A DNA stretch of 24,000 nt from Desulfobacterales bacterium. GTDB taxonomy: Bacteria > Desulfobacterota > Desulfobacteria > Desulfobacterales > UBA11574. The position numbers were made by a program, and so were the translations under genes. The number at the start of each line of letters is the position of its first letter. Within the stretch, counting starts at the first letter, position 1. A model generated the notes under the pieces. That model had not been told where the DNA came from, made no database searches, and worked only from the letters and a program-made list of their open reading frames with translations. Location of the stretch: the NCBI GenBank assembly GCA_032127815.1, contig JAQBHK010000368.1, positions 7,779 to 31,778 of the forward strand. The letters are read 5' to 3'. Below are positions 1 to 24,000 of this stretch, piece after piece.

Positions 1-1220
1 CTAACCAAATCTGAGCGTTCAAGCTCAATCAGGGCTTCAAAAAGATTGTCCGGCAGGGTGGCGATGCCCCTTGCCTTTCTATCGTTTGTGGACATCTGGT
101 AGATGTCCTCTTCCACAGGTTCCGGCAGTTCATATTCTTTTTCGATGCCTTTGAGACCGGCTGCCAGCATGACGGCAAACGCCAGATAAGGGTTGCAAGC
201 CGGATCAGGGGCACGGAATTCTATGCGGGTGGCAACTTCCTTGCCCGGTTTGTACATGGGAACCCTGACCATGGCCGAACGGTTCCGACGCGCCCAGGAG
301 ATATAAACAGGCGCCTCGTAACCCGGCACCAGTCGTTTGTAAGAGTTGACCCACTGATTGGTCACGGCGATGATCTCGCGGGCGTGCTTCATAATTCCGG
401 CAATATATCCTTTGGCGATTTTGGATAAATGGTAGGGGTCGCTGCCGTCAAAAAACAGATTTGCATCTCCTTTAAAAAGAGATTGATGCACATGCATACC
501 GCTGCCGTTCTCACCAAAGATCGGTTTGGGCATAAATGTGGCGTAATAACCATGTTGGCGGGCGATCTCCTTGACCACAATCCTATAGGTCATGGTTTTA
601 TCGGACATTTTAAGGGCTTCGTCATACCTTAAATCGATTTCATGCTGACTGGGTGCCACTTCATGATGGCTGTACTCGACCTGTATTCCCATGGACTGCA
701 AGGCGAAGATGGTTGCGCGTCTTAAATCAGACGCCATATCCAGAGGCAGGCTGTCAAAATATCCGCCCGTATCCAGTCCTTCGGGTTTGTCCTTGCTTTT
801 GAAGTAAAAGTATTCAAGCTCGGGACCGACGTAAAAAGTGTATCCTTTTTCCGCGATTTTATTCAAAAGACGCTTGAGAACATAACGGGGATCACCTTCA
901 TAAGGGGTATGATCCGGGTTGACGATATCACAGAACATGCGGGCCACGGGTCTTTCCTCCGGGCGCCACGGCAGCAGCTGAAAGGTCTTGGGGTCCGGCA
1001 AGGCCACCATATCGCTCTCTTCGATACGGGCGAAGCCTTCGATGGAAGACCCGTCAAAACCCATACCTTCGTTCATTCCCAATTCCAGTTCGGGCTGGGT
1101 AACGGCGAAGCTTTTCAGCATGCCCAGCACGTCTGTGAACCAGAACTGGACGAAGCTAACCCTTTTTTCTTTGACGATTCTCAAAACATCTTCTTTGGTC
1201 AAGTTAGAGTCAAAGCTCAT
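1..1220 (-). CDS. glnA: Glutamine synthetase type I, C-terminus runs off the left window edge
   Basis: Not in the ORF track because it is open-ended. My translation of the minus strand from ATG 1220-1218 (GGAGAA RBS just upstream) gives MSFDSNLTKEDVLRIVKEKRVSFVQFWFTDVLGMLKSF..GFDGSSIEGF..HHEVAPSQHEIDLRY..FMPKPIFGENGSGMHVHQSLF..NSYKRLVPGYEAPVYISWARRNRSAMVRVP, with no stop down to position 1. These are canonical GS-I signature blocks. Confidence 0.9.
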   Translation of the reverse strand, partial: MSFDSNLTKEDVLRIVKEKRVSFVQFWFTDVLGMLKSFAVTQPELELGMNEGMGFDGSSIEGFARIEESDMVALPDPKTFQLLPWRPEERPVARMFCDIVNPDHTPYEGDPRYVLKRLLNKIAEKGYTFYVGPELEYFYFKSKDKPEGLDTGGYFDSLPLDMASDLRRATIFALQSMGIQVEYSHHEVAPSQHEIDLRYDEALKMSDKTMTYRIVVKEIARQHGYYATFMPKPIFGENGSGMHVHQSLFKGDANLFFDGSDPYHLSKIAKGYIAGIMKHAREIIAVTNQWVNSYKRLVPGYEAPVYISWARRNRSAMVRVPMYKPGKEVATRIEFRAPDPACNPYLAFAVMLAAGLKGIEKEYELPEPVEEDIYQMSTNDRKARGIATLPDNLFEALIELERSDLV

Positions 1221-1383
1221 TTTGTTTTCTCCTTTTAGATAGATGCAAACATAGCCTATACAACTTCTGCAAAACTTTTAAGGCATAGATATTTTAAAGT
1301 ATTCCACTCGAACCCTTGAATTCTTGAATCCTTGGGATCACTCCAACTCTTTTGGAGATGACCCAAATATTTTTATTTTTGGG

Positions 1384-1411
1384 TTGAATGTCAACAAAAA
1401 ACATCTATAAT
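1384..1411 (+). promoter_or_regulatory. Putative sigma70 promoter for serA
   Basis: TTGAAT (1384-1389), 16 nt spacer, then a perfect TATAAT (1406-1411), about 105 nt upstream of the serA ATG. Confidence 0.35.
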
Positions 1412-1518
1412 GCCCTATTATTTTAATTTTAGATTGGAAACTACATAGTGCTTAAACGTATTTATGGATGGGCACTAATTAGGATTATATCATATTTTTT
1501 AGTTTTAGGAGGAATATC

Positions 1519-3105
1519 ATGAAAGTACTGGTCAGCGACAATCTGGGTGCAGCCGGCATTCAGATGTTTCAAGAGGAGGAGGGCATTGAAGTTGATGTAA
1601 ATACCGGCCTGTCTCCCGAAGAACTTAAAAGTATTATCGGCAACTATGATGCCCTGGTTATCCGCAGCGCTACAAAGGTTACAGAGGATCTGCTGAAAGC
1701 GGCAACACGCCTTAAGGTCATAGGCCGGGCCGGAATCGGTCTTGATAACGTGGACATACCGGCGGCTACCAAGCGCGGTATTATTGTTATGAATACTCCC
1801 GGCGGCAACATTATTACAACCGCCGAACATGCGATCGGCATGATAATGGCGTTGTCGCGCAATATCCCCGAGGGAACCGCGTCTTTAAAGGCCGGCCGCT
1901 GGGACAAAAAGAAACTGCAGGGCAGGGAGGTATACAATAAGATCCTCGGAATTATCGGTTTAGGGAAAATCGGTTCCATTGTAGCCGATCGCGCACGCGG
2001 GCTGAAGATGCGGGTGATTGTTCACGATCCTTTTGTCAGGCCCGAGCAGATTGAAAAGGAAGGCTATGAGAGTGTCTCCCTGGAAGAATTATACCGCCGA
2101 GCCGATTACATCACCATCCATGTTCCCAAGTTAAAGGATACCGACGGACTGATCAACAAGGACGCTTTCGAGCAGATGAAAGATGGCGTTATGATCATAA
2201 ACTGCGCCCGCGGCGGGATTGTAAATGAGTCTGATCTGCACGATGCCTTGGAATCGGGGAAAGTCGCCGGTGCCGCTCTGGACGTTTTTGAGACTGAACC
2301 TCCCGGCATTTGCAAGCTGATTGAGCATGATCGGCTGATTTGCACACCCCATCTGGGGGCGTCCACCCAGGAAGCCCAGACCAAGGTGGCGGTCGATGTC
2401 GCCAGCCAGATCATAGACTATCTCAAGTACGGCACAATTTTGAACGCCGTCAATTTCCCGTCGGTAACCGGCGACCTTCTCAAAAAACTACAACCCTTAT
2501 TGACTTTGGCCGATCAGATGGGCAGCCTCCAGGCCCAGTTGGTGCAGGGACCGGTCGAGGAAGTCTCCATTGAATATGGCGGGGATTTCAAAGGACTTGA
2601 TCTGTCACCGGTTTCAATAGCGGTGTTGAGAGGGTTGCTGGCGCCGGTTGTCAAAGACGATGTCAATTTCGTCAATGCCCAGATTCTTGCAAAAGAAAGA
2701 GGGATAAAGATCAAAGAGACAACCAGTGATGATTCCGAAGAGTATATCAATCTGGTTACCATCAAGGTGGTTACCGCTGAAATGACCAGCACGGTATCCG
2801 GAACCATTTTTGGCAAGAATCAGACGCGCGTGGTAAAAATCAACAATTTTCGCCTCGAGCTGATTCCCCAGGGTCACCTGGCGCTGGTCTACAATCTTGA
2901 TAAGCCGGGAGCTATTGGAAGTTTCGCAAAACTGCTCGGTGACAATAATATTAACATCGACCAGATGCAGGTGGGCCAGGAAGAGACCGGAAAAATGAAC
3001 ATCATTTTTCTAAAAACCAACGTTTCGATCAGCGAAAAAGTTGTTGAAAAGCTTCTTGAACTGCCGCTGATTATATCGGTGACGCCGTTAGAGTTCGACA
3101 CTTAA
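1519..3105 (+). CDS. serA: D-3-phosphoglycerate dehydrogenase, long form with C-terminal ASB/ACT regulatory region
   Basis: 528 aa ORF with AGGAGG RBS. NAD-binding GIIGLGKIGSIVA motif, 2-hydroxyacid dehydrogenase catalytic region (NCARGG, HLGAST), and a roughly 200 aa C-terminal extension typical of type I PGDH. Confidence 0.93.
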   Translation: MKVLVSDNLGAAGIQMFQEEEGIEVDVNTGLSPEELKSIIGNYDALVIRSATKVTEDLLKAATRLKVIGRAGIGLDNVDIPAATKRGIIVMNTPGGNIITTAEHAIGMIMALSRNIPEGTASLKAGRWDKKKLQGREVYNKILGIIGLGKIGSIVADRARGLKMRVIVHDPFVRPEQIEKEGYESVSLEELYRRADYITIHVPKLKDTDGLINKDAFEQMKDGVMIINCARGGIVNESDLHDALESGKVAGAALDVFETEPPGICKLIEHDRLICTPHLGASTQEAQTKVAVDVASQIIDYLKYGTILNAVNFPSVTGDLLKKLQPLLTLADQMGSLQAQLVQGPVEEVSIEYGGDFKGLDLSPVSIAVLRGLLAPVVKDDVNFVNAQILAKERGIKIKETTSDDSEEYINLVTIKVVTAEMTSTVSGTIFGKNQTRVVKINNFRLELIPQGHLALVYNLDKPGAIGSFAKLLGDNNINIDQMQVGQEETGKMNIIFLKTNVSISEKVVEKLLELPLIISVTPLEFDT

Positions 3106-3165
3106 TGCTCTAATTCATAAATTCGGTGCCGTATAATAAGTATAGTTGATTACAGAATTTTTTGT

Positions 3166-3364
3166 CTCACAGAGCACACAGAGGACACCGAGTTTTGATC
3201 TGGATTGCTGAGAGGGCAATCCAGATCTATCTTCTATCCAACTGCTGCTGGAAGCCTGCCCCGGAAGGGGTTGAGTATTTGCTATGATTTTGGAGGCCAG
3301 TCACGTTTTTAACGGAATAAAGGATTCTGATTAAAAATCTCTGCGGCTCTGTGTACTCTGTGAG
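3166..3364. repeat. Palindromic intergenic element (element C): CACAGAG-repeat terminal inverted repeats around a perfect 12-bp hairpin
   Basis: Left end is CTCACAGAGCACACAGAGGACACCGAG. The reverse complement of the right end is CTCACAGAGTACACAGAGCCGCAGAG. Internal hairpin GATCTGGATTGC (3197-3208) / GCAATCCAGATC (3216-3227). Confidence 0.5.
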
Positions 3365-3427
3365 AAATATAAAAGACCCTTTCAGGGTTGCTATTAAGCC
3401 ACCCTTATTAGGAGTGGTATTTGATTG

Positions 3428-4030
3428 ATGACTGACAATTACGCCAAAATTGTTCGCAGCAATCTCGAAAAACTATATCTTAACCTGCCGCCGGATCTGG
3501 CCCGGGAATTACCTGCCCGGCAAAGCGGGGAGCGGTTTGAATTTGACGCTTTCGGCGCACAATGTGAGATCCGGCCGGATGGGATCTTGCTGGATACAGA
3601 GCCGCAGGGCGGACCGGTCGGGATTCTGCTCTCGCTGTACGCCCTGGGCGCCCAAAACGAACTTTGTGTGCCGGAGCCTTTTAAAGCCTTCAAGAATTTC
3701 CCCGACAGCATGCCCTATGCCGCGGCCTTTGTCACCCACACCCAGCAAATTATGGTACCTTATGTCGAGAATATCGAGAAAAACCATGGCCACATAATGG
3801 AAAATCTGAAGGGCCGGGCGGCGCCGTCCGGGGTGGGCGGTGATTTTGCATTTGTGGTTTATCCTTTGCCCAAAATTGCCCTGTGCTATATTTTTTACAT
3901 GGCCGATGATGATTTTCCGGCTTCGGTTACCTGTCTTTATTCCAGCAACGCCCGACAGTTTTTGACGGTTGACGCCTTGGCCGATGTGGGGGAATATACC
4001 TCTAAAAAAATCATAGATCTTAGTAAATAA
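3428..4030 (+). CDS. DUF3786 domain protein
   Basis: ATG at 3428 (the track TTG at 3425 is one codon upstream), with AGGAGTGG RBS. The pattern FDAFG..C.I, central F..F...P....Y..AF and C-terminal GD..F.V.P....IF...DDDFP.S matches my recollection of the DUF3786 family. Only 14 nt separate it from the response regulator gene. Confidence 0.6.
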   Translation: MTDNYAKIVRSNLEKLYLNLPPDLARELPARQSGERFEFDAFGAQCEIRPDGILLDTEPQGGPVGILLSLYALGAQNELCVPEPFKAFKNFPDSMPYAAAFVTHTQQIMVPYVENIEKNHGHIMENLKGRAAPSGVGGDFAFVVYPLPKIALCYIFYMADDDFPASVTCLYSSNARQFLTVDALADVGEYTSKKIIDLSK

Positions 4031-4044
4031 GGCGTGGAAAACGT

Positions 4045-4773
4045 ATGCCTCAAGCGTCTGGAAAAACCGTTCTGGTTATCGAAGATGACCGCAACACGGC
4101 CGATCTTATCGCTCTCTACTTGGAGCGTGAAGGTTTCCGGGCTCTGACGGCCGGTGACGGCGAAGCCGGTTTGGCTTTGGCCGAGCAATACCGGCCGGAT
4201 CTGGTCGTCCTGGACCTGATGCTCCCGAAAATAGACGGATGGGAGGTCTGCCGGCGCCTGCGAAAGAGATCCGAGGTGCCGGTCATCATGCTCACGGCCC
4301 GGGGCGAAGAGATAGACCGGGTGGCCGGACTCACCCTGGGGGCCGACGACTACGTAGTGAAACCCTTCAGCCCCCGGGAACTGGTGGCGCGCGTCAAGGC
4401 TGTTTTGAGGCGGGTTCCCCGTCCGGATGCCGCCGCGAAAACGCTTCTCTCCCACGCCGATGTGGTCCTGGATCTGGAAAAGCGCAGGCTGAGCGTTGCG
4501 GGTCGGCCGGTCTCCCTTACTCCCCATGAGTACGCTCTATTAGAGGCTCTAATGTCCGCTCCGGGCAGGCTTTTCACCCGGGACGAAATGCTGAACCACC
4601 TCTATCCGCGGGGCGAAGCTGTCGTGATCGACCGCGTGGTGGACGTTCACATTGGAAAGCTCAGGCAGAAAATCGAACCGGAACCGTCCGATCCCCGTTA
4701 TATCCTGACCGTACGCGGCGTCGGGTACCGGTTTGCAGACCGGCAATCCCAGCGCATGGAGCCCCCCCGATGA
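4045..4773 (+). CDS. OmpR/PhoB-family response regulator
   Basis: Receiver domain (VLVIEDD, DLVVLDLMLP, VIMLTA, KPF) plus winged-helix output (LTPHEYALLEAL, VDVHIGKLRQKIE, TVRGVGYRF). Its stop overlaps the kinase start (ATGA at 4770-4773). Confidence 0.92.
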   Translation: MPQASGKTVLVIEDDRNTADLIALYLEREGFRALTAGDGEAGLALAEQYRPDLVVLDLMLPKIDGWEVCRRLRKRSEVPVIMLTARGEEIDRVAGLTLGADDYVVKPFSPRELVARVKAVLRRVPRPDAAAKTLLSHADVVLDLEKRRLSVAGRPVSLTPHEYALLEALMSAPGRLFTRDEMLNHLYPRGEAVVIDRVVDVHIGKLRQKIEPEPSDPRYILTVRGVGYRFADRQSQRMEPPR

Positions 4774-5843
4774 AACGGTATCTGATCATCAAGCTGCTGG
4801 CCGTCAACTTGGCGGTGATCGGTTTTGTTATGGTGATTGTGTGGCTCTCCATCGATACCCTGGCCGCGGGATACTTTGTCACGCTCATGGAAAAGTACAA
4901 CATCTCGCCTGAGCCGGCGCATGCCATGTTTATCAGTGCCGTACACCGCTACCTGCTCTGGGCCTGCCTTGCGGCTGTAATTCTCGCCGTAATACTCAGT
5001 TTCGTGATGATGCGCAGGGTTCTGGCTCCCTTGACCCGCATGACCGCGATCTCCCGGGAAATTGCCGCCGGCAACTTTGCCGTCCGGGTTCCGGCCGACA
5101 CCGAAGATGAGGTGGGCCAGCTCGCCCGGGCCTTTAACCGCATGTCTGTGAGCCTGGAGAAGCTCGAGAACCTGCGGCGCACCCTGATGATCGACGTGGC
5201 CCACGAGCTTCGTACTCCCCTGACCAACATCCAAGGATACCTGGAAGCTCTCAATGACGACGTGCTGCCCCCTTCGTCCAAAATCTTCGCCCTGCTTCAG
5301 GATGAGACTCTGCGGCTGGCTCAGCTTGTGGAGGACGTGCTGCAGCTCGCCCGGGCCGATGCGTCCCACGGCAATTTGCACCGCGATCCCACGGACCTGA
5401 AGGAGGCGGTCAACGCCGCCTTAGAGACCTTTGCCCTCACATTTACCCAAAAATCCGTTACCATAAGCATTCACGCTCCGGATGGCCCGTTGACGGTGCC
5501 GGCCGACCGGGACCGCATCGCCCGTGTCCTGCGGAACCTGACCGACAACGCCGCCCGCTACACGCCCCCCAACGGGGAGGTAAAGATCCTGATTGAACCC
5601 GGTTCCCGGCAGGTTCGCATCGTTTACGTCAACAACAGCGGGGAGCTTATCCCCGAGGACCTGCCTTACATTTTCGAGCGCTTTTACCGCGGGGAAAAAT
5701 CTCGTTCCCGGCAGCACGGCGGTGCCGGCATCGGCTTGTCCATCGTCAAGGAACTGGTCGAGGCCCATGGCGGCACGGTCGGCGCCGAACTGGTCGAAAG
5801 TAATATCCGCATCTGGTTTGAGCTTCCCATGGACCTTTCTTAA
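4770..5843 (+). CDS. HAMP-domain sensor histidine kinase with a very short extracytoplasmic loop
   Basis: Two N-terminal TM segments flank a loop of about 30 aa. HAMP region, H-box DVAHELRTPLT, N box LTDNAARYT, G boxes GGAGIGLSIVKELVEAHGG. Confidence 0.9.
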   Translation: MKRYLIIKLLAVNLAVIGFVMVIVWLSIDTLAAGYFVTLMEKYNISPEPAHAMFISAVHRYLLWACLAAVILAVILSFVMMRRVLAPLTRMTAISREIAAGNFAVRVPADTEDEVGQLARAFNRMSVSLEKLENLRRTLMIDVAHELRTPLTNIQGYLEALNDDVLPPSSKIFALLQDETLRLAQLVEDVLQLARADASHGNLHRDPTDLKEAVNAALETFALTFTQKSVTISIHAPDGPLTVPADRDRIARVLRNLTDNAARYTPPNGEVKILIEPGSRQVRIVYVNNSGELIPEDLPYIFERFYRGEKSRSRQHGGAGIGLSIVKELVEAHGGTVGAELVESNIRIWFELPMDLS

Positions 5844-5856
5844 ATCGTTAGCGTTT

Positions 5857-5950
5857 ACAGGTTCAGAGTTCACCGTTCAGGGTTGTTTTTTTGTGCCTTT
5901 ACTAAATAGCTCCGAACCTTGAACCTTTGAACCCTGAACCCTAAACCTGT
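5857..5950. repeat. Long imperfect palindrome built from GTTCAGG-type heptamer repeats (element D), directly after the kinase stop
   Basis: Left arm is ACAGGTTCAGAGTTCACCGTTCAGGGTT. The reverse complement of the right arm is ACAGGTTTAGGGTTCAGGGTTCAAAGGTTCAAGGTT. The first 23 aligned positions contain 4 mismatches by hand alignment. A T7 run follows the left arm. Confidence 0.5.
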
Positions 5951-6109
5951 GAACGGTCACCTTAAATCTTTACCAAATCTTTACAGTATCTTTATACGCC
6001 CTTCATCCTGCTGTCTTATATTCCGTACAGGGAAAAATCGAACGCCGGTCTTTACTAGGACCGAATGCGTATTATTCTAAATCATGTTCACAAAAAGTGG
6101 AGGTGTCTC

Positions 6110-7297
6110 ATGAAAACCTTAAATATTACGATCATCGTCCTGGTAGCGGTACTGTTGGGCTACCACCAGGTCAGCAGCAGGGATGGAAATATGGAGGAAA
6201 AGATGAACGATAAACCCCAAAAGACTCAAACGGCTGTCTTTGCCGGCGGCTGTTTTTGGTGCACGGAATCTGATTTTGAAAAAATAGAAGGCGTGTTCGA
6301 GGCCATCTCAGGCTACACCGGCGGTCGCCAGGCCAATCCCACCTACCGCCAGGTTTCCGCAGGCGGCAGCGGGCACATTGAGGCCGTCAAGGTGGTTTAC
6401 GATCCGGACAAGATTACCTACGAGGAACTGCTCGAGGTGTTTTGGAGGCACGTGGATCCCACGGATGCCGGGGGCCAGTTCGTGGACCGGGGCTCTCAAT
6501 ATCGCAGTGCCATCTTCTATGCCAACGAGCAGGAGAAGCGCCTGGCCGAGGAATCCAAGAAACGCCTGGAAGCCACGGGCCACTTCGGCAAGCCCATCGT
6601 ATCCGATATTTTGCCGCTGGGTCCCTTTTACACGGCAGAGGAGTATCACCAGGATTACTACAAAAAAAAACCGATTCGCTATCACTATTACCGCTCCGGC
6701 TCCGGCCGGGAACAGTTTTTGGAAAAGGCATGGAAAGACATGCAGTCCGGGATGAAGGATGAGATGCAAAAGACAGCAATGACCGCGGACCCGATGAAAG
6801 AGGAAGTGGGCGGCGGCATGTCACCAAAGATGGATACCGGCATGAAAAATGCCGGCGGAATGTACACCCTGCCCGATGACGAGGAACTGCGCCGGAGGTT
6901 AACACCCATGCAGTACAAGGTAGCGCGGCAGGACGGCACCGAGCCGCCCTTTAACAACGAATACTGGAATAACCACCAAGCGGGCCTTTATGTGGACATT
7001 GTCTCGGGCGAACCGCTCTTCAGCTCCACGGACAAGTTCGATTCTAAAACCGGCTGGCCGAGCTTCACCCGGCCTCTGGTTCCGGAGAATGTTGTCCAAA
7101 AGTCTGACCGGAGTTTTTTCATGACGCGCACCGAGGTGCGCAGCAAGTATGGCGACTCGCACCTGGGGCACCTGTTCAACGACGGGCCTGAGCCTACGGG
7201 CCTGCGTTACTGCATTAACTCGGCCGCTCTGCGGTTCATTCCCAAGGCGGACCTTGAAAAGGAAGGCTACGGGAAATATCGGAAGCTGTTTGAATGA
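6110..7297 (+). CDS. msrAB: Exported bifunctional methionine sulfoxide reductase MsrA-MsrB fusion
   Basis: ATG at 6110 preceded by a GTGGAGG RBS; the track start at 6065 lacks an RBS. N-terminal hydrophobic signal or anchor [18 protein letters not shown]. MsrA active site GGCFWC. MsrB block [15 protein letters not shown], without the zinc CxxC pairs. Confidence 0.9.
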
Positions 7298-7329
7298 TTA
7301 ATTAACATATTGCTTTTCTTTTTTGTTTA

Positions 7330-7594
7330 GACAGGATCAACAGGATCTTCAGGATTTACTTATAATTTTCACAGTTTCTCCCGTCATGCGGGACAGGCGA
7401 AAGAAACTGTGAAAGACTAATCCATCTGTCGGTTGAGATTAGATCATCAAGCTCGAATTACAGAAGTGACTGTGGCTTCCAGCTATTACTTATTCGCCGC
7501 AGGCGATGATGTTTTAGCCGTTTCATCTGCTTGTCCCGCAAAGCGGGAGAAACGGCTAAAGATTAAAAATCCAGTTAATCCTGTACATCCTGTC
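7330..7594. mobile_element. MITE-like non-coding element, ACAGGAT-repeat TIR family, copy A
   Basis: TIRs are GACAGGATCAACAGGATCTTCAGGATTT and, as reverse complement of the right end, GACAGGATGTACAGGATTAACTGGATTT. Two perfect internal hairpins: 7367-7379 / 7402-7414 (13 bp) and 7513-7524 / 7549-7560 (12 bp). No plausible ORF. A second copy lies at 22834-23076. Confidence 0.5.
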
Positions 7595-7802
7595 AAAATA
7601 AATTCTTAGCGACTGACCGAAAACATTACGGTGATGCCGCTGCAAAGTATTCCCGAGGTCTGGTTGTATACTGCGCCAGTATCCAGTATCCCGTATCAGG
7701 GCTTCCTGTGCCGCTCCTCCACCAGCGCCTTGGCGTGAAACACTCAGCTTCCGATCAGCAGGATCGATCATTTGCCGGCGCCTCGGCGGCATATAAAAAA
7801 AA

Positions 7803-7840
7803 TTGACATTATATGCATAATGTGACAATTTTATGCATAA
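7803..7840 (+). promoter_or_regulatory. Putative vapBC-1 promoter/operator with a duplicated TGACA-N3-4-TATGCATAA motif
   Basis: TTGACATTATATGCATAA (7803-7820) and GTGACAATTTTATGCATAA (7822-7840) form a direct repeat. Each contains the palindrome ATGCAT and lies 14 nt upstream of the vapB ATG. I could not place a clean -10 box. Confidence 0.35.
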
Positions 7841-7853
7841 AGAGGGGGCGATA

Positions 7854-8045
7854 ATGAGAACAACGCTTGATTTACCTGAAGATTTATTAGATGAGGCTAT
7901 GAAAGCTACCCAAATTAAGACAAAGACCAGAGTCATAATCACAGCCTTGGAAGAATTAATTAGAAAGTCAAAAATTTCAGAGTTAAAAGAATTTAAAGGA
8001 AAAGTTGATTTGGACATTGATTTAGACACTATCAGAGGGCGTTAA
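7854..8045 (+). CDS. vapB: VapB-type antitoxin (MRTTLDLPEDLL class, DUF2191-like)
   Basis: ATG at 7854 with a GAGGGGG RBS; the track start at 7833 lies inside the operator. The N-terminus MRTTLDLPEDLLDEAMK is typical of this antitoxin class. Its stop overlaps the PIN gene start (TAATG at 8043-8047). Confidence 0.75.
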   Translation: MRTTLDLPEDLLDEAMKATQIKTKTRVIITALEELIRKSKISELKEFKGKVDLDIDLDTIRGR

Positions 8046-8425
8046 TGCCGGTATTAGTCGACACTTCAGTGTGGATTGAGTATTTCAGAAGTGGAAACAA
8101 TTCTGAAAAACTCGATTTCTTAATTGATGAAAATCTCCTTGTAACAAACGATCTTATTTTGGCAGAACTAATACCATTCCTAAAAGTTCAAAACAAAAAA
8201 ATTATTATCGATTTATTGCTTAATATCAAAAAATTAGGTTTGTCTATAAATTGGAAGCAAATCATTGAGTATCAATACAAATGCCTAAAAAATGGTTTGA
8301 ATGGTGTTAGTATACCGGATCTTATAATTGCCCAAAACGCAAAACAAAATCATTGCGAAATTTACTCTCTGGACAATCATTTTAGCCTAATGAAGGATAT
8401 CATTCATCTTCAGATACAAATATAA
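8045..8425 (+). CDS. vapC: PIN-domain ribonuclease toxin VapC
   Basis: 126 aa. Acidic PIN residues sit in the expected contexts: VLVDTSV, LILAELI, IPDLIIA, SLDNHF. Coupled to the upstream antitoxin. AT-rich: my hand counts are 23/60 and 16/60 G+C on two sampled lines. Confidence 0.85.
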   Translation: MPVLVDTSVWIEYFRSGNNSEKLDFLIDENLLVTNDLILAELIPFLKVQNKKIIIDLLLNIKKLGLSINWKQIIEYQYKCLKNGLNGVSIPDLIIAQNAKQNHCEIYSLDNHFSLMKDIIHLQIQI

Positions 8426-8517
8426 GCTGAAGACACACCGAGCAAACGCTTTCACTGCGATTTTCCGGATCATTTCTTTGTGCGTAAGAATATGCTGAAT
8501 ATAAACCCGATTTGTGC

Positions 8518-8564
8518 TTGACAACAACTCCCAGCGGTTGCATAATGGTTTCACAATGGAACCA
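8518..8564 (+). promoter_or_regulatory. Sigma70-type promoter and operator for vapBC-2
   Basis: TTGACA (8518-8523), 17 nt spacer, CATAAT (8541-8546). An imperfect inverted repeat TGGTTTC..GGAACCA (8546-8564) follows, ahead of the AGGAGG RBS. Confidence 0.5.
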
Positions 8565-8579
8565 TTAGGAGGTGTTTGT

Positions 8580-8822
8580 ATGGCAACGGTAACGGTAAAG
8601 AATATACCTGATGAACTTTACGATCGGCTTAAGTCAGTCGCAGAAATAAATCGGCGTTCCATCAATAGCGAGATTATCATGTGCATTGAAAATGCTGTTG
8701 TAAGTCACCGAATAAACCTCGACGAGGTGCTTGAGAATGCTCGTCAGCTCCGTCAATTGACAGCCGAACATCTGATAAGTGATGAGGAATTCAATCAGGC
8801 AAAAGCAGAAGGTCGGCTATGA
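8580..8822 (+). CDS. vapB: Ribbon-helix-helix (Arc/FitA-like) antitoxin
   Basis: ATG at 8580, 7 nt after AGGAGG. MATVTVKNIPDELYDRLKSVAEINRRSINSEII is the typical RHH N-terminus. ATGA overlap with the PIN gene at 8819-8822. Confidence 0.75.
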   Translation: MATVTVKNIPDELYDRLKSVAEINRRSINSEIIMCIENAVVSHRINLDEVLENARQLRQLTAEHLISDEEFNQAKAEGRL

Positions 8823-9220
8823 TTGTCGTTGATACAAATGTTATCGGCTATCTTTTTCTATCAAGCGAGCAATCTTTTTTAGCCGAACGTGCCCTACAAA
8901 AGGAGAATGAGTGGGCCGCACCGATTTTATGGCGTAGCGAATTTTGCAATGTACTAACTCTTTATATGCGCAAAAATATCATTAAGTTGGAGCAAGCTCA
9001 GCGCATAATGAATAGTGCGTTGAAATTATTGAGGGGTCGAGAATATGAGGTTCCGTCATATGAAGTTCTGAGGCTTGCCTCAACAAGCAAATGTTCTGCT
9101 TATGATTGTGAGTTTATCGCTACTGCAAATGATCTGAAAGTCCCCTTAGTAACTGTTGATAAGCAGCTGCTGCGTGAGTTTTCTTCAGTGGCCGTATCAT
9201 TGAATTCGTTCAGCGAATAA
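8819..9220 (+). CDS. vapC: PIN-domain toxin VapC
   Basis: 133 aa. MIVVDTNV, conserved acidic positions (SAYDCEFIA, VTVDKQL). Translationally coupled to the RHH antitoxin. Confidence 0.85.
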   Translation: MIVVDTNVIGYLFLSSEQSFLAERALQKENEWAAPILWRSEFCNVLTLYMRKNIIKLEQAQRIMNSALKLLRGREYEVPSYEVLRLASTSKCSAYDCEFIATANDLKVPLVTVDKQLLREFSSVAVSLNSFSE

Positions 9221-9261
9221 TTACAAGGCAAGACAGCAGCCAACCGGCAAGTGGAACAGAA

Positions 9262-9315
9262 GGCTAACATCTCGCTGCTCGAGCCGCTCCTCAAGCCCCG
9301 AATACGTAGTTTGCC
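9262..9315 (+). other. Weak attC-like site candidate after vapBC-2
   Basis: GGCTAAC ... GTTTGCC bracket an imperfect stem (ATCTCGCTGCTCGAG / CTCAAGCCCCGAAT). It shares the 9-mer CGAGCCGCT and a CCCAAG block, at nearly identical spacing (34 vs 35 nt), with the site after DUF169. Confidence 0.2.
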
Positions 9316-9527
9316 CAAGTAGTTTTCTGAGCGCTACTAAGCATTGAATTTTTTGATTTTATCGTTTATGGATTAATGAGAAGCTAATTTATTTTGAAGT
9401 CTGTTTCAACCCACATTTTGGCGCATATTGGATTTATGACGTTATAGATGAAAAAATAATCACTCATGAGTTGCAGAATGACGGATGGACATCATTTCTA
9501 CAATATCAGGAATATTACAAAAATAGA

Positions 9528-9586
9528 AAATAACATGCGGTTGGTAGGGACGCTCGTTCCTCGCCCCCCCACCCGCGCCGTTATGT
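9528..9586 (+). other. attC-like recombination site candidate (a)
   Basis: 59 nt: AAATAAC - ATGCGGTTGGTAGGGACGC - loop - GCCCCCCCACCCGCGCC - GTTATGT. The ends are 6/7 complementary. The stem pairs in blocks (GCGG/CCGC, TGG/CCA, GGG/CCC, GC/GC), and the unpaired bases are mostly on the left arm, with some on the right. It ends 29 nt before the DUF169 ATG. Confidence 0.4.
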
Positions 9587-9615
9587 GCCAACAGTAGGTT
9601 GAAAGGAGCGGCCTC

Positions 9616-10386
9616 ATGGATGGTCAGATAGAAAGGCTTCTAGAAGCTCTCGAAAAACACTGCCGCCTTGTTACGATGCCTGTGGCGATCAAGTTAGCCA
9701 AAAAAGGCGAGGCTCCTATGGAGAAGACCAAATATCCTCTTGAGCATATTGGAAATCGTTTAGCCGTTTGCCAGGGCATGACCATCGCAAGGACGTTCGG
9801 TTGGACGATGGCTTTTAGAAAGGACGACCATGCTTGTCCATTGCCCCGCGTTTTTATGGGACACATAAGTCCGGACAAATTCTTGGAAGGAACTGTCGCT
9901 GGATTCTATCAGGATGAATCTGAATGCATGAGGAAAATGGAGACTTCATATCCGAGATGGCCAATGGATTCCTTTCAAGAAATTTGGTTGTCTCCGATTA
10001 ACAAGTGTGAATTTGTCCCTGATTTAGTTGTTGCCTACGGGAGCCCAGCCCAGATACTTACGCTGATCCAGGGGGGCAATTATAGAGTCGGATCAGGGAT
10101 TAAGTCCATAAGTAGTGGTCGCTGTGGCTGTTCCTCATGGATAGCTGGAGTCCCCCAAACTGACGAATGCACCTATATGATTCCCGGTCCAGGAGAAAGG
10201 ATATTTGCCGGAACGCAGGACTACGAGATGTCTTTTGCTGTGCCTTATTCCAAGTTCGATCAGGTAATTGATGGCTTGAAGTATGTCCACGGTCACGGTT
10301 CTTATAGATATCCTGTACCGAATTTGGGCGTGTTGGCAGAACCACGAATACCTGAAAGATATCATGAAATCGAATCAGATACGTAG
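9616..10386 (+). CDS. DUF169 family protein (COG2043-like)
   Basis: 256 aa with AAAGGAG RBS. Family-typical blocks: VAIKL, CQG..IAR, conserved Cys-rich SGRCGCS and IPGPGERIFAGT. Confidence 0.8.
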   Translation: MDGQIERLLEALEKHCRLVTMPVAIKLAKKGEAPMEKTKYPLEHIGNRLAVCQGMTIARTFGWTMAFRKDDHACPLPRVFMGHISPDKFLEGTVAGFYQDESECMRKMETSYPRWPMDSFQEIWLSPINKCEFVPDLVVAYGSPAQILTLIQGGNYRVGSGIKSISSGRCGCSSWIAGVPQTDECTYMIPGPGERIFAGTQDYEMSFAVPYSKFDQVIDGLKYVHGHGSYRYPVPNLGVLAEPRIPERYHEIESDT

Positions 10387-10411
10387 TTTCATGCAACTGT
10401 TAACAAGGGCA

Positions 10412-10494
10412 GCACATAACAACCGCTTCAACTAGGACGGCTTGCTTTGCTGGGCCGCCTGTTAAGCGAGCCGCTGCAAATTAAACCGTTGGCA
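10412..10494 (+). other. attC-like recombination site candidate (b)
   Basis: GCACATAAC (10412-10420) is the exact reverse complement of GTTATGTGC (9580-9588), which opens the DUF169 module. Next comes the stem CGCTT[C]AAC[T]AGG[A]CGGC (10424-10441) / GCCGCCTGTTAAGCG (10454-10468), with three extrahelical bases on the left arm. Possible right cores are GTTAAGC (10461) or GTTGGCA (10488). Confidence 0.4.
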
Positions 10495-10549
10495 TGCGTA
10501 ACCCAAGAGGTTACAATATGGCAGATGATTAAATCATTTTTTTTGTTTC

Positions 10550-10578
10550 TTGACTATCAAAGGAAATGTAATTACAAT
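10550..10578 (+). promoter_or_regulatory. Sigma70-type promoter and operator of mazEF
   Basis: TTGACT (10550-10555), 17 nt spacer, TACAAT (10573-10578). The perfect palindrome TGTAATTACA (10567-10576) overlaps the -10 box, nested in AAATGT..ACATTT. Confidence 0.55.
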
Positions 10579-10609
10579 GTAGTAACATTTCTTGTCAAGG
10601 AGATCAAGT

Positions 10610-10864
10610 ATGAGAGCACGAATAGTAAAAATCGGGAATTCCCAAGGCATACGAATTCCAAAACCCCTGCTCGAACAAACGGGAATCATGGATGACGTTG
10701 AGTTAGAAGTGGAACAGAATCAGATAATTATACGACCTATATCAAATCCAAGGGCCGGATGGGATGATGCTTTTAAGGCTATGGCTAATAGGGGTGATGA
10801 TATAATAATAGATGAGGCTGAAAATATTTCACATTCTTGGGATGACGACGAATGGCAGTGGTAG
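10610..10864 (+). CDS. mazE: MazE/AbrB-fold (SpoVT-AbrB) antitoxin
   Basis: ATG at 10610 after an AAGGAG RBS. MRARIVKIGNSQGIRIPKPLLEQTGI is the looped-hinge-helix signature, followed by an acidic C-terminus. Overlaps mazF by 13 nt. Confidence 0.8.
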   Translation: MRARIVKIGNSQGIRIPKPLLEQTGIMDDVELEVEQNQIIIRPISNPRAGWDDAFKAMANRGDDIIIDEAENISHSWDDDEWQW

Positions 10865-11181
10865 CAAATCGATTTGATGTATATTTGGCAAATCTCGACC
10901 CTACAGTTGGTTCAGAAATCCAAAAAACCAGGCCGTGTTTGGTTATTTCACCTGATGAAATGAACACACACATCCGCACCGTAATAGTCGCCCCGATGAC
11001 CACAGCCGGGAAAGATTATCCCACCCGAGTCTCATGCACATTCAAAAAGAAAAAAGGACAAATTGTCTTAGACCAGATACGAACTATCGATAAAACACGA
11101 CTCGTAAAAAAACTCGGTACTATTGATCCGGAAACACAATTAAAAGTTATTGCAATCCTGCAACGGCTATTTTCGTTCTAA
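10852..11181 (+). CDS. mazF: MazF/PemK-family endoribonuclease toxin
   Basis: 109 aa. FDVYLANLDPTVGSEIQKTRPCLVISPDEMN..VIVAPMTT..LDQIRTIDKTRL matches the PemK/MazF fold signature. Confidence 0.9.
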   Translation: MAVVANRFDVYLANLDPTVGSEIQKTRPCLVISPDEMNTHIRTVIVAPMTTAGKDYPTRVSCTFKKKKGQIVLDQIRTIDKTRLVKKLGTIDPETQLKVIAILQRLFSF

Positions 11182-11185
11182 AATT

Positions 11186-11246
11186 GCCCAACATCCGCAT
11201 GCACAGGACGCCCATAAACTCGCGCCTGTGATGCCCGGCGTTCTGC
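11186..11246 (+). other. attC-like recombination site candidate (c)
   Basis: 61 nt, starting 5 nt after the mazF stop. GCCCAAC (perfect RYYYAAC) - AT CCG CAT[G]CACAGG[A]CGC - 10 nt loop - GCGCCTGTG ATG CCCGG C - GTTCTGC. Extrahelical G and A lie on the left arm. No T-tract follows. Confidence 0.4.
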
Positions 11247-11308
11247 CCCATATAACTTTTGACATTTTCTCTTAACTTGACTATTTTTTTAAAAAAGGGG
11301 ATGGTCAA

Positions 11309-11509
11309 ATGAAAACAATGGCCATAAGTGAATTTAAGACACATGCGTTAAAGGTATTAAACGAGGTCGCAAAATCCCAAGAAACCATCGTCATAACGAA
11401 AAGAGGTAAGCCCCTTGCTCAAGTCGTTCCCTACCGCAAATCCCCGCAAGTCCCCAATATTAGAAGTAACGATTCAGATTGGTATAGACTAAAAAACGAA
11501 AGAAGGTGA
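11309..11509 (+). CDS. Phd/YefM-family antitoxin-like protein with a divergent C-terminus
   Basis: MKTMAISEFKTHALKVLNEVAKSQETIVITKRGKPLAQVVP is a classic Phd/YefM N-terminal domain. AAGGGGA RBS. Confidence 0.7.
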   Translation: MKTMAISEFKTHALKVLNEVAKSQETIVITKRGKPLAQVVPYRKSPQVPNIRSNDSDWYRLKNERR

Positions 11510-11513
11510 AGAA

Positions 11514-11699
11514 ATGCAGAACGTGGAATGGGAAATTAAAGGTGACAAACTAATTATTGAGATAGATTTGACAAAGGACTTCGGACCCTCTAAATCTGGC
11601 AAAACAGTAACAATCGCCAGTACACGGGGTAACCAGAAGATCGAGGGTACTGATGCTGTAATCGGTTTGAACGTTTACAAATATCCAGAGAGCGGATAA
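11514..11699 (+). CDS. Hypothetical 61-aa protein, coupled to the Phd-like gene
   Basis: ATG lies 4 nt after the Phd stop and 7 nt after an AGAAGG RBS. The ORF has coding-like composition (KLIIEIDLTKDFGPSKSGKTVTIASTRGN). I cannot assign a family. Confidence 0.5.
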   Translation: MQNVEWEIKGDKLIIEIDLTKDFGPSKSGKTVTIASTRGNQKIEGTDAVIGLNVYKYPESG

Positions 11700-11742
11700 T
11701 ATCCACGAAAACTACGCATTTGCTTTAAGAAAGATCGCAACA

Positions 11743-12210
11743 ATGGGAAAGAGATATTTCGACGATCTAAGGGATGGAGAACATCTTCATTGTCAGCCCG
11801 TCGTAATGACGCGAGAGGCTATTGTCGATTTTGCAAAAAAATTTGATCCGCAACTGTTCCATATTGATGAGAATGCAGCGAACAAATCGCTTTTTGGAGG
11901 GCTAATTGCATCTTCACTTCATACCCTCTCGGCCTGCACTCGGGCAGTCGTAGACGCACAGGGCAATATCGCAATTCTAAGCGGTGTCGGCATGCATGAG
12001 GTCAAAATGTTCAATCCGGTGCGTCCCGGTGATGTTCTTGCGGTAAATGCCTGGTGGGCGGAGCTGCAAAGATCAAATAGTAAACCGGACCGTGGTTTTG
12101 CGTCAATTAAGTGCAATGTTACCAATCAGCGAAATGAACCTGTCATTGAATACGGTTATCGTTACTTAGTTGCCTGTAAGAATATCGAGATGCCGCGGTT
12201 CCCAACATGA
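11743..12210 (+). CDS. MaoC-like hotdog-fold dehydratase/hydratase
   Basis: 155 aa. FAKKFDPQLFHIDENAA...FGGLIASSLHTLS matches the MaoC dehydratase signature. Confidence 0.85.
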   Translation: MGKRYFDDLRDGEHLHCQPVVMTREAIVDFAKKFDPQLFHIDENAANKSLFGGLIASSLHTLSACTRAVVDAQGNIAILSGVGMHEVKMFNPVRPGDVLAVNAWWAELQRSNSKPDRGFASIKCNVTNQRNEPVIEYGYRYLVACKNIEMPRFPT

Positions 12211-12297
12211 TATATTTTGGTAAATCTATCAGTTGGTTATCTTGATTTTGCGTCCGTTTGGTTTTTCCACAGAGCGCGCCTGTTCACAAATCAAAAT

Positions 12298-12326
12298 TTG
12301 ACAACAATTACCGTAAATAATAAGAT
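12298..12326 (+). promoter_or_regulatory. Putative hcp promoter with an overlapping palindrome
   Basis: TTGACA (12298-12303), 17 nt spacer, TAAGAT (12321-12326). The palindrome TCAAA-A-TTTGA (12291-12301) overlaps the -35 box. Confidence 0.3.
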
Positions 12327-12382
12327 ACATCGAATACTTCTTTGTAACCTAAATAGTGTCCATCCAGAAAGGGAGGAATGCT

Positions 12383-14011
12383 ATGTTTTGTTATCAATGT
12401 GAACAAACCGCCAAAGGTACGGGGTGCACAATACAGGGTGTTTGTGGTAAACAGCCCGAAGTCGCCGCCTTGCAGGACTTGCTCATTTATGCACTCATGG
12501 GACTCTCCCAGGTTGCTGTGGAAGGTCGCAAAGTGGGCGTCTTGGACCCGGACGTCAATGCCTTCACCGTAAAAGCCGCCTTTGCCACTTTGACAAATGT
12601 GGATTTTGACCCTGATCGTTTTATGGATTTGATCGGCCAGGCCGCGGACAAGCGTGAAAAATTAAAAGCAAGTGTTACCGCCGCCGGCGGCAATGGGGTT
12701 TGGCCTGACGGACCTGCAACCTTGGCACCCAAAGCCACCTTGGACGATTTGGTCAAGCAAGGCGAGCAGGTCGGAATAAAATCGTATCCGGCCGACAACC
12801 CGGACATCCTTTCATTGAAGCACACCGTACTGTACGGCATTAAGGGCGTGAGCGCTTATGCGGACCACGCCCTGATTTTAGGGCAGGAGGATGACAGCGT
12901 TTATGCATATGTCCATGAAGGACTGGCTGCCATTCAAAGAGATGATCTGGGGATAGACGACTGGGTGGGGATGGCTCTCAAATGCGGTGAAGCAGCCTAT
13001 AAAGCCATGGAACTGCTCGATGCCGGCAATACGAACACATACGGCCACCCTGTGCCGACAAAGGTTCCGCTGGGCTACAAGAAAGGCAAAGCCATCCTTG
13101 TCTCCGGTCATGATTTGAGAGATCTCGAAGAACTGCTCAAGCAGACTGAAGGAAAAGGCATTAACATCTACACCCATGGTGAGATGCTCTCAACCCACGG
13201 TTACCCCGGATTAAAGCAATATTCGCATTTCTACGGCCAATTCGGTACGGCCTGGCAAAAGCAGATCAAAGAGTTCGCGGCTTTTCCAGGCGCTATTCTG
13301 ATGACCACCAATTGCATTCAAAGGCCCAAAAATGACTATAAAGATAATATATTTACCAGCGGCATGGTCGGCTGGCCGGGCATTCCCCACATACCGGACC
13401 TGAATTTTCAGCCGGTCATCGATAAAGCCCTTGAACTTGGCGGCTTTGAAAAAGACCACGTCGACCAGGAGGTCACGGTCGGCTTTGCCCGTAATGCCGT
13501 GCTCGGTGTCGCGGACAAGGTGATCGAGGCGGTCAAGTCCGGTGCCATTCGGCATTTCTTTCTGGTGGCCGGTTGCGACGGAGCCAAGCCGGGACGGAAT
13601 TACTATACTGAGTTTGTAGAAAAGATTCCCGCAGATTGCATTGTTTTGACCCTGGCGTGCGGCAAATATCGTTTTTTCGACAAAGAGCTTGGCGATATCG
13701 GCGGCATACCGCGCCTTCTGGATGCCGGACAGTGCAATGACGCCTACTCGGCCGTTCAGATCGCTTTGGCCTTAGCAAAGGCATTCGATGTTAAGGTCAA
13801 TGAATTGCCGTTATCAATGATCATTTCCTGGTATGAGCAAAAAGCGGTTTGCGTCCTGTTGGCCCTGCTTCATCTCGGTATCAAGGGTATCCGCCTGGGG
13901 CCGTCGCTGCCGGCGTTTTTAACGCCCAATGTTCTGGAAACCCTGGTGAAAAATTTTGACATCAAACCGATTTCTACGGCTGACGAGGACCTGAAAGCCA
14001 TTCTGGGATAA
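12383..14011 (+). CDS. hcp: Hybrid cluster protein / hydroxylamine reductase
   Basis: ATG at 12383, 6 nt after GGGAGG; the track start at 12356 is upstream of the RBS. N-terminal cluster motif MFCYQCEQTAKGTGCTIQGVCGK, and full-length collinearity with the roughly 540-550 aa Hcp architecture. Confidence 0.93.
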   Translation: MFCYQCEQTAKGTGCTIQGVCGKQPEVAALQDLLIYALMGLSQVAVEGRKVGVLDPDVNAFTVKAAFATLTNVDFDPDRFMDLIGQAADKREKLKASVTAAGGNGVWPDGPATLAPKATLDDLVKQGEQVGIKSYPADNPDILSLKHTVLYGIKGVSAYADHALILGQEDDSVYAYVHEGLAAIQRDDLGIDDWVGMALKCGEAAYKAMELLDAGNTNTYGHPVPTKVPLGYKKGKAILVSGHDLRDLEELLKQTEGKGINIYTHGEMLSTHGYPGLKQYSHFYGQFGTAWQKQIKEFAAFPGAILMTTNCIQRPKNDYKDNIFTSGMVGWPGIPHIPDLNFQPVIDKALELGGFEKDHVDQEVTVGFARNAVLGVADKVIEAVKSGAIRHFFLVAGCDGAKPGRNYYTEFVEKIPADCIVLTLACGKYRFFDKELGDIGGIPRLLDAGQCNDAYSAVQIALALAKAFDVKVNELPLSMIISWYEQKAVCVLLALLHLGIKGIRLGPSLPAFLTPNVLETLVKNFDIKPISTADEDLKAILG

Positions 14012-14341
14012 TGTCTCCAAAAGAGTTGATACCTGAATCTTGCAAAGGATTGCCGACGAACAGGTTTTTAATTTGATTTATAATTAGTTACTGTTTATAG
14101 TACGGTTCTTAAATCGTAAACCTAAGTTGAGCAATTTTTTACTCGATCTTCACCGATCTCTTGCGCATAAAGGCTTTGCAAAAATCCTCGACATATCCAC
14201 GGGTATGCACCCCAGGGCATTTCCTGCGGGGCACCTGCGGTTTGTGCAAACCTTTCTGCATCAAGATCTTGGAACATATCTTCGCAAAAATCGCTCAACT
14301 CAGGTTAAACACTTTCTTTTAAAACCAAACATATTTCATTG

Positions 14342-15625
14342 ATGAATTCAAAAGAAAGCACGAAGAATTCCGGCCTGCCTGACCCCGGCGAAGGCGGATT
14401 GATTGCCTGTCATGAATGCGATTTTCTGCACAGCAAGCCGCCGATTCCGAAAGGGGGGAAAGCGCTTTGCACCCGATGCGGGGCGTTCCTGTATCAGAAC
14501 ATCCCCAACAGTCTTGAAAAGGTTCTGGCATTGAACCTGGCCGCGTTGCTGCTCCTGATCATGGCCAACGTCTTCCCCTTTGTTTCCCTGAAACTAAGCG
14601 GCCGTGTCGAGACCAACGTTTTGATCTCCGGCGCTCTGGCAATCTACCGTCTGGGCATGCGCGAGGTGGGCGTTTTGGTGCTTCTGACGAGCTTCATATT
14701 CCCCTTTTTGACCATCACGGGGATGCTGTATATCCTTTTTCCCCTGACATTTGGACACCGGCCCTGGAAAATGGCCCCGGTCTATCGACTGGTTCAGGCC
14801 CTGGCACCATGGAGCCTGCTGGGGGTCTTTATGCTCGGCGTCCTGATCGCCATCGTCAAACTGCTCGACCTTGCCACCGTTATCCCGGGTATTTCTCTCT
14901 ATTCATTTGTGGGACTTATGGTGGTATCGGCCGCGGCCAACGCCAATCTGGATGCGTCTCTGCTCTGGCCGCCCATGAGGCTCGAACCGACGGGAAACCA
15001 ATCGGGGGACACGGCGGCCAAACGCGGCCTGATCGCCTGCCACACGTGTGCGCTTCTCGTTCCCGAAACAGGTCAAAACGACCACGGACACGGCGTCTGC
15101 CCCCGCTGCCAAAGCCCGCTCCACAGCCGCAAAGCCAACAGTCTTACGCGGACCTGGGCCCTCATCTGCGCCGCCGCCATTCTTTATATCCCGGCCAACG
15201 TCTACCCGGTCATGACAGTGATTCAATTCGGTCGGGGGAATCCGAATACCATTCTGATCGGCATTGTTCACCTGATTGAAAGCGGCATGTGGGGGCTTGC
15301 CATGATCATTTTCTTTGCCAGCATCGTGGTTCCGGTCCTGAAACTGACTGTGCTCTCCTTTCTCTTGATCACGATTCAGAAAAAGTCTTCGTGGCGTTTC
15401 CGGGATCGCGCCCTCCTCTTTCGCGTCATCGAAGCCGTGGGAGCATGGTCTATGGTAGATGTTTATGTTGTTGCCATTCTGGCCGGACTGGTTAACCTCG
15501 GTGCCCTGTCGACCATCCGACCCGGCATCGGTGTATCGTTCTTTGGCGCTGTGGTAGTTATCACGATGTTCGCTGCCCGCGGCTTTGATCCCCGACTCAT
15601 TTGGGACCATAAGGAAAGACCATGA
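14342..15625 (+). CDS. pqiA: PqiA-family integral membrane protein (two PqiA repeats with zinc-ribbon-like CxxC pairs)
   Basis: About 427 aa. Duplicated architecture GLIACHECDFL..CTRCGA and GLIACHTCALL..CPRCQS, each followed by multiple TM helices. The stop overlaps the pqiB start (ATGA at 15622-15625). Confidence 0.88.
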   Translation: MNSKESTKNSGLPDPGEGGLIACHECDFLHSKPPIPKGGKALCTRCGAFLYQNIPNSLEKVLALNLAALLLLIMANVFPFVSLKLSGRVETNVLISGALAIYRLGMREVGVLVLLTSFIFPFLTITGMLYILFPLTFGHRPWKMAPVYRLVQALAPWSLLGVFMLGVLIAIVKLLDLATVIPGISLYSFVGLMVVSAAANANLDASLLWPPMRLEPTGNQSGDTAAKRGLIACHTCALLVPETGQNDHGHGVCPRCQSPLHSRKANSLTRTWALICAAAILYIPANVYPVMTVIQFGRGNPNTILIGIVHLIESGMWGLAMIIFFASIVVPVLKLTVLSFLLITIQKKSSWRFRDRALLFRVIEAVGAWSMVDVYVVAILAGLVNLGALSTIRPGIGVSFFGAVVVITMFAARGFDPRLIWDHKERP

Positions 15626-17322
15626 TAAAAGATCCCCATACAGAACCAGACGCAGACGCAACGGCTCCTGCACCCAAGATCAAGAAAAAGTCCGGACCGT
15701 CTATAGTGTGGCTGATACCGCTGATTACCGCCATTATCGGTGGTTGGCTCATCTTCAAGACAATCTCGGAAAAGGGACCGGAAATTACCATCACCTTCAA
15801 AACAGCGGAAGGGATCGAGGCCGGAAAGACCAAGATCAAGTACAAGGAGATTGAGATAGGGGTGGTGGACTCGGTGCATTTTAGCAAGGACTTCTCCCAC
15901 ATCATTGTGAAGGCCGGTATGGAAAAGGAGTCAGCGTCATTCCTTCGGCGTGACACCCGCTTCTGGGTGGTCAGGCCCCAACTCACCCTGCGTGGTGCAT
16001 CGGGCCTCGGTACTTTGCTTTCGGGAGCCTATATCGAGATCGAGCCGGGTCAGGGGGCATACCATAATCGTTTTGCCGGGCTTGACGTCCCGCCGGTGGT
16101 CAAAGCCGAAGTGGCGGGGAAAAAAATCCTGCTCATGGCCAAAAAGCTGGGCTCCATCGGCAACGGTTCACCTATCTACTATCAGGGGATTCTGGCCGGT
16201 GAAATTCTCGGGTGGGAGCTTGGAAACGACCGCAAGAGTATTTTTCTGCATGCCTTTATCAAAGCGCCCTATGATGAGCTTGTTCGGAGCAATACCCGCT
16301 TCTGGAATGTGAGCGGAATGAACGTTTCCGTAGGGGCGGACGGTATTATCGTGCGAACGGAATCGGTCCAGTCTCTTCTTTATGGGGGGATCGCTTTTGA
16401 TACCCCGGAGACGCTTGAACGGGTAACGGAGGATGTGGAAGGCCTGGTGTTCACCCTTTATGACAGTCTTGAGAGCATTCATGAGGAGGCGTTCAGCAAG
16501 AAGATTAAGTTTATTCTTTTCTTTGACGGTTCTGTTCGGGGCCTGAACGTAGGCGCTCCTGTTGAGTTCAAGGGGATCAAGGTCGGATCGGTGAAAGACG
16601 TTCGCCTGGAATTCGACAAACGCAACACCTCCTTTCGGATTCCGGTTCTGATAGAGATCGAACCCGAACGGGTCATCGCGCGAGGCCAAGATGAGGACAC
16701 ATCTCCATACGAGACCTTAAAAAATCTGGTCTACCGTGGCTTGCGCGCCCGGTTACAGACCGGCAGCCTCCTCACCGGGCAGCTGTTCGTGGAGCTTGAC
16801 ATGCATCCCGGCACCCCTATCCGGCTGGCGAACGAAGAGGTACCCTTTCCGGAGCTGCCCACCATTCCGGCCGAACTGGAACAGATGACCACATCGGTTA
16901 AAAGTATCCTCGCCAAGCTGGAAAAAGTGGACATGGAAAAGATCGGCGCGGAACTCATAGGGAGCCTTCAGGGGGCGCAACAACTGATCACCAATCCGGG
17001 ACTTAGGGACTCCGCCAACGATCTGAAGGAATCTTTGCTTGCGTTCAAAAGTATCCTGCGCAAACTGGATCAGCGTGTCGAACCGATTGCGGTGAATCTG
17101 GAAAAAGCCATTGGGGCCGGTCATCAGGCGTTGGAAGAAACCCGGGTCACATTGGGTTTGATTGACGAAGTTCTCAAACCCGATTCCCCCATTCAATACA
17201 ATTTTGGACAGTTAACCGAGGAGTTGGCCGAGACGGCCCGTTCCATACGTACCCTTGTGGATTTGTTAGAGCGAAATCCCAACGCTATTATTTTCGGCAA
17301 GGATTCTCCAGGAGGGGAATGA
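15622..17322 (+). CDS. pqiB: PqiB-family MCE-domain protein (multiple MCE domains plus C-terminal helical region)
   Basis: 566 aa. N-terminal TM (IVWLIPLITAIIGGWLIF). Repeated MCE-type blocks (GIEAGKTKIKYKEIEIGVV, SIGNGSPIYYQGILAGEI, GLNVGAPVEFKGIKVGSV). Long helical C-terminus. Confidence 0.88.
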   Translation: MIKDPHTEPDADATAPAPKIKKKSGPSIVWLIPLITAIIGGWLIFKTISEKGPEITITFKTAEGIEAGKTKIKYKEIEIGVVDSVHFSKDFSHIIVKAGMEKESASFLRRDTRFWVVRPQLTLRGASGLGTLLSGAYIEIEPGQGAYHNRFAGLDVPPVVKAEVAGKKILLMAKKLGSIGNGSPIYYQGILAGEILGWELGNDRKSIFLHAFIKAPYDELVRSNTRFWNVSGMNVSVGADGIIVRTESVQSLLYGGIAFDTPETLERVTEDVEGLVFTLYDSLESIHEEAFSKKIKFILFFDGSVRGLNVGAPVEFKGIKVGSVKDVRLEFDKRNTSFRIPVLIEIEPERVIARGQDEDTSPYETLKNLVYRGLRARLQTGSLLTGQLFVELDMHPGTPIRLANEEVPFPELPTIPAELEQMTTSVKSILAKLEKVDMEKIGAELIGSLQGAQQLITNPGLRDSANDLKESLLAFKSILRKLDQRVEPIAVNLEKAIGAGHQALEETRVTLGLIDEVLKPDSPIQYNFGQLTEELAETARSIRTLVDLLERNPNAIIFGKDSPGGE

Positions 17323-17963
17323 TGATGCTTTCATTTTTAAGAATCCGGTTGGTTTTGGTTTTTGTGCTGGCGGGCGGCTTCTTGACCGGTTGTGTGACGG
17401 CAACCACCCCGGCTACCCGATTCTACGTCCTTAATTCTCTGACTCCCGGTGCCGGTCTTTCCCGTGACGCCGGCCTGAACGGCGAGCTGTCCGTGGAGGT
17501 CGCCTCGCTGCGCTTGCCCCAGTACCTGGAAAGACCACAGATCGTTACCCGGAGCAGCGGAAACCGTCTGGAACTGGCGGAACTTCATCAGTGGGGAGGG
17601 AACCTGAGTAAGAATATGATGAGGGTCCTCGCAAAAAACTTTTCCCAGTTTCTTGACACCCCCAACATCGCTATCTCCCCCCGTCGCCCGTTAATTCCCC
17701 CTGATTTTCTCGTTGAATTGGAGGTGATGCAGTTCGAAAGAGACTCCCATGGACAGGTGCGGCTCTCCGTCCAGTGGCGCTTATCGCGCGGAAAGGATCG
17801 AATGCCTCTGGCAACCCATATGACCGATCTCGCGAGTGCAACGGTGCCCGCGGGCCCGGATTTCGAGCATACGGTGTCGGCTATGAGTACTCTTTTAGGC
17901 GAATTGAGCCAAATCATCGGCCTAGAGATCGTGAAAAACGTCAACAGGAGATCCGATCCATGA
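17319..17963 (+). CDS. pqiC: PqiC/YmbA-like lipoprotein (ABC-type transport auxiliary component family)
   Basis: 214 aa. Lipobox FLTGC, then RFYVL..LPQYLERPQIVTR typical of the family. ATGA overlaps on both sides (17319-17322 and 17960-17963). Confidence 0.75.
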   Translation: MMMLSFLRIRLVLVFVLAGGFLTGCVTATTPATRFYVLNSLTPGAGLSRDAGLNGELSVEVASLRLPQYLERPQIVTRSSGNRLELAELHQWGGNLSKNMMRVLAKNFSQFLDTPNIAISPRRPLIPPDFLVELEVMQFERDSHGQVRLSVQWRLSRGKDRMPLATHMTDLASATVPAGPDFEHTVSAMSTLLGELSQIIGLEIVKNVNRRSDP

Positions 17964-18913
17964 GCTGGAAGAGGATGTCGCGTCGACAGGCGGGTTTAAC
18001 GGCAAACCGATGGCCGCACACCCGGCTGCCCGGGATTCTTCTGATCCTGGGGCTGCTTTCCCTTCCGGTCTTTTCCAAATCGCTTTTAGCCGATGAGACA
18101 TGGACAGGACGGACCATCATGGATGAGGCTTTCAAACGTCATGAACTGTTCCCTTACGTCTTTGAAAAACAGACCATGATCCTAATCGACAGCGCGGAGA
18201 ACCGCGACGTCAGGAAGGCGCGTCGTTTCTCCAGGGTGGAACCGGATGCAACGGTCAAATATCTTCTGATCTTCGACCACCCGGCCGAGATCCGCGGCGT
18301 CGCACTGCTGGCGATTCGTCACCCATCCGGTCGGATAGAAAGCAAGATCTATCTGCCCGCGTTCGGAAAGGAACTGAAATCCACTGCGGGGAAAAGCAGA
18401 GGCAATCATTTTTTGGGCACCGATTTTGCTATCGAGGACCTTACGGCGGAGGTTTTATCGGATTTTCGTTACGTCCGAAAGACGGATGACAAGATCGGAA
18501 AGTTCCTCTATTTCGTCGTTGAAGCCTTTCCAAAGGATCCGGAGATCGAAAGAGATACGGGTTACGGCTTGCGTCGACACTTTATTCGACAGGACATCTT
18601 TTACATTGTTCGTACCGATTACTATGATCCCCGCGGACGGTTTTTGAAACGCCGAACCTGCCACGATCTGAAAATGGTGGGTGGTACCATGTGGCGCGCC
18701 AATATGATCCTTATGGAAAACAACAAAGAACAGCATAAAACGTTGATCAAAATTAACCAGAGAGTTTTTTCCCATGATTACGTACCCCCGGAAATGTTTA
18801 CTTCTGAATGGCTTTTAGAGAACCGACACGTTCAGAGCACTGAAAAGCGTCTTTTTCAGGACACTTTTGAATCTTTGGGGGAAAATGATACCGAGCTTAA
18901 AGATAGCCCTTAG
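17960..18913 (+). CDS. Exported LolA-like outer-membrane lipoprotein-sorting family protein
   Basis: I place the start at ATG 17960, which overlaps the pqiC stop; the track start at 17774 lies inside pqiC. Signal peptide LPGILLILGLLSLPVFSKSLLA. The motif IYLPAFGKELKSTAGKSRGNHFLGTDFAIEDL matches the LolA-like family usually found beside MMPL/RND exporters. Confidence 0.6.
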   Translation: MSWKRMSRRQAGLTANRWPHTRLPGILLILGLLSLPVFSKSLLADETWTGRTIMDEAFKRHELFPYVFEKQTMILIDSAENRDVRKARRFSRVEPDATVKYLLIFDHPAEIRGVALLAIRHPSGRIESKIYLPAFGKELKSTAGKSRGNHFLGTDFAIEDLTAEVLSDFRYVRKTDDKIGKFLYFVVEAFPKDPEIERDTGYGLRRHFIRQDIFYIVRTDYYDPRGRFLKRRTCHDLKMVGGTMWRANMILMENNKEQHKTLIKINQRVFSHDYVPPEMFTSEWLLENRHVQSTEKRLFQDTFESLGENDTELKDSP

Positions 18914-18947
18914 CCAATCTTTTAGATAAAAATTAAGATAGCCGATT

Positions 18948-21749
18948 ATGTTTTCCCGATTTATCATGCTGGGAGTCAGCCGCCGCTTGGCCACGCTATT
19001 ATTCTTGGTGATGGTGACATGCATCACCGGGTTTGGCCTGCCCAAGCTCCGCATAGACACCGGCTTCAATAGTCTGATCTCGAGCACCGACCCGGACAAG
19101 CCGATTTACGATCGGATCGCCCGGGAGTTCGGCTCAGACAACTGCACCATCGTCTACGTTCGGGACAAGGCGCTCTGGTCGCCGGATAAGTTGGCCGCCT
19201 TAGAGAAGCTGCACTACCAACTGGAGGGGCTCGATTTCGTGGAACGTGTGGACGACCTTTTCAGTTTGCGCAGTATCCGGGGGGCCGGAGGAAAAATAGA
19301 CTCCCGTATTTTTCTGCCGAAAGCCCCCACCGACCAGGCCGCCATCGATCAAGCCAGGGCTGACGCGCTTTACAATCCTCTCATTGAGGGTAACTTTGTA
19401 TCCCGCGACGGAACCGTGACGGCATTACTGGTTTCCGTGCGAGAAGACCGGGAAGACGTCAGCTTCGACCGTCGGGTCAACCAAGCCCTGGAACGGATTC
19501 TCACACCGGCGCGATCCGTTTTCCAGGAGGTGTTTCAAGTCGGCCCGCCCCGCATCAACGCGGAGCTCAAATCCATACTCCTGGATGATCTCATGAAACT
19601 GGGTCCGCTGTCGGCTTTCGTTCTCGTAGCGGCGATCCTCTTTTTCCTTCGCAGCGGGTTTGCCGCATGGGTACCTCTGGCCACCTCAGGCCTCAGCATC
19701 GCATGGACTTTTGGAATGATGGGTTGGGCCGGCATTCCGCTCAACATTCTGAGTGCCATGTTACCCACCCTGGTCGTGGTCATCGGTTCCACCGAGGACA
19801 CCCATATGATGTCGTCCTATTTCCACGGCGTCTCCCAAGCCAAAGAGGACCACCGTGGTTTCGCCACCCACTGTATGATGAGACATTTGGGAGTGCCGTT
19901 GCTCTTGACCATCCTCACCACGGCGTTGGGCTTTGCGAGCAACATCTTCAGCAGCATCCGGCTCATTCAACACTTTGCCATTGCTGCCACCTTTGCGATT
20001 CTGGCAAACGGAATGATCACCATACTGTTTGTCCCCATGGTTTTAAGCGTCATGGGCCCTCTCCGGACCGGGCTCTTTCAAGGCGGGAATCGGGTGTCCG
20101 GTCTGCCAAAATTGTTTGTCCGGATGTTCGGCTTTACAAAACGCCGTTTTCCACGCTCGATCCTGGTGGTGACGGCCATTTTATGCGCCTTCTTTGTTTA
20201 CCAACTCTCCAAACTGTATGTCACCAACGATCCCTTGTCCTATTTTCAAAAGGACCAGCCGCTTATCCGGGACACCCAACGGATCCACCAGGACTTGTCC
20301 GGCTTGAAGATATTCTTTATTACCTTAGAGTCTGACCAGGAAAAGGCGTTTCAGGTGCCCAAAAACATTGAAAAACTGGTCGCCATCCAGAAGTTTCTAA
20401 AGCAACAGGGGATATTTGATCGAAGCATATCTCTGGCCGACCACCTCTCCCTTGTCAACCGCGAGTTTCACGGGGGTAACCCCGAGTACTTTACGGTGCC
20501 GAAACGGCGTAAGCTCGTCGCCCAGTACCTGCTCTTTTTTCATCGCCGGGATCTTGAAAGTTACGTCAGCCATGATTTTCGGCGTGCCAACATTGTGGTT
20601 CGACACAACGTCAGCGATTCCAATACCCTGAACCGTTACATAGGCGAGCTCAAAGAAGTGGTATCAAACATCGCCGGGGGCCAAATGAATGCTCACGTGG
20701 TCGGTGAAAACCTGATGATCAACGCTGCCGCCGAAAGCCTTATGGTGGCCCAGGTTAAATCCCTGGCCATTCTGCTTTTCGTGATCTTTTTAATAATGTC
20801 GGCCATGTTTACCTCCTTCAAAGGCGGGATCATCTCCCTCATTCCCAGCCTGATCCCCATCATTCTGATGTTCGGCGTTATGGGGCTTTTGGAGATTCCT
20901 TTGAATCCGGGCACCGCCATGGTGGCGGTCATCGCCATCGGCATCGCCATTGACGGGACCATCCACCTTTTTTCCCGCTACATCGAACTATGCCGGCGAA
21001 CCTCCGATTACGAAGAAGCGGTGAACATCACGGTTCAGGAAGAGGCCACGCCCATGGTCGCCACCAGTCTGGCCCTGGCATTGGGGTTCGGCGTCCTCAT
21101 CACGTCCAATTTTACCGTAATTGCACAGTTCGGCGCCTTGTCCGCCGCCACCATGCTTTTTTCAATCTTCGCCAACCTTTTAATCACCCCGATCATCATG
21201 TTGAGAATCCGTTTGGTTGGTCTCCACCAGATCCTGGCCTTGTCCATGCATAAAGAGGTCCTTGAAAAAAGCCCGCTCTTTGTGGGCATGTCCAACTACC
21301 AGATGCGCAAGGCCATCCTGATATCGGAATCGCAAGAGTTTGCGGAAGGGGAACTGCTGGTGGAGCAGGGAACGGTGGGACGGAAAATGTACCTGATCTT
21401 GTCCGGTCAAGTCGATGTCGTGCGTCGCAGCGAGAACAAATCCAAAAGCGTTGCGGTCCTGAAAGCGGGAGAGGTTTTCGGCGAGATCGGATACATAAGA
21501 GAGGCCCACCGAACCGCCGACGTTCGGGCCTTGACCCGGGTGGAGGTCCTGCGGTTCGATTATAAAAAACTCAAAAAAGACCTTAAGTTTTTTCCCCACA
21601 TCGTCGCCAATCTCAACTTTAATATCAGCTGCATTCTCGGCGAGCGCTTGGCCGACGTGATGGATGTGATGGACGGGATGGGACCTCAGCCGGAAAAAGA
21701 GAAACACGCTGCACCTGAGCCGTCCGGAGATAAAGAGCCCCTCGATTAA
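18948..21749 (+). CDS. MMPL/RND-superfamily (COG1033-type) exporter fused to a C-terminal cyclic-nucleotide-binding domain
   Basis: 933 aa. Two pseudo-repeats, each a large periplasmic loop followed by a TM bundle (GSTEDTHMMS and AIGIAIDGTIHLFSRY blocks). A C-terminal region of about 170 aa carries FGEIGYIREAHRTADVRA, a CAP/PKA-type phosphate-binding cassette. Confidence 0.85.
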   Translation: MFSRFIMLGVSRRLATLLFLVMVTCITGFGLPKLRIDTGFNSLISSTDPDKPIYDRIAREFGSDNCTIVYVRDKALWSPDKLAALEKLHYQLEGLDFVERVDDLFSLRSIRGAGGKIDSRIFLPKAPTDQAAIDQARADALYNPLIEGNFVSRDGTVTALLVSVREDREDVSFDRRVNQALERILTPARSVFQEVFQVGPPRINAELKSILLDDLMKLGPLSAFVLVAAILFFLRSGFAAWVPLATSGLSIAWTFGMMGWAGIPLNILSAMLPTLVVVIGSTEDTHMMSSYFHGVSQAKEDHRGFATHCMMRHLGVPLLLTILTTALGFASNIFSSIRLIQHFAIAATFAILANGMITILFVPMVLSVMGPLRTGLFQGGNRVSGLPKLFVRMFGFTKRRFPRSILVVTAILCAFFVYQLSKLYVTNDPLSYFQKDQPLIRDTQRIHQDLSGLKIFFITLESDQEKAFQVPKNIEKLVAIQKFLKQQGIFDRSISLADHLSLVNREFHGGNPEYFTVPKRRKLVAQYLLFFHRRDLESYVSHDFRRANIVVRHNVSDSNTLNRYIGELKEVVSNIAGGQMNAHVVGENLMINAAAESLMVAQVKSLAILLFVIFLIMSAMFTSFKGGIISLIPSLIPIILMFGVMGLLEIPLNPGTAMVAVIAIGIAIDGTIHLFSRYIELCRRTSDYEEAVNITVQEEATPMVATSLALALGFGVLITSNFTVIAQFGALSAATMLFSIFANLLITPIIMLRIRLVGLHQILALSMHKEVLEKSPLFVGMSNYQMRKAILISESQEFAEGELLVEQGTVGRKMYLILSGQVDVVRRSENKSKSVAVLKAGEVFGEIGYIREAHRTADVRALTRVEVLRFDYKKLKKDLKFFPHIVANLNFNISCILGERLADVMDVMDGMGPQPEKEKHAAPEPSGDKEPLD

Positions 21750-21820
21750 CCGCTATAAAATATTTTTGCTAAAATACTATAATCGGCATTTCCATGGAAA
21801 AATCCATTTGTGGACGGTAA

Positions 21821-22597
21821 CTATCTCAGGAGTTGAAAGTACCAGTAAATAAGGCTCTGGCCGAAGAAAATATAGGTAACGGCGCCGATGGCCAGAAACG
21901 GGCCGAAGGGGACGGCAAATTTCATATTTTTACCTTTGGCCAGCATGACCGTCAGGCCAACCACGGTTCCCACGGCAGATGAAACGAAAATTGTGAACAG
22001 CACGCCTTTCCAGCCGACAATGGTTCCGATCATTGCCAAAAGCTTTATATCGCCGCCCCCCATACCTTCCTTGCGAGTCAAAAGATGATAAACCCAGGCT
22101 ACAATGAAAAGGCTTCCGCCTCCGGCCAGCAAGCCCAGGGCAGACTCTTTAAACGTAACTCCCGGCAGAGCTAAAGAAGCGATGAGGCCGATTGGAATTC
22201 CGGGGATTGAAATCACATTCGGTATGATCTTGTGGTCTATATCGATAAAGGTTATGACTAAAAGTACGGCGATGAATACAAAATATATAAGGCCTTCAAG
22301 GGTTAAACCAAAGGCAAAAAAGGCGCTGGCGGCAGCGAGACCGGCCAGCGTTTCAACCAAAGGATAGCGCCAGGATATCGGTTCACTGCAGTGGCGGCAC
22401 CTGCCTTTCAGCCACAGATAACTTAAGACAGGAATATTATCGTAATACTTTATCGTGTTATCACAGCTGGGACATGCTGAACGCGGGGGGTCGGCAATAG
22501 ATTTTTCAAGTGGAAGCCGGTAAATGCAAACGTTCATAAAACTTCCGATGCACATACCGAATAAAAAAATATAAATTACAAGAAATATATTAGACAT
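21821..22597 (-). CDS. pilD: Type IV prepilin peptidase / N-methyltransferase (A24 family)
   Basis: 258 aa. N-terminal CPSCDNTI...CRHC zinc motif. Two catalytic Asp contexts (ITFIDIDHKIIPN and GMGGGDIKLLAMIG). Confidence 0.9.
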   Translation of the reverse strand: MSNIFLVIYIFLFGMCIGSFMNVCIYRLPLEKSIADPPRSACPSCDNTIKYYDNIPVLSYLWLKGRCRHCSEPISWRYPLVETLAGLAAASAFFAFGLTLEGLIYFVFIAVLLVITFIDIDHKIIPNVISIPGIPIGLIASLALPGVTFKESALGLLAGGGSLFIVAWVYHLLTRKEGMGGGDIKLLAMIGTIVGWKGVLFTIFVSSAVGTVVGLTVMLAKGKNMKFAVPFGPFLAIGAVTYIFFGQSLIYWYFQLLR

Positions 22598-22833
22598 GGT
22601 TTCAATGTATTGATGGATAAAATGTTGACCATATTTCTAAATCAAAAAAAAAAATATCGCAAGTACTTATAATCACAGGGGTCATCAATATTGATGCATT
22701 TACAAAATGCCGAATTCATCACGGTTTAGGTTTTAAGTGAATCAAAGCAGCTTGAATTTTTGCCTCGATAAGGGTAGTATGCCCATGAAAGATTGATGAA
22801 TTCGCAGGGAGCTTAATTGTAATTTTTATATTG

Positions 22834-23076
22834 GACAGGATTAACAGGATTGATTGGATCTATTACTTTCTCGGTTTCCAGACGAAACCGAGAAAAAGCC
22901 ATCCCGCTTTCAGCGGGAAATGAAAGCCAAAGAGACCGATTGTATTGTAGCCGAACGTTCATGTCGCTCCTTTGTTGTATTTTTATAGATAAATGAACTC
23001 CCTTGAAGGGGGATATAGGATTTTGCCTTGCTTCTGGAAAGGCAAAAAAAATCCTGAAATTCCTGTAGATCCTGTC
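22834..23076. mobile_element. MITE-like non-coding element, ACAGGAT-repeat TIR family, copy B
   Basis: TIRs are GACAGGATTAACAGGATTGATTGGATCT and, as reverse complement of the right end, GACAGGATCTACAGGAATTTCAGGATTT. Internal perfect hairpin 22867-22878 / 22884-22895, plus CCCGC..GCGGG and TTTTGCCTT..AAGGCAAAA hairpins. The track ORFs across it are implausible. Confidence 0.5.
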
Positions 23077-23146
23077 TAAATAAGACATAAATTGAAATAT
23101 TTGCCCTCAGATTCTCCAGAGGAACCAATACTTGAAGGTGAGGCCT

Positions 23147-23845
23147 ATGAACATCAAGCAATTTAGATATTCAACGGACAACTTAGGTTATTTGGTATAC
23201 GGCAAGCAGCTGGCCGGGGCCATTGACGGCGGGGCGACGGATGCCATCCTTGATTTTATCGCCGACAAAGGGCTTAGCTTAAAATGGGTAACCAACACCC
23301 ATGCTCACGCGGACCACACTACAGGAAACAAGGCCCTTCTGGCCGCTTCCGGCGCTGAATATCTGGCCGGTGCAGCCCTGCGCAGCGATCGGATCATCGA
23401 GCTTGAAGATGTGAAAATTGATGTCTATCAGACCCCGGGGCACACCAAAGATTCAGTTACCTTCGGCCTTGGCAACACGCTTATCACCGGTGACACACTC
23501 TTTAACGGTACCATCGGAAACTGTTTTTCCGGAGACCTGCAAGGTTTTTTTCATTCGATCAAAATGTTAATGGCGTTTCCCGCAAAGACCGTAATATACG
23601 CCGGGCACGATTATGTGCAGGAATCGTTGGCTTTTGCCAAGGCCCTGGAACCTGACAACCGCGATATAGACTATTTTCTAAAAACGTATGACCCGGCGCA
23701 CGTGCGTTCAACACTGCAAGACGAATTTAAAATTAATCCCTGTCTTAGGTTTAATGACGAAAAGATAATTCTGATGCTCAAGGCAAGAGGGCTGCAAACG
23801 GCCTCGGAATATGAGCGCTTCGAGTCGGTCTGTTCTGTTGAATGA
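23147..23845 (+). CDS. Metallo-beta-lactamase-fold hydrolase (glyoxalase II-like)
   Basis: ATG at 23147 after a GGTGAGG RBS. THAHADH metal motif, TPGHT, later GHDY. Confidence 0.85.
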   Translation: MNIKQFRYSTDNLGYLVYGKQLAGAIDGGATDAILDFIADKGLSLKWVTNTHAHADHTTGNKALLAASGAEYLAGAALRSDRIIELEDVKIDVYQTPGHTKDSVTFGLGNTLITGDTLFNGTIGNCFSGDLQGFFHSIKMLMAFPAKTVIYAGHDYVQESLAFAKALEPDNRDIDYFLKTYDPAHVRSTLQDEFKINPCLRFNDEKIILMLKARGLQTASEYERFESVCSVE

Positions 23846-23903
23846 TGATGGCGTTGTAAAAAGGAAATTTATATATGTTCAAATTAAATAGTAGAGAAAC
23901 TCA

Positions 23904-24000
23904 ATGAAAAAAATGAGAAGGGCTGACAGAGAGATTACCGGCAAAGCAACAATCGAGGGGATCATCAGACGCAGCCGGGTCTGCCGGCTGGCGCTGGCAG
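23904..24000 (+). CDS. Partial N-terminus of a probable pyridoxamine 5'-phosphate oxidase-fold (NimA-like) protein
   Basis: My own translation is MKKMRRADREITGKATIEGIIRRSRVCRLALA, open to the window end. MRRADREI...I..I....V.RLA is a common N-terminus of this family. Only 32 aa are visible. Confidence 0.4.
   Translation, partial: MKKMRRADREITGKATIEGIIRRSRVCRLALA

Follow-up and report, generated by a model that had tools for sequence, protein, structure and literature searches.

A degraded integron cassette array, very probably a CALIN, upstream of hcp in an uncultured Desulfobacterales genome

What is the island of about 5 kb that separates msrAB from hcp in the genome of an uncultured member of the Desulfobacterales, and do its small genes derive from an integron? 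The island lies on a contig of 36.7 kb (C368), and positions are given here in the window, i.e., the whole stretch of 24,000 nucleotides that was analysed. It is flanked by msrAB on the left (6065-7297) and hcp on the right (12356-14011), and the features described below lie on the + strand. An earlier note had described small modules set between unrelated housekeeping genes, a sharp shift in composition, and what looked like an array of cassettes without an integrase. Pfam searches confirmed the modules, and the computed G+C content is 0.32 in the first vapBC module (vapBC-1, which the note had put at about one third), 0.41-0.47 in the other modules, and 0.52-0.54 in the flanks. Two vapBC pairs, a DUF169 gene, mazEF, and a MaoC gene were recovered as listed, whereas the proposed unit of Phd and a 61-aa protein turned out to be a fusion of two unrelated modules and a higBA remnant (10474-10540) had been overlooked. 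The pairs VapB and PIN, RHH and PIN, and MazE and PemK each exceed the Pfam gathering scores, and their genes overlap by 1-13 nt, which identifies them as type II toxin-antitoxin (TA) modules. We conclude that the segment from about 9.37 to 12.24 kb is very probably a degraded integron cassette array with no nearby integrase (CALIN), with two vapBC operons attached on its left.

We searched for attC sites with two covariance models (R1 and R2), which we built from cassette arrays of related genomes and which serve as proxies for the model of IntegronFinder. R1 was trained on 23 attC sites from such arrays, including neither window sequences nor homologues of site 3. Its structure covaries (both partners have changed in 8 of 10 stem pairs), and all 16 of its matches in 80 MazF loci from many phyla were on the strand of the gene. 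R2 is broader, and its training includes homologues of site 3. These proxies matched the three proposed sites, all on the + strand, one strongly and two weakly. Site 3 (11186-11246) scores 44.8 bits with R1 (E = 2.5e-8) and 58.1 bits with R2 (E = 7e-12 over the whole window). It is among only about five strong attC matches in the 4.1-Mb genome, where R1 gives only about four matches with E < 0.01. Site 1 (9528-9586) scores 13.1 bits with R2 (E = 0.34 in the whole window, E = 0.11 in an 8-kb local search) and 9.3 bits with R1, and site 2 scores 9.2 bits at 10414-10477 (R2, E = 0.97, 8-kb local search). The best R2 match outside the island reaches 12.9 bits, against 13.1 bits for site 1, and only site 3 is statistically robust on score alone. 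R2 ranks site 1 second and site 2 fifth in the window, with a further weak match after the stop codon of MaoC; three of 12 noise-level R2 matches fall within about 2% of the search space, for which we estimate P at about 0.002.

All three hairpins of the earlier note exist, although their energies alone are not above chance (z = -1.2, +0.4, and -2.5 against shuffles, two of the three not beyond them). A heuristic that combines consensus and folding detects similar hairpins throughout the window. Some details had to be revised: the right end given for site 2, GTTGGCA (10488-10494), is the -35 box of the higBA-cassette promoter, and the unpaired bases, said to lie entirely or mostly on the left arm, are five and five at site 1. 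The two copies of a block of about 45 nt, said to be shared within the island, have only 28 identities over 45 aligned columns; as they lie in different units, each conserved on its own, the block does not count as a repeat of the array.

Comparisons with relatives show that all three proposed sites lie at real cassette junctions. The leftmost element of the array is an ORF remnant of 58 codons (9357-9533), a stop-to-stop frame without ATG, GTG, or TTG, whose stop codon sits in the first box of site 1 and which is the 3' end of a clipped cassette. Site 1 (R'' AAATAAC, R' GTTATGT, crossover G9580|TT) keeps both boxes on a degenerate stem that is mismatched, with its unpaired bases symmetric. 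Two metagenome contigs share the next cassette, with homology from 9580 and 9586 onwards and unrelated DNA upstream. This DUF169 cassette (9581-10473; ORF 9616-10386, Pfam DUF169 E = 7e-42) is 91% identical over 9586-10473 to metagenome contig L170, where it lies inside a four-attC array, and the homology runs from the GTT of site 1 to the G of site 2. The cassette has TTATGTGC at its 5' end, which is complementary to GCACATAAC at 10412-10420, and the proteins most similar to its product (60-71% identity) come from other families of the order rather than from its own. Its attC, site 2 (10414-10473, R'' ACATAAC), retains R'', the stem, and the GAC bulge, and has a destroyed R' core: the TT is lost, the alignment reads G--CUGC where GUU is expected, and the site stops at G10473, 4 nt having been deleted at the crossover. 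L170 has an intact orthologue of 19.0 bits, with CGAGCCG|TTATGC at its end.

Site 2 is followed by 67 nt of a higBA-type cassette (10474-10540) that comprise a promoter (TTGGCA-17-TACAAT), an operator palindrome, and the first five codons (MIKSF); the first 4 nt and everything past codon 5 are missing. Five related genomes have higBA cassettes whose starts match this remnant at 88-94% identity, and in four of them (G004, G006, G021, and G050, the fifth being G030) the cassette starts G|TTCGCTGCAAATT behind unrelated attC sites. The mazEF cassette (10541-11240; mazE 10610-10864, mazF 10852-11181; Pfam MazE and PemK) lacks the first 30 nt or so of its relatives. These are 85-93% identical in 12 loci of other genera, and most start G|TTGGGCATCATAAAATAAC behind unrelated attC sites. 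In at least ten related genomes the cassette starts G|TTGGGC, and the first box of its terminal attC, GCCCAAC, is complementary to that start. One relative (G049) carries it in a 15-kb array beside an intI fragment, with at least nine attC sites detected by the models and the cassette's own attC, detected by the heuristic scan, in addition. In the window, the cassette ends with site 3, which is intact (R'' GCCCAAC, R' GTTCTGC, crossover G11240|TT) and matches R1 over its full length with the conserved G-A-C bulge.

To the right of site 3 lies the 5' part of a Phd-VapC cassette (11241-11443), 90% identical up to 11443 to loci in two related genomes (G033 and G003) where the phd gene runs on and a PIN toxin gene comes next. 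Here, the C-terminus of the Phd ORF (11309-11509) is foreign, and Pfam covers its N-terminal half only (profile positions 1-44 of 74). The Phd remnant is fused to a small-gene module (11460-11708) with the 61-aa ORF (11514-11699), which had no family match. More than 20 genomes from several genera share this module at 93-95% identity, with its own upstream promoter region, and a second copy lies on another contig of this genome (C65). The last element is a MaoC-like dehydratase gene (11743-12242; ORF 11743-12210, Pfam MaoC) that ends in a 43-nt attC-like mini-hairpin (12200-12242, TCCCAAC ... GTTATCT) of only 7.3 bits. It is 90% identical to a gene (G009:C92) located directly after an attC (L047:2075-2134, 49 bits) in a four-attC array.

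Related genomes carry these modules singly, in other orders and contexts, and not as one block. Neither of the outcomes that the earlier note had named as refuting, an absence of attC matches above threshold and an island that varies as a unit, was observed. The DUF169 cassette and the higBA remnant lose homology exactly at G|TT, as does the mazEF cassette at its 3' end. Units with G|TT borders recur for mazEF in 12 loci, for higBA in four, and for DUF169 in two metagenome contigs, and the cassettes of all three have an R'' box complementary to their own 5' end.

The left part of the island is different. The AT-rich vapBC-1 (7787-8425; vapB 7833-8045, vapC 8045-8425; Pfam VapB and PIN) is 84-89% identical to modules in three related genomes (G003, G050, and G046) whose start directly follows GTT (CGGCATATAAAAA...), where the window has CGG, and the attC model scans found no attC downstream of it in the window. 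A 93-nt fragment of vapBC-1 (98% identity) occupies the same place in sister genome G004. The second module, vapBC-2 (8511-9230; RHH antitoxin 8580-8822, PIN toxin 8819-9220; Pfam FitA-like RHH and PIN), is 89% identical to a locus (G031:C117) with no attC nearby. The vapBC block lies between two fragments of a hairpin-rich non-coding element (about 7690-7745 and 9274-9371) that share a direct repeat (7701-7719 and 9274-9292). The element has no Rfam match; sister genome G007 has the two pieces as one uninterrupted stretch (L071, about 960-1130), and copies occur in G004, G006, and G010. Neither the window nor most relatives show an attC at vapBC-1, vapBC-2, or the 61-aa module, which leaves about 40% of the island outside the evidence for an integron origin. 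For these three we found no mobile unit with G|TT borders and complementarity between R'' and the 5' end. The reading as a CALIN-like array holds for about 9.37-12.24 kb, where the score of site 3 and the comparative junctions support it, and the vapBC modules remain candidate cassettes.

In the promoter scan, promoter-like sites precede vapBC-2 (8518-8546, 11/12 matches), mazEF (10550-10578), and phd (11259-11287), none was found upstream of DUF169, which has an RBS only, and the scan identified no promoter upstream of the array besides those of the TA modules; the total of such sites shows no excess over shuffles. The three intact TA operons would be transcribed from their own autoregulated promoters and could penalise the loss of the region, and the promoterless DUF169 and MaoC genes may be expressed only by read-through from the upstream TA promoters.

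A six-frame search with TIGR02249 gave no match on C368, which covers about 15 kb on either side of the island, and none at the cut-off in the genome (best 89.6 bits vs 265), extending the claim that the window has no intI. Since the genome is a MAG of 569 contigs at 93% completeness, an intI could be unassembled. IntI is above the cut-off in 18 of the 52 genomes of the family, and in one sister species an attC lies 1.3 kb from an IntI-like ORF (232.8 bits). The locus itself is shared: three sisters of the genus (G004, G005, and G007) also have attC sites upstream of hcp, at a distance of 0.4-1.7 kb, making it a cassette locus common to four species, and no attC was found in the neighbourhood of hcp in seven other genera. 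Cassette content varies among the four species, with flanking genes 91-96% identical.

These observations suggest a history. The cassettes (an ORF of unknown kind, DUF169, higBA, mazEF, phd-vapC, and MaoC) would have been acquired through IntI-catalysed attC recombination, in an integron-rich lineage, at a site upstream of hcp that may act as a cassette locus in this genus. The decay itself is shown by the sequence comparison. The DUF169 attC is without its crossover point after a loss of 4 nt, a single deletion fused the 67 nt that begin the higBA cassette with a 5'-clipped mazEF cassette, the phd-vapC cassette was cut after codon 45 and joined to the unrelated small-gene module, and one ORF was deprived of its 5' part. 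The attC sites now comprise one intact, one degenerate, one broken, and one reduced to a 43-nt stub. With no intI detected in the genome, the array may by now be largely frozen.

A further reading, to which we give a small chance, is that the interval upstream of hcp is an attG-like insertion hot spot without resident integrase or attI, served in trans, whose cassettes are then fixed by micro-deletions at the crossover point. Examples of such micro-deletions would be the 4 nt lost at G10473 and the GTT that is absent before vapBC-1. If this were true, the locus would be a natural record of integron cassettes turning into ordinary chromosomal genes.

We consider it unlikely that the array is a satellite rather than a fossil, i.e., that an integrase encoded on unassembled or unbinned DNA serves it in trans and that sites 1 and 3 still permit excision and capture. 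The incompleteness of the MAG would allow it, as would the IntI-like gene next to an attC in the sister species and the at least five strong attC sites on other small contigs of this genome. About half of all CALINs are found in genomes encoding IntI (PMC4889954), and different content upstream of hcp between such similar flanks can be taken to imply recent turnover. However, the six-frame searches of the assembly gave neither intI nor a fragment, the TT of site 2 is deleted, two cassettes lack an attC, and the stem of site 1 is mismatched, so that at most one composite unit could still be mobile. It is very improbable that the deletion scars are assembly chimeras that joined reads of different strains or arrays across short shared words. 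Cassette arrays are indeed repeat-rich and often break or are mis-joined in metagenome assemblies, and the msrAB and hcp sides are on separate contigs in all sister MAGs, but microhomology at the junctions (10473/10474, 10540/10541, and 11443-11460) does not exceed 2-4 nt, much less than the word sizes of assemblers, and both flanks match the sister genomes at 91-96%. Finally, a generic TA islet made by illegitimate or homologous recombination, with hairpins that are terminators or chance palindromes, is scarcely credible and already contradicted for 9.37-12.24 kb: the shuffle-like energies at two of three sites, the similar hairpins across the window, and the vapBC modules without attC would fit it, but not the 44.8 bits of site 3 with the independent model R1, the G|TT borders in many genomes, the complementarity of R'' and 5' end in three cassettes, or the same cassettes in multi-attC arrays next to intI remnants.

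Returning to the degraded array, we regard the island as an ordinary CALIN, a known type of element, in which the scars of deletion are unusually clear and no new mechanism is seen. CALINs are common and usually merely counted by software; here, relatives permit a base-by-base reconstruction of the decay of an array, in which the crossover dinucleotide is lost, neighbouring cassettes fuse, antitoxins are orphaned, and intact TA operons survive. With this locus, uncultured Desulfobacterales (Ca. Desulfatibia-like) join the lineages in which a cassette locus is genus-wide and turns over fast, and DUF169 and MaoC-type genes are flagged as cassette cargo.

How does the island compare with known systems? 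With the R2 proxy, at least two attC sites have E < 1 (11186-11246 and 9528-9586, and 10414-10477 locally), whereas R1 passes one site only. The sites are on the same strand (+, at 9528, 10414, 11186, and 12200), less than 4 kb apart, and TIGR02249 revealed no integrase gene or pseudogene nearby. The imperfect attC hairpin between R'' (RYYYAAC) and R' (GTTRRRY), with extrahelical bases in the 5' arm, is present, in full at site 3. A complete integron would have intI, an adjacent attI, and a Pc promoter, and no intI was found; a sedentary chromosomal integron would have more than 19 attC sites or be species-wide with homogeneous attC, and here there are at most four dissimilar sites. The island resembles the CALIN of Cury et al. 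2016 (PMC4889954) in its co-oriented attC less than 4 kb apart, without intI or pseudogene within 10 kb, and in its small array of cassettes of mostly unknown or accessory function. It differs in having one intact site, the others being mutated or truncated at the crossover, and several cassettes without attC, with calls made by our own models. As in sedentary chromosomal integrons such as the superintegron of Vibrio cholerae (Richard et al. 2024, PMC13108822), promoter-bearing TA cassettes (mazEF, higBA, and phd-vapC) stand among promoterless ones, and the role proposed there, to penalise loss or excision, may apply here. Yet the island lacks an integrase and a large homogeneous array, and two of its three clearly cassette-borne TA cassettes are already broken. 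SALIN/attG insertions (Loot et al. preprint, 10.1101/2022.09.11.507474) also place cassettes in a housekeeping context without attI or intI, and the single attC matches on other contigs of this genome may be of that type; the island, in contrast, has several tandem cassettes and no definable attG-type junction, because its left border is obscured by debris. The eroded integrons downstream of ilvD in Xanthomonas (Colombi et al. preprint, 10.1101/2025.06.18.660453) likewise combine a fixed genus-wide locus, species-specific cassettes, and lost integron activity, and they differ in that no intI remnant was seen at this locus in four genomes, that the neighbours here are hcp and msrAB, and that the lineage is one of Desulfobacterales MAGs.

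The island is bordered by an msrA-msrB fusion gene (msrAB, 6065-7297) on one side and by hcp (12356-14011) on the other. An earlier note, made from the sequence alone, had read it as an integrase-less array of six cassette-like modules. Its gene calls in the island are borne out by Pfam. The shift in composition was confirmed too: the G+C content is 0.52-0.54 in the flanks and drops to 0.41-0.47 in the modules other than vapBC-1, which is at 0.32. When the island was compared by BLAST with 52 genomes of the family, homology to the sister genomes ended at 7295, at the end of msrAB, and restarted at 12366, in hcp. The modules in between were found one at a time in other genera, at 83-95% identity. 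Hence, the island does not vary as a single block, a pattern that would speak against an array.

We searched for the integron integrase with TIGR02249. A six-frame search gave no match on the contig carrying the island, and no match reached the cut-off in the source genome, a metagenome-assembled genome of 569 contigs that is 93% complete (best match 89.6 bits, cut-off 265). This agrees with the absence of intI reported in the earlier note. Integrases above the cut-off are present in 18 of the 52 family genomes, and in a sister species an IntI-like ORF (G005:C303, 454-1386; 232.8 bits, its best family match) is located 1.3 kb from an attC site. The lineage is thus rich in integrons, even though no match in the source genome reached the cut-off. 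At two loci (G049:C18 and G005:C303), intI, whether a gene or a fragment, shares the strand of the attC sites and points its 3' end at the array; G026, G027, G036, and G041 have the usual divergent layout.

The window had no match in Rfam, including at the permissive gathering level, and hairpin energies compared with those of shuffled sequences did not discriminate the proposed attC sites. We therefore built our own covariance models. A heuristic combining RYYYAAC/GTTRRRY boxes with constrained folding was rejected as a detector (around 10 hits per 24 kb, with strand-symmetric boxes) and its role was limited to choosing seed sites in relatives. The first model (R1) was trained on 23 attC sites from arrays of related genomes, leaving out every window sequence and every homologue of the mazEF attC. 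Its alignment shows the R''/R' and L''/L' helices as expected, compensatory changes at 8 of the 10 stem pairs, and an invariant bulged A within a G-A-C motif. R1 proved specific: it gave around 4 hits with E < 0.01 across the 4.1-Mb genome, and among 80 MazF loci drawn from many phyla it had 16 hits, all of them co-oriented with the gene. The second model (R2) is broader and includes 53 sites.

The site following mazEF (11186-11246) scored 44.8 bits with R1 (E = 2.5e-8) and 58.1 bits with R2. The site at 9528-9586, upstream of DUF169, had only 9.3 bits with R1 and 13.1 bits with R2, the second best score in the window. The site ending the DUF169 cassette (10414-10473) was absent from the R1 hits in the window and scored 9.2 bits with R2 (as 10414-10477), ranking fifth. 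A 43-nt hairpin overlapping the stop codon of the MaoC gene (12200-12242) had 7.3 bits with R2. In a local search of 8 kb, of the type that IntegronFinder performs around a first hit, the E-values of these four sites were 2.5e-12, 0.11, 0.97, and 2.7, respectively. These values come from our own models applied to an incomplete genome. Since the best match outside the island reached 12.9 bits, the two sites around DUF169 are unconvincing by score alone, and it is comparative evidence, at the level of sequence, that settles the attC sites.

Twelve loci share the mazEF module from 10541 to 11190-11246. Most of these loci have G|TTGGGCATCATAAAATAAC before the module, and the attC sites upstream of that G are mutually unrelated. 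The module is followed by an attC starting with GCCCAAC, the complement of the cassette's own 5' end. In G049 it is part of a 15-kb array with at least nine attC sites detected by the model in addition to the cassette's own, and the end of this array is 535 nt from an intI fragment. The 67 nt preceding 10541 in the window correspond to the start of a higBA cassette and comprise its promoter, which has a palindromic operator, and its codons 1-5. This cassette starts as G|TTCGCTGCAAATT in four other genomes, 3' of unrelated attC sites, and its terminal attC in G050 starts with AGCGAAC. The GTTGGCA at 10488, previously proposed as the R' box of the DUF169 site, belongs to the higBA promoter as its -35 box. 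The 45-nt shared block was also rejected as a repeat unit of the array, after comparison of its two copies.

We found no close DNA relative of DUF169 in the family genomes. At the protein level, the closest homologues belong to other families of the order, with no attC found nearby. A metagenomic contig (L170) encodes DUF169 at 91% identity within an array of four co-oriented attC sites. Its homology to the window starts just past the GTT of the site at 9528-9586 and stops exactly at G10473; that of a second contig (L171) also starts at this GTT. Given these borders, the complementary 9-nt stretches at 9580-9588 and 10412-10420 are the R'/R'' pair of the cassette itself. Past G10473, L170 reads TTATGC, an intact R' (attC of 19.0 bits), and the window reads CTGCAAATT, which is the higBA cassette without its first four bases. 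The model alignment of this site independently revealed two missing bases.

The vapBC operons are less clear. No attC follows vapBC-1 or vapBC-2 in the window or in most relatives. vapBC-1 starts immediately past a GTT in two relatives, and the window has CGG at that point. Two pieces of a hairpin-rich non-coding element flank the block, one at around 7690-7745 and the other at 9274-9371; they are contiguous in the sister genome G007 (L071:960-1130). This element, which has units like GCGCTCCTCAAGCCC and an AT-rich tail that is conserved, is multi-copy in several family genomes (also at L065, L068, L069, and L070), and its piece at 9274-9371 has no match in Rfam. The GTTTGCC at 9309 is not the R' of a vapBC-2 attC, because homologous elements elsewhere span across this position. 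Given the lack of attC, the CGG, and their position splitting the element, we treat the vapBC operons as toxin-antitoxin modules whose mobilisation is unproven. In the sister genome G004, 93 nt of vapC-1 are left around 350 nt past msrAB (98% identity; L075:430-522, contig C76), so that vapBC-1 is probably older than the split of the two species and under deletion in G004.

Comparison with the sequences of relatives suggests that the array has decayed. Relative to intact relatives, the window has a 4-nt deletion at the DUF169/higBA crossover, and a single deletion took out the bulk of higBA together with its attC, as well as ~30 nt at the start of the mazEF cassette. A Phd-VapC cassette is cut at 11443, where relatives run on into the PIN toxin gene, and its remnant is fused to an unrelated module with a 61-aa ORF (11460-11708). 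Over 20 genomes from several genera carry this module at 93-95% DNA identity; it has its own promoter elsewhere, and a second copy is on contig C65 of the source genome. The ORF has no family match; it is a small gene in its own right and not the toxin that pairs with Phd. A 58-codon ORF lacking a start codon ends inside the site at 9528-9586. Finally, the relative of the MaoC gene in G009 is directly 3' of a 49-bit attC, and the gene in the window keeps only a stub.

attC sites co-oriented with hcp are found 0.4-1.7 kb upstream of this gene in G004, G005, and G007, the latter with two more attC sites past msrAB. The cassettes are species-specific and the flanking genes are 91-96% identical. 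No attC was found near hcp in seven other genera. These comparisons point to the interval upstream of hcp as a genus-level cassette locus. Other elements lie past msrAB. A MITE-like element flanked by inverted repeats, with two internal hairpins (7315-7604), is present in the genome in at least 20 copies, full or partial, and G007 has a copy at the matching position past msrAB. The adjacent 7605-7680 is what remains of a gene's 3' end; it shares 94% identity with the final part of an ORF on contig C462 (1928-1993), and this ORF is located 850 nt before a 33-bit attC (C462:2839-2908). The C-terminal residues of that ORF look like those of the DUF4143 ATPase type. A pair of genes encoding 351 and 282 aa, absent from the window, is common to G004, G005, and G006 past msrAB (L072, L075, L076); G007 (L071) has different ORFs there, with its two attC sites.

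The score of the mazEF attC and the G|TT borders of mazEF, higBA, and DUF169 in relatives uphold the reading of the island as an integrase-less cassette array. It is a CALIN, albeit degraded, under the definition of Cury et al. (PMC4889954). The intact toxin-antitoxin operons, having their own promoters, are likely to stabilise the region; DUF169 and MaoC would depend on read-through. The source of the cassettes may be an adjacent integron that has since been lost, or they may have been inserted at a secondary site (10.1101/2022.09.11.507474). Chromosomal integrons are rich in toxin-antitoxin cassettes (PMC13108822), as is the array in the window, and the eroding integron at a fixed locus in Xanthomonas (10.1101/2025.06.18.660453) provides a precedent for the island.

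Follow-up and report, generated by a model that had tools for sequence, protein, structure and literature searches.

PqiABC, a LolA-like carrier and an RND pump with a cyclic-nucleotide-binding domain in one conserved gene cassette: indications of an uncharacterised, signal-gated envelope lipid-transport system

Introduction

How lipids move between the two membranes of Gram-negative bacteria is still open, and for PqiABC the cargo range, the direction and the energy source are unsettled. The window analysed here, a stretch of 24,000 nucleotides from a Desulfobacterales bacterium, carries behind its three pqi genes a gene for a LolA-like protein and another for an RND-type pump, and an earlier note had proposed to see in these five genes a composite lipid-trafficking unit. 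Does this arrangement reflect a common function, or only the vicinity of two envelope systems? Our data point to the former, and to a signal-gated system of envelope lipid transport that has so far not been characterised.

Results

The locus comprises five open reading frames, preceded by two features of the 5' leader:

14036..14121, + strand: conserved upstream block with a sigma-70-like site, TTGATT-17-TATAGT, at 14073-14101
14122..14305, no strand assigned: MITE-like 184-nt insertion in the 5' leader, specific to the window, with terminal inverted repeats of ~20 nt
14342..15625, + strand: pqiA, LetA/PqiA-type inner-membrane transporter, 427 aa (Pfam PqiA, 2e-88)
15622..17322, + strand: pqiB, 566 aa, three MCE domains followed by a helical C-terminal region (Pfam MlaD)
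17319..17963, + strand: pqiC, PqiC/ABC_trans_aux outer-membrane lipoprotein, 214 aa (PF03886)
17960..18913, + strand: secreted LolA_like (PF17131 / TP_0789-like) periplasmic carrier, 317 aa (Pfam, 7e-33)
18948..21749, + strand: MMPL/HAE3-type RND lipid pump (residues 1-~760) with a C-terminal cyclic-nucleotide-binding domain (CNBD), 933 aa
21333..21575, + strand: CNBD core, pump residues 796-876, phosphate-binding cassette FGE...RTA (PF00027)

Direct reading of the letters confirmed the layout initially described: five genes on the same strand, the first four joined by ATGA start/stop overlaps (15622-15625, 17319-17322 and 17960-17963), and a gap of 34 nt between the stop of the LolA-like gene at 18913 and the ATG of the pump at 18948. 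Shine-Dalgarno-like motifs are found ahead of pqiB (AAGGAAAG), pqiC (AGGAGGGG) and the LolA-like gene (AGGAG). The unit is bordered on its 5' side by a hybrid-cluster protein gene, which ends at 14011 and is followed by a 330-nt spacer, and on its 3' side by a convergent prepilin peptidase gene (21821-22597). Terminator-like and promoter-like sites within the unit are not more frequent than in shuffled sequence, and no such signal above background splits pqiABC from the downstream pair. Besides, a promoter-like site with a 10/12 match lies within the LolA-like gene, at 18600-18628, so that a separate transcription of the pump is also possible.

In the leader, the block at 14036..14121 (86 nt) is shared at 96.5% identity with the two closest relatives, L001 and L012, in otherwise different surroundings; its sigma-70-like site scores 9/12 as a promoter-like match. 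This block is likely the promoter/leader of the operon, a function that we infer. The 184-nt insertion is missing from both relatives, in which the conserved block abuts the start region. It contains a self inverted match of 21 nt (90%), and neither the window nor the fetched loci contain a second copy of it.

The five domain assignments made at the outset (PqiA, MCE, PqiC, LolA_like and MMPL) all hold, with Pfam scores above the gathering cut-offs. In PqiA, PF04403 matches in two stretches corresponding to duplicated PqiA domains, and the TIGR00155 score is above its cut-off (292.8 for 260.35). The protein matches the LetA chain 9N8W_A at 3e-56; in the alignment its CxxC zinc-ribbon pairs are conserved, and the polar network of LetA TMD-C, as listed in PMC13017536, is kept 7/7 (K178, D181, S321, K328, S364, D367 and T402). 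PqiB contains three MlaD stretches (1e-36) and matches the PDB entries of PqiB (5UVN, 4e-87) and LetB (1e-98); from its sequence it is a three-ring MCE needle protein, the needle geometry not being derived from a model. PqiC displays ABC_trans_aux (8e-30) and a lipobox, L-T-G-C, at residues 22-25, and the profile of 28 PqiC sequences from cassettes hits E. coli PqiC (8Q2C, 6e-16). None of the three reaches the NCBIfam cut-off of the E. coli equivalog: 279 vs 562 bits for PqiA, 467 vs 525 for PqiB (NF008070, residues 19-561) and 23 vs 200 for PqiC. Judged from their sequences, they are members of the same families as the E. coli proteins, not equivalogs, and together they make up a complete PqiABC bridge.

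The LolA-like protein scores 114 bits with PF17131, for a gathering cut-off of 30. It has a Sec-type signal peptide without lipobox Cys, and a lipobox was found in none of its homologues (0/34). With its AF2 model (pLDDT 78.7), Foldseek retrieved 3BK5 (TM 0.92) and LolA3 of P. gingivalis (9TP6, TM 0.90), and its profile matches 3BK5 at 2e-30; canonical LolA structures gave only weak matches (TM 0.3-0.36). Pfam, the profile matches in the PDB and the fold search uphold the LolA-like and PqiC assignments, whose failure in domain searches had been set beforehand as a refutation. Among characterised paralogues LolA3 is the nearest in structure, and it does not bind LolB (PMC13103446); neither LolCDE nor LolB genes, which encode the partners of the canonical LolA carrier of triacylated lipoproteins, are found among the genes of the unit.

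The pump matches MMPL at 1e-29 (PF03176, 103.6 bits for a gathering cut-off of 20.5), and also the Sterol-sensing and Patched families above their gathering cut-offs. The HAE3 profile TIGR00921 aligns from end to end (residues 13-751) without meeting its cut-off (193.8 for 351.9), and MMPL/HAE3-like would be the best description of this protein. Across 53 sequences, GSTEDTH in TM4 and GIAIDGTIH in TM10 show essentially no variation, and the acidic residues E283, D284 and D669 are the same in all of them. The AF2 model (pLDDT 85.7) finds its best folds in MmpL4/5, MmpL3, HpnN and NPC1. From its sequence the protein is a lipid-type RND pump with an intact acidic proton-relay motif; the proton coupling itself is an inference.

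The CNBD of this pump, missed by the earlier note, matches PF00027 at 6e-20 (71.5 bits for a gathering cut-off of 27.5), and in the PDB its closest sequence match is the SthK channel CNBD (2e-15). Residues G845, E846, R855, T856 and A857 change rarely or never in the 53 cassette pumps, and the motif FGE...RTA is kept in 50-52 of them. Judged from sequence the domain is cytoplasmic, with its binding motif intact; its ligand and the binding are inferred, without binding data. Its fusion to the pump adds a regulatory layer. We found no paper describing CNBD-fused RND pumps, which are a large family, and a review of transporter regulation from 2023 names CNBD fusions for MFS transporters, not for RND (PMC10710835).

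More than 120 uncultured bacteria of several phyla carry these five genes together. A scan of species-representative genomes anchored on the LolA-like gene gave 63 loci, labelled Thermodesulfobacteriota, Nitrospinota, Gamma- and Zetaproteobacteria, Magnetococcales, Planctomycetota, Verrucomicrobia, Gemmatimonadota and Bacteroidota; wherever the contig was long enough, the order PqiA-PqiB-PqiC-LolA-like-RND-CNBD was colinear, with one exception. In a metagenome scan anchored on PqiC, the LolA-like gene directly follows in 63 of 67 informative loci, and both LolA-like and RND genes follow in 38 of 42. The RND gene lies 3' of the LolA-like gene in all informative loci, and the cassette is still intact at 34-37% pump identity. 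The adjacency is thus widely conserved and not unique to this genome, and its recurrence across loci places the arrangement above chance. The second refutation set beforehand, an adjacency confined to this genome with an internal promoter or terminator splitting the modules, did not materialise either.

Junctions are also tight: among 143 related loci, and with the best-case choice of start, the start lies within -30..+30 nt of the preceding stop in 69/77, 95/99, 101/118 and 92/108 cases for the four successive junctions. The last one is a 4-nt overlap in 58/108 loci from many lineages; in the window and its Desulfobacterales relatives it is the loosest of the four (34-243 nt). The flanking genes vary between loci and no conserved sixth gene was found, the 115 nearest neighbours matching 131 Pfam families of which the commonest occurs in only 7. 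Mantel correlations between protein distance matrices are 0.90-0.95 over the five proteins: 0.94-0.95 within each module, with a maximum of 0.95 for LolA-like with RND, and 0.90-0.93 between the Pqi proteins and the LolA-like/RND pair.

Few loci depart from this picture. The downstream pair is absent from four close PqiABC relatives (L077, L081, L082 and L106), and in L010, labelled Nitrospinia, a LolA-like/RND-CNBD pair lies behind five glycosyltransferase genes, without PqiABC; the two modules are therefore separable in a minority of cases. In L147, which carries a distant relative of the CNBD-RND, a DUF1302 outer-membrane barrel occupies the PqiABC slot ahead of LolA_like and CNBD-RND. Since the loci were retrieved with peptide patterns derived from cassette proteins, these frequencies are biased upward, and since all of them come from MAGs, SAGs or metagenomes, the taxon labels are unverified.

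Discussion

Co-inheritance, the lack of any other conserved neighbour and the DUF1302 gene in the PqiABC slot of one sister system support the composite functional unit first proposed, the substitution argument being based on L147 alone. We consider it probable, though far from settled, that a single conserved functional unit made up of the five genes traffics a hydrophobic component of the envelope, most likely a membrane lipid. The physical coupling of the modules, the cargo and the direction of transport are inferences without direct evidence, as are the single machine, the shared substrate and the opposite fluxes evoked earlier.

In such a unit, cAMP or cGMP from the cytoplasm would bind the CNBD and switch the pump, which, driven by the proton motive force, would lift the cargo from the inner membrane and pass it to the LolA-like carrier. 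The PqiABC bridge, with PqiC as its outer-membrane anchor, would provide the trans-periplasmic and outer-membrane-proximal leg, and might be an acceptor or a donor for the carrier. Alternatively, PqiABC may be a passive counter-flow path re-equilibrating bulk phospholipid while the pump drives the net flux. A stronger form, in which the five proteins build one physically integrated trans-envelope machine, the cNMP-gated pump energising lipid extraction and the LolA-like protein loading or unloading the MCE tunnel from a docking site on the PqiC ring or the PqiB needle, seems to us unlikely on present evidence. If true, it would be an energised MCE bridge controlled by a second messenger, and would explain directional transport by a PqiA-type MCE system without ATPase.

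The sharing of a promoter could be all that links the two modules: PqiABC would equilibrate phospholipids, the LolA-like/RND pair would export an unrelated hydrophobic compound, and both would serve envelope maintenance or stress. The few loci in which the modules are found apart agree with this, as do the recognition of each module as self-sufficient elsewhere and the looser LolA-like/RND junction of Desulfobacterales. Nevertheless co-regulation alone seldom holds five genes colinear with overlapping codons when all flanks change, as they do here across at least seven labelled phyla and with pump identity as low as 34%, and the correlations across modules almost equal those within them. We hold mere co-transcription to be unlikely. 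The 4-nt overlap with pqiC in the window might rather attach the LolA-like protein to PqiABC, as a soluble lipid shuttle between the PqiC ring and the outer membrane, the pump being linked only genetically; how lipids exit from the PqiB needle and the PqiC ring to the outer membrane is indeed unresolved (PMC13631591). However, the pairing of LolA_like with MMPL is an ancestral and general association, it gives the highest correlation of all pairs, and its junction is itself a 4-nt overlap in more than half of the loci, so that a shuttle devoted to PqiABC appears quite improbable.

A tolerance function is the reading to which we give the least credit, holding it very improbable: pump and carrier would expel a membrane-active solvent or xenobiotic, and PqiABC would only repair the resulting damage of the outer membrane. 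The monoterpene tolerance conferred by AmeABCD speaks for it, and so does the Ame-like DUF1302 partner of one distant CNBD-RND relative. Against it, catabolic or xenobiotic genes are not conserved near the cassette, the best structural matches of the pump are lipid transporters and not HAE1 drug pumps, and neither the housekeeping-like conservation in marine lineages nor the cNMP gating suggests a niche xenobiotic.

Under the preferred reading, one functional unit for lipid traffic, the cassette ties a PqiABC bridge to a soluble carrier and to a lipid pump, presumably proton-driven, that bears a cyclic-nucleotide sensor, and constitutes a natural experiment. It makes testable the pairing of active and passive lipid routes, the possibility that LolA-like carriers interface with MCE bridges or replace outer-membrane barrels, and the post-translational gating of envelope lipid flux by cAMP or cGMP.

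Comparison with known systems

The first three genes share with E. coli PqiABC the order A-B-C, a PqiA with its pair of zinc ribbons and the polar network seen in LetA, a PqiB in which a helical C-terminal region follows three MCE domains, and a PqiC lipoprotein matching 8Q2C. The E. coli pqi operon ends after pqiC and its products function without LolA-like or RND partners, whereas the window adds two genes after pqiC, translationally chained. PqiABC alone was reported to perform a passive, bidirectional phospholipid exchange (preprint, bioRxiv 10.64898/2026.09.15.751761), and the energisation of LetA/PqiA is unresolved (PMC13017536). Like HpnN, MmpL3 and MmpL4/5, the pump has the 12-TM fold with a pair of periplasmic domains (Foldseek TM 0.6-0.8), and acidic residues are conserved in its TM4 and TM10 as in theirs, but identity is only 12-16% and none of these transporters has a C-terminal CNBD.

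We found no paper describing the combination of PqiABC, LolA-like and CNBD-RND. A precedent for MCE systems built by recombination of modules is the chimeric Mla-Pqi system Mpc of Brucella (PMC12436622), which mixes Mla and Pqi parts and, as far as the available part of that source goes, is without RND pump, LolA-like carrier or CNBD. In aryl-polyene lipid export, ApeL, ApeM and ApeN (LolA-like, RND and LolB-like) also associate a LolA-like chaperone with an RND transporter, and it was proposed that such pairs bring specialised lipids to the outer membrane (PMC8253772). Neither the DUF3261 LolB-like lipoprotein nor an adjacent biosynthetic cluster of the Ape type is present in the window and the conserved neighbours; the only outer-membrane lipoprotein of the cassette is PqiC.

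The closest characterised system with a LolA-superfamily protein and an HAE3 pump is the AmeABCD of Castellaniella defragrans, composed of a DUF1302 outer-membrane protein, a DUF1329 LolA-superfamily protein, COG4447 and an HAE3 RND (PMC6394551). Both operons place a LolA-superfamily periplasmic protein beside an HAE3-type RND, together with an outer-membrane-side partner. The carrier of the window is however a PF17131 protein and not DUF1329, and its pump has a CNBD; DUF1302 and COG4447 are absent from the five genes and their neighbours, DUF1302 being found only in the distant L147. This locus, with DUF1302, PF17131 and CNBD-RND, is an intermediate between the two arrangements, and in the window it is PqiABC that fills the place of the outer-membrane-side partner.

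Organisation of the unit and of its proteins

The cassette consists of five genes on the same strand:

14342-15625, + strand, PqiA (gene 1)
15622-17322, + strand, PqiB (gene 2)
17319-17963, + strand, PqiC (gene 3)
17960-18913, + strand, LolA-like carrier (gene 4)
18948-21749, + strand, RND pump (gene 5)

The three ATGA start/stop overlaps between genes 1 and 4 are exactly at the positions given by the earlier note, and 34 nt separate the end of gene 4 from the start of gene 5. The unit is limited upstream by a hybrid-cluster-protein gene (hcp), which ends at 14011, and downstream by a convergent prepilin-peptidase gene (21821-22597). Between PqiABC and the downstream LolA-like/RND pair our scan reveals neither a promoter-like nor a terminator-like site, and within the unit such sites are not commoner than in shuffled sequence. 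The best sigma-70-like match of the region (TTTACA-17-TATGAT, 10/12, at 18600-18628) lies within the LolA-like gene, 320 nt 5' of the pump start. As an internal promoter it might serve the pump, but sites of this kind are only as numerous as chance would give. No RNA family was matched in an Rfam search of 13900-22000 (E<=1).

All the domains first assigned to the five proteins from the sequence alone are upheld. PqiA matches PF04403 (2e-88), scores above the cut-off of TIGR00155 and aligns over its full length with E. coli LetA (9N8W_A, 3e-56). In this alignment the CxxC zinc-ribbon pairs are kept, and so is the TMD-C polar network of LetA, with 7/7 residues (residue list from PMC13017536). 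PqiB has three MCE domains, with a PqiB profile match spanning residues 19-561 and PDB matches to PqiB (5UVN) and LetB. PqiC is a PqiC-type lipoprotein with the lipobox LTGC, and the family profile of cassette PqiCs matches E. coli PqiC (8Q2C, 6e-16). The product of gene 4, a member of PF17131 (LolA_like), has a Sec signal peptide but lacks a lipobox; 468 homologues of it were found at E<=1e-5. Its AlphaFold model (pLDDT 78.7) is close to 3BK5 (TM 0.92) and to P. gingivalis LolA3 (TM 0.90); the structural match with canonical LolA is weak.

Small insertions are found around the operon. The window carries a 184-nt MITE-like insertion with terminal inverted repeats of about 20 nt (14122-14305), which separates the pqiA start from a conserved upstream block; both closest relatives (loci L001 and L012) lack it, and neither the window nor the loci fetched contain a second copy. 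In L001 an insertion of about 235 nt (8903-9136) follows the LolA-like gene and precedes the pump, and 280-420 nt separate hcp from the conserved upstream block in L001 (3808-4225) and L012 (3640-3917). The intergenic spots of the operon seem prone to gathering small insertions.

Recurrence of the cassette

An alignment of LolA-like homologues (A1), scanned against one genome per bacterial species, returned 63 loci. The order PqiA-PqiB-PqiC-LolA-like-RND-CNBD, in which CNBD is the cyclic-nucleotide-binding domain of the pump, recurs colinear and on one strand, which rules out an adjacency unique to the genome of the window. With the window proteins as tblastn queries, the cassette is colinear in all sufficiently long contigs but one. 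With a protein identity of 93-97%, Candidatus Desulfatibia vada is nearest to the window, which is thereby placed in Desulfobacterales. The record titles name Thermodesulfobacteriota, Nitrospinota, Gamma- and Zetaproteobacteria, Magnetococcales, an anammox planctomycete, Verrucomicrobia, Gemmatimonadota and Bacteroidota. Since all 63 species-representative records are MAGs or SAGs, mainly of marine or sediment lineages, these labels remain unverified, and "uncultured Enterobacteriaceae", borne by several cassette genomes, is probably a mislabel. None of the 63 genomes is that of a cultured isolate, so that genetics is limited.

The converse scan, of metagenome contigs with an alignment of cassette PqiCs (A2), covers the best 80 of 249 PqiC matches. 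Within these, 67 loci continue for 400 nt or more downstream, and in 63 of them the LolA-like gene adjoins pqiC; 42 continue for 1.5 kb or more, and 38 of these have the pump as well as the LolA-like gene. Looking up the gene context of distant pumps shows the cassette also at 59%, 37% and 34% identity, again with 4-nt overlaps at the junctions called. Locus frequencies are upper estimates, because retrieval used peptide patterns from cassette proteins; start codons of the related loci were picked computationally.

Several features speak for a single unit rather than a mere neighbourhood. The junctions are tight throughout the related loci, and outside Desulfobacterales that of the LolA-like and RND genes is usually a 4-nt overlap (58/108 loci). 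The sole large break between pqiC and the LolA-like gene in the genome scan is that of a Verrucomicrobia-labelled MAG (L041, 4472-5593), where 1.1 kb holds no gene-like ORF of at least 60 aa. The flanking genes vary by lineage, and no sixth conserved gene emerges: the largest cluster in an all-versus-all comparison of flank ORFs comprises generic response regulators from 11 loci, and a census of Pfam families in the 115 nearest neighbours gives 131, the commonest (FHA) counted only 7 times. Neither a nucleotide cyclase nor a mobile-element gene appears in this census. A link with msrAB, which is present in the window as a fusion (6065-7297) 7 kb upstream of the cassette, was dropped, as the census showed no recurrence of msrAB beside the cassette. 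The window also contains genes for a DUF3786 protein, an OmpR-type response regulator and HAMP histidine kinase (4-nt overlap) and a DUF169 protein (3425-5843 and 9616-10386), and a low-GC stretch (0.375, 8001-9000). In another locus (L144, 10675-14165) a convergent MlaE-MlaF-MlaD operon immediately 3' of the cassette places two MCE systems side by side.

The pairwise distance matrices of the five proteins are strongly correlated over 50 loci (Mantel r 0.90-0.95, p = 0.001), and the cross-module values (0.90-0.93) are close to those within modules (0.94-0.95). Identities across phyla are high for membrane proteins, 75-78% for the pump between Nitrospinota and the Desulfobacterales window; this suggests that the whole cassette may have spread laterally.

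The pump and its cyclic-nucleotide-binding domain

Gene 5 encodes an MMPL/HAE3-like RND protein with 782 homologues at E<=1e-10, whose model (pLDDT 85.7) structurally matches the lipid-type pumps MmpL4/5, MmpL3, HpnN and NPC1. The earlier note missed that its residues 796-876 form a CNBD (PF00027, 6e-20), for which the CNBD of the SthK channel is the closest PDB sequence match. RND topology puts the region after TM12 in the cytoplasm, so the CNBD, being located there, should be cytoplasmic. In 53 cassette pumps the phosphate-binding cassette FGE...RTA and the motifs GSTEDTH of TM4 and GIAIDGTIH of TM10 are invariant or nearly so. Binding of a cyclic nucleotide (cNMP) and proton coupling are therefore both plausible from the motifs, neither being demonstrated. 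CNBD-fused pumps make up a family far larger than the cassette itself: among the best 150 cluster representatives, the alignment of about 120 runs on through the CNBD, with identity falling to about 29%.

Exceptions and distant relatives

Four close relatives (L077, L081, L082 and L106; PqiB 55-68% identical) have PqiABC without the pair, unrelated genes following pqiC. At the opposite, a Nitrospinia MAG (L010, 130-11650) has the LolA-like/RND-CNBD pair without PqiABC, five tandem GT4 glycosyltransferase genes upstream and an msrAB fusion gene directly after the pump; the glycosyltransferases may hint at a glycolipid cargo. Three more distant members of the CNBD-fused pump family were inspected. 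Locus L147 (271-6058) associates a DUF1302 outer-membrane protein with a LolA_like protein and a CNBD-RND pump of 29% identity, and another CNBD-RND (L146) stands alone; the 263-aa unannotated protein after it was rejected as a diverged carrier for want of LolA-like profile similarity (hhalign probability 0.25%). A related pump (L149, 7725-11156) has a degenerate CNBD-like C-terminal tail, followed by STAS-domain and anti-sigma-kinase-like genes, which suggests that partner-switching control replaces cNMP control.

From these relatives, the LolA-like/RND pair appears to be the older module, and what is encoded directly upstream of it seems to be exchangeable, with a DUF1302 barrel in one lineage and PqiABC in the clade of the cassette. 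The argument for such an exchange rests on the single locus L147.

Probable functional coupling of the two modules

HpnN and MmpL-type pumps use the proton motive force to drive lipid out of the inner membrane. For LolA-like/RND pairs, a role in bringing specialised lipids to the outer membrane has been proposed (PMC8253772). PqiABC spans the two membranes, and a 2026 preprint assigns to it a passive, bidirectional phospholipid exchange (bioRxiv 10.64898/2026.09.15.751761); the energisation of LetA/PqiA is unsettled (PMC13017536), and how the outer membrane receives lipid from PqiB and PqiC has not been resolved (PMC13631591). With the parts list of the cassette and its intact motifs established, we infer a scheme in which cNMP binding to the CNBD would gate the pump and the pump would load the carrier. 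At the outer-membrane end, PqiABC and the carrier might then exchange cargo; alternatively, PqiABC could offer a compensating passive path during the pump-driven net flux.

In the absence of expression data, we lean towards a functional coupling of both modules in one process; that the five proteins form one physically integrated machine appears unlikely. Two independent systems merely co-transcribed would agree with the few split loci, but this fits poorly with the depth and tightness of the conservation, and we hold it for rather unlikely. If the LolA-like carrier served PqiABC only, the general pairing of LolA_like with MMPL proteins would be hard to understand, and the strongest correlation is precisely that of LolA-like with RND; such a dedication is quite improbable. 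Still more so is an Ame-like role in xenobiotic tolerance, given that the cassette is without any conserved catabolic context.

Comparison with known systems

The component families of the cassette are all already known. Our literature searches found no paper describing the conserved five-gene architecture or the CNBD-RND fusion, and in a 2023 review on how transporters are regulated, CNBD fusions come up for MFS transporters only (PMC10710835). Among the distant relatives, the layout of L147 is that of the characterised AmeABCD system (PMC6394551), with a cNMP sensor in addition.

Follow-up and report, generated by a model that had tools for sequence, protein, structure and literature searches.

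We describe here an MMPL/HAE3-type RND transporter that carries a C-terminal cyclic nucleotide-binding (CNB) tail, and what is new in this work is that its gene closes a conserved pqiA-pqiB-pqiC-LolA-like-RND::CNB cassette. The 933-amino-acid protein is encoded on the plus strand at positions 18948..21749 of the window, by which we mean the whole 24,000-nucleotide stretch of Desulfobacterales DNA that was analyzed. Such RND::CNB proteins form a large, old family and are not a rare fusion. On balance, we favor the view that the protein is a cNMP-gated, proton-driven exporter of lipids or other hydrophobic compounds, which would work together with the LolA-like carrier and the Pqi tunnel encoded by the same operon.

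A first-pass annotation, made from the letters of the DNA, had proposed that a CNB domain is fused behind the last transmembrane helix of an MMPL/RND pump at positions 21268-21749, and this assignment holds. The peptide that it quoted, LFVGMSNYQMRKAILISESQEF, is present in the ORF and starts at residue 777 (nucleotide 21276); hence, this range corresponds to the tail, from just past TM12 to the stop codon. Profile searches and structure comparison, which the annotation had named as checks, agree with it. Residues 796-876 match the cNMP_binding profile PF00027 (E value of 5.8e-20), and since the score of 71.5 bits compares with a gathering score of 27.5, the identity of the domain is far beyond chance. 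The PDB sequence matches of the tail include PKA-R (2.2e-17) and the SthK CNBD (1.5e-16; 33-34% identity), and Foldseek matched the tail model to CRP-family, GlxR, PKA, PKG, and SthK domains with E values of 1e-11 to 1e-9 and an rmsd of mostly 2.3-4.2 Å over about 130-145 columns. In the full-length AF2 model of the pump (pLDDT 83.7, pTM 0.79), TM12 is followed, in order, by a linker, helix A, the beta roll, and the B and C helices. The CNB domain comprises residues 783-909 (21294..21674, plus strand), and DSSP of the AF2 models confirmed the presence of helix A, an eight-stranded beta roll, and the B/C hinge-lid helices. The tail is a CAP/PKA-type CNB domain. It is followed by an acidic stretch of residues 910-933 and the stop codon (21675..21749, plus strand), which is predicted to be disordered, with a pLDDT of <50 for residues 912-933 and a mean identity to the query of 17% over residues 906-933.

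Within the CNB domain, the alignments and their conservation delineate a phosphate-binding cassette, G841-E-V-F-G845-E846-...-R855-T856-A857-...-A861 (21468..21530, plus strand). This block, GEVFGEIGYIREAHRTADVRA (residues 841-861), matches the SthK cassette GQFFGEMALILRAPRTATVRA and the PKA regulatory subunits column for column, and G845-E846 and R855-T856-A857 sit at the ligand-contact positions of the SthK and PKA cassettes. The earlier reading would have failed had the conserved Glu and Arg been misplaced; both E846 and R855 align with their SthK and PKA counterparts and, like G841, G845, and A861, are present in 117/117 full-length homologues, with T856 and A857 being kept in 116. Among 46 sequences with 26-55% identity, the cassette Glu is retained in 38 and the Arg in 41, and the cassette is degenerate in a few distant family members. 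An Arg-Thr-Ala cassette does not tell cAMP from cGMP. Furthermore, many bacterial CNB-fold domains bind ligands other than these two, and it is conceivable, although in our view quite unlikely, that the domain does not bind cAMP or cGMP in vivo and instead plays a structural part or senses a different ligand, like the domains of CooA, NtcA, CprK, and the c-di-GMP-binding Clp. The degenerate cassettes of the distant members would fit such a role, as would the low confidence with which the cassette helix is modeled (pLDDT of <50 at residues 847-851) and the lack of a cyclase among the scanned ORFs of the window. However, the Gly-Glu and Arg-Thr-Ala residues that contact phosphate and ribose are invariant or nearly so in the 117 homologues, and the cassette aligns with those of proven cAMP/cGMP binders.

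The gene neighborhoods of relatives bear on the same question. As had been noted before, no cyclase is visible in the window; Pfam or NCBIfam scans of its substantial ORFs revealed none, one end-truncated minus-strand ORF being judged by eye. About 5 of about 100 Pqi-type loci have a cyclase within 10 kb, a frequency that may not exceed background. In more distant relatives, the pump gene is part of same-strand gene runs that also include class III cyclase and phosphodiesterase-type genes and genes for stand-alone CNB proteins, which speaks against a CNB domain that has no cyclic nucleotide to bind and supports cNMP control as real. For instance, one locus (L048) encodes, all on one strand, a HAMP-cyclase, a class II phosphodiesterase, a stand-alone CNB protein, a Metallophos protein, a LolA-like protein, and the RND::CNB pump, and a second locus (L049) combines RND::CNB, Metallophos, and CHASE2-cyclase genes. 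In two others (L058 and L108), cyclase genes follow the pump gene within 0.3-1 kb, and a CRP-type regulator is encoded in L058 as well. We infer that the tail binds cAMP or cGMP and that it gates the pump directly, and this is strengthened by the conservation of the cassette and by the cyclase and phosphodiesterase-type neighbors in relatives. Two other candidates were set aside. A DUF2652 gene with cyclase-like "DLSGYT" and "EGDA" motifs lies directly downstream of the pump in one locus (L042) and was dropped as a general partner; by tblastn it occurs in no other of 42 loci, and it had no PDB homologue. Transcriptional control by cAMP-CRP was rejected, as the CRP-box pattern gave 9 matches versus 8.45 expected.

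The tail is connected to TM12 by a linker of residues 755-782 (21210..21293, plus strand), which in the AF2 model contains two short helices (residues 759-764 and 769-774). The mean identity to the query is 76% for the linker region (residues 755-790), 69% for the body, 67% for the CNB domain, and 80% for the C-helix (residues 881-905), which makes the latter the best-conserved part of the tail. Structurally, the tail is matched best by CRP-family domains, in which a long C-helix serves as a dimer interface. This, together with the conservation of the C-helix, would be expected if the domain bound a cyclic nucleotide without gating transport and controlled the assembly, oligomerization, or localization of the machine, for example through CRP-like C-helix dimerization or by ligand-dependent docking on PqiA or a different partner in the cytoplasm. 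PqiA has cytoplasmic parts and is always found in the cassette, and the cytoplasmic C-terminal domains of other MmpL proteins are reported to bind partners. We nonetheless regard such a role as unlikely. Direct mechanical coupling predicts a short, highly conserved linker to TM12, as is observed, and distant family members have the CNB domain without any Pqi genes, so that PqiA cannot be its general partner.

The body of the protein (residues 1-754; 18948..21209, plus strand) has the architecture of an MMPL/HAE3-type RND transporter. The AF2 secondary structure reveals twelve TM helices in two pseudosymmetric halves, and TM1 and TM7 are each followed by a large periplasmic domain. Pfam matches are to MMPL (E value of 1.3e-29, in two stretches), Sterol-sensing, and Patched SSD, and Foldseek matched the body to MmpL4/5, NPC1L1, MmpL3, and HpnN (E values of 3e-24 to 1e-16), these MmpL, NPC1-type, and HpnN matches having TM-scores by target of 0.46-0.75 at a sequence identity of 12-17%. 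The best NCBIfam match is TIGR00921 HAE3 (residues 13-751), but the score of 193.8 bits is below the curated cut-off of 351.9, and the pump is therefore referred to as HAE3-like and not as a certified HAE3 member; its score against the HpnN model is also far under the NCBIfam cut-off. A putative proton relay is formed by the acidic pair E283-D284 in TM4 (motif G-S-T-E-D-T-H; 19794..19799, plus strand), each residue being kept in at least 90% of 60 homologues, and by Asp669 in TM10 (motif A-I-G-I-A-I-D-G-T-I-H; 20952..20954, plus strand), all three residues being shared by at least 90% of the sequences of two homologue alignments. We take the E283-D284 pair to lie where Patched-type RND proteins have their GxxxD(D) motif, and D669 aligns with the Glu of the Patched TM10 sequence "GIGVEFTVH" and with the first Asp of the TM4 sequence "GVGVDD." As homologues keep these residues, which line up with the Patched relay, the pump is predicted to be active, and judging from its sequence, it likely drives export by the proton motive force and belongs to the lipid/hydrophobe branch related to MmpL, HpnN, and NPC1/Patched.

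The Sterol-sensing and Patched SSD matches would also suit a protein that is mainly a membrane lipid sensor, or "transceptor," whose CNB domain integrates the lipid input with cNMP levels to signal to other proteins, with transport being secondary. Some relatives have the architectures RND-CNB-GGDEF and FHA-RND-CNB, in which the module feeds a signaling output. For the protein described here, we consider this very unlikely: past the CNB domain it has a disordered tail and no output domain, it belongs to a family that has kept the relay residues typically seen in active RND pumps, and its gene sits among transport genes (pqiABC and the LolA-like gene) and not among signaling genes.

The first-pass annotation had referred to export by "this operon" without saying what the operon encodes, and it can now be identified as pqiABC, a LolA-like carrier, and the pump, whose gene is the last of five, all on the plus strand. 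The first gene (14339..15625) encodes a pqiA-family inner-membrane subunit (TIGR00155 pqiA_fam, 292.8 bits versus a cut-off of 260.35). It is followed by a pqiB-like gene (15622..17322) for the periplasm-spanning tunnel subunit with three MCE (MlaD) domains (MlaD E value of 9.8e-37, three stretches) and by a gene (17319..17963) for a pqiC-like outer-membrane lipoprotein (ABC_trans_aux, PF03886; E value of 8.4e-30), the N terminus of which, ...AGGFLTGC, reads by eye as a lipobox. The fourth gene (17960..18913) encodes a LolA-like/TP_0789-like periplasmic carrier (PF17131; E value of 7.1e-33, 114.2 bits versus a cut-off of 30), with PDB matches to 3bk5 ("putative outer membrane lipoprotein-sorting protein"; 2.2e-18), 9tp6 (5.6e-12), and 4z48 (1.8e-10). 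The genes are separated by 4-nucleotide overlaps and one 34-nucleotide gap; the pqiA stop codon overlaps the pqiB start by 4 nucleotides, the ATG of the carrier gene at 17960 overlaps the pqiC stop codon, and the operon is translationally coupled. While pqiA, the three-MCE pqiB, and the pqiC lipoprotein gene follow the PqiABC order, scores against the NCBI equivalog models of E. coli PqiA, PqiB, and PqiC were under the cut-offs (NF011683, 278.6 versus 562; NF008070 PqiB, 467.1 versus 525, with an E value of 8.1e-140; and NF033620, 23.1 versus 200), and the Pqi proteins of the window are therefore homologues and not certified equivalogs. No Rfam element or riboswitch was matched anywhere in the window, and a promoter and terminator scan over positions 13900-22000 gave counts not above those of shuffled sequences.

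The cassette is conserved well beyond this genome. Among related loci with enough flanking DNA, pqiA is present in 72/73, pqiB in 86/87, and the LolA-like gene in 107/108, and pqiC was found by tblastn in 93/104 related loci; the cassette is spread over Desulfobacterota, Nitrospinota, Gammaproteobacteria, and Betaproteobacteria. Clustering of flanking ORFs revealed, as other conserved neighbors, only clade-specific genes, such as those for an acyl-CoA synthetase, a ferredoxin, and AcnX. Since pqiABC, the LolA-like carrier, and the pump are joined in one operon, envelope lipid traffic rather than drug efflux is indicated. A link between Pqi and an RND pump or a LolA-like protein was not found in the literature covered, which included few subscription journals.

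It had been assumed that RND pumps normally lack cytosolic ligand sensors. In the literature, of which the same part was covered, neither a fusion of RND, MMPL, or HAE3 proteins with a CNB domain nor a characterized RND pump with such a sensor was found, and to that extent the assumption stands; in sequence databases, however, the fusion is not rare. PF00027 is carried by 119/120 of the closest protein clusters, and of the 150 top-ranking representatives at 50% identity, 128 have an alignment that extends through the CNB domain, down to 28% identity, so that the family comprises at least 128 clusters at 50% identity. More than 100 independent homologues keep the same continuous reading frame, and an assembly or frameshift artifact is therefore rejected as the origin of the fusion. 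Family members are named "MMPL family transporter" in databases, with one UniRef name being "Cyclic nucleotide-binding domain-containing protein." A narrow metagenome scan matched only close, Pqi-type relatives. In those relatives in which a GGDEF domain follows the CNB domain, the module can also serve as a signaling input and not as a pump regulator.

With regard to its domain arrangement, the pump is reminiscent of SthK and MloK1, and of the eukaryotic CNG/HCN channels, in which a C-terminal CNB domain also follows the last TM helix via a short helical linker. The best sequence matches of the tail include SthK, with the Gly-Glu and Arg-Thr-Ala residues aligned, and as in SthK and MloK1, the ligand would act directly on a membrane transport protein, without transcription. 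However, the pump is a secondary transporter of the RND type, with 12 TM helices and two periplasmic domains, whereas the channels form a tetrameric pore; a tetrameric S5-P-S6 pore domain is absent upstream of the CNB domain, and no channel family was matched with Pfam or Foldseek. Coupling in the pump must hence act on an alternating-access or proton-relay cycle and not on a gate, and by analogy, the pump may resemble CNG-type channels in ligand gating but is not a member of that group. CNB domains on transporters other than classical channels are known from the sperm Na+/H+ exchanger SLC9C1, MscS-like bCNG channels, mycobacterial MFS/ABC-CNB proteins, and the cyanobacterial bacteriocin ABC exporters of the TIGR03896 family, all from superfamilies that differ from RND; TIGR03896 matches the tail described here at an E value of 1e-10.

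MmpL3/4/5, HpnN (HAE3), and NPC1/Patched share the fold and the acidic TM4/TM10 relay with the pump, but none has a CNB domain, and the C-terminal domains of MmpL proteins are described as partner binding or disordered and not as ligand sensors. The window genes resemble Escherichia coli PqiABC in that the pqiA, three-MCE pqiB, and pqiC-like genes share its order and show translational coupling; to our knowledge, an RND pump, a LolA-like carrier, and a cNMP sensor are all absent from the E. coli pqi operon. A further comparison can be made with AmeABCD of Castellaniella defragrans, which includes the HAE3 RND protein AmeD, the LolA-superfamily protein AmeB, and the outer-membrane DUF1302 protein AmeA (PMC6394551). 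Here, too, an HAE3-type pump gene lies beside a periplasmic LolA-superfamily gene in a multicomponent envelope system for hydrophobe export, and the same PDB relatives, 3BK5 and 4Z48, match the carrier (PMC6394551). In contrast, AmeD has 787 amino acids and lacks a CNB tail, is partnered by DUF1302 and COG4447 proteins and not by PqiABC, and has its role in monoterpene tolerance (PMC6394551).

The gated exporter that we favor takes as its observed basis the domain identities, the conserved ligand-contact and relay residues, and the conserved cassette; ligand binding, the coupling route, the cooperation with Pqi, and the substrate are what we infer. Class III cyclases elsewhere in the genome would make cAMP or cGMP, which would be bound by the phosphate-binding cassette. 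As is usual for such domains, the ligand would reposition helix A and the B/C hinge-lid helices, and since the last TM helix is predicted to continue via the conserved 28-residue linker into the CNB domain, this movement could be passed to TM12, which in turn would adjoin the TM10/TM4 proton relay, with a C-helix dimer interface possibly being a further route of transmission. The transport cycle would thereby be switched on or off. When active, the RND body would pull a membrane lipid or other hydrophobic compound out of the inner membrane and pass it on, either to the LolA-like periplasmic carrier or to the PqiB tunnel with the PqiC lipoprotein or to both, so that envelope lipid traffic would come under second-messenger control. 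In a bolder version, which is possible but doubtful, a Pqi-type transenvelope lipid conduit would find both its missing motor and its control point in the RND::CNB pump, which would use the H+ gradient to withdraw lipid from the inner membrane and would deliver it, by way of the LolA-like carrier, into the PqiB tunnel or alongside it, and only at permissive levels of cAMP or cGMP.

The regulation of RND transporters is understood to be mainly transcriptional, and a built-in sensor would add a new, fast layer of control. RND::CNB proteins would also be a tractable system for learning how a cytoplasmic domain can govern an RND cycle that is coupled to protons. The linkage to pqiABC and the LolA-like gene, which is nearly obligate across several phyla, provides a testable hypothesis on the cargo and the power source of Pqi-type MCE tunnels and bears on whether second messengers tune lipid flow to the outer membrane; given that a CNB-bearing pump ends a conserved five-gene lipid transport operon, such control of lipid traffic to the outer membrane is probable. 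If the pump were indeed the motor of the conduit, the supply of lipids to the outer membrane would be directly gated by second messengers in many diderm phyla, and this would suggest how MCE systems without an energy source of their own, such as Pqi, obtain their power.

The open reading frame at 18948..21749 (+) has 933 codons and encodes the RND::CNB pump, an RND transporter body followed by a C-terminal cyclic-nucleotide-binding (CNB) domain. Pfam searches assigned residues 1 to ~750 to MMPL (E 1.3e-29), with sub-matches to Sterol-sensing and Patched SSD, and residues 796-876 to cNMP_binding (PF00027; E 5.8e-20; 71.5 bits against a gathering score of 27.5). The first-pass annotation, made from the sequence by eye, had placed such a tail at 21268-21749; it is present there, the peptide quoted at the time starting at residue 777 (nt 21276), and the feature is real, far beyond chance. 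Its phosphate-binding cassette, GEVFGEIGYIREAHRTADVRA, spans residues 841-861 (nt 21468-21530). When the tail alone was compared with PDB sequences, the best matches were a PKA regulatory subunit (E 2.2e-17) and the isolated CNB domain of SthK, a bacterial channel (E 1.5e-16, 128 residues aligned). In these alignments, the Gly-Glu and Arg-Thr-Ala of the tail share columns with the phosphate-binding cassettes of PKA and SthK, placing the Glu and Arg at ligand positions. Arg-Thr-Ala is common to cAMP and cGMP binders, and the choice of nucleotide is not set by this cassette.

An AlphaFold2 model of the full-length pump, built with 60 homologues as input (pLDDT 83.7, pTM 0.79), places TM12 at residues 723-753, followed by a linker with two short helices, helix A (783-792), a beta roll (794-871), helix B (872-879) and a long helix C (883-909) that runs into a disordered end. 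A model of the tail only (pLDDT 79.2) matched CRP-family domains, GlxR, Mycobacterium tuberculosis CRP, PKA, PKG and SthK in Foldseek, with E values of 1e-11 to 1e-9 and rmsd values of mostly 2.3-4.2 Å. Among 117 full-length homologues with 60-96% identity, G841, G845, E846, R855 and A861 are invariant, and T856 and A857 are kept in 116. Mean identity to the query is about the same in the CNB core as in the pump body (67% vs 69%) and higher in the TM12-CNB linker region (76%, residues 755-790) and in the C-helix (80%, residues 881-905); the last 28 residues (17%) are not conserved. This pattern is what would be expected from a working ligand site and a working coupling element, and sequence and model together mark the tail as a canonical CNB domain that is predicted to bind ligand. 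It is conceivable, if unlikely, that a cyclic nucleotide acts through the CRP-like C-helix on assembly or dimerization and not on the transport cycle.

We favor an effect on transport itself. The best NCBIfam match of the protein is HAE3 (TIGR00921, E 3.8e-57); since the score is under the curated cutoff, we term the pump HAE3-like. By sequence, the only PDB relatives of the body that could be detected are Patched and NPC1-type proteins, and Foldseek related the model to MmpL4/5 (E about 3e-24), NPC1L1, MmpL3, Dispatched, HpnN and Patched. The TM4 motif G-S-T-E283-D284-T-H and D669 in the TM10 motif A-I-G-I-A-I-D-G-T-I-H are each conserved in at least 90% of homologues, and in alignments with the Patched relay D669 falls at the Glu of TM10 and at the first Asp of TM4. 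In light of this conservation and of what is known of the family, proton (or ion) coupling is probably intact. The body is an RND transporter of the lipid type and is probably active, and the linker that joins the CNB domain to its TM12 is short and highly conserved.

The fusion is a large family and not a one-off. PF00027 was found in 119 of the 120 nearest 90%-identity clusters, the lone exception being a protein of 803 amino acids with a query coverage of only 86%. When 1.84 billion 50%-identity representatives were searched exhaustively with phmmer, 5466 matched at an E value of ≤1e-30. Among the best 150 of these, 128 align through the CNB domain, in one stretch or as C-terminal fragments and at identities down to 28%; 11 are RND-only proteins of about 720-805 amino acids, and 3 have other C-terminal extensions. 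Of 46 diverse members (26-55% identity), 38 retain the Glu of the phosphate-binding cassette and 41 retain the Arg. Among the hosts are Desulfobacterota, Nitrospinota, Gamma- and Betaproteobacteria, Magnetococcales and a Solemya symbiont; distant subfamilies were not reached by metagenome scanning. The window itself is ~96% identical to a metagenome-assembled genome of Candidatus Desulfatibia vada. Architectural variants include RND-CNB-GGDEF (P0160 and P0174, the latter encoded at L045:2863-6045) and FHA-RND-CNB (P0132, with an N-terminal FHA domain). The GGDEF-bearing relatives reach about 1050 amino acids, and roughly ten of the listed 50%-identity representatives are 1015-1070 amino acids long. 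In these GGDEF- and FHA-bearing relatives, the RND-CNB module may be an input to c-di-GMP synthesis. The GGDEF proteins also point toward a reversed arrangement, in which the RND/SSD body is the sensor and the CNB domain relays its signal; however, the pump in the window has no output domain, and we consider this very improbable.

The genomic context, which the first-pass annotation left unnamed, is a five-gene cassette. Upstream of the pump lie, all on the + strand, pqiA (14339-15625; TIGR00155, over the cutoff), pqiB (15622-17322; three MCE domains), a pqiC-like lipoprotein gene (17319-17963; PF03886) and a gene for a LolA-like/TP_0789-like periplasmic protein (17960-18913; PF17131, E 7e-33; PDB 3bk5, E 2e-18). 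Because the junctions are 4-nt overlaps and the last, between the LolA-like gene and the pump, is a gap of 34 nt, the five genes look like one operon. In a tblastn survey of 130 related loci drawn from genomic and metagenomic collections, counting those with a pump identity of 50% or more and sufficient upstream DNA, the LolA-like gene was found in 107 of 108 loci, pqiC in 93 of 104 (an undercount due to fast divergence), pqiB in 86 of 87 and pqiA in 72 of 73, although some loci are the same contig in two collections and the counts are not all independent. Gene order is the same on annotated contigs whose flanks are otherwise unrelated, and clustering of flank ORFs found no further gene common to several phyla. 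The pump is co-inherited with the LolA-like carrier and PqiABC. Two loci, L040 and L041, encode a 100% identical pump (P0001) and the same downstream genes and differ upstream of pqiA, with a response regulator gene and hcp in one and genes for an NAD-binding protein, Metallophos and PAP2 in the other; the left border of the cassette is thus a rearrangement point.

In relatives lacking pqiABC, the pump gene is followed by one for a protein of 460-579 amino acids with no Pfam match (L050:4822-6204 and L048:7358-9097, the two products sharing about 26% identity). The one whose sequence was read, from L050, has a signal peptide and a C-terminal ...LEYRF and reads as an outer-membrane beta-barrel. 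Such proteins may be outer-membrane partners that replace Pqi, which fits a modular scheme of pump, carrier and outer-membrane partner.

No cyclase was found among the scanned ORFs of the window, as had been noted before, but cyclase genes do lie near the pump in more distant family members. At L048 (43% identity), a complete cNMP module, comprising genes for a HAMP-class III cyclase, a class II phosphodiesterase, a stand-alone CNB protein and Metallophos, forms a same-strand run with the LolA-like gene and RND::CNB (749-9097, including the 579-amino-acid protein of no known family that comes next). At L049 (38% identity), RND::CNB, Metallophos and a CHASE2-cyclase are consecutive. The pump of L046 (28% identity) adjoins genes for a stand-alone CNB protein, HMG-CoA reductase, a DAGAT-type acyltransferase and a CNB-patatin lipase (2215-10296), in what looks like a cNMP-controlled lipid-metabolism neighborhood. 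Among Pqi-type loci, in which pqiABC lies beside the pump, L058 has a CRP-type regulator gene 0.3 kb and, on the opposite strand, a cyclase-AAA-TPR gene 1 kb past the pump, L059 gave a tblastn match to a cyclase at the corresponding place, and L108 has a PAS-cyclase gene 265 nt downstream on the opposite strand. The persuasive cases for a cyclic-nucleotide ligand are the contiguous same-strand runs of L048 and L049; the Pqi-type neighbors may be no more frequent than background. The CNB fold of the tail could instead bind another ligand, or none, but the invariance of the contact residues and the cyclase genes beside the pumps of relatives argue against this, and we regard it as quite unlikely. 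At L042, the gene directly following the pump (12765-13349) encodes a DUF2652 protein (PF10851, E 2e-22) whose motifs LDLSGYT and VEGDALFF are reminiscent of the Asp motifs that bind metal in class III cyclases; no sequence homologue was found in the PDB. As tblastn found it in none of the other loci among the 42 compared, it was dropped as a general partner.

No Rfam element was found in the window, CRP boxes were not enriched, and promoter and terminator scans stayed at background level. The gene cassette is immediately preceded by a hybrid-cluster protein/hydroxylamine reductase gene (12356-14011; NF003658, E 1.6e-247). On the other side, a prepilin peptidase gene (21821-22597, -; A24_N_bact and Peptidase_A24) converges on the pump gene, the stop codons being 71 nt apart, with no terminator-like hairpin detected in the gap. 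PIN-domain genes at 8045-8425 and 8819-9220 are preceded and overlapped by small ORFs (7833-8045 and 8514-8822, respectively), which is the layout of tandem VapBC-type toxin-antitoxin pairs (7833-9220), and sit in the lowest-GC kilobase of the window (GC 0.375 at 8001-9000). A truncated left-edge ORF (3-1277, -) appears glutamine synthetase-like by eye from its N-terminal sequence, and the presence of DUF3786, DUF169 and MsrAB genes is consistent with a host that is an anaerobic member of the Desulfobacterota.

AmeABCD of Castellaniella, a hydrophobe exporter, is a characterized HAE3 system with a LolA-superfamily partner (PMC6394551), and no other was found in the literature searched. The domain pair described here is already visible in automatic annotation, and public names in the family are limited to "MMPL family transporter," "efflux RND transporter permease subunit" and "Cyclic nucleotide-binding domain-containing protein." The pump belongs to the RND superfamily (HAE3-like) and the CNB domain family. 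No paper describing an RND/MMPL-CNB fusion, or its constant association with PqiABC and a LolA-like carrier, was found in the literature searched. SLC9C1 is a transporter-CNB fusion, and the pump would work likewise, as it would work like the cyclic-nucleotide-gated channels SthK and MloK1; it lies outside these three families because its membrane part has the RND fold. In the mechanism that we propose, in line with the nucleotide-gated export suggested earlier, binding of cAMP or cGMP would, as it does in other CNB proteins, reposition helix A together with helices B and C and, via the linker, bias TM12 and the neighboring proton-relay helices, thus switching transport. The pump would then take a lipid or hydrophobe out of the inner membrane and hand it to the LolA-like carrier, to the PqiB tunnel with PqiC, or to both.
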